Assembly: GCA_965219415.1 (NCBI GenBank)
Contig: CBDCNP010000002.1
Location: 2,592,001 to 2,656,000 of the forward strand
Length of the DNA stretch: 64,000 bases
Direction: 5' to 3'
Source: Candidatus Marinacidobacterales bacterium
Lineage (GTDB): Bacteria > Acidobacteriota > Vicinamibacteria > Marinacidobacterales > DATDRI01
The notes under the pieces were generated by a model. It made no database searches and was not told the origin of the DNA. It saw nothing but the letters and a program-made list of their open reading frames with translations. Made by a program: the position numbers and the translations under genes. Each line of letters opens with the position of its first letter. Within the stretch, counting starts at the first letter, position 1. Of the stretch, positions 1-64,000 are shown piece by piece.

Positions 1-195
1 ATTTCCACCCAGGCATGAGTTCGCAGGACCTTCCTCTCATAGCTGTCTGCCCGTCCATACGCGACTTCTTTTTTGCGGATCACAAGGAGTGTAGCGGAAA
101 CATGCCTGCTCTGGTCGCTTTGAGCTGTCCCGGGCCTTCTTGAATCCTTCCTTCACGCTCTTTAGCCACGAGGATTTGTTACGATTCCCCTTATC

Positions 196-2478
196 GTGAG
201 CATCAGCACGAGTACCTTCTTCCCAACCGTCCTCTTCCTGACCCTCACCGCCTGCAGTCCTCCAGAAAACGCCGACCGCACGGTCTTACCTCCTCCCGAT
301 AAGCCTTTCCGGGCGCCTGAGGGGGCTCCCCACATCCTCCTGGTTATGGGGGATGATGTCGGCTTCGGCCAGCCAGCTACCTTCGGCGGGCCGGTCGAAA
401 CACCAACCCTCGATCGCCTCGCGAATGAAGGGCTCCGTTACAACCACTTTCACACCAGCGCCGTCTGTGCGGCATCCCGCGCCGCGCTCCTCACCGGGAG
501 GAATGCTCACTCGGTCGGAATGGGCTTCACACCCGAAACCGCGAGCGACCATCCAGGCTACAACGCCATCATTCCGAAAAGCGCGGCGACCATCGGCGAG
601 ATTCTGCGTCAAAACGGCTATGCCACAGCTTGGTTCGGCAAATCACACCTCACGCCAGTCTACGAGGTCACGCCGGTGGGACCTTTCGACCGATGGCCGA
701 CGAGCTTCGGATTCGACTACTACTACGGTTTCTTCGGTGCTGGCGCCAACAGTTGGTACACGTCAATTTGGGAGAACACCACGCCGGTCCGTCCGGCGAA
801 GACGCCCGACGAGGGGTATCACTTCGAGGCCGACATGGCGGATAAGGCGATACGGTGGATTCGTCAACAGAATACCGTTTATCCCGATAAACCATGGTTT
901 GCCTACTGGGCCCCTGCGGCCAACAAGCCCCCGGTTGCCGCGCCCAAACGCTTCATCGCCAAGTACAAAGGGAAGTTTGACGACGGCTACGACGAGCTCC
1001 GAAAGCAAACGCTAGCGAGGCAGATCGAGTTAGGCGTCGTACCGCCTGACACGAACCTCAGCCCGTGGCCGGAAGAGATTTTGCCGCACTGGGACGAGCT
1101 CACCGAGACCGAGAAAAAAGTCGGTGCCAGGTGGATGGAGGTGGTCTCTGGTGCTTTCGAGCATACCGATTTCCAGGTCGGTCGCATTGTCGCGGCCATC
1201 GAGGAGCTCGGTGAGAGGGACAACACGCTCATCATCTATATTTCCGGTGACAACGGCCCCACTCCGGAAGGTGGACTTCAAGGTAGCGACAACAAGTCCG
1301 CGTTCACCAACGGCGTCACCTATCCGTTGGAGAAAATGCTTGAAGACATAGAGGAACTCGGTGGACCTCGCTCCTATGGCTCCATGCCCGCCATGTGGGC
1401 CTATGCCACGAGCTCACCATTCATGTGGGGTAAACCCGTGGCCTCTCATTTAGGCGGCGTCAGGAGCGGCATGGTCATCTCTTGGCCTGCCCGCATCAAG
1501 GACAAAGGCGGCCTCCGTACGCAGTTCCATCATCTCATCGATATCGTACCGACCATCCTCGAGGCTTCCGGCCTGCCGGAGCCCGAAACGGTTAACGGCA
1601 TCCAGCAAAAGCCGATCGAAGGCGTCAGCATGATCTATACCTCCGACGACCGAGATGCCCCGAGCCGGCGGACAACCCAATATTTCGAATCGATCGGCAC
1701 GCGCGCCATATACCAAGATGGATGGTGGGCGGGAACCCGCCACGGCTTTACCGGAAGCAGTTTGGGGAGCCCGGGGGAGTTTGCAAACGACGAGTGGGAA
1801 CTCTACTACCTTGAGGAGGACTTTGGTCAGTCGAATAACGTCGCTGCGACCTATCCAAGAAAACTTGAGGAGATGAAGCGACTCTTCGACCACGAAGCCA
1901 AAAAACACCAGGTGTATCCGCTACGGGACAATATGGCGGCGCTCCTCGCAGCCCGACAAGGTCCTCAACTCACGACCGGGAACAAAGTCGTCTACGGGCC
2001 CGGCATCTCTCGCTTGCCAGAGCAGGGCGTGATCGACATCAAGAATCGCTCGTTTTCTATTGCCGCTGAGGTCGAGACCGGAGAGCGAATGACAGAAGGA
2101 GTCATCGTGACCCTCGGTGGCTCGGCGGCCGGCTTCGTGCTCATGGTGCAAGAGGGGAAACCGACGTTCGTCTACAACTGGTTCGCCTTGGAGCGCTACA
2201 CCATCGCTTCTTCAGACCCCTTACCGGTGGGGGAGTCTACGCTCCGGTTCGACTTCGCTTACGACGGTGGCGGCCGAGGTAAGGGCGGCACGGGCACCCT
2301 ATCCGTCAACGGCAATCAGGTAGCCGAAGGCCGAATCGACAAGACCGTGCCGACGCTCTTCACGTATGACGAGACCTTAGACGTCGGTGAGGATTGGGGC
2401 TCACCGGTAAGCTGGACCTACGAACCCCCGTTTGCGTTTACCGGGAGGATTGAGCGAGTCACCATTGAGGTGGAGTAA
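196..2478 (+). CDS. Arylsulfatase (formylglycine-dependent), probable lipoprotein
   Basis: DDVGFG motif, CAASRAALLTGR sulfatase signature, FGKSH, SGDNG; LTAC lipobox-like N-terminus. Confidence 0.9.
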   Translation: MSISTSTFFPTVLFLTLTACSPPENADRTVLPPPDKPFRAPEGAPHILLVMGDDVGFGQPATFGGPVETPTLDRLANEGLRYNHFHTSAVCAASRAALLTGRNAHSVGMGFTPETASDHPGYNAIIPKSAATIGEILRQNGYATAWFGKSHLTPVYEVTPVGPFDRWPTSFGFDYYYGFFGAGANSWYTSIWENTTPVRPAKTPDEGYHFEADMADKAIRWIRQQNTVYPDKPWFAYWAPAANKPPVAAPKRFIAKYKGKFDDGYDELRKQTLARQIELGVVPPDTNLSPWPEEILPHWDELTETEKKVGARWMEVVSGAFEHTDFQVGRIVAAIEELGERDNTLIIYISGDNGPTPEGGLQGSDNKSAFTNGVTYPLEKMLEDIEELGGPRSYGSMPAMWAYATSSPFMWGKPVASHLGGVRSGMVISWPARIKDKGGLRTQFHHLIDIVPTILEASGLPEPETVNGIQQKPIEGVSMIYTSDDRDAPSRRTTQYFESIGTRAIYQDGWWAGTRHGFTGSSLGSPGEFANDEWELYYLEEDFGQSNNVAATYPRKLEEMKRLFDHEAKKHQVYPLRDNMAALLAARQGPQLTTGNKVVYGPGISRLPEQGVIDIKNRSFSIAAEVETGERMTEGVIVTLGGSAAGFVLMVQEGKPTFVYNWFALERYTIASSDPLPVGESTLRFDFAYDGGGRGKGGTGTLSVNGNQVAEGRIDKTVPTLFTYDETLDVGEDWGSPVSWTYEPPFAFTGRIERVTIEVE

Positions 2479-2551
2479 ACCCCGAGCTCACTTTCCACCA
2501 GGAACAAACGCTAGTTGCGCTCAAGGAAGAAGCCGGTGCCGTTGGTTAGCA

Positions 2552-2717
2552 GGTGCTTGCGCTGTTTGCTGTTGGTGATGTGTACGTATCCCTTTGCAAA
2601 AGAGGCGCTTAAGCTCCATTTAGCGCGCGGCGAAGGTCGTGAGCGCTATTTTGGCTGTAACTTAATGCAGCGTAAAGTCTTAGTGTCATCTCACCAACAC
2701 TTAATGGCGGAAGCACC
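2552..2717. mobile_element. Type-B MITE (~166 bp); other full copies at 15639-15804, 17452-17617, 25017-25181, 27613-27779, 31912-32077, 43072-43237, 53199-53364; stubs near 29138, 33385-33425, 40496, 40860-40921
   Basis: Highly similar non-coding copies with GGTGCTT...GTTGGTGA terminal inverted repeats. Confidence 0.9.
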
Positions 2718-4404
2718 AAGAGGACCTCACTGCGCTCGAGCAACTCCACGGTGAGTTAGAAGAGCGGAACCAATCCGCAGCTGGCAGCCTGGAGGAAGGC
2801 CTCGAGGAGACGCTGACGTTGCATCGACTCGGCGTGCACGCGGTGCTGGGCCGTTCGTTCAAGACGACGAACTGCCTTGAGTCCGTCAATGCTCTCGTCG
2901 AGGAACGCTGCGCGAAGGTCGACCACTGGAAGAACTCGAGCCAACGTGGGCTTGATCCAGTTTCGTGGACACTTTCTGAAAGGCGGATACGATGTCCACA
3001 ATGGCAAAGACAACGCAGCCCCGGCGACCCCGCCGGGAGTTTGATGACGAGTTTAAGGCAGGCGCGGTCCGGCTGGTGCTTGATGAGGGCCAGAGCGTGG
3101 GTCGGGTGGCCCGGGAGCTTGACCTCACCGAATCGGCGTTTCGCAACTGGGTCCGTCAGGCCCGGGCCGATCGGACGAAGGGCCGGACGGGCTTGACGGG
3201 CGTGGAACGCGAGGAGCTTCGGCGGCTCCGCAAAGAGAATCGGCGGTTGCGGGTGGAGCGCGACGTTTTAAAAAAAGCCGCGGCCTTCTTCGCGAAGGAG
3301 AGCGAGTAAGATTCGCGTTCATCCAGGCGGAGAAGGCCACCGTACCGGTCGTTCACCTGTGTCAGATTCTCAACGTCTCTCGGAGTGGCTTTTATGCCTG
3401 GGTACGTCGGCCGTCGTCGGCCCACGCGCGCCGGGACCGCCAGTTGCGCGTGTTGATTCGTGCCTCCCATGAGGCGAGTCGCCGCACCTATGGGAGTCCG
3501 CGGATTTATCACGACCTGCACGAGCAGGGGTATCGAGTGAGTCGGGAAGCGGGTGATTCGGTTGAAACAGGCAGAAGGCCTCATTGCTCGAGTACGCAAA
3601 CGCTTCAAGCGCACGACGGTAAGCGGTCATGGCCAGCCCGTCGCGGCCAATGTGCTCGGGCAAGACTTCGTCGCCGATGCGCCGAACCAACGGTGGGTCG
3701 GGGACACGACCGAGTTCGTGATCGGCAGCGGCGGGAAGCTTTATCTCGCGGCGCTCCTCGACCTCTACTCGCGATTCCTCGTTGGATGGGCCGTAAGTGC
3801 TATTAACGACCGTCACCTGGTTATCAAGGCGTTGCGGATGGCACTGAAACGTCGCCAACCGGCCGCGGGGCTCTTGCATCACTCCGATCAGGGCAGTCCG
3901 TATGCCAGCAAAGACTACCAACGTCTCCTTGAGACGCATGGCATGACCGGGAGCATGAGCCGACGGGGCAACTGCTACGACAACGCCGTCATCGAGAGCT
4001 GGTTCTCCACGGTCAAGCACGAGCTTGGGGAGCATTTCCTCAGTTGCGGCGAGGCCAAGATGGCCCTCTTCGACTTCATCGAGGTATTCTACAACCAGAG
4101 ACGACGACACTCGACCCTCGGCCAGGTCAGTCCGGCCGAGTTTGAACGACGGATGAGGACTTCGCCAGCTTAACTAAACCGTCTACGAAACCGGATCAAG
4201 CCCAAACGCCAGCGCTGGTTGGCAACGGCGCTCGTAGACATCGAACCGCGCTTGAGGAAGGTGGTGGGCTACCGCCATCTTCCCAAGCTTCGCGAAGCTC
4301 TCAAGCGGGAACTGAAGATCGAGGCGAAGACATCAACCGTATCGAAGAAGAAGGTCGCTTAAACGTGAGCCGTGGAGAGTTTCAACTAAGAATGGGCTTG
4401 ACTC
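2718..4404 (+). pseudogene. IS256-family transposase 3' fragment, interrupted by an IS3 element
   Basis: LEETLTLHRLG...TTNCLESVN...NSSQR resumes after 4208 as QRWLATAL...GYRHLPKL; IS end near 4375-4404. Confidence 0.8.
2947..4204 (+). mobile_element. IS3-family element (orfA 2992-3309; orfB ~3300-4173 with an extra frameshift near 3545)
   Basis: TG...CA TIRs (tgggcttgatcc / ggatcaagccca), 4-bp TSD AACG, A-run slippage site, WVGDTT / HSDQGS / CYDNAVIES. Confidence 0.92.
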
Positions 4405-5757
4405 GGCCAAGGGCCGTGGGCTTTACAATCGTCTTGGGCAGGCGGGTCGTCACCATGCAGATGACCTCCTAGTCGAGAGCGAATATCGAAGCGTGTTCCT
4501 GAAGCTGTTTCCACGCTACGCCTGTCGAGCCCGCCGAGGGGCTACCGTCGCCGGCGACAATCTACGCGGCACGGCAGTAGTAGTTGAGAATGCCCCCAAG
4601 TCGCTCTCGCGACACGATGGGGCTAGTGTCATTCGCGCTTGCCGGCAGAGGTGTGAGGAGCTCGTTGCCGAGACCTTGGTGGTTCCGTTCTGTGTGATAG
4701 TGCACTACGTATTCGGTTACCGCTGTGCGCAGGTGTCGCTCACTGAGAGGTACGAAGCGGTCGAGACACTCTCGACGTATGGAGAGAACGAATCTTTCCG
4801 CATATGCGTTCAGATTCGGACTATTAGCGGGAAGGCGAAGGGGCTTCACGCCTGAATCTCTCAACAGCCCACGTACCGCCTCGGTGAATAGCGGGTCCCG
4901 GTCGTGGATGAGGTATCGCTTGCCAAGGAGGAAACCATCCCACATGTCCGTGAGGTTTCTTGCCACCTGCTTCATCCACTCCCCGTTGGGGTCCGACGTT
5001 ATCCCACCGATGCACACGCAGCGAGTGGCGATATCGATGACAAACAGGACATGGTAGCGGACGAGCCCGAACGGGTTCACCACCTCGACGGGGAACAGGT
5101 CTGTCGCAGCGATGGCACCCCAATGAGCCTTGATGAAGGTGCTCCACGACATGCTCCTGCCCCGGAGCCGGCGCGATACCGTGCTCGGCGAGGAGCCTCT
5201 TGATGGTGTTGCGTCCGAGTTCATGTCCGAGGTTCTTGAGTGCGCCTCGCAGGCGCGTATATCCCCACGTCGGGTTCTCCCGCGCCACGCGCACAATGAG
5301 CTCACGGATGTCCTTCGCCGTCGGAGGTCGGCCTGGGCTCCGGTTCTTGCTGCCATCGTACTTGGCTGCGATGAGGTGGCGGTACCAGCGCACAAGCGTA
5401 GCGGGTGTGGCAACCGACGCAATCTGGGCCAGCGCCTCGCGGCCCAAAGCCTGGGCCTTGACCGCGAGCCTGCGCCGGTCGTCGTCCGAGAGACTGAGAC
5501 GCTTGCCCCGAAGCCCGGCTCGGAGCACACGGTTCTCCTCTTGCAGGTAGTCGATCACATCCTGCTGCTGGCGGTTGACCCAGCCAGCTAGAACGAGCAG
5601 TAGGAATTGCACGTGGTACGTCATCATGGAGCTGAAGATAACACCCTCGGGCCAGACGATTGTAAAGCCTACGGCCCTTGGCCCCGGCGCAAACACAGAC
5701 ACTAAGCTGCTGATTTATGGCCTATTTCAAAAGGGCCGAGTTTTGGCACAGGACGGG
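4405..5757 (-). mobile_element. Type-A element copy, one end clipped; integrase 4562-5627 frameshifted near 5165
   Basis: Near-identical to 19388-20819. Confidence 0.9.
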
Positions 5758-5834
5758 ATACCATCGAATCTGTATTAGCGGTGGAGCAAGGAGTTTCTTG
5801 AGCCGGGGCACATAGAATCTCCCTTTTGTGCGTC

Positions 5835-5988
5835 CGCGTGATAGGGATCACGGATATACTCAGCCAGAACGTACCCTTGGAGGACGTGCAGTACCTGGCC
5901 GAGACACTCCGATCCCCGGGCCACACAGATCGATGACCGGCGTAGACAGCACGTCACTCGCAACATCGTGGAGCGTGTCTCGATATGA
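5835..5988 (+). pseudogene. Tyrosine recombinase C-terminal remnant (also ~26688-26842 and ~42760-42913)
   Basis: Composite reading across copies: ITDILSQNVPLEDVQYLAGH..PRATQxYDRRRQHVTRNIVERVSI, frameshifted. Confidence 0.7.
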
Positions 5989-6542
5989 AAGAAGGACCAG
6001 GGAAGAGAGGCGTCCTTTCGAGGCCTGCTAGCAAGAAAGCCGCCGCACGGCCTCTTTCGGCTCCCCGCAATGAGCCCAAGCTGGTGCCGGTTTCTCTGTC
6101 CGAAGGTGTCCGCCACCAGCGAGTGGGTGAAACGACGGAACGTTCCGCGCATCTCAAAAAACTCAAACAACTCTTCGAGGCGGCTCCGATCAGCCGCTAC
6201 CTGGACATGACACTCGGCTATTGCGAGAACGGCGTGGCGCGCGTGCGTTTGCCGTTTCGGGCCGAGTTCGAAGAAAAGCATGGCGTCATCCACGGGGGTC
6301 TCACCGGTCTGCTGGCCGACACGGCGGGTAACTTCGCGGTGGGTTCGGTCTCGCCGGGCTCCACGGTCAAGACGGTGGAGTTCAAGATGAACTTGCTAGC
6401 GGGAGTCCAGGGAGACCTGCTCGCCATCGGAGAGGTCTTCCGCAAGGGACGCACGCTCGCCACCTGCCGGCTCGAAGTCGTTGGGGACAAGGACTATGTG
6501 GTGGCGATCGGGCTGGCCACTTACGCCCTCCAGGCTGTTTAG
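5985..6542 (+). CDS. PaaI-family hotdog thioesterase (copy 1)
   Basis: HGVIHGG...LADTA motif, TVEFKMNLL. Confidence 0.85.
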   Translation: MKEGPGKRGVLSRPASKKAAARPLSAPRNEPKLVPVSLSEGVRHQRVGETTERSAHLKKLKQLFEAAPISRYLDMTLGYCENGVARVRLPFRAEFEEKHGVIHGGLTGLLADTAGNFAVGSVSPGSTVKTVEFKMNLLAGVQGDLLAIGEVFRKGRTLATCRLEVVGDKDYVVAIGLATYALQAV

Positions 6543-6553
6543 CCATCTGCACC

Positions 6554-6733
6554 TGTGTCTTCTATTTATTCATCCGCGCGCCCCGAACTTGATCGGTCTC
6601 CGGTCTCCCGGGACCATGTCTGCATGATCTCGTCGTTTGTTCGCGCTCGGCCCTTGGCACGGCCGCAAACACAGACACTAAGTTGCTGATTTATGGGCTA
6701 TTTCAAAAGGGCCGAGTTTTGGCACAGGACGGG
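6554..6733 (+). mobile_element. C+A hybrid MITE (~180 bp); also 24212-24392, 44977-45156, interrupted 31627-31767, short 60210-60303
   Basis: Begins with the type-C end and finishes with the type-A end GGCACAGGACGGG; repeated. Confidence 0.85.
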
Positions 6734-7180
6734 TTCACAACCTCGACGGTGAACAGGTCTGTCGCAGCGATGGCGCCCCAATGAGCCTTGATGAAGGTGC
6801 TCCACGACATGCTCTTGCCCCGCTCCGGGGCAGGCGCGATACCGTGCTCGGCGAGGATCCTCTTGATAGTGTTGCGTCCGAGTTCTCATGTCCTAGGTTC
6901 TTGAGTGCGCCTCGCAGGCGCGTATATCCCCACGTCGGGTTCTCCTGCGCCACGCGCACAATGAGCTCACGGATGTCCTTCGCCGTCGGAGGTCGGCCTG
7001 GGCTCCGGTTCTTGCTGCCATCGTACTTGGCTGCGATGAGGCAGCGGTACCAACGCAGAAGCGTAGCGGGTGTGGCAACGGACGCAATCTGGGCCAGCGC
7101 CTCGCGGCCCAAAGCCTGGGCCTTGACGGCGAGCCTGCGCCGCTCGTCGTCCGAGAGCCTGAGACGCTTGCCCCGAAGCC
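6734..7180 (-). pseudogene. Internal fragment of the type-A integrase bounded by two type-A ends
   Basis: [11 protein letters not shown]...ENPTWGYTR matches 19619-20689. Confidence 0.85.
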
Positions 7181-7489
7181 TGTCCTGTGTCAAAACTCGG
7201 CCCTTTTGAAATAGATCGCAAATCAGCAGCTTAGACGCCCTTGGAATCCGCGCAGAATCCAGGGTATTTCGCGCCGTAGGGCTGGCTTCCGACCCTTGGG
7301 CTGCGGGTGGCGGGCGACAGGCCCACCGGGGGTGCGCACGGCTGGCTCAAATCGGCTGCGGGGCGAGCTGCAGGCAACGAACTGTGCACCCGGAAGGAAT
7401 ACGTATCCGACCGCGATGCCGGATTCAAGCAGCTCTTGGAAAGGTGCAAACTGCTGACCCGATGGGCGTTCGAGTATTTTGACTAGACG
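7178..7489. mobile_element. A+E hybrid non-autonomous element
   Basis: Type-A end on the left; ~7395-7489 matches the type-E end region ~57955-58050. Confidence 0.75.
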
Positions 7490-7558
7490 GCAATGCCGCG
7501 ACGTAGCTGCGCCACATCGTGAACGACTTAGGTTGTGCCACGGAGGCGAATGCGACCC

Positions 7559-10500
7559 TTAACCTGCACGCTCGAGGACTTTAGTCAGGTCAACCGCCCG
7601 TGCCCGTTGATCCTGTCCCGGCCCACTCTCATTTCCTACTTTGGTGTTTTCGTCCAGGTAGTCTTCGGGGCGGCATGTGAAGACCACGATCTGGATCTTC
7701 TTGGAACTCTCCTGGAGCTTCTGGCGGAACCATTTCATTCGAACGTCATCCGTCTGAGCAAGCTGGTCGTCCAAAAGCAACACGCTCTTGAGCTGCTCGG
7801 CGAGCGATAGTCTGAAGATCGTTGCGAGTTGCTCTCGAGTTCCGACGGAAAGCGTGTCGACCGGCCTTTGGTTGCCGGCCGCCTCCATGCCGGCGGTCTC
7901 CATATTCGGGCCTAGTTCAAGCTGACCGTAGCGTTCTCCAGTGAGCTCTTGGAACCTTTCGGTAATGGGAGCGACGATGCTCTCGCCTAAGTGGGTAGCT
8001 TGGTCTTGCTCGGCCTCATGCAACGTATCGAGAAGGAGTTTCCAAGCTCCGTACTCGGTGTCGAGTTCCGATTCTCTCTCGCGCAGTCGCTGGTGGCGCT
8101 CCCTTGCAGCTTCTAGGCGCTCCCTCGCGACGTCACCTCCTGTCTGGCTCAACGCGCCTCTCGCCTTGGCTAGCGTGCTCTCTACCTGTTTCAGCTCAGA
8201 TTGTTCTCTTCGGAGCTGATCTTCCGCGACTTGGCCGGCGTTGACGTCAATCGGTCCCGTATAGCCCATGGCGCGGACGTCGCTTTCGAGGGCCTCCAGC
8301 TCTTTTTCGAGCCTTGCACACGACAAACGCGCGCCGCGTTCGTCTTCCTGTTCCGCCGCATGACGCCTTTCCTGAAGGCGACCCTGACAGGCGCCGAGAG
8401 CCGTCTTCAACTCGACGATCTCCTGTTCCACGATTACTAGCTTTTCTTCCGCCTGTTCTTGGCGTCTTTGCGCCTGCTCGAGGCGCCCTTCGGCGTCACG
8501 CAGTTGTCCGGTCTGGCCTTCCGTGAGTGCTTGGATCTTCTCCCGAACCGCAAGCTCATCCGAGGAGATCTGAGATAGGTCCGCCCGGGCCTTCTGGAGC
8601 CTATTGCTCCAGTCGGCGCCGAACTGCTCGAGGGCGAGGTCTCTTCTCCGCGAGGCTTCATCGCACTCCTGGGCCTGGGCCTGAAGTTGAGTTTCTTCCC
8701 GCGCAATCTCGACCTCGAGCTGCGCCGCGGCGCGCTTCGCCTCTTCCATTTGCCCCCTGGTTGTGTCGATTAGCCCCCGAAGCTCCGCTCTAGAGGAGGA
8801 GCCTATCGAGGTGCCCTGCTTCTCGAGAACGTCGCGATCAAACGGAGCAAGTGCTTCTTCGAGAGCGGCGTGTTGAGTGCGCAGCTGCTGAGCTTTGGTG
8901 TCGCCGGCGCTCCCCGCTGCAGTGACCTGGGCTTCAAGCGCAACGATTTCTTGCTCGAGCCGCTGAAGGGCGAGCTGCCGCTGGTGATGCTGGCGTACTG
9001 CTTGTCGTAACTCCTCCAGAGTAGCAGCCTTGGCAGCAGCGAAAACCGGCTTGGCTCGAGCATTCCACTCCTGTCTCAATGCACTGAATCGTTCCCGGGA
9101 ATCGGCCTTTCCTCCTGTGACAGCGAACGATCCAAGTCCGGGGATCTCGAGCCGAATCTCGCGTTCCGCTTGGAAATCTTTCTCTTGACTGAAGCTCACG
9201 CTCTGAGGAGCCTCGCCGTCGCGCGATAGCCGTGCCTCAAAGGAGCGTTCGGGCGTGACAACCAGCGAGAGGCCAACACCAGCGCTTGCTTCAGCAGTTC
9301 TCAGCTGGTCTTGCAGCTCCTCGAGCTGAGAGAGAGTGTCGTCATCGGGGAGTTGGCGCTCTGCGTCTATCGCCGTCAGTGCGTCTGCTTCCTCACGCTT
9401 TTCTTGGACCTGCTGCCTTGCGACGTTGGCCCGCTCAGCTGACGATACGACTTGTTGTAGTTGCGTCCCAACCTCTTTGAGCTCGAGCCAGTCGCCAATC
9501 GCGTTCAACAGCTGAAGATTCGAAGCAGCCTCCTCCGCTGTTTTCTTCGATGCGTCCAGTTCTTTGCCGCGTCCCGCAAGAGTTTGTCTCTCGAGCGTCA
9601 GCCGCTGCTCGCGATCCGTAGCTGCGTCTACAAGGTCCTGGATGCCAGCCAGCGCCGTTTCTTTATCGGAGAGCTCCCGCTTTCGCCGATCGAGAGTTAG
9701 TTGAGTCTTCTCTAGTTCGGCCTGGTCGAGTTTGCGCTTTTGCTCACTGGAAGCGTTCTTCACTTCCGCAAGAGCACGTTGAGCCTTTTGGTAGGACGAG
9801 CGTGCCGCGCTGACCTTCGCTGTGGCTTCTTTCCGCTCCTCGTCGAGGTCTCCAAGGTCTTTCTGGATACTTGCCTCTTCCTTTACGGTCTCGGAAACCC
9901 GTCGGCTCAGGTCTTCGATTCGCTCAAGCTCCCGTCGGGCTCCTTCCGCCTCCGTCTTTTTGTCAGCGGCTCCCTTCAGTTTCGCTAGCAGAGTCTTGGT
10001 ATCCGTGAACCGAGCGTCTTGCCGGAGACGCTCGTCCATCAACTCGCTGATACGCTCCCGTGCAGTGTCGCTTGTGGCAAGCGATGCCTCGAGCGTCGCC
10101 TCTGCTTCAGCGGCCTTGCGCACCTCGTCTGCGATCTCGGTGAAGGGTGACGCGCGGCCCCGTTTCTTTCTGCCGGTGTTCGTAAAGGCTTCATCAACCT
10201 TTCCCTGGGTGGCGTTCAAGACGTTCGTGAAAAGGGGATCCTCGGCAATCGCTTGGAGCGCCTCGGTAAGGCGATCTCTGCCGGATTTGTCGTCATCCTC
10301 GCTCAGGTCGGTCCTGAAAACGGACGTAACGTCGTCCTGGTGGGCGAGTAGCACCGTCGTGAGGAAGCTCTCGTGGATACCACGACGACCACCACGCCCG
10401 CCAGGCTCCGGGATTCCCCATTTGAGCAGCTTTCTGACCTCAGCATCGACCTTGCGGCCCTTCGCTTCCGTCGTAAACGACACACCGTCCTTCGAGAACT

Positions 10501-10795
10501 CGAAGATCGAGCTTCCCTTGCTACTTGCTCCGAACGTCTTCCGGAGACGCCAGATGCGCTGTGGCTCGGTTTGGAAGACCAGTTCTACCGAGGGAGCTTT
10601 GTCCGTGCGCCACTGAACATACGGCTCGTGTCCACTGGAAGTGTGCTGCATCAACAGGACGGCACGGATGGCCTCTGCCAAATTGGACTTGCCGAGATCG
10701 TTTGGACCATAGAGAACGTTCAGTCCCGGGCCGAACTCGATATTCGCGGATCGGATACAACCAAAATCCTCGACGTCGAGCCGAATCAAACGCAA
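7559..10795 (-). CDS. Rad50/SbcC/YhaN-like ABC-ATPase with long coiled coil
   Basis: N-terminal GPNDLGKS Walker A, long coiled coil, LSVGTREQ signature, LLLDD Walker B. Confidence 0.88.
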   Translation of the reverse strand: MRLIRLDVEDFGCIRSANIEFGPGLNVLYGPNDLGKSNLAEAIRAVLLMQHTSSGHEPYVQWRTDKAPSVELVFQTEPQRIWRLRKTFGASSKGSSIFEFSKDGVSFTTEAKGRKVDAEVRKLLKWGIPEPGGRGGRRGIHESFLTTVLLAHQDDVTSVFRTDLSEDDDKSGRDRLTEALQAIAEDPLFTNVLNATQGKVDEAFTNTGRKKRGRASPFTEIADEVRKAAEAEATLEASLATSDTARERISELMDERLRQDARFTDTKTLLAKLKGAADKKTEAEGARRELERIEDLSRRVSETVKEEASIQKDLGDLDEERKEATAKVSAARSSYQKAQRALAEVKNASSEQKRKLDQAELEKTQLTLDRRKRELSDKETALAGIQDLVDAATDREQRLTLERQTLAGRGKELDASKKTAEEAASNLQLLNAIGDWLELKEVGTQLQQVVSSAERANVARQQVQEKREEADALTAIDAERQLPDDDTLSQLEELQDQLRTAEASAGVGLSLVVTPERSFEARLSRDGEAPQSVSFSQEKDFQAEREIRLEIPGLGSFAVTGGKADSRERFSALRQEWNARAKPVFAAAKAATLEELRQAVRQHHQRQLALQRLEQEIVALEAQVTAAGSAGDTKAQQLRTQHAALEEALAPFDRDVLEKQGTSIGSSSRAELRGLIDTTRGQMEEAKRAAAQLEVEIAREETQLQAQAQECDEASRRRDLALEQFGADWSNRLQKARADLSQISSDELAVREKIQALTEGQTGQLRDAEGRLEQAQRRQEQAEEKLVIVEQEIVELKTALGACQGRLQERRHAAEQEDERGARLSCARLEKELEALESDVRAMGYTGPIDVNAGQVAEDQLRREQSELKQVESTLAKARGALSQTGGDVARERLEAARERHQRLRERESELDTEYGAWKLLLDTLHEAEQDQATHLGESIVAPITERFQELTGERYGQLELGPNMETAGMEAAGNQRPVDTLSVGTREQLATIFRLSLAEQLKSVLLLDDQLAQTDDVRMKWFRQKLQESSKKIQIVVFTCRPEDYLDENTKVGNESGPGQDQRARAVDLTKVLERAG

Positions 10796-10797
10796 TG

Positions 10798-11942
10798 CTA
10801 ACTCCGCTTCGCAAGTTGATAGAGATGGTAGAGTGCGCGTTGCGCGAGCTCCGGATCAGTTTTTCCGCTTCCTGAAGGCGATCCACGACCGATGCGAGAA
10901 TGTTCGGGAGCTCTGCACGGAGCTCGTCGGTTCGGGTGGTATCCAACGTCAGATCATCGTGGTCCACTTGCAGAACACCAACTCGGCCATGAGCCGCCGT
11001 CGTTCCTTTCAACTCACGGAGTACTTCTAGGACCTTGTCGTATTCGGCAAGGGAAACGCTCATGTTCAGGTGAAGGCGAATAACGCTTTGATTTAGGTCT
11101 TCATCTCGCAGACGTAGCAGACTCTCGACGTCAGTCACACTCTCCTCACGCCAGGTCCACTTGCCGACGGTCTCTCGACGAATGTGCGGCCGCGACCTCC
11201 GACGGGGAAAGAACACGATAGCTACGTAGCCGGCGTCTTCCTCTCTGAACTTGGTTTGCTCAGGCGCGCTGGGATAAACGGTGGGTACACGGGCGCCGGG
11301 AGGCACTTCCCGGAAGCTGTGCGTGTCTCCAATCGCGAGGTAGTCGAAACCTTGCCGCTCTGCGGCGTCCTCCGCGATCGGAAAGTTCGTTTGACACCCT
11401 TTGATGTCAAAGGTTTGTCCGTGCACCATGCCCACACGAATACGATTGTCGCCGGCGGCCCGGGAAGGTAGCACCAATGCCAAGTCCTCTTCGCCCGCCT
11501 GAGATCGACACGGCCTTGCACAGAGAACCGCCTCCGAGTTGAACTCGTATTCGAAGTCATCTCGATCGACGACGTGCACCCACGAGGGGAGACCCTGCCG
11601 AAACGGATGCTCTGGCGCATACACCGAGCTGCTCGTCAGGGGGTCGTGATTTCCGGGGAGTAGAAAGACCGGTCGTGAAGCCCAGTGACGCTTTTCGAAG
11701 CAGCGGAGAAGTCCGCTCCACCACTGCTTCTCAGGGGAGGGGTCGTCAAAGAGATCGCCAGCGCACAGGACTCCGTCCACGGAATAACGCTCCGCCACGC
11801 CGAGTAACCGGTCCACAGCTTCGAGTCGCGCGCGCGTGAGTTTGAGCTCGTCGGCATCGTCGAAGGACGAGAAACGCATCCCTAGATGCCAATCGGCCGT
11901 ATGCAACAGCTTTAGCGCCACATCTTCCTCCGGAACACTCAT
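10798..11942 (-). CDS. Mre11/SbcD/YhaO-like metallophosphoesterase nuclease (probable 1-bp homopolymer deletion near 10862)
   Basis: HTADWHLG, AGDLFD, PGNHD, GDTH; restoring one A gives ...EKTDPELAQRALYHLYQLAKRS* ending 2 bp before the ATPase start. Confidence 0.88.
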
Positions 11943-14905
11943 TCGATCACGAACTCCACGGCCAGAATACGGGTCCTTTCTGGCGAGGCGTATCGACGAT
12001 CGAACGCGTGCTGCTTCCACCGCTGATAATCCGTATCGTCGCGGGCTTCGAGCTTCGCAATACGTGTTTCGAGTTCTTCGAGCTTTTTCTCGAGCTCTGC
12101 GAGCTTCTTGGTGGGCCCGTCGCGGGCGTCGGGACCTAGGGCGGCATCACGTTTCGCCTCCGACTCTCGCATGCGAGCCTTCACATGCTCTTGCTCTCTG
12201 CGAAGGACCAGCACCTGGTCATCCATGAATCGCTCGAGTTGCTCCATGGTGCGTTCGAAGTGCTGCTGTTCTGCGGCTTCGACGCGAGCCTGGTCAAGAA
12301 ATATGCTTTCCTCAATCGCGTCTTCGATATCCTCGTCCGTCACCGACAAAGGCGGCGTAAACGCATTGATACTCTCCGCCTCCAGTGACAGCACGGGACT
12401 GATCAGCTCCGGCGCGACGGCGACGTCGGTGTCTTCAAGGGTCAGACTCGGCACCAAATGCTCCACGGCCTCAACACCGTCATATTTCACCTTCGTGACG
12501 GCCAAGTACCCGCGTTTGTGGCGGTATTCGTCCAGCGGATCGCCTAACTTGTCGTTCAGCTTGAAACGCACTCGGAGGCGACCCTCTGTGGCGGCTCTGG
12601 ACTCCTCCAAAGCAGCACGAACCAATGGATGGCCCAGATGCACCGGGTCAGTGTCCTCCAGGTCCTTAGCATGTCCAATGGCCACCTGCGCGCCCTCGCG
12701 CAGTTCTTCCGGTAGAGCCGGCGATGCGGAAAGCTCGAGGAAGATCCTACCGTCCTTCGTCGTCCGCTCGAAGGGCGCGTTGATCGCGGTCAAGTAGCCG
12801 GTCACTACCTCATCAATATCCCGATCCAATTGTGCAAGACTGCTCGGTAACTCTTCCTGGATCTGTCGGAAGACAGCTCTAACCGTCTTGTCGATCCGTG
12901 TCTCGATCAGGCCTCGTGTTCGATCGATCTCCTGCTCGAAGTCGCGCCTTTTGGCCTCCATGGTTTCGCGCAACCCGCGAAGCTCCTCCTCGATCTCCTC
13001 CACCGTTCTCGCGCGTTCGTAGATACGGCGAAGTCGAGACTCGAAATCCGCACCAAGCGCCGTCGTAAGCGTTTCCGGCGTTGATGTCGACGCTTCGTGC
13101 AGTACGACGTCAGATGCGTCGAGCACCGTGCCGAAGAGGTCCAGCTTGTCGCTGAGAATCTCAAAAAGAAGACGTTCGGCTTCGTTGTCTTTGGCGACGA
13201 AGTTAATGACCGTGACGTCGTGTGTCTGACCGTATCGGTGGCACCGTCCGATTCGTTGCTCGATCCGTTGCGGATTCCACGGAAGGTCGTAGTTGATCAG
13301 AGTGTCACAGAACTGAAGGTTCAGTCCTTTTGCGCCGGCCTCGGTTGAGATGAAAATCCGGGACCGTGTTTGAAACTCGTGGACCAGCGCGAGGCGGGCA
13401 GCAACACTTCGGCTCGGGCGACTGTACTTTGGTATATGCTGACCAACTTCCTCGTCCCAGCATTCCAAAGCTTCACTGGCTCTCGGCGACGCATTATCTC
13501 CGCGGAATAACGTGATATCTCGAGGAGCGAAACCGCTCTTAATAAGAATGTCCTTGAGGTGGTCCTGTGTTGTGAGTGACTCCGTAAAGATGACGATCTT
13601 GCCGCTACCTTTGCCTTTTCTCTCCTGGATGAGGCGGACAGCCTCGAGGAGCCGTTCGGCCTTGCCGTCCCGCGGAAGGCGCTCGACGCGTTGAACGAAG
13701 CGCTGAACACGTTCGAGCTCGTCTTGGATCTTCTCTGGGGTCAGCGCAGCCGGTGCCGTCTCCTCGTCCTCGGCTAGTGGGGGTAGCTCGTCTTCGAGAT
13801 CCAACGCGAAATCACGGACGCTTTCGCTGAGACGATGCGGAGTGACGCCAGCGAGCATTCTCTCCAGTCGTTCCGCAACCTTGCGCAGACTCGCGGCCAG
13901 GGCCGCAAGCGAGGAAGCCATGAGGCGGTGGAAACTGATAAGGAGAAGTTGCCTCTGATTGCCACTAAAGGCACAGATGTTGGGCTCAAGGAGATATCGA
14001 GTCACATCGTCGTAGACCTGGCGTTCCTCCGGACTCATTCGGTACTCGAGCAAAAGTGCTCGGCGGTCAACAAAGGGTTTGTCTAAGAACTCCTGGGCCT
14101 GGCGACGAAGCGTGCGCTGGCAAATGCGGCTGATGCGTCGCCGCAGCTCATGGGCTTGGTCGACCACGAGCGACCGATCGTCACCGTCGCAGAACACCTC
14201 GCGGAAGGTTGCGAGGTTTCCAAGCAGAGTACCCGTTGGCTCGATCCATTGCGTTAGGCCCCAGAGCTCCACAAGGGAGTTCTGGATGGGTGTTGCTGTG
14301 AGCAGCAACTTGGGTACGTCGGTGAACACCTGACGCACGCGATGCGCCATCTGCGCGTCCTTGGAGTCTTCTTTGTAGAAGCCGTAGCGATCAAACCGCT
14401 TGTGGATGCCCGCAAAAATCTCGTGCGCCTCGTCGATGACACATAGGTCGAAACGCTCGACGGACCGCAAGAGACTCGAGCCCTTTTCACTCCCTGCGAA
14501 ATCGCGAGAGGTAAGAAACACGCCGGGGCCGATGAAAGCGTCCGGGCTCAGCGAGCCCTCCTGGGTCTCGATCCCAAAGAGAGTGTAGAGCTCGTTCTGC
14601 CATTGGCCCAGAAGGGCCTTCGGCAAGATCAGGAGGACCCGTTGCCAACCCTCCGCGAGCAGCTGAGCAATGACCAAACCCGCTTCAATCGTTTTGCCGA
14701 GGCCAACTTCATCTGCAAGAATGCAGCCGCCTTCTGGAATGCGCTCCAATGCGAAGATGACTGCGTTGATTTGATGAGGGTTCGGGTCGATACGGCCACG
14801 GCGCTGGGACGCCGCGTACCGACGATGTTCGCTCGCCCGGCGAAGGCGCACGAGCTCTTCAGCCTGAATGCGGCGATGGATCGGATGCGGTGTCTCTTGA
14901 GACAA
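11939..14905 (-). CDS. SNF2-family helicase/translocase with C-terminal coiled coil
   Basis: LADEVGLGKT, DEAH, LTATP, STEAGAKGLNLQ, QRIGRCHRYGQ; ATGA overlap with the nuclease gene. Confidence 0.92.
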   Translation of the reverse strand: MSQETPHPIHRRIQAEELVRLRRASEHRRYAASQRRGRIDPNPHQINAVIFALERIPEGGCILADEVGLGKTIEAGLVIAQLLAEGWQRVLLILPKALLGQWQNELYTLFGIETQEGSLSPDAFIGPGVFLTSRDFAGSEKGSSLLRSVERFDLCVIDEAHEIFAGIHKRFDRYGFYKEDSKDAQMAHRVRQVFTDVPKLLLTATPIQNSLVELWGLTQWIEPTGTLLGNLATFREVFCDGDDRSLVVDQAHELRRRISRICQRTLRRQAQEFLDKPFVDRRALLLEYRMSPEERQVYDDVTRYLLEPNICAFSGNQRQLLLISFHRLMASSLAALAASLRKVAERLERMLAGVTPHRLSESVRDFALDLEDELPPLAEDEETAPAALTPEKIQDELERVQRFVQRVERLPRDGKAERLLEAVRLIQERKGKGSGKIVIFTESLTTQDHLKDILIKSGFAPRDITLFRGDNASPRASEALECWDEEVGQHIPKYSRPSRSVAARLALVHEFQTRSRIFISTEAGAKGLNLQFCDTLINYDLPWNPQRIEQRIGRCHRYGQTHDVTVINFVAKDNEAERLLFEILSDKLDLFGTVLDASDVVLHEASTSTPETLTTALGADFESRLRRIYERARTVEEIEEELRGLRETMEAKRRDFEQEIDRTRGLIETRIDKTVRAVFRQIQEELPSSLAQLDRDIDEVVTGYLTAINAPFERTTKDGRIFLELSASPALPEELREGAQVAIGHAKDLEDTDPVHLGHPLVRAALEESRAATEGRLRVRFKLNDKLGDPLDEYRHKRGYLAVTKVKYDGVEAVEHLVPSLTLEDTDVAVAPELISPVLSLEAESINAFTPPLSVTDEDIEDAIEESIFLDQARVEAAEQQHFERTMEQLERFMDDQVLVLRREQEHVKARMRESEAKRDAALGPDARDGPTKKLAELEKKLEELETRIAKLEARDDTDYQRWKQHAFDRRYASPERTRILAVEFVIE

Positions 14906-15303
14906 GACTCTCTTCTAAACCTGTCGAATTAGACGGCGTCAAAAAGTCTAGCATGGCTCTCGGAAAGTCGTCTATTTCCACAAAGCTGCCTCATAACTAG
15001 CGGCTACTCATTCTCAGACGAGCATCTGAATAGAATCCTTGTGAGCGCGCTTCAGAACCCGACCTTGCAGCTCGTCGTTTACGTTCCCGAAGCGTGCTGC
15101 GACGGTCAGGGTATCGATCTCAGAAACTGCAGCGACTGGGTCCAGCGCGTGGTGGGGCTTGAGTCCCCGCAAGTTACCATTGTCGGTGGCGGTCCAAACG
15201 CCTATTTTAGCGCGTTGGTGGACCACTTGCCGGATCCCGCAATCTACGACGAACCAGCAGCGCGAATCCGGGAGATGATCAAACAGTATCGAGAACGGTC
15301 CAC

Positions 15304-15601
15304 CCCGTCCTGTGCCAAAACTCGGCCCTTTTGAAATAGACCACAAATCAGCAGCTTAGACGCCCTTGGAATCCGCGCAGAATCGAGGGTATTTCGCGCC
15401 GCAGGGCTGGCTTCCGACCCCTGGGCTGCGGGTGGCGAGCGACAGGCCCACCGGGGGTGCGCACGGCCGGCTCAAATCGGCTGCGGGGCAAGCTACGGGC
15501 AGATGAGAGCGCGAACAAACGACGAAATCATGCAGCCATGGTGCCGGCAGACCGGAGATTAATCAAGTTCGGTGCGCGCGGATGAAAAAATAGAAGGCAC
15601 A
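15304..15601. mobile_element. A+C hybrid non-autonomous element
   Basis: Type-A end on the left, type-C end on the right; first ~190 bp repeat 7178-7370. Confidence 0.8.
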
Positions 15602-16088
15602 CCCAGGCTTTGGGCCGCGAGGCGCTGGCCCAGATTGCGGTGCTTCCGCCATCAAGTGTTGGTGAAATGACGCTAAGACTTTACGGTGCATTAAGTTACA
15701 GCCAAAATAGCGCTCGTGACCTTCGCTGCGCGCTAAATGGAGCGTAAGCGCCTCTTTTGCAAAGGGATGCGTACACATCACCAACAGTAAACAGCGCAAG
15801 CACCAGAGGGCCGAGTTTTGGCACAGGACGGGGTTCAGGGTCGTGTAGCGTCCCGCACTCAGCAATCAAAGCGGCCGCGTGCGGTTTTCGGCGCTCGACT
15901 CAAAGAAAGATTCCTGCATCGGTTGTTTTTGAGCTATACTCAGCATACGTTTAGTCGCATTCCGATCTGCGCCTGACCCGTCGCGGTTATCCCTTCCGGT
16001 TATCCTCGAACGAAATCAACATCAAGTTTTTGCCTAGATCGGCCGGTGCCAGGCACTGGATAGGCTGATTCAGGAGCATTCAATATCT

Positions 16089-17327
16089 ATGTCTTTCGAT
16101 ACTCTCGGCCTGTCCGCCGAGCTACTGCGCGCTGTGGCCGATCAAGGCTACCTCCTTCCCACACCGATTCAACAACTCGCGATTCCACCCATACTTCGTG
16201 GTGATGACGTCATGGCGCGTGCCCAGACGGGTACCGGCAAGACGGCGGGGTTCACGCTGCCGCTTTTGCAGCGCTTGGCCGCGACGCCAGGAACGAGAGG
16301 CCGTCACGTGCTGATCCGCACGTTGATCCTTACGCCGACCCGCGAGCTCGCCGCGCAGGTGCAGCAGAGCGTGAGGACCTACGGACGATACCTACCGTTT
16401 CAATCCACCGTCGTTTACGGCGGCGTCGGCTTCCGCCCGCAAGCACAAATGCTGCGGCGGGGTGTCGATATTCTCGTGGCGACGCCTGGCCGTTTGCTAG
16501 ACCACGTCTCGCAGGGAACCGTCGATCTCTCGAGCGTGAACATCCTTGTCCTGGACGAAGCCGATCGCATGCTCGATATGGGCTTCATCCATGACATCAA
16601 GAAGATTCTCGCTAAGCTTCCGGCGAAACGACAAAATCTTTTGTTCTCCGCGACCTTGTCACCAAAGATCCAGCGACTCGCAGATCGTCTGTTGAACGCT
16701 CCCGCAAGGCTCCAGGTCGAAGCCACGAAACCGACCGTGAACAGCGTGACGCAGACCATCCATCTTGTAGATCGAGGACAGAAGAGCGCGCTGCTCTCTT
16801 TCTTGATTGGAACCGGGAGCTGGAACAAGACTCTCGTCTTCACGCGCACGAAACGAAGGGCCGACCGGCTGACACGGCATCTAAAACAAGACGGAATCCG
16901 TGCGGCCGCGATGCACAGCGACAAGAGCCAGGGTGCCCGGACGCGAACCCTCGCCGACTTCAAGAAAGGTACGGTCTCCACGCTCGTGGCGACGGATATC
17001 GCGGCCCGAGGCCTCGATATCGATCAGCTTCCCCACGTCGTCAACTTCGATCTACCCTACGTTCCTGAGGATTACGTCCACCGCATTGGCCGCACCGCCC
17101 GTGCCGGGAACACAGGTGACGCGGTGTCTCTCGTTTCGAGTGAGGAAGCAGGTCTCTTGAGCGAGATCGAACGTCTACTCGGCAACCGGCTTCCCAAGAA
17201 GGTCGTCGCCGGGTTCGAGCCCCGTCACAGCCATCATGTCCGAAAAAGCGAACGAAGCCGAAAGCTCGAATCCTGGAGGCGTTCTCGACATTCGCTGAGA
17301 CTAGCCGACGAGGCACTGGCTCTGTGA
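16089..17327 (+). CDS. rhlE: DEAD-box RNA helicase RhlE-like
   Basis: [34 protein letters not shown]. Confidence 0.88.
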
Positions 17328-17777
17328 TAGGCGGGCCCGAGCAGAGCTCTCCTAGAGCATCCGTTCCGTCCAACTTGCGCGACCGAACTCCTATGTCGCG
17401 GCGCGGTGGTAATAATTGAGCAAGCCGCTGTTGTGATCCGCAAAAAAGAAGGGTGCTTCCGCCATTAAGTGTTGGTGAGATGACGCTAAGACTTTACGGT
17501 GCATTAAATTACAGCCAAAATAGCGCTCACGACCTTCGCTGCGCGCTAAATGGAGCGTAAGCTCCTTTTTTACAAAGGGATGCGTACATATCACCAACAG
17601 CAAACGGCACAAGCACCTTCCCTCTGGCATCGAGCCACTGAAAAGGAACATTGGTCGATGGATACCAGGCAAGGGCTCTGGCAAAGTTTGAATTGATCGC
17701 TGCCCACCGGTATGCAGATCCGACGAGTTGATTTTCATCGTTCAGAACGATGAGCTGCTTGTCGTCCTGACCCCGAC

Positions 17778-17951
17778 CGCGTCCTGTGCCAAAATCCGGC
17801 TCTTTTGAAATACCATGAACTCAGCAGCTTAGTGTCTGTGTTGGCGACCGGGCCAAGGGCCGTGGGCTTTACAATCGTCTGTCCCGAGGGTGTTATTCGT
17901 CGCAACACTGCGCACCGGTCTTGAGTTCGTTTGTGTTTTCGACACGACGGG
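17778..17951. mobile_element. A+F hybrid MITE; type-F end (CCGTCGTGTCCAAAAAYACAAACGAACTCAAGAC) also at 18766, ~27425-27459, 49075
   Basis: Type-A end followed by an inverted type-F end. Confidence 0.75.
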
Positions 17952-18890
17952 CTTCTCACTTAGTTCACTCGAAACCGAGGCCTTGCCATAAAGACAACGT
18001 CTCACCACAAGGTGGCCTTGAAGCGGTGATGGCGCGCATAGAAGACATCTTCTCTATCGACGAGAGCCACGCAGATGCCGTGCACCGTCTCGCGCGCATG
18101 CCGGCGCGCCAGAGCCAGCACTCGCTCGCGAAACGCGGGCACCAGGAGATCGCCCAACTCGTCGTCGAATGCGCGGATTCCGAATGCCCGGCGCAACTCT
18201 ACTGGGGTCGACTGAGTAGCTACGTGCATTCCGTAGATCCCTGCCACGTGCACAGTCAATCCATGTCTCTCGGCGAACGCGTTCCAAGCCCGCGTAGCGG
18301 CCGATCGGAGACGTTCCACCAAACTGCCTTTTCGTGTCGTCCCACGGCCACGGTAGCTTCAGCTCACCGCAGAGAAGGACCATCATCGACTTGGCGGCGT
18401 CCGCCAAGAGTTCCAAGCCGATATCTCAGTCGGGTCGATGCCGTCCCATCATGGCCCTGCCAACCAGACTCCAGTTCGCGATCGCCGATTCTCCAGGGTC
18501 CGAACCGGCATGTGGGAATTCCGCGTGTCTACCAAGCAACAGCACATCAATCAGGTACGAAATCAACCGCGCGTCCCTGTCGTCATCCGTCTCCCCGTAC
18601 TGCCGACGGTCTCGATTCACGTCCGCCTGAATCATCCTCCGGGTGTCTCCGTCTGCGGCGAAACGTACGACGTAAATGCAGAACCCGGTCCAAGGTGTTC
18701 TCGAATTCGCGGAGACCAGCCGACGCGGCGCTGGCTCTGCGATAGGCGAGCCCGAGCGGAGCTTTCCCGTCGTGTCCAAAAATACAGACGAAATCAAGAT
18801 CGGCTCGCCGGGACGTTTCGGAATAGACGTGTCTACGCTTGGTTGGCCGATGGAAGCTAGAATCCTAGGTCATGAGGACGCCGATCCAGC

Positions 18891-19040
18891 TGTGCCTTCT
18901 ATTTGTTCATCCGCGCGCATCGAACTGGATTAGTCTCCAGTCTGCCGGCATCATGCCTGCATGATTTCGTCGTTTGTTCGCGCGCTCATCGCTGCCCTCA
19001 AGGCTCGTCCCGAGCTAGCTCTCGGGAAAGTCGCTCTTCG
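18891..19040 (+). mobile_element. Type-C left end with the start of a probable rve integrase (MISSFVRALIAALKARPELAL)
   Basis: Type-C terminus leading into an integrase-like N-terminus. Confidence 0.6.
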
Positions 19041-19060
19041 CGCGTCTGGAGATTCAGGGT

Positions 19061-19387
19061 TTAGTCCGACATCTGCTGGTAGCCGCTTCCGGCTCCGTTC
19101 GCGTTTTCAGACACGACGGCCTCAGCGGCGGTCCGCTCCCCGTGACCGGTGATCACGAAAGCGGGCGGTAGGTTCAGCCACACGCTGGTCGATTGGACGC
19201 AACAGAAGTAGCGCTTCATAACTGCCCGCATCGAAATACTGAATACACCAGCCATGGAGCCCCATGCGGCTGTGACATATTGGAACTGGGTGATCGTGCC
19301 TTTCTTGCCCAAGTGCGGCAGGAGAGGGCGAAAGAGCGCGTCCACCGACTCCATGTCCATGAAGCTGATGCCCAGAGACGACACGAT
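19061..19387 (-). pseudogene. C-terminal fragment of a phospholipid N-methyltransferase-like protein
   Basis: IVSSLG...QFQY...VWLNLPPAFV; 5' end cut at a type-A end. Confidence 0.6.
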
Positions 19388-20819
19388 CCCGTCCTGTGCC
19401 AAAACTCGGCCCTTTTGAAATAGGCCATAAACCAGCAGCTTAGTGTCTGTGTTTGCGACCGGGCCGAGGGCCGTGGGCTTTACAATCATCTTGGGCGGGC
19501 GGGTCGTCACCATGCAGATGACCACCTAGTCGAGAGCGAATATCCAAGCGTGTTCCTGAAGCTGTTTCCACGCTACGCCGGTCGAGCCCGCCGAGTGGCT
19601 ACCGTCGCCGGCGACAATCTACGCGGCACGGCAGTAGTAGTTGAGAATACCCCCAAGTCGCTCTCGCGACACGATGGGGCCAGCGTCATTCGCGCTTGCC
19701 GGCAGAGGTGTGATGAGCTCGTTGCCGAGACCTTGGTGGTTCCGTTCTGTGTGATAGTGCACTACGTATTCGGTTACCGCTGTGCGCAGGTGTCGCTCAC
19801 TGAGAGGTACGAAGCGGTCGAGACACTCTCGACGTATGGAGAGAACGAATCTTTCCGCATATGCGTTCAGATTCGGACTATTAGCGGGAAGGCGAAGGGG
19901 CTTCACGCCTGAATCTCTCAACAGCCCACGTACCGCCTCGGTGAATAGTGGGTCCCGGTCGTGGATGAGGTATCGCTTGCCAAGGAGGAAACCATCCCAC
20001 AGGTCAGTGAGGTTTCTTGCCACCTGCTTCATCCACTCCCCGTTGGGGTCCGACGTTATCCCACCGATGCACACGCAGCGAGTGGCGATATCGATGACAA
20101 ACAGGACATGGTAGCGGACGAGCCCGAACGGGTTCACCACCTCGACGGGGAACAGGTCTGTCGCAGCAATCGCGCCCCAATGAGCCTTGAGGAAGGTGCT
20201 CCACGACATGCTCCTGCCCCGCTCCGGCGCAGGAGCGATACCGTGCTCGGCGAGGAGCCTCTTGATGGTGTTGCGTCCGAGTTCATGTCCGAGGTTCTTG
20301 AGTGCGCCTCGCAGGCGCGTATATCCCCACGTCGGGTTCTCCTGCGCCACGCGCACAATGAGCTCACGGATGTCCTTCGCCGTCGGAGGTCGGCCTGGGC
20401 TCCGGTTCTTGCTGCCATCGTACTTGACTGCTATGAGGCAGCGGTACCAACGCAGAAGCGTAGCGGGTGTGGCAACGGACGCAATCTGGGCCAGCGCCTC
20501 GCGGCTCAAAGCCTGGGCCTTGACCGCGAGCCTGCGCCGGTCGTCGTCCGAGAGCCTGAGACGCTTGCCCCGAAGCCCGGCTCGGAGCACACGGTTCTCC
20601 TCTTGCTGGTAGTCGATCACATCCTGCTGCTGGCGGTTGACCCAGCCAGCTAGAACGAGCAGTAGGAATTGCACGTGGTACGTCATCATGGATCTGAAGA
20701 TAACACCCTCGGGCTAGACGATTGTAAAGCGCACGGCCCTTGGTCCGGTCGCAAACACAGACACTAAGCTGCTGATTTATGGCCTATTTCAAAAGGGCCG
20801 AGTTTTGGCACAGGACGGG
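19388..20819 (-). mobile_element. Complete type-A IS-like element, 1432 bp, ~104-bp TIRs
   Basis: 19388-19491 and 20716-20819 are inverted repeats with 5 mismatches; single ORF; no TSD. Confidence 0.92.
19619..20689 (-). CDS. rve-type DDE integrase/transposase of element A
   Basis: [12 protein letters not shown]; [18 protein letters not shown]; C-terminal [11 protein letters not shown]. Confidence 0.92.
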
Positions 20820-20990
20820 CTACCGTCGCTGGCGACAATCTCAAGCGTAACCGCTGACCGAGCTGCGCCTTCAAAACACAGTTCTCCTCCTGCAGATACT
20901 CGAGGATCTTCTGCTGCTCCTGGTTCAGCCAACCGGCCAGGTGCGAGACCAGGAAGATTTGTGGCGAGACAAATGGGCTCATCGCAAGCA
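20820..20990 (-). pseudogene. Internally deleted relative of element A
   Basis: LAGWLNQEQQKILEYLQEEN fused directly to the 3' hairpin region. Confidence 0.65.
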
Positions 20991-21051
20991 TCGTAGCGGA
21001 AGTCACTTACGGCTGCGGAAGATGACCGGCCGAATTTTTGCACCATAAGAC

Positions 21052-21951
21052 CTACTGTAGCACTTGGCGCTGGGCCACGAAGACGCCGCCGAGCATGAGA
21101 GCCCCACCCACGGCCGCCACGGCCCCGAACGACTCACCGAGAAACGGGACCGCCAACGCCGTCGTCGCCAACGGCTCGAGATAAAGAAACAGCCCCGCCT
21201 TCGCCGCCCCGAGCTTGGCCACCCCGACTTGCCAAAACCACTGAGCGAGAGCGACACCGCCGAGCCCGAGGAACACGAGCGCGCCGATAGCATCACCGGG
21301 AAGCGAAGCGAGCGGGGTCCAGCCTTCGAGAACGTAGGGAAGCACCAACCCCACCACCGCAAGCGGCACCGTCATAGCGAACGCGACCACGACTGGATCG
21401 CGGACCCGGCTCAAATCGCGGGTGACGATCGTGTAGATCGCCCATGTGAGCGTCGACAGGAGCGCGAGCCAATCCCCTGCCGACGACAGCCAGTCGAGAC
21501 TGCCGAGCTCGCCACGGGAAACGAGGAGCACGATGCCGAGCGTCGCCATCACGATGCCGACGCGCATGGAAAACGCAATGGGTTCTTTGAGAATCAGTGC
21601 AGCCAAAAGCGCGATGGTCAGAGGCGAGAACGCCACGATCCAGCCGGTGTTGGTCGCCGTGGTGAGCTCGAGTGCCCACGCTTGCAGGAGGAAGTGTCCC
21701 GAGAAGACGACGGCACCGAGGGCGAACGGGCGAGAGAGTTCTCGGTAGCGGAACGAAACGCCGAGCAATCGGGCGATGGCATACAGTGCGGGCGCGCCGA
21801 TGAGAAAGCGGCTCGCCACGAGCTGGATGATGCTCATGTGCTCGAGGCAGACTTTCGTCGCCACGAACGTCCATCCCCAAATGACGATCGCAGCGAGTAA
21901 GAGCACATGGGTCACGGAGAGAAATCGCTTGGAATTCACGAGAATCGCCAT
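21052..21951 (-). CDS. DMT/EamA family transporter
   Basis: ~10 hydrophobic segments, IWGWTFVATK, YLEPL. Confidence 0.88.
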   Translation of the reverse strand: MAILVNSKRFLSVTHVLLLAAIVIWGWTFVATKVCLEHMSIIQLVASRFLIGAPALYAIARLLGVSFRYRELSRPFALGAVVFSGHFLLQAWALELTTATNTGWIVAFSPLTIALLAALILKEPIAFSMRVGIVMATLGIVLLVSRGELGSLDWLSSAGDWLALLSTLTWAIYTIVTRDLSRVRDPVVVAFAMTVPLAVVGLVLPYVLEGWTPLASLPGDAIGALVFLGLGGVALAQWFWQVGVAKLGAAKAGLFLYLEPLATTALAVPFLGESFGAVAAVGGALMLGGVFVAQRQVLQ

Positions 21952-21982
21952 GATAACAGTCTCCGGAAAACCCGGGGCGGTT

Positions 21983-22795
21983 CACCTTCCTCAAGGCTCA
22001 TTGGGGCGCCATCGCTGCGACAGACCTGTTCACCGTCGAGGTTGTGAACCCGTTCGGGCTCGTCCGCTACCATGTCCTGTTTGTCATCGATATCGCCACT
22101 CGCTGCGTGTGCATCGGTGGGATGACCTCGGACCCAAACGGGGAGTGGATGAAGCAGGTGGCAAGAAACCTCACGGACATGTGGGATGGTTTCCTCCTTG
22201 GCAAACGGTACCTCATCCACGACCGGGACCCGCTGTTCACTGAGGCAGTACGTGGGCTGTTGAGAGATTCAGGCGTGAAGCCCCTCCGCCTTCCCGCCAA
22301 TAGTCCGAATCTGAACGCCTACGCGGAAAGATTCGTTCTCTCCATACGTCGAGAGTGTCTCGACCGCTTCGTACCTCTCAATGAGCGACACCTGCGGACA
22401 GCGATAACCGAATACGTAGTGCACTATCACACAGAACGGAACCACCAAGGTCTCGGCAACGAGCTCATCACACCTCTGCCGGCAAGTGCGAATGACGCTG
22501 GCCCCATCGTGTCGCGAGAGCGACTTGGGGGCATTCTCAACTACTACTACCGTGCCGCGTAGATTGTCGCCGGCGACGGTAGCCCCTCGGTGGGCTCGGT
22601 CGGCGTAGCGTGGAAACAGCTCTTCAGGCACACGCTTCGATATTCGCTCTCGACTAGGTGGTCATCTGCATGGTGACGACCCGCCTGCCCAAGACGATTG
22701 TAAAGCTCACGGCCCTTGGCCCGGTCGCAAACACAGACACTAAGTTGCTGATTTATGGCCTATTTCAAAAGGGCCGAGTTTTGGCACAGGACGGG
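21983..22795 (+). mobile_element. 3' half of a type-A element
   Basis: Integrase C-terminal half ending at 22562 plus a full TIR. Confidence 0.9.
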
Positions 22796-23029
22796 GTCGT
22801 GCGAATAGCAGGGCAAGTTCGCCAATCTCATACAGCTCGAGTTTATGGAAGAGACAAGTCGTTCGTAACGACGATGAAGCGGGCGCCGGCCGTCACGGCC
22901 AGCATGAATAAGGCAGCGAGCGCAACGACCAGCCACCGGTAGCGCACAGTAGCGGCGACGTAGCGGTCCAGCAGCGAAGGAGTCAGCGTCTCGACCATCT
23001 CGGACTGGGAGCGACGAGCTACTCGATTG

Positions 23030-23880
23030 TTACCACGGGTTCGATTTCGACATGTAGACGTGGTCCGGCATCTTGTAGCTCAGCCCCTCGCTGTCGTACA
23101 CCGATATCTGGAGAAGCTGAGTGAAATTGTCCGATCTGATCATCTTGTTGGTTCGCAACAATCGCAGAACGCGCTGCTTCATCCGGTACTTGAATAGGGT
23201 CGCCCACTTGGGATCCGGTGGAAACTCGAAACTGTCGGCGAGCTCTTTTCCAATGAGGGCGCGTGACAGGCGGTAGGCCAGTTCCACCGTTTGCTTTTGC
23301 TCAGCCGGGTCCTTGACGTCCGCAACCTTTGGAATGGACTGGATCAACAAATTGGCCACGGCTACCGAATCGGCGTCCGGCTTCGGCTCGCACAGGTAAC
23401 CGATCTCGTATATTTTTTCCGCCTCCTCGCCGTTCTTATAGAGGATGGTTTCCGGTATCCCCATGAGGTAGCCGGCGTAGCGCCAGACGGCGAGAACGCT
23501 CTCCTGTTCTTCCTGGCTGAACTTCGCGCCCAGCATCGTCGAGTACTCCAGCAGGCGCTTGGAAAAGACGGAGATGGCGAAACCCAGGTGCGCCGCGCTT
23601 ACCGGCGTGCCCCAGGCTTCGTGATTCCAGTCATCTGACTTCGCCAGCAGGCCCCGTATCCGAGTATGAACGAACCGAATGCGCGTGGACAGCTTCCATC
23701 CCTCGCCGTTTCTCTGCAAGTTGCCGGGAAAGAAGATCTCCAGCATGTGGCGGTTGTTCTGCTGGAGGCGTCTCCTGGTGGACGCCACTCGCCCGGTAAT
23801 ATTGAAAGACTTGGCGATGAGCGTCGAAAAACCTTCTACCAGCACTCCCGTGACAAAGTGGTTCAACGATACAGCCGTTT
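23030..23880 (-). pseudogene. 5'-truncated MpaB/DUF2236-like oxygenase-family protein
   Basis: RIRFVHTRIR, WGTPVS, WRYAGYLMGI. Confidence 0.65.
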
Positions 23881-24000
23881 GAGCGCGTGGATGAAGACGG
23901 GCACACGGGCGCAGAAAGAAGGGCAGGGCGGCACCGTCGCTCACAAGTGGCAGTGACGCCCTGATATGCGCGATCTTCTTTTTTGCGGATCACAGCACCG

Positions 24001-24023
24001 GCCCGAAAGGGCTGTTTTTTTTT
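24001..24023 (+). terminator. Intrinsic terminator
   Basis: GCCC-GAAA-GGGC hairpin followed by a T-run. Confidence 0.5.
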
Positions 24024-24033
24024 GCTTCCGGCC

Positions 24034-24211
24034 CTATGTTTTGGAGGTCAGGGACGCACGAATACCGGGGTAAGCGACTCGGCTGTGGGTGAGCCCGGCA
24101 TCCAGGAGAACCGCCAGTGTATGGATGGTGACGGCAAGCGGGTCGATGAGGGGCACGCTCAACTTCATGGCCTCTAGTTTCTTCCGGAGATCTCTGGCAA
24201 GAAACGCGAAC
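24034..24211 (-). pseudogene. C-terminal fragment of an Asp/Glu/hydantoin racemase-like protein
   Basis: VPLIDPLAV...GLTHSRVAYP; cut at a type-A end. Confidence 0.5.
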
Positions 24212-24392
24212 CCCGTCCTGTGCCAAAACTCAGCCCTTTTGAAATAGCCCATAAATCAGCAACTTAGAGTCTGTGTTTGCGGCCGTGCCCAGGACCGAGC
24301 GCGAACAAACGACGAAATCATGCAGGCATAGTCCCGGCAGATCGGAGACCGATCAGGTTCGGGTCGTCGCGGATGAATAAATAGAAGGCACA

Positions 24393-24987
24393 ACCGATCA
24401 TGCAGTCCGTCCGACACACGCACGGCAACGGGTCTGCCGGACTGTTGCGCGAAGGAGTCGACGGCCGGCAGCAGTGTGGCTCGTTTCTTCGGGCCTCCAA
24501 GAAGGCGAATAGATACCCCTTCCGCGACGTACGGGAGATATCGGGAGACGAACTCTGCGTCGAGGTACGGATCGACGAAAAACACATCGGTCCTGGCGGT
24601 CTCGATCACCTTTCGCAACTCGTCGAAGTACTCGAAGACCTGCCCCTCCGCGACTACCACACTGCCGCGACCCAGTTCCGCGCGGAGGTCCGACTTTGCC
24701 TGCTGCAAGATGAGCTTGAGAGTGGCGAGAACCTCGTTGCAGAAAACGTAACCGTCAAACGGAATATTCTTCAGGACAGAACTAACCCTTGGCGTGTACG
24801 CGATGTCCCAGCGCTTTATCGCTGCCGCTGCTCTCCCGAGCCAAGCCAAGTGCTTGTCGCTTTCACTGTCGCTTACGAATTCCTCTATCGTCGGCGCCAG
24901 TATCTGGAACGGTTGGACATGCTCGATTCTCCTTTCTGTAGCGGCAGCCCCGGTTAGTCCGGCGCAGTCGAGACATTGTAGCCGCAC
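24393..24987 (-). pseudogene. Truncated protein with a PLD-like C-terminal domain
   Basis: FFVDPYLD...LHDR, cut by a type-C end just after HDR. Confidence 0.5.
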
Positions 24988-25181
24988 TGCGAGGCGTACG
25001 AACTGGGTGCTTCCGCGGTGCTTGCGCGGTTTACTGTTGGTGATGTGTACGCATCCCTTTGCAAAAGAGGCGCTTACGCTCCATTTAGCGCGCAGCGACG
25101 GTCACGAGCTCTATTTTGGCTGTAATTAATGCACCGTAAAATCTTAGCGTCATCTCACCAACACTTAATGGCGGAAGCACC

Positions 25182-25427
25182 CCGTTGCTATTACAACTTC
25201 GTCCGACCGCACGGAGCTCTGAAGTTCGGACGTGAGATCCGAACTCCGGCTATGCAGGCCGGTCTGACCACGCGACGGCTCACCTTTCGAGACATCTTCT
25301 TTGCGACGACGATTCCTTTGTGGTTGCGGATCGAGGTTTTCCTGCTCACTGGGGCGCGCAACCCGGTCTCTTCCACACCTGTACCACTGCCCGCAGCCGC
25401 GTAGCAACACTTGATGGCGGAAGCATC
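25182..25427 (+). pseudogene. 3' end of an IS1-like transposase with a type-B terminus (candidate autonomous parent of the B/D MITEs)
   Basis: YYNFVRPH...RTPAMQAGL followed by CAACACTTGATGGCGGAAGCATC. Confidence 0.65.
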
Positions 25428-25656
25428 GGGACGGTTTGTGAGACCGGGGAACCATACATCGTTTTTCTTTGACAGGAATCTTAGGACATCACCGATTCAT
25501 GCACCAACACCGTTCTGGCTTGCTAACTTCGTGTAACGCCACTAAAATAGTGCCGTTTGAGTTTCGCTCGAAGCTTGAGCACCAACCTCCGGTCGCCCAC
25601 GCGGTGGGTGCACCGGCTAACGTTAAGTTAGCTTCAAAACGGAGGAGACTTGAGGA

Positions 25657-25957
25657 ATGGCGAAAAAACCCATGACCAAAACCCAAATCGTAGCCCAGAT
25701 GTCGGAAACGATGCAGGTTCCGAAAAAGCAGGCCGCGGCATGGTTCAAGTCGATTGCCGATCTCGCGGCGAAGGAGACGAAGCGGACGGGCCAGTTCATC
25801 CATTCCCGGAATTGGAAAACTCGTGAAGGCGCAACGAAAGGCGCGCAAGGGACACAACCCCCGGACCGGCGAACAGATTCGAATCCCGAAAAAGACGATG
25901 GTCAAGTTTCGAGTAGCGAAAGCTTGCCTGGACGCCGTCGTCTCACCGAAGAAGTAG
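25657..25957 (+). CDS. HU-family DNA-binding protein (frameshift near 25800)
   Basis: MTKTQIVA... then IPGIGKLVKAQRKARKGHNPRTGEQIRIP. Confidence 0.82.
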
Positions 25958-26838
25958 CTCACAAGCGACGCCTCGGAATGTCCTACCGAACGACGGATGC
26001 ACGCTGGCGACGTGCCCGGCGTAAAAAGTGGGCGAAGGCGGACACTGAGAATCCGGCGGAAACCAAAGCATTGCAGGTTCCAGAGCCCCCACCAATTCGG
26101 CCGGAGGAGCCAACGGGCGAGGGAGATGTTGGCGAACGGGTTGCTACCCTTGGACATTCCTTCGCCAGCGAGTCGATGATGCACCACTACCACCTATCGA
26201 CGCACCACGTGTTCCAGATACCACGCTCGGATGTTCGCTCCGAGACATTGGCTGCGTTGCAGTCCATCATCGAGGTGGCCACCGGCGGGCATGGCGGTGC
26301 CGTTAGCCGGATTCCCCGAATACTTTCTAAGCATCAGGAACACCTGGGTCGGCGCAGTGGGGTGGCTCATCCAGGGACCCGAGCACCGGGTCATGGTTCA
26401 GTGCGTGACAGCCTGGACGATTGAGGGCGCAGCAAAGGGCGTGCGCTGGTTGGGGACGGAGCTACCGGAGGAGTTGGACTTGCCTTGTTGTCTGGTCAAG
26501 CTTGGACTACCCCTGCTTAAGGATCCCGGTGCGGCAAGTTGGCTTGATGATGCCGAGCGGTGCATTAGCTGGGCGATGCTACCCACGCCTCCTCCGAGGA
26601 ATGGCACAAGGTTGCCCTGATGGGTGTATCGCCTGAGCTTGGGAATCAGACGCAACTCCGGGCGGGTGTGCCTTCTATTTATTCATCCGCGTGATTGGAG
26701 ATCACGGATATACTCAGCCAGAACGTGCCCCTGGAGGACGTGCAGTATCTGGCCGGACACTCCAACCCCTCGGGCCACACAGTTCTATGACCGGCGTAGA
26801 CAGCACGTCACTCGCAACATCGTGGAGCGTGTCTCGAT

Positions 26839-27396
26839 ATGAAAGAAGGACCAAGGAAGAGAGACATCCTTTCGAGGCCTGCTAGCAAGAAAGCCGCTGC
26901 ACGGCCTCGTTCGGCTCCCCGCAATGAACCCAAGCCGGTGCCGGTTCCTCTGCCCGAAGGTGTCCGCCACAAGCGGGCGGGTGAAACGACGGAACGTTCC
27001 GCGCATCTCAAAAAACTCAAACAACTCTTCGAGGCGGCTCCGATCAGCCGCTACCTGGGCATGACACTCAGCTATTGCGAAAACGGCGTGGCGCGCGCGC
27101 GTTTGCCGTTTCGGGCCGAGTTCGAAGAAAGGCATGGCGTCATCCACGGGGGTCTCATCAGTCTGCTGGCGGACACGGCGGGTAACTTCGCGGTGGGTTC
27201 GGTCTCGCTGGGCTCCACGGTCAAGACGGTGGAGTTCAAGATGAGCTTGCTGGCGGGAGTCCAGGGAGACCTGGTCGCCATCGGAGAGGTCGTCCGCAAG
27301 GGACGCTCGCTCGCCACCTGCCGGCTCGAGGTCGTTGGGGGCAACGACCATGTGGCGGCCATCGGGCTGGCCACTTATGCCCTCCAGGCTGTTTAG
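26839..27396 (+). CDS. PaaI-family thioesterase (copy 2)
   Basis: Close paralog of 5985-6542; third, 5'-only stub at 42910-43020. Confidence 0.85.
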   Translation: MKEGPRKRDILSRPASKKAAARPRSAPRNEPKPVPVPLPEGVRHKRAGETTERSAHLKKLKQLFEAAPISRYLGMTLSYCENGVARARLPFRAEFEERHGVIHGGLISLLADTAGNFAVGSVSLGSTVKTVEFKMSLLAGVQGDLVAIGEVVRKGRSLATCRLEVVGGNDHVAAIGLATYALQAV

Positions 27397-27791
27397 CCAT
27401 CTGCACCTGCTTGTTGCAGCCCAGGCGTCTTGAGTTCGTTTGTGTTTTTGGACACGACGCCATCGACGGTGACGGGAAGGCGAAGCTACCGGAACACTCA
27501 CGCTCTGTTTCGCGACCTTTCGAGGCGGATGAATTTCGAGCGTCTTCCCGTCCTGTGCCAAAACTCGGCCCAGCCGGCATCGACGAAAGAACTGCGCCTC
27601 TCGAAATCAGGCGGTGCTTCCGTCATCAAGTGTTGGTGAGAATGACGCTAAGACTTTACGGTGCATTAAGTTAAAGCCAAAATAGCGTTCGTGACCTTCG
27701 CTGCGCGCTAAATGGCGCGTAAGCGCCTTTTTTGCAAGGGGATGCGTACACATCACCAACAGTAAACAGCGCAAGCACCCAATGTCCTCAA

Positions 27792-27800
27792 TGATATAAT
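27792..27800 (+). promoter_or_regulatory. Extended -10 promoter TGATATAAT, probably leaderless
   Basis: Perfect TGnTATAAT ending 6 nt before ATG 27807; no RBS. Confidence 0.6.
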
Positions 27801-27806
27801 GTTGAT

Positions 27807-29084
27807 ATGAGCCTGTCGAACTACGAAGTCACCGCGATTCTAAGTCTTAGGGACGACCTCGCGCGCGCCATAGGTGCGAATCAAGGTCAGATCACTGCGG
27901 CCCTGAAGGCTGCGGATCAGATGCGTGACATCGTCAACTCGCCGGCATCCCGCCAGATGCAGGAAATGTACGGGCGAGACCTGCAGTACCTTCGCGAACT
28001 ACGCGATGCCAGCGAGCAGATCAAGTCGCAGTTCGGGATCGCACACGTGAAGGCTGTTGCCGACGCGTTCATCGGCCTAAAGGTGTTCGATTCGGAGCAG
28101 TTCAGTGGAGGCATCTCGGCCCGGATTACGGAACAGTTCAAGTTGCTCAACTCGACGGTCGACCACTTGGCCGGTCTGAAGGCGTTGATGCCGCCCGACC
28201 ATCTGAGCGCCACGATCGCGAACAGCCTGCTCGTGAACGACGCCGCGCTCGACGCGCTCCGGCGCGCCGCCAATCTCTTCAAGTCGTGCGAGATGCCGGA
28301 CTACGCTAAAGAACTGGGGCAGCTTACGGCGATGTCGCGCGAGAGCGAGAAGCTGCTTCAGACTCTTAGTGCCCAGCACGGCTTCGCCGATCTACTGGGC
28401 GTTCATGACGTCACACGATCGCTGGTCAAATACGAGACCGGTCGGCTGAATCGCGCCTATGCAGGGTTCGGTGCGAGTATCGCGAGCCGACCGGAAAGGC
28501 TCTCGACCGGGCCGGATTTCCTCCTAGCTGCGCCAGCCGACGCCGTCTTTTCGCAGTCGCGGTTCGTGCGCGTTGTGACCACGCACGACGACATTGAGGA
28601 AGAGCGCGCGCTCGACGAGATCTGGGGCGGCGTTAGGGACCGCACCCTCGGGTACATCGACGCTGTACTGCCCGAGCTCAGCCCCGAGCTTATGAAGGCA
28701 TGGCGGGGCGTCTGGGACGCGGCGCATCGTCGCGGGCCGGATTGGGCGCGCCAAGCGGGAGCATCGCTTCGGTTCATCCTCGTCGAGGTTCTCGACACCG
28801 TGGCTCCCGTCGACGCCCTCACGGACATTCCACGGCAGTACGTTCGCGACGGAAGGCTGGGAAGACCGGCGCAGGTCTACTGGCTTTGCGTGCCACTTCA
28901 GAACCGGACCTACCGCCGGGTAGCGCGCGCAGATCTTGAGTCCGCCATCTCCATAGTCGACGCGATGTCGGAAGCAATTCACCGCCACGATTACGTCGAG
29001 ATCGAAGACGCATTCGACACGATGGTTGTCCGTACCGCGATCGCGCTCTGTAACTTGCTGAAGCTCTGGAAGGCGCGGAACTAG
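27807..29084 (+). CDS. Hypothetical protein; C-terminus resembles the predicted pPIWI-associating nuclease domain
   Basis: WRGVWDA...PDWARQAGASLR...VLDTVAP...SEAIH pattern, recognised from memory. Confidence 0.55.
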   Translation: MSLSNYEVTAILSLRDDLARAIGANQGQITAALKAADQMRDIVNSPASRQMQEMYGRDLQYLRELRDASEQIKSQFGIAHVKAVADAFIGLKVFDSEQFSGGISARITEQFKLLNSTVDHLAGLKALMPPDHLSATIANSLLVNDAALDALRRAANLFKSCEMPDYAKELGQLTAMSRESEKLLQTLSAQHGFADLLGVHDVTRSLVKYETGRLNRAYAGFGASIASRPERLSTGPDFLLAAPADAVFSQSRFVRVVTTHDDIEEERALDEIWGGVRDRTLGYIDAVLPELSPELMKAWRGVWDAAHRRGPDWARQAGASLRFILVEVLDTVAPVDALTDIPRQYVRDGRLGRPAQVYWLCVPLQNRTYRRVARADLESAISIVDAMSEAIHRHDYVEIEDAFDTMVVRTAIALCNLLKLWKARN

Positions 29085-29174
29085 CGCGCCATACGCCCTC
29101 GCCACCGCAATTGTTGGCGTGTGCTCCCGTCCTGTGCGGTGCTTCTGCCATTAAGTGTTGGTGAGATGACGCTA

Positions 29175-29322
29175 TGAACCGCCCCGGGTTTTCCGGAGAC
29201 TGTTTTAGTTGAGTCTCGCCATCTCTAGCGAGCCTTCCTGCGACCGATAGTAGTTCATCTCGTACTCGACGGGGGAGACATTCCCGATCGGCTCCAAGAG
29301 TCGTTGCGTGTTGTACCAATGG
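29175..29322 (-). mobile_element. IS3-family right-end remnant
   Basis: TGAACCGCCCCGGG IR; WYNTQRLLEPIGNVSPVEYE. Confidence 0.7.
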
Positions 29323-29360
29323 ACCCCGTCCTGTGCCAAAACTCGGCCCTTTTGAAATAG

Positions 29361-30540
29361 TGAAGTGACCCCGCTTTCGTGGACAGGTTAAGAGTTAGGG
29401 ATCAAGCGTCGCGATAGTACCTCCTTTCGAATTGGATAGGCGAGCAATAGTCGATGGCGGAGTGTCGTCGTCGCGGGTTGTACCAGCCTTCGATGAAATC
29501 GAAGGTCGCCATGCGCGCCTCAGCGTGGTAGCGAAACGACCGGCGCTCGATCAGCTCGCACTCGAGCGTCGCGAAGAAGCTCTCGCACATCGCATTGTCG
29601 TAACAGTCCCCGACCGAACCCATCGACGGTCGCACCCCGGCCTCCCGGCATCGCTGGCCGAACGCTAGTGACGTGTACTGCGTGCCCTGGTCCGAGTGAT
29701 GGATGACGTCGCCGGGCTTGCGTTGGAACAGCGCCATGTCGAGGGCGCTCAAGACGAGCGACGTCCGCAGGTGGGTAGCCATTGCCCATCCGACGATGCG
29801 TCGGCTGAAGGCGTCCAGCACGACGGCGAGGAACAAGAAGCCCGACCACGTGGGCACGTAGGTGATATCGGCGACCCACAGGCGGTCGGGCCGGTCCACC
29901 TCGAAATTCCTGTCGACGAGATCGGGGGCGGGACGGGCGTCGTCACAGCGAATCGTAGTGTGCGCCCTCTTGCGCCGGTGAACACCTTGAATGCCAGCCT
30001 CGCGCATCAGCCGCGCTACACGCTTGCGTGAGACGTGGAGCTCGTGTGTCTCTCGTAGCTCGTGGAGGATCCTCGGCGCGCCGTACGTGCTCCGCGACGC
30101 GGTGTGAATCGCCCGGATCTTCTCAAGCAACTCCGCATCCGACACCGCGCGGGCCGACGGGGCACGCTCAAGCCACGCATAGTAGCCGCTGGCGGAGACG
30201 TCCAGCAGTCGGCACATCGTGGCAACCGGTAGTGAATCCTGGTTCGCCCTCACGAATCGGAAGGCTTCGGTGGTACCGACTCGGTCTCCCGAGCGAACCA
30301 GGCCGCGGCTTTTGAGAGGATCTCCCGCTCCAACCGTAGTTGACGGTTCTCCCGTCGCAGGCGGCGGAGCTCCGCACGCTCCTCACTCGTCAGACCGTCC
30401 TGCCTGCGACCCTCGTCGAGATCCGCCTGGTTCACCCAGTTCCGGATCGTCTGGCCCGAGGGCTCAAACTCTCGCGCCAGCTCTTCGGAGCCGCGGCCAG
30501 CTCGCACCAGCTCTACCATTTGGCGCCGGAACTCGGCCGC
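29361..30540 (-). mobile_element. IS3-family element lacking its left end (orfA ~30250-30540, orfB 29402-30253)
   Basis: WVADITY, HSDQG, CYDNAMCESFF; right IR at 29361. Confidence 0.9.
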
Positions 30541-31279
30541 GTATCTGTTTGAATCTTGGGCTTTTCCGAAGATTTTGATCCCGGAGCTCGACCATGGTAG
30601 CTCGCAGCCATCTGTCTGTCTCGGTGATTCGTATCAGCAGTTCCCATATTCTCGCGACTACCGTTCAACCTTCGAGGTCTCCTCTGCTGAGACTTCGGAA
30701 CCCTTGTCCGCCGGTGGCCGCGTTTCCGGCGTTACTTTCCCAGGGGGTGGCCAGCTGGGTGGCTCCACCCTGAGCTTGAGCGATCCGTTGATCATGGAGC
30801 GTGTTTCTGTTCAGGTGTTGACCCCGGATCGCAAGCAGTGCGGCGGCGAGAAAGACACCTATGACGATGACCCTGCCCCAAGGGGGGCGCGCCCAGAGGC
30901 AGGTTAAGAACAACCCTCCCAACAAGCAGGCGAGCGAGGCATAGAATAGATCCTCCTTAGCGTGTAGAAGAATCATCGGCAAAAGGGCCGGGTCCTTGAA
31001 GAGCGGTTCTAAGGATGAGCTATTGGAAGAGATGTTCGGCTCTCACGTCACTCACTTGCAGGCTCTGTACGTTGGTCGTACTTTGGTCCCCAGGCCCGAC
31101 GCATTGCCCCATCGATCAGGCTCCATGCGCCTTCGGTGGCTTCCGCAATCTGAGCTTGCCCATCCTGATTAATTGTAGCTGCCTTCAGAAGTTCGAGACA
31201 CTTTTCCTTCGACCCGGTCTTGAGACACACCGCCATCCAGCCCACAATTATCCGTCTAATCAGATTCCGTACGTCGTAC

Positions 31280-31512
31280 CTGTGGTCGCCGGCGACGGTA
31301 GCCCCTTGGTGGGCCCGCTCGGCGTAGCGTGAAAACAGCTTCAGGAACACGCTTCGATATTCACTCTCGACTAGGTGGTCATCTGCATGGTGACGACCCG
31401 CCCGCCCAAGACGATTGTAAAGCCCACGGCCCTTGGCCCGGTCGCAAACACAGACACTAAGTTGCTGATTTATGGCCTATTTCAAAAGGGCCGAGTTTTG
31501 GCACAGGACGGG
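31280..31512 (+). mobile_element. Type-A right end without integrase
   Basis: Matches ~22565-22795. Confidence 0.85.
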
Positions 31513-32134
31513 GTAACGGAGTCGTCGAAGGTTGCTGCTTTCTGAACTTTTTTTACACGCCTATTGACAAGAGCTCGTACATGCCTAGGAGGACGCATTA
31601 CGCGACTGTGTTGCTCTAGACTTGGCTGTGCCTTCTATTTATTCATCCCCACGCCCCGAACTTGATCGGTCTCCGGTCTGCCGGGACCATGCCTGCATGA
31701 TTTCGTCTTTTGTTCTCGCTCGGCCCTTGGCCCGACCGCAAACACAGACACTAAGCTACTGATTTATGATCTATGGACTTGACCCGCTTTCGTGGACACC
31801 TAATCCTTTGGGAGACAGGAGTCCACGATGTCAAAGCAAGGAAACAGCGAAAAGAAGTAAAGAAGCCAGAGGCAATTTCAACAACCGGTTGAAACTATGG
31901 GGAAAACCAGGGGTGCTTCCGCCATTAAGTGTTGGTGAGATGACGCTAAGACTTTACGGTGCATTAAGTTACAGCCAAATTAGCGCTCACGACCTTCGCC
32001 GCGCGCTATATGGAGCGTAAGTACCTTTTTTGCAAAGGGATACGTACACATCACCAACAGTAAACAGCGCAAGCACCTGGCTACTCGCCGGAGGCCGCCA
32101 GTACATTTCCTTCGTCGATCCGAAAGGCATCATT

Positions 32135-32582
32135 CCTTCGCCGTGGGAGGTCGGCCTGGACTCCGGTTCTTGCTGCCATCGTACTTGGCTGCGATGAGGT
32201 AGCGGTACCAACGCAGCAGCGTAGCGGGTGTGGCAACGGAGGCAATCTCGGCCAGCGCCTCGCGGCCCAAAGCCTGAGCCTTGACGGCGAGCCTGCGCCG
32301 GTCGTCGTCAGAGAGCCTGAGACGCTTGCCCCGAAGCCCGGCTCGGAGCACACGGTTCTCCTCTCGCAGGTAATCAATCACATCCTGCTGCTGGCGGTTG
32401 ACCCAGCCAGCCAGAACGAGCAGTAAGAATTGCACGTGGTACGTCATGATGGGCTCCGAAGATAACACCCTCAGGCCAGACGATTGTGAAGCCCACGGCC
32501 CTTAACCCGGTCGCAAAACACAGACTCTAAGCTGTTGATTTATGGGCTATTTCAAAAGGGCCGAGTTTTGGCACAGGACGGG
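32135..32582 (-). mobile_element. Type-A left end plus integrase N-terminus
   Basis: [10 protein letters not shown]...GRPPTAK. Confidence 0.88.
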
Positions 32583-32599
32583 GTGAAACAATACAAAGT

Positions 32600-32918
32600 T
32601 GATCACGGTGAAGGTCCACGCGAGGCTCTGACGACGGCGGAACGTAGCGAATGAGATTCAAGTTCATTCACGCGGAGCGGGTCAACTACCCGGTGCGGTT
32701 GATGTGCCGAGTCCTGAGGGTATCGACCAGCGGCTACTACGCTCAGATGAAGCGCGCGCCCAGCAAGCGACAGTGTGAGGATGGGAAACTGAAGCTGCGC
32801 ATCCAAGCGATCCACTCGTCACTCGATTACAACAGCCCAATGGTGTTCGAACGGATTCATGACCTCAAAACTGCTCATGCGAGATAATCAAACTGTCCAC
32901 TTTTCCTGGGCAAGGTCA
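32600..32918 (+). pseudogene. Collapsed IS3 element with large internal deletions
   Basis: RFKFIHAE...SGYYA...IQAIH joined to SSLDYNSPMVFE and a right IR. Confidence 0.7.
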
Positions 32919-32928
32919 AGAGTGTTAT

Positions 32929-33115
32929 TCAGGGCGCGGTGTTGGCGGTCGGTCGAGCTCGATGGTCGACCATGACGCGCTGGTGGATCTCGCGGGCCAG
33001 GAAGCGCTTGAGGCATCGGATGAGGTCGCGCTTGGCGAAGCCCTCAGCGGTCCGTCGAGTGACATAGTCGATGGTCGGCTGGTGGAAGCGCATGCGCACG
33101 ATCACGGCGCTGCGT
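32929..33115 (-). pseudogene. IS110-family transposase C-terminal fragment
   Basis: YVTRRTAEG..KRDLIRCLKRFLAREI. Confidence 0.7.
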
Positions 33116-33465
33116 TGATCGCCGCCCGACCGGTGCCGACAGATCAACGCCAAGGCACTCCGGCCAGTCGTAAGCAAGGGTCAGACACCAGCCGAACGAC
33201 CCCACCATCATGCTCACAATCGTAGGAGTCGCCACGGCTGCCGACGGACGGCTCAATGCCCGCCTCGGCGAGCCGCTCGGTGTAACGGATCGAACGGATC
33301 CTCAGATTTTAACGTCACCGGACTTCAGCTTGCGCCAAACTGTGCATAAGTGCCGTCCTCGCACGACGACGTGGACGAGCCGGCAACAGTAAACGGAGCA
33401 AGCACCACTTGATGGCAGAAGCACCGCTTATCGAGTGTATTTGAGCGAGGCTTCGCGGAGCATAA

Positions 33466-33900
33466 TTGATGCACGAGTCCAGTTTTACTATAAGAACTCC
33501 TCGTGACTTCTTACACGAGATGGTCATCCCGCAACACGAAGATTTTATAGGGGAAAATTCTTCCTCACGACACGCATTGCTCACGATTATCCTCGTCTAC
33601 CACATGTATGAGTGGGTGCACGGCAGGAAATTCTGCGGCAATCATTTCAGATCAACCTATGAAAACGAGAGTGGCATAGCTGAAATGTTCGGACTAGCAA
33701 GGAAAATCGCTAATGGTACAAAACATTTTTTACCGAAAGCCAAAACACAGGTACAGGTTGGCTTCTCATCCGATTTTAGCGATGAATTCGAGCGACCCCT
33801 AAACGTAGAATTTGATGATGGCAGGAAAGAGTCAGTAGACATTTTCTTACGCAAGATGGTGGGATTTTGGGTTCTACAAGAAAAAGTCGGTGCTTTTTGA
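33466..33900 (+). CDS. Hypothetical protein, AT-rich relative to the window
   Basis: Open 144-aa ORF with RKIANGTKH, an R-x-H pattern loosely like HEPN. Confidence 0.55.
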   Translation: MMHESSFTIRTPRDFLHEMVIPQHEDFIGENSSSRHALLTIILVYHMYEWVHGRKFCGNHFRSTYENESGIAEMFGLARKIANGTKHFLPKAKTQVQVGFSSDFSDEFERPLNVEFDDGRKESVDIFLRKMVGFWVLQEKVGAF

Positions 33901-34279
33901 ACCGGAACGAACTCAAGACCTGCATCAGCCTGAGCGTTTCGGATAGACGCGTATACTATTGCGAACGGGCACCGCTGCGACCCGCTACGAAAAATAGTTG
34001 TCCGCCGCCCTGGGAATTCCGGCCCGGAATGTGCAGCGTGCCGAAGATTCGGAACAGTGACCCAGCCGAATCATGCCGAAACCGCCTCACGGCCGGGCTA
34101 AGCGAGACGGCGCATGATCGTTGTCGGCCACCGCGTCGCGTCAGGTTCCTCCATCCCGAACCGGACGTCCCGTTCCCGCCGGGGAGGTTCACATTGTGGA
34201 TAGAGTATCCTGAGCCCAACCTTGCTGCCGCTTTCCAATAGTCATATAAATGGTCAGATATATCGGCGCGGAGAAAAGC

Positions 34280-34540
34280 ATGAACAACACATGGCAGGTC
34301 CATGAGGCGAAGGCCCGGTTCAGCGAGTTTCTCGAAGCGAGCTCCAGGGAAAGGCCACAATTCGTGATCAAGCGTGGCGTGGAGGCGGCGGTGCTTCTGC
34401 CCATCGAGCAGTGGCGGAGGTTGCGGAACACGGCGCAACCCGATCTGAAGGAACTGCTGCTCGCGCCGGAAGCCCGGACCGACACCCTCACGCCGCCTCG
34501 CGCGCGGCATGGCCATCGCCCGGCATCGGCCTTCGAGGAA
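34280..34540 (+). CDS. Phd/YefM antitoxin (expected stop codon not seen)
   Basis: WQVHEAKARFSEFL...PQFVIKRGVEAAVL. Confidence 0.82.
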
Positions 34541-34544
34541 GGCG

Positions 34545-34953
34545 GTGTACCTTCTCGATACCGACATCGTCTCGGAACTCCGCCGTCCCAGGCCTCACGG
34601 GGGAGTGTTGAACTGGGTCGAGGGGATTCCCGCCGACCGGCTGTTCCTGTCAGCCGTGACGGTCGGAGAAATCCAGGCCGGCATAGAGATCACGCGCGAG
34701 CGGGACACGGCGAAGGCGCAGGAGCTGGAAACCTGGCTCGGCCGGGTTGTCCGCCGGTTACGGCGTTCTGCCGATGGATGCGGCCGCCTTTCGGGAGTGG
34801 GCGCGTCTCAAGCATGGCAAGTCGGACACTCTGATCGAGGACGCCATGATCGCGGCGACGGCGAGGGTGCACCGATTGACGGTGGCGACGAGAAACGTTC
34901 GCGACTTCCGGGAATTCGATGTGGAATTGTTCGATCCTTTCGAGCATGAATGA
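34545..34953 (+). CDS. vapC: VapC PIN-domain toxin (frameshift near 34750)
   Basis: YLLDTDIVSE, EDAMIAATA, TRNVRDF. Confidence 0.85.
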
Positions 34954-35169
34954 GAGGGACCGAACTGGAGAGAGCATGACGAAGGCTCCACCGATCCCTT
35001 TGCGAACCAGATATCGGCCGCAATCGCGGGTTCCGCCGCGCTTGTGGTTCTTCCCGACACGGTGTCGTGGTCCACAGCCGTCCGCCGCATGCAACCTTGT
35101 CGAGGCGATGAACGGGATTGGCCCGCCCGCGCCGGGCGGCCGCACCGTTCAACCGGCGGGACTTCCGCA

Positions 35170-37542
35170 TTGCTGACTGAAGCCGACACCTGCCGGAAGT
35201 TTGTCGTCCCCAGACTCCAGGCGGCGGGCTGGGACACGCCTCCGTACGCCGTCAACGAGCAAAGGACCTTCACGGATGGACGGATCGTTTTCGTCGGCCA
35301 AAAGGCCCGGCGCGGGCGGCAGAAGCGGGCGGACTACCTGCTGCGGTATCGGCCGGATTTTCCGATCGCCGTCGTCGAAGCGAAAGCGAAGTACAAGCAG
35401 GCCGGCGAGGGCCTCCAGCAAGCCAAGGAATACGCGGAGATACTGGGGCTGAAGTTTGCCTACGCGACCAACGGCGCCGAGATCATCGAGGTCGACTATA
35501 CAACCGGAATCGAACGCGTGGTCGCAGGCTTTCCCGCACCCGACGATCTCTGGCGGCGCTTGCGGGCCGCCGAGGGGATCGCGAACGACGAGATCGCCGA
35601 GAAGCTCCTCGCGCCCACCCGGCCCGACAGAAGCAAACCGCTTCGCTACTATCAGGAGATCACGGTCAATCGCGCGGTGCAGGCCGTTCTTCAAGGGCGC
35701 GCGCGGATCCTGCTCACACTCTGCACCGGCGCCGGCAAGACCGCCGTGGCTTTTCAGATTTGCTGGAAGCTCTGGTCCGCCCGTTGGAACGGCAAGGGCG
35801 TCAACCGAAGGCCGAGAATCCTGTTCCTGGCCGACCGGAATGTCCTGGTGGACGATCCGATGGCCAAGGACTTCAGCCCGTTCGGCGACGCGCGGCAGAA
35901 GATATCCGGAGGCCCCGCGGTCAAGAGCCGGGAGATGTACTTCGCCATCTATCAGGCCATTGCCCGCGACGAGAACCGTCCCGGCCTGTACCGCGAGTAT
36001 TCCAGGGATTTCGTCGATCTCATCGTCGTGGACGAATGCCACCGAGGCAGCGCCCGCGACGACAGCAACTGGCGGGAAATCCTGGAATGGTTCGAGCCAG
36101 CATGTCAGATCGGCATGACGGCGACGCCGAGGCGGCAGGACAACGCCGATACCTACGATTACTTCGGTGATCCGATCTATCAGTACAGCCTGGCCCAGGG
36201 GATCGCGGACGGATTTCTCGCACCGTATCGCGTCCACCGCGTGATCACCGACTATGACGCCGCCGGCTGGCGGCCGGACAAGGGCGAGTTGGACCGGTAC
36301 GGCCGGGAAGTTCCGGATACGGAGTACCACACCCGGGATTTCGAGCGCGTGGTCGCGTTGAAGGCCCGGACCCACGCAATCGCGCGCCACCTGACAAGTT
36401 TCCTGAAGGAAACGGACCAGTTCGCGAAGACGATCATCTTCTGCGTGGATCAGGAGCACGCCCTGGAGATGCGTCATGCCCTCGCGGCGCTGAATCTGGG
36501 CGTGATGAAGGATCATCCCGATTATGTCTGCCGGGTGACGGCGGACGAGGGCGACATCGGGAGCACCCATCGCGCCAAGTTTCAGGACGTGGAGACCAGG
36601 ACTCCCGCGATCCTGACGACGTCGCAACTCCTGACTACGGGCGTCGACGCCCCCACCTGCAGGAACGTCGTGCTGGCCCGGGTCGTGGGCTCCATGCCGG
36701 AATTCAAGCAGATCATCGGCCGCGGCACACGCCTGCGCCCCGATTACGGCAAGCTGGCCTTCAACATCGTCGACTACACCGGCACCGCGACCGAGAAATT
36801 CGCCGATCCCGATTTCGACGGGGAACCGGTCGGCGAGCGGAAAGACGTGATCGACGCCGAGGGCGAAATCGTCGAAGAGACAGAAGAACATGATACCGCC
36901 CCCGAACAGCTGGATATGCCGGACATTGCGGTCGGGCACGCCGATGTGCCGGACGGGCGGGACACCCTGCCGCGCAAGTACTATGTGGACGGTGGCGAGG
37001 TCGAGGTCGTTCGGCATCTGGTCTACGAGCTGGATACCGACGGCAAGAAGCTCACCTGCCGACAACTTACCGACTATGCCAGGGATAGGGTCCGTACGCT
37101 CTACCCGAACGCTTCCGAACTCCGCCGCGACTGGCTCGATCCGGAGCGCCGCGCGGAGATCATCGAGCGGCTGAAGGAAAACGGTATCGATCCGGACACG
37201 CTCGGAGAAACGGTGGGCAAGCCCGAGGCCGATCCGTTCGACCTGTTGTGCCATCTCGCCTACAACGCTCCTCTCAGGACTCGCCGGGAGCGGGCCGAAC
37301 ATCTGCGGCGGGAAGAAAGCGATTTCTTCAAGCGGTTCGAATCCGAAGCCCGGCAAGTGCTCGATGCGCTTGTCGAGAAATACGCCGAGCATGGAAGCAC
37401 CCAGTTCAAGCTGCCCGACGTGCTTGAAGTGCCGCCATTGAACGAGTGGGGCAACGTGATCGAGATCGCAGCCCGCTTCGGCGGCAGTCGGCAACTCCGT
37501 GGCGCCGTCGGGGAGCTTCAGCGTCTGCTTTACGGAGCTTGA
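35170..37542 (+). CDS. hsdR: Type I restriction subunit R (EcoEI-like)
   Basis: TEADT, VVEAK nuclease motif, TGAGKT, DECH, QIIGRGTR. Confidence 0.93.
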   Translation: MLTEADTCRKFVVPRLQAAGWDTPPYAVNEQRTFTDGRIVFVGQKARRGRQKRADYLLRYRPDFPIAVVEAKAKYKQAGEGLQQAKEYAEILGLKFAYATNGAEIIEVDYTTGIERVVAGFPAPDDLWRRLRAAEGIANDEIAEKLLAPTRPDRSKPLRYYQEITVNRAVQAVLQGRARILLTLCTGAGKTAVAFQICWKLWSARWNGKGVNRRPRILFLADRNVLVDDPMAKDFSPFGDARQKISGGPAVKSREMYFAIYQAIARDENRPGLYREYSRDFVDLIVVDECHRGSARDDSNWREILEWFEPACQIGMTATPRRQDNADTYDYFGDPIYQYSLAQGIADGFLAPYRVHRVITDYDAAGWRPDKGELDRYGREVPDTEYHTRDFERVVALKARTHAIARHLTSFLKETDQFAKTIIFCVDQEHALEMRHALAALNLGVMKDHPDYVCRVTADEGDIGSTHRAKFQDVETRTPAILTTSQLLTTGVDAPTCRNVVLARVVGSMPEFKQIIGRGTRLRPDYGKLAFNIVDYTGTATEKFADPDFDGEPVGERKDVIDAEGEIVEETEEHDTAPEQLDMPDIAVGHADVPDGRDTLPRKYYVDGGEVEVVRHLVYELDTDGKKLTCRQLTDYARDRVRTLYPNASELRRDWLDPERRAEIIERLKENGIDPDTLGETVGKPEADPFDLLCHLAYNAPLRTRRERAEHLRREESDFFKRFESEARQVLDALVEKYAEHGSTQFKLPDVLEVPPLNEWGNVIEIAARFGGSRQLRGAVGELQRLLYGA

Positions 37543-37549
37543 ACCGGAA

Positions 37550-39118
37550 ATGGCGACCACCGCCCGCAAGAGGAAGGCCGCGACCGGGCCGTCCACCACC
37601 GCCCAGCGGCTTGACAACGTCGTCAAATCCGCGCGCAAGGTCATGCGCAAGGACAAGGGCCTCAACGGCGACCTCGACCGGCTGCCGATGCTGACCTGGA
37701 TCATGTTTCTCAAGTTCCTTGACGACATGGAGCGGATCGAGGAAGAGCGCGCCGCGCTCGCGGGACACGAGTTTCGGCCGGTCATCGAACCGCCCTACCG
37801 CTGGCGCGACTGGGCGGCCTCCGCCGACGGCATCACCGGGACCGATCTCCTGACGTTCCTGACTGCCGAAGAGGCCGTTCTACCCGACGGCTCGACAGGC
37901 CCCGGACTGTTTCCCCATCTGCAGAGCCTGAGCGGCGACAACGGCCGTCGCGAACGCCGCGATGTCGTCGCCACGGTTTTTCAGGGCTTCGCCAACCGCA
38001 TGGAGAGCGGTTATCTCCTGCGCGACGTCATCGTGCTTATCGACCGCATCCACTTCGACTCTTCCGAGGAGATACATATCCTCGGCCGCCTTTACGAGAT
38101 GCTGCTTCGGGAGATGCGGGACGCTGCCGGCGATTCCGGCGAGTTCTATACGCCCCGCCCGGTGGTGCGATTGATGGTCGAGGTCACGGCGCCACGTCTT
38201 GGCGAGACGGTCCTCGATCCGGCCTGCGGCACCGGCGGCTTCCTCGTGGAAGCATTCGAGCATCTGGAAAAGCAAGCCAACACCGTCGAAAAGCGGGAAG
38301 TTCTTCAACGCCGGAGCCTCCAAGGCGGCGAAGCCAAATCCCTTCCGTTCCTGCTCGCCCAGATGAACCTGCTCCTGCACGGGCTCGAAGCGCCGCACAT
38401 CGATCCGGGGAATTCTCTGCGTTTCCGGCTTGGCGAAATAGGGGAGGATCAGCGCGTCAACGTCATCCTCACCAATCCGCCGTTCGGCGGCGAGGAAGAG
38501 GCCGGCATACTGAACAACTTCCCGGAAGACCGCCGCACGGCGGAGACGGCGCTTCTGTTCCTGCAACTCATCATGCGCCGGCTGAAACGTGGCGGAAGGG
38601 GACGAGCCGCCGTCGTCGTGCCGAACGGCACGCTGTTCGGCGACGGCATCTCGGCCCGCGTCAAGGCCGATCTGCTCGCGCGCTTCAATCTGCACACCAT
38701 CGTGCGGCTACCGGAAGGCGTGTTCGCCCCTTACACCGACATCCCGGCCAACCTCATCTTCTTCAACACCGGCGGGCCGACCCGAAACATCTGGTTCTAC
38801 GAGCAGCCCCGCCCCGAGGGCCGCAAGAAATACACCAAGACCAAGCCCCTTGTACACGAGGAGTTCGCGGACTGCCTCGCCTGGTGGAAGAACCGGGAGG
38901 AGAACGAACGTGCCTGGAAGGTGGATGCGGAGGACATCATCAAGTGCGACGAACAGGGTCGCGTGATCGCCTGCAATTTGGATACCAAGAACCCGTATTC
39001 GGGCGAAGCCATGGAGCATCGCGAGCCCGCCGAGATCGTGGATAGCATTATAGAGAAGGAGCGTCGCATCCTCGCCATAATGGGAGAGATCAAAGACACG
39101 CTGGCAGAGGAAGTGTGA
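37550..39118 (+). CDS. hsdM: Type I methyltransferase subunit M
   Basis: GEFYTPR, DPACGTGGFL, NPPF. Confidence 0.95.
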   Translation: MATTARKRKAATGPSTTAQRLDNVVKSARKVMRKDKGLNGDLDRLPMLTWIMFLKFLDDMERIEEERAALAGHEFRPVIEPPYRWRDWAASADGITGTDLLTFLTAEEAVLPDGSTGPGLFPHLQSLSGDNGRRERRDVVATVFQGFANRMESGYLLRDVIVLIDRIHFDSSEEIHILGRLYEMLLREMRDAAGDSGEFYTPRPVVRLMVEVTAPRLGETVLDPACGTGGFLVEAFEHLEKQANTVEKREVLQRRSLQGGEAKSLPFLLAQMNLLLHGLEAPHIDPGNSLRFRLGEIGEDQRVNVILTNPPFGGEEEAGILNNFPEDRRTAETALLFLQLIMRRLKRGGRGRAAVVVPNGTLFGDGISARVKADLLARFNLHTIVRLPEGVFAPYTDIPANLIFFNTGGPTRNIWFYEQPRPEGRKKYTKTKPLVHEEFADCLAWWKNREENERAWKVDAEDIIKCDEQGRVIACNLDTKNPYSGEAMEHREPAEIVDSIIEKERRILAIMGEIKDTLAEEV

Positions 39119-40272
39119 TGGCGACAGTGTACCGCCCGCTTTCCGAGTTTCTACAGAAATCCGAGGACTGGACGCAACCCGAACCGGATAAGACTTACAA
39201 GCAGATCACGGCGCGCCTTTGGGGCAAGGGGCTTTCACTGAGAGCCAAGACTGCCGGTATCAACATAGTCGCCAACCGCCAACTTCGTGCATCGACCGGA
39301 CAATTTTTGATTTCTCGCATTGATGCGCGGCATGGAGCCTTCGGTATCGTGCCGGAGGACTTGGACGGCGCCTTGGTGAGCAATGATTTTCCTTGCTTCG
39401 ATATCAATGAGAACGTGATCTTTCCTCGTTACCTTGAATGGTACGCTCACACCCGAGAGTTCATCGAACTTTGCCGTCGGGCAAGCGAGGGATCGACAAA
39501 CCGGGTTCGTCTGAAAGAAGCCATGTTTCTGGCAACGAAAATTCCTGTTCCACCTCCATTTGAGCAAAGGCGGATCGTGGCAAAGCTTGACAAGGTCGCG
39601 GCCCTGGTCAGCGAGCGGCGACGAAATGTCGAAGCGGCTCAGCGCGAATCGCAAGCCCTATTGCTCAAAGCGTTCGAGAACGTGATTACCGGTGCGCCAT
39701 ACCGCCCCATGGCCGAGATCGCCCCGCTCATCCGCCGCCCGGTCGATGTACAGCCGGACCGAATCTATCCCGAACTCGGGGTCCGGTCATTCGGACGAGG
39801 CACGTTTCACAAAGCCGCAATAGCGGGTGTGGAAGTCGGTTCGAAGAAGCTCTTTCGGATTCAGAACGGGGATCTACTTTTCAATATCGTCTTCGCATGG
39901 GAAGGGGCGGTCGCGGTCGCACGGGAGCAGGACAACGGCCGTGTGGGTTCACATCGCTTTCTCACATGTGTTCCTAATCCAGACATGACCAATAGCAATT
40001 TCCTGCGCTTCTACTTTCTGACAGCAGAGGGACTTCAGAAACTTGGGGAGGCTTCACCAGGCGGTGCTGGGCGAAACCGAACTCTCGGTTTGAAAAAACT
40101 GGCTGCCGTCGAGGTTCCGATTCCAGCCGTTGATAGGCAGCGCCGATTCAATCGATTGCAGCGTCAAATCCACGAGATTGAGGCGATGCACAAATGCACG
40201 GTTCGGGACGTGGACTCGCTGATTCCCATCCTCTTGCATCGCGAGTTCAGTGCTGAAGCGTCCTCCGCATGA
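39115..40272 (+). CDS. hsdS: Type I specificity subunit S
   Basis: Two TRD-like halves, IPVPPPFEQRRIV conserved spacer; overlaps hsdM. Confidence 0.9.
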   Translation: MMATVYRPLSEFLQKSEDWTQPEPDKTYKQITARLWGKGLSLRAKTAGINIVANRQLRASTGQFLISRIDARHGAFGIVPEDLDGALVSNDFPCFDINENVIFPRYLEWYAHTREFIELCRRASEGSTNRVRLKEAMFLATKIPVPPPFEQRRIVAKLDKVAALVSERRRNVEAAQRESQALLLKAFENVITGAPYRPMAEIAPLIRRPVDVQPDRIYPELGVRSFGRGTFHKAAIAGVEVGSKKLFRIQNGDLLFNIVFAWEGAVAVAREQDNGRVGSHRFLTCVPNPDMTNSNFLRFYFLTAEGLQKLGEASPGGAGRNRTLGLKKLAAVEVPIPAVDRQRRFNRLQRQIHEIEAMHKCTVRDVDSLIPILLHREFSAEASSA

Positions 40273-40595
40273 CCGCTCCTAATGTAATGTACGTGCCCTT
40301 CCCACATCCAAGTAAAGAGTCACAGCTCTCGATAGATAATATCGCGCGAAACATACAAGGTGGGAATCGCACGAGTGCGGATCGTTTGTGCGACCGGCGC
40401 GACCGAGCGGGAAGGCGACGCGTGACGACCCGGAACTGGCACGAAATCTGGATGGAGCAGTGCGAGACCGCCGAGACCATCAAGCTGCGGTACGGGTGCT
40501 TCCGCCATCAAGTGATGGAATGGACTCCTCCACTGACATAGACGGCATCGATGTGCCAAAGTCAGTCGAATACGCATCGAAAAGGAGGAGTCCGA

Positions 40596-40821
40596 ATGAA
40601 AGATACGACGATCGCTGTGGATCTTGCAAAGAACGTCTTCGAGATTGCCATTTCGGGAGAAGCGGGGAAGGTGTCCAAGCGACTCCGTGTGAGTCGACCC
40701 AAATTGGTGTCGTTCTTTGCCAAACAGAGCGCTGCCACCGTGCTTCTCGAAGCCTGCGGCTCGGCTCACTTCTGGGCAAGGACGTTCCGAAGGTTGGGAC
40801 ACGACGTCGTCCTGCTCCCCG
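40596..40821 (+). pseudogene. IS110-family transposase N-terminal fragment
   Basis: IAVDLAKNVF...EACGSAHFWAR; cut by a type-A end. Confidence 0.85.
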
Positions 40822-40971
40822 TCCTGTGCCAAAACTCGGCCCTTTTGAAAAACCATGTCTGTAATTTAATGCACCGTAAAGTCTTAGTGTCATTTTACCA
40901 ACACTTAATGGCGGAAGCACCCATGAGGTCTGTGTGAGCGGCAGGGCTGCCCGATCGAACAACGGCTGCCT

Positions 40972-41138
40972 GACCAACAGTAGGAATTGCACATGGTACG
41001 TCATGATGGATCCGAAGATAACACCCTCGGGCCAGACGATTGTAAAGCCCACGGCCCTTGGCACCATCGCAAAACACAGACGCTAAGCTGCTGATTTATC
41101 AGCTATTTCAAGAGGGCCGAGTTTTGGCACAGGACGGG
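40972..41138 (-). mobile_element. Type-A left end stub
   Basis: TIR plus [11 protein letters not shown]. Confidence 0.85.
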
Positions 41139-42200
41139 GAACTCGCGAGCTCCGGGTGCCACGAGCCCGCGTGCGAGACGAGGAAACGGGAGAAACGACA
41201 GAGTTCAGGAGCGAGCTGTTGCCCCGGTACGCGCGCCGGACTCGTGAGGTCGACGAGGCGCTCTTGGGGACGTACTTGTCGGGCGCGAATAGCCGCCGGG
41301 TCCGCAAAGCGCTGAAACCACTGCTCGGTGAGGAGCACCTATCGAAGAGCGCGGTGTCTCGCGTGGTTAGCCGTCTGAAGGAGCGCTTAGAGGAATGTCA
41401 GAACCGTGCTCTCAGCGAGGAGGTCTACGCGATCGTTTACCTGGACGGCTTCCACCTGAAAGTGCGGATGGCGAAACGTGTGATCAGCGTACCCGTACTG
41501 GCCGCGCTCGGGGTCGCGCCAGACGGGCACAAACGTCTGTTGTCATTGCGTCTGGCGGTGAGCGAAGCCTCGACGCATTGGGGCTCCGTGCTGGAGGGAC
41601 TCCAGGCTCGAGGACTCCGGGCTCCCAAGCTAGTGATCAGCGACGGCCACAAGGGGCTGACGAAAGCGCTGGAGAAGTGGCCGGGGTGCCGGTTGCAGCG
41701 ATGTACCGAGCACAAGCGCGCCAACTTGCTCCAACATTGCCCGGCGCACGCACGCCGTGAGCTCCGGCGTGACTACAACCGGATCGTCTACGCCAAGAAC
41801 GGGTTCGATGCTCGCAAAGCCTATGACGAGCTCGTCGCCAAGTGGACGCCTCTCGCGCCGGCCGTCGTCCGAAGCCTAGAGGAGGCCGGTAATCAGCTGC
41901 TGACCTTCTACGAATTCCCTCGTGCCATGTGGAAATCGATTCGAACGACCAAAGCTCTGGAGAATCTCAACCGCGAGTTTCGACGCCGGACGAAAACCCA
42001 AGCGTCGTTCTCCAGCGAGGAGTCTGCGGTCGCTTTGCTGTTTGGGCTTATCGCCTCTGGCCAGATTCAACTACGACGCATCGACGGCTACCAATGTCTG
42101 AGCGAGGTTCTCGAACACGCGGAGGTTGCCGCCTGATATGATACTCTGATGACGGAGTGGAGGGCGCCGTTCTTTTTCCACGGACCTCGGGACACATCCC
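41139..42200 (+). mobile_element. 5'-truncated IS256-family element (ORF to 42136)
   Basis: VYLDG, ISDGHKGL, QRCTEH, RTTKALENLNREFRRR. Confidence 0.88.
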
Positions 42201-42265
42201 ATGGGTGCGCCAGGGAACAATGGCCCCACCCTCTAGTCTGGGCAAATCAAAAAGGAAGGAAATCG

Positions 42266-42715
42266 ATGAATAGAATCATAGCAGTTGTAGCGATTATCGC
42301 ACTCTCACTGAGTACGGTCGGTGCCGCATTTGAACAAACCACCGCAACCTTCAAGAAGTCACGAGTGTTAGATCCAGAAGGAAAGGAGAGAAAGGCAGAA
42401 CTCGTTTTCAAAGACAACATGTTGACGATTCACCGGAAAGGTCACAGCGACGAAGTCTATTCATCCATTCCGTACAAGGGTATTACGTCGCTGCTGTACG
42501 AACGCGCTAAAAGTGCTCGCCTGAAATCAGCTCTCTTCCTTTCACCACTCGTGCTGTTCTCGAAGGGGAAAAAGCACTGGTTGACCATTCAATGGACCGA
42601 AGGCGACAAACGTGATGCGGCGATCCTAAAGCTCGACAAGAAGGAGTATCGAGCCATCCTGGGACAAATATCTGCACGTGCTGATGTCGAGCTCGTAAGG
42701 GAGGAATCAAAATAA
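42266..42715 (+). CDS. Hypothetical secreted protein
   Basis: RBS, signal-peptide-like N-terminus. Confidence 0.65.
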   Translation: MNRIIAVVAIIALSLSTVGAAFEQTTATFKKSRVLDPEGKERKAELVFKDNMLTIHRKGHSDEVYSSIPYKGITSLLYERAKSARLKSALFLSPLVLFSKGKKHWLTIQWTEGDKRDAAILKLDKKEYRAILGQISARADVELVREESK

Positions 42716-43322
42716 CGAACGGAGTGGGAGGTCGCGCCTGTGCCTTCTATTTATTCATCCGCGTAATGGAGATCACGGATATACTCAGCCAGAACGTGCC
42801 CCTGGAGGACGTGCAGTATCTGGCCGGACACTCCAACCCCTCGGGCCACACAGATCTATGACCGGCGTAGACAGCACGTCACTCGCAACATCGTGGAGCG
42901 TGTCTCGATATGAAAGAAGGACCAAGGAAGAGAGACATCCTTTCGAGGCCTGCTAGCAAGAAAGCCGCTGCACGGCCTCGTTCGGCTCCCCGCAATGAAC
43001 CCAAGCCGGTGCCGGTTCCTGTGCTTTCTATTTATTCATCCGCGCGCACCGAACTTGATTAGTCTCCGGTCGGTGCTTCCGCCATTAAGTGTTGGTGATG
43101 TGTACGTATCCCTTTGCAAAAAAAGAGCTTACGATCCATTTAGCGCGCGGCGAAGGTCGTGAGCGCTATTTTGGCTGTAATTTAATGCAGCGTAAAGTCT
43201 TAGCGTCATCCCACCAACACTTAATGGCGGAAGCACCGCCTCACACGGTCAAACCTCTGCGAGTCACCCCGGCAGAGCCGGAGGTTTACCTGTGATAATT
43301 AAAGATCCAGGGGACTAGTGGC

Positions 43323-44786
43323 ATGAGCACATCCAAAGAAGAGTTCACGTCTCGATGGGGGATCCTGCTGACCTCGATCGGCATGGCGGTCGGCACCGGG
43401 AACATCTGGCGTTTTCCACGAGTTGCCGCCGCGAATGGAGGAGGATCGTTTCTCATCCCCTGGGTGATCTTCCTGTTCGCGTGGGCGATCCCGCTTCTTC
43501 TCGTCGAGTTCGCTCTCGGCAAGACCACCCGCCGCGGCCCGGCGGGCGCCGTTGGAACGTTGATAGGAGAACGCTACAACTGGTTGGGCGTTTTCGTGGG
43601 ACTGGTGACGTGCTTCATCACGTTCTATTACTCCGTCGTCACCGGGTGGTGTCTGAAGTACTTTACCGTTTCCTTGGGCACGGTGTTCTCCGCCGACAAT
43701 GCCGAGAGTTACTGGACGCGATTCACTAGCGATCCCATCCAACCGGTCATCTTCCACGCCATAGCACTCGCTATAGGATGCTCCATCATTTATAGAGGCG
43801 TCGTCCGTGGTATCGAGCGGACCAACCGCATCCTCATCCCGGCGCTTTTCGTGCTCCTCATCATCGCGGCCATCCGTGCGGTCACTCTTCCCGGGGCCGT
43901 GAAAGGCCTGGCCTATCTGTTCACGCCGAACTGGGAAGACCTCGGAAACTACCAAGTCTGGCTGGCAGCGCTAACCCAATCCGCGTGGAGCACCGGCGCG
44001 GGCTGGGGCCTGGTCACGACCTATGGCGTGTACTTCCGCAAGAAAGACACGTTCACGCTGACGACGCTCACGACCGCGTTCGGCAACAGTTCGGCTTCGC
44101 TTCTCGCCGGCATCGCGGTGATGTGTACCGTCTTCGCCCTTCTTCCCGAAGACCAGGCCTCGGCCGCTCTCGCTGCCGGCAACGAAGGCCTGACGTTCAT
44201 CTGGATGCCGCAGCTTTTCTCGTCGATGCCCGGAGGGCGACTCTTTCTCCCCATTTTCTTCCTCGCGCTGAGCTTCGCGGCGATTTCGTCGCTCATCGCC
44301 ATGCTCGAAATGGCATCCCGCATGATGATGAACCTGGGTTTTTCGCGCACCCGCGCCGTGGCCACGGTCGGCGTGGTGTCGTTTGTGCTCGGCCTTCCCT
44401 CGGCGTTTTTCATGGGCTTTTTCAAGAATCAGGATTGGGTCTGGGGCATCGGCCTCATGTTCTCCGGTTTCTTCATCGCGGTGACCGTCATCAAGTACGG
44501 AGCGGCGAAATTCCGGGAGGAGCTCATCAACACCGAAGATGAGAAGCATCCGATCGGTAGCTGGTTCGTGTGGGTCATCTCGATCGTCGTGCCGCTCGAG
44601 TTTCTTGCCATGCTGGCATGGTGGTTCTACCAATCGGCGACGCAATTCGATCCCGATGGCTGGTGGAAGCTCCGGAGTGAATCGAGCGTTGGGACCGCCG
44701 TCATCCAAATTTCGGTGCTCGTCGTCGTGGTTGTCATCACCAACACCTACTGGGTCCACCGCCTGAAAAAGAGTAGCGGATCGTGA
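43323..44786 (+). CDS. NSS-family sodium-dependent transporter
   Basis: GMAVGTGNIWRFP, NGGGSF. Confidence 0.93.
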   Translation: MSTSKEEFTSRWGILLTSIGMAVGTGNIWRFPRVAAANGGGSFLIPWVIFLFAWAIPLLLVEFALGKTTRRGPAGAVGTLIGERYNWLGVFVGLVTCFITFYYSVVTGWCLKYFTVSLGTVFSADNAESYWTRFTSDPIQPVIFHAIALAIGCSIIYRGVVRGIERTNRILIPALFVLLIIAAIRAVTLPGAVKGLAYLFTPNWEDLGNYQVWLAALTQSAWSTGAGWGLVTTYGVYFRKKDTFTLTTLTTAFGNSSASLLAGIAVMCTVFALLPEDQASAALAAGNEGLTFIWMPQLFSSMPGGRLFLPIFFLALSFAAISSLIAMLEMASRMMMNLGFSRTRAVATVGVVSFVLGLPSAFFMGFFKNQDWVWGIGLMFSGFFIAVTVIKYGAAKFREELINTEDEKHPIGSWFVWVISIVVPLEFLAMLAWWFYQSATQFDPDGWWKLRSESSVGTAVIQISVLVVVVVITNTYWVHRLKKSSGS

Positions 44787-44970
44787 GCTTGGAGCTCGCG
44801 GAGAAGGACAAAGCACTCCTCGCGGGCGAACTCGGTCGTGCTGCGAAGATGGCGATGTCCATCCTCGTGCGCATGGCCGACGTGTACCGCGCGGAGCGCA
44901 TGCTCGACATCACCGGCGCTCACGTCGACAGCACCATCTACGTTGGCGACGCTGGGCTCGAGTTCAGATC
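44783..44970 (+). pseudogene. Aconitase X (DUF521)-like N-terminus, truncated
   Basis: AMSILVRMA...LDITGAHVDS; cut by a C+A MITE. Confidence 0.7.
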
Positions 44971-45500
44971 AGATCCTGTGCCTTCTATTTATTCATCCGT
45001 GCGCGCCGAACTTGATCGGTCTCCGGTCTCCCGGGACCATGCCTGCATGATCTCGTCGTTTGTTCGCGCTCGGCCCTTGGCACGGCCGCAAACACAGACA
45101 CTAAGTTGCTGATTTATGGGCTATTTCAAAAGGGCCGAGTTTTGGCACAGGACGGGGGTGCTGAATTGAAATTGAAATATCCGACCATCCGAAACGGTTG
45201 TCCGTGCCCTTGCCATCCTGACAAGCTGGCGTGGTGTGGGCGGTGCCTTGACCGCCATCGACCGACCAAGGGTAAAGACGAGGGAGACGAGTCCGGGTTC
45301 GTCGATACCTCCACGGTGATAGGTGCAGGTGTTCCGGTGGCAAGGCGCGATCTAAGGAGATCATCGTCTCCCACGAAAACAGGCTTGCACATTCGCCGTC
45401 TAAAAGCTCTGTGAAGGTCCGCCCTTGCCATACCCCTCTGGCGGCTCACGGACCGCTTAGCAAAATCAAATATAACAAAGGCTTACGGGTGGAAAATCTC

Positions 45501-46019
45501 ATGGTTAAAATGACCAATTGGTTGCGGAGGGCGATCGAATCGTCGAAAGTTCGACCTCTTGAAGTCCGGGAGGACGTGGCCATGGTCCATATCAATGCGA
45601 GCGCCGGCTATGCCCAGGTTGAAAGCTATCGCGATTCCAACTCCGTGTTGATTGAGCGCCTGCGACCACGAACGCGGCTGACGATTGATTCCGCGAAGCT
45701 GGTCGAGATTGGTCCTGACGTTTGGCTTCGAGCGCACACCGTCCAAGAGAAAGGTGGCCCCGTGTTCAAGTTTCAGATATGGCTAGCGCCCACGTCCGAG
45801 GATACGGCTCACATTGCGGCCGGCGTTTTCTTCAGTCGGCCAAGTCCGATTTGCTCCGGGCGATTTACTAACGTGAAGGATCTCGATCGGGATTACGCGC
45901 TCGGGTGGGAGTCGGCCGTCGCTTGGAGCTTTTTGGTTTGGAGCGATACACCCCTGTACCTCAACGATCGCGACGTCGGCCGTTGGCCTCGGTCCATTAC
46001 CGATCCCAAATGTTCTTAG
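45501..46019 (+). CDS. Hypothetical protein
   Basis: Open ORF with no recognised motif. Confidence 0.4.
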   Translation: MVKMTNWLRRAIESSKVRPLEVREDVAMVHINASAGYAQVESYRDSNSVLIERLRPRTRLTIDSAKLVEIGPDVWLRAHTVQEKGGPVFKFQIWLAPTSEDTAHIAAGVFFSRPSPICSGRFTNVKDLDRDYALGWESAVAWSFLVWSDTPLYLNDRDVGRWPRSITDPKCS

Positions 46020-46125
46020 TTCGAGGCTCGCGAGCGGCCATCAGCACGCCTTTTACTTCCTTAAAGATCGGTCGGAAAACACGGCGGTTCAGGGCGCTGA
46101 GGACTCTAATATTGCGCCGCCGTTT

Positions 46126-48951
46126 ATGCTTGGAGGAGGGAATGTACCTGTGACCGTCAGCCAACTCGATTTCGCTCGTTTTCTTCGACGATCTCCGACC
46201 TCCCGGATTCGATCAGCGGCGTTCGCCTTGGGAACGATGTTGTTAGCCCAAGCCGCCAGTGCGCAGACGCTAGAGGTGAAGGTTGTCGATCCGCTTTCTT
46301 TCGCCGTGACCAACGCGACGGTCGCGATTGGCGATCGGGAGGTGCGGACCGACGGTACGGGTACGGCAGTGTTTCAAAGCCTGGGTGCCGGCCCGCACTC
46401 CGTTGTGGTTTCGGCTCCCGGCTTCGCGACAGCAATTGAGGAGGTGGCCGAGTCGGAAGGAACTGTCACGATCGAACTGCAGGTACAGTCGGTCAGCGAG
46501 GTCATCAACGTGCAAGCCAACGTCGGCACCCGAGCGCTGCCGCGGACGGTCACAGAGTCGGTCGTACCCATCGACGTCATCTCGTCCAACGACATGGTCG
46601 GCCGAGGTGATACGGACATCGCGGATCAGTTGAGAACCGTCCTGCCCTCCTACAATGTCAACGCCCAGCCCGTCGGCGACGCGGCCAGGATCGTTCGGCC
46701 AGCAACCCTCCGTGGCCTGGCACCCGATCACACGCTGATCCTGGTCAACGGGAGACGGCGGCATCGGTCGGCGATCATCACTTGGCTGGGGGGCGGATTT
46801 GCAGACGGCGCCCAGGGACCGGATATCTCGGTTATCCCGTCGATCGCGCTGCGGCAGGTCGAAGTGCTGCGGGATGGCGCCTCGGCCCAGTACGGCTCAG
46901 ACGCCATCGCAGGTGTCATGAACTTCCGACTCAAGGACGACTCCTCCGGTGGCAGTTTGGAGTTTCGTACCGGCCGTTTCATCGCGGGTGACGGTGGCAC
47001 GCACACCATTTCCGGCAACCTCGGTCTGCCGTTAGGGCCGGCCGGTTTTGCCAACCTGAGTGTCGAGTACGGCAACTCTGGCGATACCAGCCGCAGCGTC
47101 CAGCGTACCGACGCTGCGGCTCTCATTAGGAGTGGCAATACCCATGTCGCGGATCCGGCGCAGATCTGGGGCTCTCCGAAAATCGACGACGATTTCAAGT
47201 TTTGGGGCAACTTCGGACGCGTCTTCAACAAGGTACAACTTTATGGTCATACGAATTACGCCAGCAGGAGGGTAACCGGCGGGTTCTTCTTCCGTAATCC
47301 CAATACCCGGGCTGCGGTCTTCAGCGCTGATGCCGGCGAGACCCTGCTCATCGGCGATGTGCTCGACGCTCAAGACGGGATCCTCGATGGTTCGGCTAAC
47401 TGCCCTGAGGTGCCGGTCGTCAACGGGGTCCCCCGTCAGGAGACCCTTTCCAGAGTCTTCCTTGATCCCGGCTGTTTCTCTTTCCAGGAAATCTTCCCAG
47501 GGGGGTTCACGCCGCAGTTTGGCGGTGAGCGGACCGACGCATCCGTGGTCGCCGGTCTCCGCGGCCAAGCCGCGGGAAGAATGGTTTGGGATGCCAGCAT
47601 CAGCCAGGGCTACAGTGCAGTGGACTTTTTCATCTTCAACACAGTCAATGCTTCACTGGGTCCGACAACACCCACCGACTTCGATCCCGGTCTCTACCGG
47701 CAGCAGGACCGCGGCTTCAATCTGGATCTTAGCTACGCCGTCAACGAGCGCGTCCACCTGGCTGGCGGTGGCGAGTGGCGTGAGGAACATTTCGAGATTG
47801 GCCTTGGCCAGAGGGAGTCGTGGGAGATCGGCCCGTACGCCCCTCAGGGCTTCAGCGCGGGCTCCAACGGCTTTCCCGGATTCAGTCCCATCGCCGCCGG
47901 CCAATGGAGCCGCAGCAACATAGCGCTCTACGGCGATGTCGAGTTGCGGGGTAACGTAGGCAAGTGGGCAGTCGCCACCGCCGCCAGGTTCGAAGACTTT
48001 GAAGATTTTGGCGCCACCCTAAACGGCAAGCTCGCTGGCCGTTACCAATTGACCCAAGATTGGGCACTGCGCGGGAGCGTGAGTAGCGGATTTCGGGCGC
48101 CGACGCCCGGACAGCAGAATGCGTTCAACGTGTCGACCCGTTACGATCTCCGGCTCATGGACTTGGTCAACGACGGCATCATTCCTTCGACCTCGAGGGT
48201 GGCTCATCTCCGAGGCGGGCGGTTGCTGGAACCCGAGCGGTCGATCAACTACAGCCTGGGAGCGGTGATCGACAGAGGCCCGCTCAAGTTCACTGTCGAT
48301 TACTTCCGCATCGATCTTTCCAATCGACTCGCCTTGACACGGTCGTTCGTTCTCAGTCCCGAGGAAGCGGAGAACCTCATCGCAGAGGGCGTCACCAGTG
48401 CGCGCAACCTGCAGAACTTCCGTTTCTTCACTAACGACTTCGAGACCCGGACACAAGGAATCGACTTGGTGGTCACCTATAAGCCGGCGGCGCTCAGCGG
48501 CGACACGACGTTCGACTTCCTCTTCAACCACACCGATACTGAAGTCACTGAGTTCAATCGGGATGTGTTGGACACCGAACGGATCCGTCGATTGCAGAAA
48601 GCGGTTCCCGGAACGCGCTGGAACTTCACCATGCATCATGGTCTCAGCCGATGGCGTCTACTCGGACGCCTCAGCTACTATGGCGACTGGTACGATTCGC
48701 GGGACGTTCGAGTCTACAACGGCGAGTATCTCTTCGACTTTGAAGCTTCCTATCCCCTCAGCGAGTCCATCACCTTCACCGTTGGCGTCCAGAACTTGTT
48801 CGACAATCAACCGCAGGAGAACCCCAACGCCTCCGCCACCGGCAATCGCTACAGCGCATACACGCCGTTTAATTACAATGGTGCGTTCTACTACGTCCGG
48901 CTCGGCTACAACTGGAAGTGGAAGAGTGGTAGCGGCCGGAGTGTCCCCTGA
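46126..48951 (+). CDS. TonB-dependent receptor
   Basis: Plug motifs LRGLAPDHTLILVNGRR and EVLRDGASAQYGSDAIAGVMNF; GFRAP; barrel C-terminus. Confidence 0.92.
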   Translation: MLGGGNVPVTVSQLDFARFLRRSPTSRIRSAAFALGTMLLAQAASAQTLEVKVVDPLSFAVTNATVAIGDREVRTDGTGTAVFQSLGAGPHSVVVSAPGFATAIEEVAESEGTVTIELQVQSVSEVINVQANVGTRALPRTVTESVVPIDVISSNDMVGRGDTDIADQLRTVLPSYNVNAQPVGDAARIVRPATLRGLAPDHTLILVNGRRRHRSAIITWLGGGFADGAQGPDISVIPSIALRQVEVLRDGASAQYGSDAIAGVMNFRLKDDSSGGSLEFRTGRFIAGDGGTHTISGNLGLPLGPAGFANLSVEYGNSGDTSRSVQRTDAAALIRSGNTHVADPAQIWGSPKIDDDFKFWGNFGRVFNKVQLYGHTNYASRRVTGGFFFRNPNTRAAVFSADAGETLLIGDVLDAQDGILDGSANCPEVPVVNGVPRQETLSRVFLDPGCFSFQEIFPGGFTPQFGGERTDASVVAGLRGQAAGRMVWDASISQGYSAVDFFIFNTVNASLGPTTPTDFDPGLYRQQDRGFNLDLSYAVNERVHLAGGGEWREEHFEIGLGQRESWEIGPYAPQGFSAGSNGFPGFSPIAAGQWSRSNIALYGDVELRGNVGKWAVATAARFEDFEDFGATLNGKLAGRYQLTQDWALRGSVSSGFRAPTPGQQNAFNVSTRYDLRLMDLVNDGIIPSTSRVAHLRGGRLLEPERSINYSLGAVIDRGPLKFTVDYFRIDLSNRLALTRSFVLSPEEAENLIAEGVTSARNLQNFRFFTNDFETRTQGIDLVVTYKPAALSGDTTFDFLFNHTDTEVTEFNRDVLDTERIRRLQKAVPGTRWNFTMHHGLSRWRLLGRLSYYGDWYDSRDVRVYNGEYLFDFEASYPLSESITFTVGVQNLFDNQPQENPNASATGNRYSAYTPFNYNGAFYYVRLGYNWKWKSGSGRSVP

Positions 48952-49378
48952 GAGACCGTGACAAGAAATCCGGTCCGATGACCAGGTTTCAACTGTGTCG
49001 ATCCGGCACCCCACAAATTTTCAAGGACTTGGGCGTTGCAAAACCCTATTTCAGTGTCGATTCGATTGGCGATACCGTCGTGTCCAAAAATACAAACGAA
49101 CTCAAGACCGGCGCGCCGGCTGCTTGGAGTCGCTCCAGAACGGCCCCGTCCTGTGCCAAAACTCGGCTGTGCCTTCTATTTATTCATCCGCGCGCACCGA
49201 ACTTGATTAGTCTCCGGTCTGCCCGCTGTGCTCCGCAAGGAGTCGGTCCAGTGGTACGCGATCTTCTTTTTTGCGGATCACAGGTAGCCGCAACGAACGT
49301 TCGTCTCGATCATCTTTCGCGACTTGGAAACCGAATAGAACATCGGCAAGCCTGTCGCGGATCACTTATGATTCGGCC

Positions 49379-49870
49379 ATGCGCTCATTGCTCAAGATTG
49401 CCGTCGGCATTGCCGCCCTAGTCGCGACGTTCGGGGCCGGGTGGCTCGTCGCAGTCACCGGTACCGGTCAAGCGATCCCCCCGGCCTCACTCTCGGAACT
49501 TGAGCGGGTGTTCGCCGAGCGGATGCAGAACGTGGTACTCACAGGCCACTACACCATCGAAGGCCGCGAGCGTCGCGACGACAACTCGGAACGCTACGAG
49601 ATCACCAGCGTGGCGAAGGTCGGTGATCACAGGTGGCGGTTCGACGTTCACATGACCTACGGAAGCGTCGACGTGACGCTGCCGGTCGTCGTGCCCATCC
49701 AGTGGGCGGGTGACACTCCGATGGTCACCATGACCGACGTCGCCATCCCGGGGCTCGACGGCACTTTCACAGCGCGGGTCATGTTCCACGCAGAACGATA
49801 CGCCGGCAGTTGGCAGCACGGCGAGTCCGGTGGGTTCATGTACGGCACGATCGCGCCGCTGAGCGACTAA
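49379..49870 (+). CDS. Hypothetical membrane-anchored protein
   Basis: N-terminal TM segment; intact ORF between two type-G ends. Confidence 0.65.
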   Translation: MRSLLKIAVGIAALVATFGAGWLVAVTGTGQAIPPASLSELERVFAERMQNVVLTGHYTIEGRERRDDNSERYEITSVAKVGDHRWRFDVHMTYGSVDVTLPVVVPIQWAGDTPMVTMTDVAIPGLDGTFTARVMFHAERYAGSWQHGESGGFMYGTIAPLSD

Positions 49871-50146
49871 AGGATGGATGTGTGCTGGCTCGTGACCTTC
49901 ATTGCTGTAGAAGTGGAAGCAAAAGGCCTTGTACCTTATAGATGATGTCGGCGTGCAGAGGAAGGTCAGGCACATGTGATCCGCAAAAAAGAAGATCGCG
50001 TTGGCCTACCTGTGTCGGCGAACGCCATAAATCCTAAGTAAGGATGTCGCCGAATGTCAGGCACCACGTGGTGAGTCCAGCCGGCATCGACGAAAGAACT
50101 GCGCCTCTCGAAATCAGGCTAAAACTCCTAGCGCGAACGGATTACG

Positions 50147-50396
50147 GGTGCTTCCGCCATCAAGTGTTGCTACGCCGTGTTCGAATGCTAGTGTCAGTTG
50201 GCCTGCCTGTGTCGGCGAACGCCATTAATGTTAATAAGGATGTCGGCGTGCACACGAAGGTGTCTCTGAACGTCAGGCACCGTGTGGTCAGCCCAGCCCG
50301 CATCGCCGAAAGAACTGCGTCTCTCGAAATCAGGCTCAAACTCTAGCACACGAGCGAGTTACGCGGCAGCCACCAACACTTGATGGCGGAAGCACC
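50147..50396. mobile_element. Type-D MITE (~250 bp) with B-family TIRs; second copy 51059-51309; partials 50003-50146 and 27570-27612
   Basis: GGTGCTTCCGCCATCAAGTGTTG inverted at both ends. Confidence 0.88.
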
Positions 50397-50607
50397 CGAC
50401 GGTCCCGATCGAGGATCGCGGTGACCGTCTTACCCACGCAGTGTCGTCCGATGAGCCCGGCGAGCTCGGCCACGGCAGTCTCTAGCTCATCTCGACAACC
50501 GGTGGCAGCGCTTGGACGACTAGGACCGCCCTCCTCGTCTCCTCGGTCAGCTTGGTGCGATCGGCTTCCTTCCAGTTCCACCACTCGGGCCAGCGGTGAT
50601 TCTGCAA

Positions 50608-50955
50608 TCAAGTGTTGGCGGCCGCCGAGAGCTCATCGACCTTGGCGGCCAAGATGAAGTCGCTTTCCGTCAGGCCATCGATCTTGTGAGTCCAGATCGT
50701 GAGTCTAACCATACCCCATGCCAGGTGGATATCTGGGTGGTGTCCCTGGGCTTCAGCCAGCTCTCCGACTCGGTTGGTGAATGCGAGGGCCTCCCGGAAG
50801 TCTTTGAATCGAAACTCTCTCTCCAAATGATGTTGTTCAACGGTTCGCCAGTTGCCACCGAGCTTCTGCTGGAGTCCCTTTAGCGCGGGACCTCGGATCG
50901 GCGGCACCCCGCCCCGGCAGGGTACGCATTCCTTTTTCGCTAGCTCATTCGCCAA
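50608..50955 (-). CDS. phhB: Pterin-4-alpha-carbinolamine dehydratase
   Basis: AEAQGHHPDI, WTHKIDGLTESDFILAAK. Confidence 0.88.
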   Translation of the reverse strand: MANELAKKECVPCRGGVPPIRGPALKGLQQKLGGNWRTVEQHHLEREFRFKDFREALAFTNRVGELAEAQGHHPDIHLAWGMVRLTIWTHKIDGLTESDFILAAKVDELSAAANT

Positions 50956-51427
50956 TTGGACCTCCTCGCAGCATAACAGTGAACCTATTTTAACCGGCGG
51001 TCTACCAGATCTCCGTCAACCAGTTTTCCGTTCAGCACTTTGCCACCCCGTCCTGTGCGGTGCTTCTGCCATCAAGTGTTGCTACGCCGCTAGAGGCATT
51101 TGAATGCTAGTGTCAGTTGGCCCGCCTGTGTCGGCGAACGCCATAAATAAAGGATGTCGGCGTGCACACAAAGATGTCCTGAACGTCAAGCACCGCGCGG
51201 TCAGCCCAGCCTGCATCGCCGAAAGAACTGCGTCTCTAGAAATCAGGCTAAAACTCTAGCACGCGAGCGGGTTACGCGGCGGCCGACAACACTTGATGGC
51301 GGAAACACCGCGGTGACCTGACGGACACGACTTCTCGATCACCTAACGAGTGCCACTTCATTGCCTTGGTGCACAACTCGCGATCTCGGTCCACAATTGT
51401 CCTGTACTCGCGGATACGAGGTTCCCC

Positions 51428-51533
51428 ATGAGCATTTTCAAACGCACTCAGCGGAAGTATGTAAAGAACGCCTATCGCGTGAGGAATTGGCGTGAATACG
51501 AGGCGGGTCTACGCAACCGCGGGAGCCTGACCG
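51428..51533 (+). pseudogene. IS5-family transposase N-terminal stub
   Basis: YRVRNWREYEAGLRNRGSLT. Confidence 0.7.
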
Positions 51534-51703
51534 CGTCCTGTGCCAAAACTCGGCCCTTTTGAAATAGACCACAAATCAGCAGCTTAGACGCCCTTGGAAT
51601 CCGCGCAGAATCCAGGGTATTTCGCGCCACAAGGCTGACTTCCGACCCATGGGCTGGCGGATGAATAAATAGAAGGCACAGCCGAATTTTGGCACAGGAC
51701 GGG
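51532..51703. mobile_element. A+C hybrid MITE variant capped by an extra A stub; inverted copy 59030-59178
   Basis: Repeated ~150-bp unit with A and C ends. Confidence 0.82.
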
Positions 51704-51775
51704 GTTCTGGTGATCCCCGTTCGGCGGGACATGGCTTGACTTCCTTAAAGACGCCTCGTCGAGGGAAGGACCGAT

Positions 51776-53140
51776 TTAGGAAACGTACCAGGTCGGAGCG
51801 GGGCTGATCTGGGGTTCCGGTCTCGCTGTGGCATGTACGCTGAGTCGGATCGAGTTCCACCGACCACAATGCTCGCAGTAGTCGGCCCACTCGGCGTAAG
51901 TGGTTCCGCAAGAACCACAACTGTAGTCATGCATCAAGCCACCGATCTCACCCAGCACCGTCTTGCTTTTGCTGAGTGCTTCCTTGAAGTCGCCCTTACT
52001 CTCCAAAACTCGCGCGATGTAGACGTGCAGAGCGGGGAGACCGCTTACCGCATCCTCGATCTGTCGAAACTCGTTCAAGGCTTCGTCCAACATGAACAGT
52101 CGGTAGTACAGTTTGCCGAGGCAATACCGTAACGGAGCCTCGTTATCCGACATCACGATCGCCTGCTTCCACGTTCCGATGGCCTCTTCCGGCCGCTCCG
52201 CTCCCAGGAAATGATTTTGCACCGCGGAGAAGAGCTCGGTGGATCCGGTGCTCTGAAACCCCTTTCGCCAAACCGACAATGCTTCGTCAACGTCGCTGGC
52301 CTCGATGCGCGCCTCCCCCAGCTTCAGGTACGCGGGGACGAACTCGCTATCGCGCTTCAGAACTGAGTTGAAAGATTGGATGGCTTCCTTGACATCGCCG
52401 CGGGCGAGCTGCTCACGCCCCACTTCGAACCGGATACCGATGGATGTTTCCTGCGCCGCTTCTTTTTCGGCGGTGAGCGTGAGCATCTTCTCTATCTTTG
52501 ACTGAAGCGCATCGGCGGCGGCCCAGTCTTTTTGTTTGATTTTCAGGTCACGTAGCTTGTGGTGGGCCGACACGGTCGCTTGAGGATCGAGCTCGATGAT
52601 CCGCGTCAACACCTGCTCCGCGTGTTCCCAATCTCCGAGATCGTGATAGGCATCGGACAAGCAGTAGAGCGCTATGAGGTGCTCGGGCGCTTCCACGATC
52701 GCCTTTTCCAGCGAGACCGCAGCTTCCCGGTACCGCTTCAGGGCGCGCAGGCTGTCACCTTGCTTGATGAGGGCGTCCAGATGGTTCGGCTCGCGTGCCA
52801 ACGCATCGTCGAACCTAGCAACCGCCTGTTCGTACCGCCCATTCACCATGTCGTCCAAGCCGTGGAGGTAGAGGTCCTCGGTTCTCTCGTGGGCACGGTG
52901 TAGTCGTTTCTCCTTCCAGTTCCGGGCAAACCGCCGCGCACCACCGGCGATGTCGAAGAACAGAATGAGCGCTGCACCCGCACCGAACGCCCCAAGGAGC
53001 ATCATCCAAAGCTCCAAGCTAAAGGGCTGCAGGAAGGCTAGGCTTATCTGGACCGGCTCCCGGTTCATGACGATGGTGGACGCCAGAATCCATGCCGCCA
53101 CGAAAATCAGCAGCAGGCTGAATAGGGTCTTGAACCTCAT
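51776..53140 (-). CDS. LapA-LapB-like fusion (TM segments, TPRs, rubredoxin-type Zn site)
   Basis: Two N-terminal TM segments, TPRs, CGSC...CEHC. Confidence 0.72.
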   Translation of the reverse strand: MRFKTLFSLLLIFVAAWILASTIVMNREPVQISLAFLQPFSLELWMMLLGAFGAGAALILFFDIAGGARRFARNWKEKRLHRAHERTEDLYLHGLDDMVNGRYEQAVARFDDALAREPNHLDALIKQGDSLRALKRYREAAVSLEKAIVEAPEHLIALYCLSDAYHDLGDWEHAEQVLTRIIELDPQATVSAHHKLRDLKIKQKDWAAADALQSKIEKMLTLTAEKEAAQETSIGIRFEVGREQLARGDVKEAIQSFNSVLKRDSEFVPAYLKLGEARIEASDVDEALSVWRKGFQSTGSTELFSAVQNHFLGAERPEEAIGTWKQAIVMSDNEAPLRYCLGKLYYRLFMLDEALNEFRQIEDAVSGLPALHVYIARVLESKGDFKEALSKSKTVLGEIGGLMHDYSCGSCGTTYAEWADYCEHCGRWNSIRLSVHATARPEPQISPAPTWYVS

Positions 53141-53505
53141 CTCCGCTCCAGTTTAGTCCAGACCCGTCGCGTCCTGTACCAAAACGCGGCCCTTTTGAGA
53201 TGCTTCCGCAATTAAGTGTTGGTGAGATGATGCTAAGACTTTACGCTGCATTAGATTACAGCCAAAATAGCGCTCGCGACCTTCGCCGCGCGCTAAATGG
53301 AGCGTAAGCGCTTTTTTTGCAAAGGAATACGTACACATTACCAACAGCAAACAGCGCAAGCACCAAAGGGCCGAGTTTTGGCACAGGACGGGGGCACTGG
53401 TCGCGTTCAAGCTTCCGTCGTAATCCGACTCTGATCGAATCGTTGAAACGAAACTCCCGATCGCATAGGCTGCCCGTCTCTGTCGATCACGTCTGGAGGG
53501 CTAAC

Positions 53506-54466
53506 ATGAAGGGGAGAGCTTCTCGCGTACTTGCGGCCTTGGCTCTGGCGGCAAACTGGGCATGTCAGCCGGTGCAGGCGCCCGATACCGCTATCGATAA
53601 GGCCGGACCGCCGCCGGGTGCCGTTTGGGAAGGCGAAGCGTTCACCTTTCAACAGGTTCGCGACGATATCTACCACGCCGTTGGTACGGGTAACTTGACC
53701 ATCGGATGCAACGGCAGCGTCATTATTAATGAGAACGACGTGCTCCTGGTGGACTCTCACATGACGCCGGCCGCTTCATGGGCGCTCTTGAAAGAGTTGA
53801 AAAGCATCACCCACAAGCCCGTGCGCTACGTCGTGAATACCCATTTCCATTTCGACCACGCGCACGGCAACCGTCAGGCGCTTCCTCAGCGTGATCGTCG
53901 GCGGCGTCGGGACTATCGCATCTGCGGAAACAAGTCTCGATTCTGAAAAATTATCAAGACGCGACGAATGGTCCCAGGCGCGACCTTCCATGGATGCCCC
54001 CGATACTAGCTGCTCGCGTTCCGCTTCGGCGTTCGGATCGGTCGCGTCGATGGCCATCTGAAGCTGCGGCCGAAGTACAGGAGCTGAATCTCCCGGCCTC
54101 CGCGTGTGAGCGGCCATCGTAACCGGTGACCTCTTGACCAACGGCCTCGCCTATATGGGGAACGCCTACTTGAACGAGTGGGCCGACACGCTCGACGAGG
54201 TCAAGAAACTCGACTTCGACGTCGTACTTCCCGGGCATGGCCGTGCGTTCGAGGACATCGAGAAGATCGATCACTTCCAGGCTTATCTGCGCGATTTGTG
54301 GCCCAAGATCGTAGCCAAGAACGAGGCGGGCGTCAGTGAGGAAGAAGCAGCCCAAACGATCGATATGACGAACCACGCGGAGCATTTCTCTCAAATCGAC
54401 GGGCCGGGCGTGCACCCTCACGCCGTGCAGCGCGCCTACGCGCTCCTCAACGGCACCGAGCACTAG
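53506..54466 (+). pseudogene. Metallo-beta-lactamase-fold hydrolase with an inverted and scrambled centre
   Basis: THFHFDHAHGN, then TGDL and VLPGHG; 53872-54110 reads as gene pieces on the minus strand. Confidence 0.82.
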
Positions 54467-54480
54467 CCGGAAGGACGACG

Positions 54481-56478
54481 ATGCGCGTGCATAGGGCCAT
54501 GTTGGCGCTCACACTCTTGTGCTGCGCCTCCGCATCCATCCTCGCACAGGACAAAAGGGCCATGACAGTCGACGATCTCCTCGAGCTCGTGAGGATCGGC
54601 GACGTTGCCATGACGCCCGACGGTTCCCGAGTCTTCTATTCCGAGCGGCATCTGGACTGGGAGACGAACAAGTACGAAAAGACTTTCTTCATGATTTCCT
54701 CCGAGGGCGGATCACCGGTTCCCTTCGTTCGCAAAGACGGCGGTGAGAATTTTCTCATCTCACCCGATGGGAAATACTTATCCATGTTGCGAAAGGTCGA
54801 GGAAAAACCACAGATATTCATCATGCCCCTGAATGGTGGCGAGGCTCGGCCCTTGACGGAGCACCGTGGAGAAATCACCGATTACAAATGGACCGGTGAT
54901 GCGCAGAGCATCGTGTTTATTGCTAAAGAGGCGATGGCCGAGGAAGAGGAGAACGAGTTCGCGCTCGGAGCCGATCCGATATTCGTCAATGAAGGAGCTG
55001 ATGGCAAGAACCATGGCCGATGGACGCATCTCTGGCACCTCGATATCACGTCCGAGAAGGTAGCTCGTATTACCGGAGAGGACTTTCTCATCGGCGGATT
55101 CGATGTGTCGAGCGACGGCTCTCGCGTCGTGTTTACGGCTCGACGCGACAACCGCGGGAATTTCCCTTTCTTGTCGGAGCTCTATCTCGTCCGGACGGAC
55201 GGGAACGACATGAAACCCCTGACCCGCAACCGGGCTCTCGAGAGGGATCCTGTCTGGGCGCCGGATGGGAGGCGTTTCGTATTCCACGCTACCGATGACC
55301 AAGAGTTGGGTCTGCGCAACGGCTACTTGTGGATCCTGAACCCCGACACCGGCGAGCTCAAGAAACTGCAGGGACAAAACACCGGTAAGATCGACCACCT
55401 CGTCTGGACACCCGATGGAGAGAGTCTCCTCTTCAACGAAGTGCACGGCACGAACACCAACCTCTACCAGCTCGAGATTGCGTCCGGCAAGGTCGAGGCT
55501 CTGACGACACGGACCGGTACGCACCGGGCGCTCGCCTATTCACAGGACAGATCTCGGTTCGCCTATACATTCGACGACTTCGATACCCCTGCCGATCTCT
55601 ATAGCTCTGATTCGAACGGGACGAGCGTTCGGCTCACACATTCCAATCCCTGGACGGAAGAAGAGATCCTGGCGCCGAAGAGTCGGGTCATTCGCTGGGA
55701 AAGTACGGACGGCACTCAGATAGAAGGTGTGTTCTTGCTTCCGGGGAACTATCGTGCGGGATCTCGGCTACCTCTCGTCCTCGAAATCCATGGCGGCCCC
55801 GCCAGCAATTGGGACAACGCCTTCGAGCCCCGGTTCATCATCTACACCGGATTGGGGTATGCGGTGCTCGGCCCGAATGTTCGGGGTTCGAGTGGCTACG
55901 GTGACGACATTCTACGGGGGTTGATGGGAGACGTTGGCGGCGGTGAATACGACGATGCGATGAAGGGGGTGGACCACGTGATCGAAGCCGGCTATATAGA
56001 CCCGGAAAAGATGGGTGTAGCCGGCTGGAGTTGGGGCGGTGTTGCCGCAGGATGGGTCATCACGCAGACAAACCGTTTCAAAGCCGCCTCCGTGGGTGCC
56101 GGCGTCAGCAACTGGATCGGCGAAAGCGGTCCGGGTTTCAACTGGGACGTGGCCAACTGGTACATCGGCGGCAAGCACTGGACCAACCGGGACGAGTGGC
56201 GTCGGCGTTCCGCCATCAACTACGTCGAGAACGTCCAGACACCGACCCTGTTCCTGCACGGAGCGAGAGACCAGACGAGCAGCACGAACCAGAGCATGGT
56301 GTACTTCGACGCCCTTCAGGATCTGGGCGTGCCGACCCGCTTCATCAAGTTCCCGAGACAGGGACACGGTGTCCGCGAACCGAGGCTGTTGCGAATCCGT
56401 GTCGTCGAGGAGATACGCTGGATGCAGAAATACGTCCTGGGTGAAGAATGGACTCCGTGGGAGCGAGTCAATCGATAA
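54481..56478 (+). CDS. S9-family peptidase
   Basis: Propeller repeats, IHGGP, GWSWGG, LHGARD, QGH. Confidence 0.92.
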   Translation: MRVHRAMLALTLLCCASASILAQDKRAMTVDDLLELVRIGDVAMTPDGSRVFYSERHLDWETNKYEKTFFMISSEGGSPVPFVRKDGGENFLISPDGKYLSMLRKVEEKPQIFIMPLNGGEARPLTEHRGEITDYKWTGDAQSIVFIAKEAMAEEEENEFALGADPIFVNEGADGKNHGRWTHLWHLDITSEKVARITGEDFLIGGFDVSSDGSRVVFTARRDNRGNFPFLSELYLVRTDGNDMKPLTRNRALERDPVWAPDGRRFVFHATDDQELGLRNGYLWILNPDTGELKKLQGQNTGKIDHLVWTPDGESLLFNEVHGTNTNLYQLEIASGKVEALTTRTGTHRALAYSQDRSRFAYTFDDFDTPADLYSSDSNGTSVRLTHSNPWTEEEILAPKSRVIRWESTDGTQIEGVFLLPGNYRAGSRLPLVLEIHGGPASNWDNAFEPRFIIYTGLGYAVLGPNVRGSSGYGDDILRGLMGDVGGGEYDDAMKGVDHVIEAGYIDPEKMGVAGWSWGGVAAGWVITQTNRFKAASVGAGVSNWIGESGPGFNWDVANWYIGGKHWTNRDEWRRRSAINYVENVQTPTLFLHGARDQTSSTNQSMVYFDALQDLGVPTRFIKFPRQGHGVREPRLLRIRVVEEIRWMQKYVLGEEWTPWERVNR

Positions 56479-56850
56479 ACTTCAACCGGCGGTGTAAGAC
56501 GGGAGCTGGACGACCATGAGGATACCCATCGGAACTTGTAATGACCGATTATGCTCATCGTTCACGAGGTCTTGGGTCGCGTCCCGCAAAAACTCGAAAT
56601 CCGCCAGCTCGCGTAATTAAACGGGTCAACGAGCGGTGCGGGAGTAGAAGTCCGCCTCGATCTCGTGAATGCGGTTGTCGTGCTCGGGCCAGCCCGTGAG
56701 TAGCGCGGGAACGCCGGAGGCGAAGCTCAACCAGTTGATCCGAAAAGCGCCCACCTGCCACTCGCTGATCGCGGAACCTCGTTCCACTTGGAAGCTGTGG
56801 ATGATTTCGTGACCGAGGACATGCCGATCGTCCCGGTGATCGACGCCGAC

Positions 56851-58052
56851 CCGTGAGGTCAAAATACTCATGCGGCTTCCCGATGGTAGAAACGTAGCAA
56901 CCCGCCAAGCCGTTCACGGGAGCGCACCTTGCGCTCGGACTGAGGTAACTGGTCGCTGGCTGGGAACAGCAGCAGATTCTCCTTGCCTTGATGATTCCTC
57001 TCGTGGTGATAGTAGACGACGTACTCCCTAAGCGCATGACGGAGCGATTTCTCGCCGAACAGGATGAGCTTCGAGAGACATTCCTCTTTGACTGACTTCA
57101 CCCAGCGCTCCGCGAACGAGTTCAAATCCGGGCTCCGTGCGGGCAGCTTGACGGGCGCGACGCCAACCGCCTCGATGGTCCGGTGGAACGACTCGCAGAA
57201 CTTCGAGTCCCGGTCGTGAATGAGGTATCGGCTCGATGACAGAAAGCCGACATCTGCCATGGTCACGTTGCGAGCCACTTGAGTCATCCACTGTTCGTTC
57301 GGATGCGGCGTGATGCCGGCGACGTGGACTCGACGGGTAGCCAGGTGCATGAAGAACAGAACGTAGTACGTCACCAACCCGCCCTGAGTCCACACTTCCG
57401 TGGTGAAGAAATCTGTCGCCGCGAGCACGTCCATGTGCGAGCGGATGAATTCCCTCCACGTCGTGTTCTTCCGACGCTCTGGTGCGAGCGGAATGCCGTG
57501 GCGTTTCAGAATGTTACCGACGGTTTGGTCGGCCACTTCATGCCCAACGTTGGCTAGCGCCCCTGCAATCCGGTCGTAACCCCAGGACTTGTTCTCCTTG
57601 GCGAGACGCACTACCAGCTCTTCGATGTCGGCGTCGATCCGCGGTCGCCCTGGATACGGACGGTTCTCGGAGCTGTCGAACTTCTTCGCGACAAGCCTCC
57701 GGTGCCAACCTAAGATCGTGTCGGGGTTCACGATACTCGCGATCTCATCAAGGGCTTGCTTACCCAGACGCTTTCCGAGCTCGGCCAGAGACCGCCGTTC
57801 GCCATCGGTCAGGCGCAAGCGACCCTGGAGATGATTTCGAAGAACTTGATTCTCAGCCACAAGATACTCGTTGCGCAGGAGCAATTCCTCATCCACGGAT
57901 CCTGAGATGTAGCTCAGCATGGTCTTCCAGTCCATCGCAACTCCTTCCGCTGAACTGGAATACGTATCCGACAGCGATGGCGGATTCAAGCGGCCTTTGG
58001 AAAGGTGCAAACTGCTGACCCGCTGGGCGTTCGAGTATTTTGACCAGAAGCG
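56851..58052 (-). mobile_element. Type-E IS-like element with intact rve integrase (56868-57935)
   Basis: GGTCAAAATACTC inverted ends; ATDFF, IHDRD, NSFAERWV, RERLGGLL. Confidence 0.88.
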
Positions 58053-58722
58053 ATCCCGAGGAGTTCGATGTGCTTGAGCCGCGGCTCTACCTCGCCAACG
58101 AACCTCGCCCAATGCTGCACATCACGGATCACCACGTGAATGGGGCTGGCTACTGCGACTGGCTGTCACAGCGAGAGGCCGGGGCGCCGCGCCTAGCTGG
58201 CCTCATTTCGTCTATTCTGTCGCAGACCGAAGCTTACCCGCTGTCAGCGTTTCTCCACAGCGAACATACTGGATGCGATACTTCCTGCTATCGCTGTTTG
58301 AGGCGGTACGGCAATCAGTCCTACCACGGCCTGCTGGACTGGCAGTTGGGTCTGTCGTTTCTTCGGTGCATGGTCGATCCAGCTCATAGAGCCGGTCTCT
58401 TGCCAAGAGAGTGTGAATCGTGCCTTGAGCTCAGGCGGTGGCCGATGCTCGCGAAACGAGTCGCCCGCGAGATGAAGGAAAGGTTCTCAGGCGAGACGCG
58501 TGAGTTTGGGGAGGTCCCTGCGTTTCGCCTGCCCTACAAGAGGAACGAGCTGTCTCCGTGGGTGCTTGTGCGCCATCCGCTATGGGACTGGGACGACTCT
58601 GCTGAACCACAGCCCGGCACCATCCTCGCCGCTGCCTGGGACGCCGCCCAGGCCGATGGCCCGCCGCTCTGCTGGGACACGTTTAATCTGGATCGTCGGC
58701 AGGTCATGGTTCGCGAGAGAGT
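58053..58722 (+). pseudogene. C-terminal fragment of a DUF1998 (MrfA-type Zn domain) helicase
   Basis: NGAGYC, CDTSCYRCL...NQSYHGLLDW. Confidence 0.7.
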
Positions 58723-58729
58723 CGTCCAA

Positions 58730-58938
58730 ACGTCGTGGTTCTCGGCGCATGTCATCTCATCCGGCTCGTGCGAGCTTACATCAGCTACTATCATGAGGAC
58801 CGTTGCCACTTGGGGCTGAACAAGGACACACCGAGCTTGAGAACGGTCACGCACCGACCGTCTCCTACGGCGAAAGTAGTCGCACTGCCGCGAGTCGGTG
58901 GACTGCACCATCGATACGAGTGGCGAGAGGCAGCCTGA
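58730..58938 (+). pseudogene. rve integrase C-terminal fragment
   Basis: YYHEDRCHLGLNKDTP...PRVGGLHHRY. Confidence 0.8.
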
Positions 58939-59275
58939 GTCAGCTTGGTCGCTCGCGTTACTCGGCTGGTCGCCGAGAAGTTCGTCCTCAGCACCTTCCC
59001 TCGCGCGCTGACCACGCTCTCCAGCATGTTGTGCCTTCTATTTATTCATCCGCCAGCCCATGGGTCGGAAGTCAGCTCTGCGGCGCGAAATACCCTGGAT
59101 TCTGCGCGGATTCCAACGGCGTCTAAGCTGCTGATTTGTGGTCTATTTCAAAAGGGCCGAGTTTTGGCACAGGACGGGATAGTGTTGTGGTCGCGGCTGG
59201 CTCGGCCCAGCCTGCAGATAACGCGCAACTACGGAGCGGCCATGAACATCGTATACATCTTCTTACTCCCCTTCG

Positions 59276-60088
59276 CTACCTCGTCAGAATGAACCGCCGA
59301 TAGAGCGGCTGGACCGGACGCGCGTTGATCGGATATAGGGCCGCGAAGGCATCGACCTGTGCCTGCGAAACTGCAATTGCCTCGGTAAGCACCACCCAGT
59401 TGACCACCTCAGAGCAGGGTGGCGTCGTCAGGGAGCCGGCGTACCGGAAGTAGCTCCGGCCTCCGGGCAGGAAGGCGTTCGAATCGAGGTCGACCAGCGG
59501 TGTGGGCGCCTGATCGACGCCTGGTATGGCATCCCAGATGCTCTGGACGGCCGAGTGCACGCCGCCGACGTCCATGAAGACCCCGATCACCGCAAGATCA
59601 CCCTCCTCGGCCTGATGCACAAAGTGGACCTCCAACGGGTACTCTTCCCCATCGACTGTGTGTTCGCTCGGCAGATGGAAGTGGAACTGCAAGAGCGAGA
59701 ATTGCCGGCCCTGCAGAGTGATGGAACTCCCGGCGTCTATGTTGACCTGGATGGTATGTCCGTTATCCACGACCTCGCCCGCCGCGGGTTGCCACTGGAT
59801 TTCGAGTCCCCCTCCGCCTGCCGGGATCGCATCCGTCAAATCGATCGGAGATTGCTGGACCCCGCTGTCACAGACCGCGAAGGACGAATCCAGCCCACCC
59901 CATTGGTACGGTCCGGTGTCGCCTTCGTAGCTCCAGTGAACCTCGCCGGTCGCTGCGCCCTGCGCGCGCTCCGCGTCCATCTGGTCCTCTGCATCCCCCT
60001 GGCTCGGTGCATCCGCCCGGCAGGCGTATTGTGTGCCAGCGAGGAAGACAACCACGAGTACCTGCAGGAATGAATGACGATACTTCAA
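59276..60088 (-). CDS. Alpha-class carbonic anhydrase, secreted
   Basis: HWSY, QSPID, QFHFH, SEH, EVHFVH, GSLTTPPCSE; TTG start with AGGAGG. Confidence 0.92.
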   Translation of the reverse strand: MKYRHSFLQVLVVVFLAGTQYACRADAPSQGDAEDQMDAERAQGAATGEVHWSYEGDTGPYQWGGLDSSFAVCDSGVQQSPIDLTDAIPAGGGGLEIQWQPAAGEVVDNGHTIQVNIDAGSSITLQGRQFSLLQFHFHLPSEHTVDGEEYPLEVHFVHQAEEGDLAVIGVFMDVGGVHSAVQSIWDAIPGVDQAPTPLVDLDSNAFLPGGRSYFRYAGSLTTPPCSEVVNWVVLTEAIAVSQAQVDAFAALYPINARPVQPLYRRFILTR

Positions 60089-60303
60089 GTTTCTCCTCCT
60101 CTCGGGTTTCGACGGTCCGCTGCGAACCGGCCTGACCAAAGAAACGCTCGGCGACCGCATCTTGACCAAGATCTGCGGTGCCGCCCAGCGGTGTGGTCCA
60201 TGACCAGCCTGTGCCTTCTATTTATTCATCCGCGCGCACCGAACTTGCTAAGCTGCTGATTTATGGTCTATTTCGAAAGATCCGAGTTTTGGCACAGGAC
60301 GGG

Positions 60304-60716
60304 GTAAGTACGTGGCCGGGGTACCAGATGGCGTGCACCTGTGCCGACCGTTCACCCAATTGTTTGGCGAGCTGGGCCTCCTTCTCGGACTCCGCGAGCG
60401 CGGCGTCGATGTCGCCTCGGTAAATATGAGTCCACCCCCCCCATTTGGCTGATTCCAATTGCCACCGAAGATCCTTCGATGCGGCGAGCTTCTCATAGGC
60501 TTTGATGGCCTCCGAGTAGCGGCCGGCGAGCGCGAGACTGTGTCCCAGCTCGCGCTGGGCCTCGAGCGAGTCGGGCTGGCTGGCAAGGATTTCCTGGAAG
60601 GTGACGATGGCCTCCTCCAACTTTCCTTCTTGCCGGAGCTTTTTCCCGGGATCCAGATCCGGTGCTGAACTAGAAAGCAACGACGCGAGAATGAGCTGAG
60701 TCGCGATGAGCATCAT
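60304..60716 (-). pseudogene. TPR protein, 3'-truncated
   Basis: Signal peptide and TPR; cut at a type-A end. Confidence 0.65.
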
Positions 60717-60807
60717 GGGCCTCAGATAATCACAACGGGTGGCGAAGAGTCAATGGGGTGTTGGTCGTCGTGTTAGACTCTGCTCCCGCAGGCGCGGCCC
60801 GCTTCCG

Positions 60808-62030
60808 ATGAGCCAATACCTCCCCCGACTCCGAACGACACTGGACGTCATGCCGTCACCCTTTCCCGATCAGCCGGGCATCGTCCTGCGTGACCCCTTT
60901 AGTTACAGTGAGGATCTGCTCTTGATACCGGAGTCTATGCTCACGATCCTGGCCTGCCTCGATGGGGCACATACCGAGCTCGAACTTCAAACGCTACTCA
61001 CCCGGCAACATGGAGGGCGGCTCGTCGCCGGAGAAGATGTGCGAGGATTCGTCTCGCTCCTGGACGAAAGAGGGTTCCTCGAGACTGACGCTTTTTTCAA
61101 ACTTCGCGACGGAAGGCATTCGGCGTTCGAAACGGCACACCAGCGCGTTCCCGCTCATGCCGGGATAGCCTACCCGGAGCAAGAGGAAGAGCTACGACAA
61201 ACTTTCGATGAAGAGTTTCGGGACGGTGTGAAGGAGGAGGTTTCGTCGCTCATGGGCTTGGCGGCTCCTCACGTCAGTCCGGAGGGGGGTTGGGCATCGT
61301 ACACGGCCGCCTATCGGCAGCTCGATGCTTCGCTCAGCGATCGGACCTTCGTCATCCTCGGCACGTCGCACTACGGTGAGCCCGAGAAATTCGGGCTGAC
61401 TAAGAAAGCCTTCTCGACACCCCTTGGCATTGCCGAGACCGCGTGGAGATGGTGTCGGCCTTGACCGAAGGCGCTCCCGGATCGGTGGTGGTGGAGGATT
61501 ACTGTCACGCCGTCGAGCATTCGATCGAATTCCAGGTGGTCTTCTTGCAGTACCGTATGAGATCTCCAGTGCGTATTCTTCCGATACTCTGCGGGCCCTT
61601 TGTGGAGAGTCTCACCACCGGAAAACCGCCCGAGTCTAACGCGGCGGTCGGTCGGTTCTTCGACGCGCTGGCCGAGCTCGCCGACCGCTATCGAGACAAG
61701 CTCTTCTGGCTGCTGGGAGTGGATCTTGCCCACATCGGGGCTCGATACGGAGACGCCGTCGCAGTACGGGCCGGCGAGGGCCGTATGGCCGAGCAGGATG
61801 GCAAGAGACTCGCGCGGATATGCGCCGGAGAAGCCGACGAGTTCTTCGAGCTGGTCAAACCGGGAGCCGACGAGCTCAAGTGGTGCGGGTTTTCACCGAT
61901 CTATACATTCCTAGCCTCGCTTCGCCGCCTCACCGAAATCCGAGGCCGGGTACTCCACTACGAACAGTGGAATAACGATCCTGAGTCGGTGGTGAGCTTT
62001 GCGGGACTCGAGTTCGTAGAGAAGTCGTGA
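60808..62030 (+). CDS. amrB: AmmeMemoRadiSam system protein B (MEMO1 family), frameshift near 61440
   Basis: AHAGIAY, APH, LGTSH, EHSIEFQ, DLAH, CG. Confidence 0.82.
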
Positions 62031-62037
62031 ATCGGAA

Positions 62038-63363
62038 CTAATTGCCGCCCGCGATCTCGGCCAGTGCTTCGTAGAAGATCCGGATCCCTTTCCCCATATT
62101 CGTAACCGGCACGCGCTCCGCGTCCCCGTGCATCGAGCCCACCACCTCTGCCGACAGTGCCAATGGAGTCAGCCCGTAGCTCTTGGCGCCCTTGTGGCGA
62201 AAGGCATTCGAGTCCGTGCCGTACGGAATGAGTATGGGAACCACCGTAGCGTCGGGATTGTGCCGGACGATCGCCTTCTCGAGCGCTCGGTAGAGGCCTC
62301 CTTCGAAAGGCGTCACGACGCTGTCATCCGATTCGTAAACCACTTCCAGCTGGATCTCGGGATCATCCAGCCGGCGTCGGATCTCCGCCAACCACTCGTC
62401 GGTCGAGGTTCCGGGAAGGAGTCGGCAGTCGAGCGTGGCTTCCGCCACCGAAGGAATGACGTTGACCTTCACCGGTTCACCTACTCCCGAACGCAAGGAA
62501 GTGAGGGAGATGGTCGAGTGCTGAATGGCACGAGTGAACTTGTTTTCTTCGAGGGGTCCCAACTCCGTTCGGAGCTGCTCCAGCACCGGGACCGACAAGG
62601 TGGGCAGTGGATGCGATAGTAGCCGAGTCAGAGCCCGCACTAGATGATCATTGGGGTTTTGCTGATGGGGCTGCGAGCCGTGACCGGCGACGCCTTCCGC
62701 CCGCACCTTGAGCCATACGATTTTCTTTTCCGCGACCGAGATGCCGAATACCAGCTTGCCGTCGACGAACAGGTCACGACTCCCAAACCCGCCTTCGTCC
62801 AAGACGTACTCGGGATCGAGCTCTGGGTAGCGATGCTCGATCATCCATCTTGCGCCCAACTCGCCTCCGATCTCTTCGTCGGCCACCGCCATGAAAATGA
62901 CGTCACGGGACAGTGGAGTTCCGGCGCGTTTGAGGGAGAGAAAGGCGTAAAGGTGGATCATGCCAAGAGCCTTCATGTCCACGGCGCCTCGGCCCCAGAC
63001 GTATCCGTCTTTCGAGACGCCGGCGAACGGATCCAACTTCCAGCGAGTGCGATCGGCAGGCACCACGTCCATGTGGTGGAGCAAGAGAATCGATTTGTCT
63101 TGCCCCGAGCCCGCAAGTCGCGCGTAGAGATTCACCTTGCCCGGCGCCGACTCGTACTGCGTGACCTCGATGCCTTCCGCCCTTAGGACACCAGAAAGAA
63201 GCTCGGCGGCGGCCGCGACATCTCCGGGAGGGTTGGAGGTATCGATGCGAATGTAATCCTCGAGGGTTCGGAGCGCTTCGTCGGCAGTTTGCTCCCAGTC
63301 GACATCTTGAGCCCCGGCCCCGAGAGGGGTCAAGAGAAGCACGAGCGGTAAGAGGGTTCTCAT
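62038..63363 (-). CDS. M20-family metallopeptidase
   Basis: HHMDVV, GRGAVDMK, DEE, HGDAER. Confidence 0.9.
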   Translation of the reverse strand: MRTLLPLVLLLTPLGAGAQDVDWEQTADEALRTLEDYIRIDTSNPPGDVAAAAELLSGVLRAEGIEVTQYESAPGKVNLYARLAGSGQDKSILLLHHMDVVPADRTRWKLDPFAGVSKDGYVWGRGAVDMKALGMIHLYAFLSLKRAGTPLSRDVIFMAVADEEIGGELGARWMIEHRYPELDPEYVLDEGGFGSRDLFVDGKLVFGISVAEKKIVWLKVRAEGVAGHGSQPHQQNPNDHLVRALTRLLSHPLPTLSVPVLEQLRTELGPLEENKFTRAIQHSTISLTSLRSGVGEPVKVNVIPSVAEATLDCRLLPGTSTDEWLAEIRRRLDDPEIQLEVVYESDDSVVTPFEGGLYRALEKAIVRHNPDATVVPILIPYGTDSNAFRHKGAKSYGLTPLALSAEVVGSMHGDAERVPVTNMGKGIRIFYEALAEIAGGN

Positions 63364-63608
63364 GATCATCACCTTAAGGCTTGGCCCGCCTTCGTCAGTG
63401 TCTACCACCTGACTTCGGCGGGCAACCTTCGCCCCAGTTTGGAATGCTGGCCTGCCAACCGAAGCCCAGCGGCTTTGATCAGTGGGCGAAGGTTGGCGGA
63501 TGGTGCAGGCTGGAGCCATCCGGTCTCTGTGAAAGGTGTTTTGCGAGTTTTGCAAGTCTGACGGGGCCCTTTCGCCGCTCGCGTGGTGGGGCAATGTAGC
63601 GAAAACTC

Positions 63609-63817
63609 GTAGTCGATCACATCCTGCTGCTGGCGGTTGACCCAGCCAGCCAGAACGAGCAGTAGGAATTGCACGTGGTACGTCATCATGGATCTGAAGA
63701 TAACACCCTCGGGCCAGACGATTGTAAAGCCTACGGCCCTTGGCCCGGTCGCAAACACAGACACTAAGCTGCTGATTTATGGTCTATTTCAAAAGGGCCG
63801 AGTTTTGGCACAGGACG
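63609..63817 (-). mobile_element. Type-A left end stub
   Basis: TIR plus MMTYHVQF...VIDY. Confidence 0.88.
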
Positions 63818-64000
63818 ACGTCGCCGGCCTGGCGAACCCGGAGCAGCTGCGGCTGTGGCTCAACGAGGGAAGTGGATCTGGCCAGCACGACCGACCTGTT
63901 CGTGGCGGATGCCACGCTGAGCGGCAACCTGGTCGAGAACGTGGCCGACTTCGCCGTGGGGTACCAGTACCGCGCGATGCGCGCCGACGGCAATCCAAAC

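Follow-up and report, generated by a model that had tools for sequence, protein, structure and literature searches.

Members of the IS481 family carry TGT ends and make target duplications of 4 to 15 bp, and elements of the IS3 family duplicate 3 to 4 bp of their target. IS26 and other IS6 elements transpose replicatively and produce adjacent deletions; their 8-bp duplications can be traced between copies, and their targets do not resemble their ends. IS911 targets its own inverted repeats, as IS30 does. For IS30, two kinds of insertion have been described, one into hot spots and one beside its own inverted repeats. The second proceeds by single-strand transfer via a branched intermediate, and the reactive end-to-end junctions that result give rise to cascades of deletions and inversions (PMC9333248). 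Ngan et al. (2024, mBio) reported new IS copies, including copies of an IS481-family element, that lie at the junctions of rearrangements and lack duplications (PMC11708052). As a rule, DDE insertions are recognized, dated, and delimited by the duplication of their target, which is their standard footprint.

Here, we analyze a group of ends, termed type A, in a stretch of 64,000 nucleotides (the window) from a Candidatus Marinacidobacterales bacterium. Judged from sequence, type-A ends appear to be the terminal inverted repeats of a very abundant single-ORF rve (DDE) insertion sequence and of many miniature derivatives. The explanation that we consider best, with a probability of about 50%, is that a DDE element joins single ends beside pseudo-ends without duplication, leaving breakpoints and deletions. 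In the literature on ISLbi1, on target duplications and miniature elements of the IS481 family, and on insertion sequences of sponge symbionts and Acidobacteria, we found nothing on the ends or the absent duplication of this rve family.

The type-A element and its transposase

The transposase of the reference full-length element (Table 1) is encoded in one ORF and contains rve_3, HTH_21, and HTH_32 domains. The earlier note had proposed this ORF for a transposition assay; as a correction to that note, the ORF lies on the minus strand. In overall layout, the element resembles IS481, with a single ORF of ~350 amino acids, an N-terminal HTH, an rve-type DDE core, no frameshift, a length of 1.0 to 1.5 kb, and terminal inverted repeats. 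The IS481 model NF033577 was also its best NCBIfam match, yet the score of 95.6 bits lies far under the cut-off of 224. The IS3 model NF033516 gave 81.2 bits against a cut-off of 160, and the single ORF does not have the two-ORF, -1 frameshift layout of this family; IS30 was absent from the NCBIfam matches of the transposase. The curated models would thus place the type-A element outside IS481 and IS3, and the protein is probably best described as an unclassified rve/DDE transposase closest to these two families.

A protein search returned at least 8000 homologues at E <= 0.001. Among the best 120 listed, many are ~357 amino acids long and 64 to 66% identical, and they are named only "transposase InsO family" or "putative transposase"; plasmid relatives carry only the NCBI pipeline name "integrase core domain-containing protein." The sole hint toward the ISNCY/ISLbi1 group came from tblastn, with matches under 60% identity on 39 Leptospira plasmid records. 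The lack of any duplication sets the element further apart from IS481; the type-A tips begin with CGT (CGTCCTGTGCC). That such ends are atypical for DDE enzymes, which usually end in TG...CA, had been suggested before and is half right: type-A tips do not start with TG, whereas the sister B-type ends start with TGTGCC.

Table 1. Positions of type-A features in the window
Feature	Position	Strand	Description
Reference full-length type-A element, 1428 bp	19390..20817	-	CGTCCTGTGCC...GGCACAGGACG; terminal inverted repeats ~55 bp
Transposase gene, 356 aa	19619..20689	-	HTH + rve_3 integrase core
Miniature element, 178 bp	6554..6731	.	B-type end TGTGTCTTCTATTTATTCATCC at 6554; right-facing type-A end, tip ..GGCACAGGACG at 6731
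Fragment of type-A transposase gene	6732..7180	-	= 20131-20577 of full copy; about 27 full-length genome matches
Miniature element, 309 bp	7181..7489	.	Degenerate type-A end TGTCCTGTGTC at 7181; sister end ..GAGTATTTTGACTAGACG, tip at 7489
Type-A miniature element at breakpoint, 317 bp	40820..41136	.	Joins repeat X to unrelated repeat Y
Full type-A tips (n = 25), four bases outside TCCTGT: CCCG			20 tips
Full type-A tips (n = 25), four outer bases CGCG	17780, 51534, 53170		3 tips
Full type-A tips (n = 25), four outer bases GTCG	63817		1 tip
Full type-A tips (n = 25), four outer bases CCTG	7179-7182		1 tip

Type-A tips are far more frequent than expected by chance. The motif CGTCCTGT occurs 27 times in the window versus 2.66 +/- 1.56 times (maximum, 7) in 100 shuffles, and an 18-mer tip has 511 matches in the genome (8.05 Mb, three contigs), where the reversed control has none. 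The 25 full tips of the window agree exactly with the earlier listing of tips as NNCG-TCCTGT, mostly CCCG, with CGCG, GTCG, and CCTG exceptions. Genome-wide (n = 536), CCCG was found at 371 ends, CGCG at 44, CTCG at 23, GGCG at 21, and GCCG and GTCG at 13 each; CC is the outer pair in 69% of these tips. F-type ends (CGTCGTGTCC), which had also been claimed, are present. Type-A copies form strong clusters: only 40 of the 750 CGTCCTGT matches fall on contig C1 (2.07 Mb), most copies lie on C3 past 2.5 Mb, and the interval from C3:1872693 to C3:2516213 is without any type-A tip.

A piece of the transposase gene trapped between two miniature elements

Between positions 6554 and 7489, two miniature elements enclose a part of the element's own transposase gene (Table 1). 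Units of the B..A kind, 148 to 179 bp long and similar to the left-hand element, were found repeatedly across the genome, and the right-hand element has dozens of genome copies of 308 to 316 bp with 90 to 98% identity. The left junction (6720-6739) reads tggcacaggaCG|GGttcaca, the vertical bar marking the junction and the final G of the tip being position 6731. The right junction (7172-7192) reads ccgaagCC|TGtcctgtgtc, with the variant tip TG at 7181-7182, in a type-A end that is degenerate by two C-to-T changes. Positions 6732-7179 align with 20131-20576 of the full copy over 448 nt with 96.0% identity and two gaps, and the remainder of the transposase gene is missing both to the left and to the right. 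The 449-nt piece is target DNA caught between two tips, both of which point at the fragment.

In the intact gene, the corresponding sequences are gaACGGGttc (20126-20135) and gaagCCCGgct (20572-20582), and CC(C/T)G or ACGGG is common to this gene and both junctions of the fragment. The earlier note was right that the core already exists in the element's own gene at both places, and it had offered two readings of this, a strong short target preference or strand exchange within the core. Empty-copy readings for the two junctions are CC|CGTTCGG (26 of 28 copies) and CC|CGGCTCG (33 of 41 copies). As judged from the genome-wide comparison below, the junctions at 6731 and 7180 appear to be ordinary members of a minority (29%) in which CG was already present in the target.

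Element boundary and target preference

The boundary of the element was located by comparing type-A flanks with uninterrupted paralogous copies of the same DNA, all within one assembly. In 158 of 181 distinct junction families with an exact tip, the two bases outside CGTCC were identical in the empty copy. Where this outer pair is CT, CG, GT, GG, or GC, the empty copy carries the same pair; because it is shared by filled and empty copies, NN is target DNA. Position +3, in contrast, is always C in filled sites and variable in empty ones (A,.34; C,.37; T,.18; G,.11). CG is missing at the junction in 112 of the 158 empty sites and always present in the filled site, and therefore the element carries CG. 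Distant relatives with 46 to 90% protein identity, from other phyla and metagenomes, had CGT...ACG ends in 32 of 53 distinct elements called, the other 21 having been called without CGT tips, partly from wrongly set repeats; the CGT-tipped elements adjoin unrelated flanks. These observations place the likely cut exactly at 5'-CGTCC..., with everything outside belonging to the target.

Two alternative views of the tip can be weighed against these data. If the element were TCCTGTG...CACAGGA, CG would be a 2-bp duplication of a palindromic CCCGGG target, a reading suggested by the sequence CCCG-TCC...GGA-CGGG at both sides of elements. It is refuted by the ~71 to 72% of empty sites that lack the CG of their filled counterparts; CC|GG targets are moreover rare, with G at only 11% at +3 and 5% at +5, and CGT tips are kept in distant relatives beside unrelated flanks. 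We regard this alternative as scarcely credible. The second view is a site-specific strand exchange in a CG or CCCG core that would be obligatory in element end and target alike. It is in keeping with the core shared between the intact gene and the junctions at 6731 and 7180, with the lack of duplications, and with an enrichment of CG (46 of 158 empty sites; 9 to 27 of 158 at control offsets) and CCCG (35 of 158; controls, 0 to 2 of 158) at the junction. However, CG is absent from 112 and CCCG from 123 of the 158 empty sites, so that the identical core in both partners that characterizes a common-core site-specific recombinase is not found. In sites whose NN is CT, CG, GT, GG, or GC, the product combines target NN with element CG, the switch occurring exactly at the tip; the tips of relatives also read CGT...ACG, and the sole enzyme encoded is an rve DDE protein. 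A requirement for a shared core, the second of the two earlier readings, is thus largely refuted and in our view improbable.

The other reading, a strong short target preference, gains from the same sites, and the CCCG enrichment that the earlier note had named as its test is present. The logo of the 158 empty sites is cgACCC|NGTcc (-2 A,.62; -1 C,.59; +1 C,.89; +2 C,.75, followed after the junction by +4 G,.65, and +5 T,.60), in a genome with a CpG frequency of 10.4%. When five or more concordant empty copies per family are demanded, the 64 families that remain agree with this picture (CG in 15, G at +4 in 40, T at +5 in 39). For the full element, the flank logo cgACCC| is identical at both ends (67 + 67 distinct flanks). 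The empty sites match CGTCC at three or more of the five positions from +3 to +7 in 82 of 158 cases, compared with 97 of 790 at control offsets, a likeness of target to tip that covers just 3 to 5 nt. The target thus seems to mimic an end-flank junction, with a flank ending in CC followed by tip-like sequence. Because of this mimicry, C, CG, or CGT(C) is often present in tip and target alike, which is a preference and not a need. Some of the pseudo-ends are genuine ends of sister elements; copies of one and the same flank were found to adjoin an F-type end in one case and a type-A end in the other.

Missing duplications and lone ends

Among 99 neighboring plus/minus end pairs, 51 had both flanks repeated elsewhere and could be tested for a restored target. 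For none of these 51 elements did a paralog show the two flanks as contiguous, with up to 30 nt allowed in either direction. Direct repeats of at least 3 bp were found in 0 of 25 distant relatives (shuffle mean, 0.71) and 2-bp repeats in 6 of 25 (mean, 5.5); these 25 are distinct elements picked for CGT at both tips, about three of which (L048, L063, and L072) look like miscalled repeats. Flanks of the kind CC|...|GG were present in 9 of the 25. Type-A joining would accordingly involve no duplication of 3 bp or more, a stagger of 0 to 2 bp being indistinguishable from none, and it differs in this respect from IS3, with its 3- to 4-bp duplication. The absence of duplication that the earlier note had considered fits both comparisons.

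Two further target models were rejected. A 1-bp duplication, in which the other flank would be the last base followed by N-G-T, fitted 5 of 50 orientations in the 25 relatives versus a shuffle mean of 4.18, and a palindromic target is ruled out by the empty-site logo.

The second half of the target is conspicuously rare. In 217 target families, at most seven rows showed the other half adjoining a family-type tip 1 to 3 nt from the junction, and a narrower search gave 16 matches with scattered offsets. The mirror flank class expected of a two-ended insertion is missing. Head-to-head type-A pairs amount to just two within 60 nt genome-wide (11 and 29 nt between tips), with none at 10 nt or less, so that abutted end-to-end junctions are absent from the genome assembly, which by its nature cannot show free circles. 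Elements also occur in chains, each of which begins with an intact end and is truncated by the next intact end.

The element at 40820-41136 illustrates such a breakpoint. Its left flank is the initial 326 bp of the 1691-bp repeat X, identical in 13 other copies listed of 31, all 13 of which continue past the junction. On the right, it adjoins internal sequence of repeat Y; among the 33 other copies of Y, those listed are 99 to 100% identical. The right half of repeat X was never found beside anything else.

Repeat X itself (40494-40819 in the window; full copy, G000:C3:3004467-3006157) has the ends GGTGCTTCCGCCAT..ATGGCGGAAGCACC, and several of its copies lie at one identical place inside type-A ends (..GAAATAGACC|GGTGC). 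A flanking repeat is not obvious for this element either, and it lacks a clean footprint.

Similar one-sided conservation was seen in relatives. For the element at 15306-15830, only one flank is conserved. To the left of C3:657803-659229 lies a conserved gene, which continues in four relatives, and to the right lies another, mobile segment, 100% identical in a second species, G001; these flanks would fit a breakpoint without fixing the ancestral bases. Reading frames across removed elements and paralog searches for six candidates yielded no supporting paralog. In three distant relatives (L047, L079, and L068), ORFs considered as possible interrupted genes had no Pfam match in any of six pieces, and arguments from reading frames were set aside. 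In contigs of four public runs (X7 to X10) compared with 44001-64000, no clean empty site was found for an element in unique DNA, these contigs being short and broken at repeats; the joints listed link different copies of repeats. The two ends of one element have independent histories in this genome.

Two explanations would remove the need for unusual joining. The assembler might have created the breakpoints by joining repeats falsely, as could happen in a genome in three contigs with 8.45% contamination. The true partners must then exist elsewhere, yet no junction between a tip and the right half of X was found, and an identical tip-flank junction is present in G001, which makes this highly improbable. 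Alternatively, the elements might have inserted in the ordinary two-ended DDE manner, duplicating a few bases, and homologous recombination and adjacent deletions might later have erased the footprints. The 536 near-identical ends of the genome would offer substrate, repeat X likewise lacks clean footprints, and recombination between copies and adjacent deletions are documented as causes of absent duplications (PMC11708052). Flank shuffling, however, would leave both target halves beside some end, which is at odds with the seven rows at most in 217 target families and with contiguous flanks in 0 of 51 elements. Half of the ends should show a mirror flank (GAC N' G| or GAC N'|), yet CC accounts for 69%, NGT empty sites are equally found for the CG and GG classes, and the empty-site logo is nonpalindromic about the junction. 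Later erasure therefore appears unlikely to us as the general cause.

Proposed mechanism

We favor single-end joining beside pseudo-ends, for which the following course can be envisaged. Joining would be biased to cgACCC|NGTcc, that is, to a flank ending in CC followed by a pseudo-end like the element's own tip. Read along the transferred strand, the product is ..GGACG-GGx', compared with ..GGACN'-GGx' in the empty site; thus, the incoming 3' end would be joined at the very phosphate where cleavage would occur were the target itself an end. The incoming end would thereby take over the place of the pseudo-end on the pseudo-end's flank, and each end in the genome would represent a separate joining event. 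Strand transfer might be one-ended or pseudo-end-targeted, comparable to the targeting of own repeats by IS30 and IS911. The tip-to-pseudo-tip junction on the opposite side is proposed, admittedly ad hoc, to be unstable and then lost, which would explain why target halves are missing, why breakpoints arise, and why abutted tips are not seen. The other target half would be lost or rearranged, so that elements come to lie at breakpoints and in truncated chains. The chemistry, the one-ended nature of the reaction, and any stagger of 0 to 1 bp are what we infer. Part of the pattern may also reflect general genome decay, since other insertion sequences, such as repeat X, are without clean footprints as well.

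In its mode of action, the type-A element seems most like end-targeting copy-out-paste-in elements. With IS911 and IS30, it shares a preference for sites beside its own or own-like ends, including real sister ends. In contrast, IS30 also makes hot-spot insertions with 2-bp repeats and abutted junctions, neither of which was seen for type A; the type-A pseudo-end comprises just 3 to 5 nt and a CC flank, and the proteins are not close. As in IS26, ends would gain new flanks singly, leaving many copies without flanking repeats, although the transposase belongs to another family. The cases of Ngan et al. arose rarely, in the laboratory, and from elements whose insertions normally duplicate the target, whereas the type-A pattern holds as a rule across hundreds of ends, together with a defined target motif.

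It is tempting to extend the preferred reading to the whole rve/DDE family, with its homologues across phyla: a cleaved 3' end would attack the would-be-cut phosphate and exchange itself for the pseudo-end at GACCC|NGTCC, with one junction per event and no duplication. This extension is tentative, and we hold it possible with the odds rather against it. If true, a DDE enzyme would act as a loose site-specific recombinase that drives deletions and the shuffling of modules in sponge-associated Acidobacteriota and that spreads from one genus to another. Annotation tools would miss or misread a large family that lacks duplications and lies at breakpoints instead, and accounts of symbiont genome erosion and island shuffling would change. 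With the ACCC|NGTCC motif and elements of 150 to 320 bp, the mechanism is directly testable with one protein and short DNA.

Sister ends and spread among relatives

The B-type end TGTGCCTTCTATTTATTCATCC, at 6554-6575 in the window, has 243 genome copies. Its three outer bases are target DNA (mostly G/A, G/C, C/T), and its empty sites continue with N-C-T. B ends pair with type-A ends in the 148- to 179-bp units, and the flank of the B end is not CCCG. At 49147-49190, 51660-51701, and at least 10 more loci, a recurrent composite end is present, in which a B-type end immediately succeeds the initial 19 nt of the type-A tip (..AAAACTCGGC). At 42685-42861, an ORF fragment ending in ..VQYLAGHSNPSGHTDL lies directly inside a B-type end and recurs behind several B ends; this ending may resemble the C-terminal box of tyrosine recombinases.

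In G001, a 102-bp miniature element (L104:1094-1195) with E-type ends TGTGATCCGCAAAAA has the flanks GACC|..|GGTC, of the kind found at type-A ends. An 800-bp flank together with its tip junction is 100% identical in this species. The miniature elements of 14700-16400 (compared in L103 and L104) recur at 96 to 99% identity in two families of the order, with 5 of 7 genomes of family f1, 15 of 17 of f2, and 0 of 16 of f3. Relatives rich in these elements include G003, G014, G016, G018, G022, G026, and G034. Near-identical elements and an identical junction point to a probable recent exchange between Candidatus Marinacidobacterales species. The public runs containing the 14700-16400 stretch are, among those labelled, sponge or plain metagenomes.
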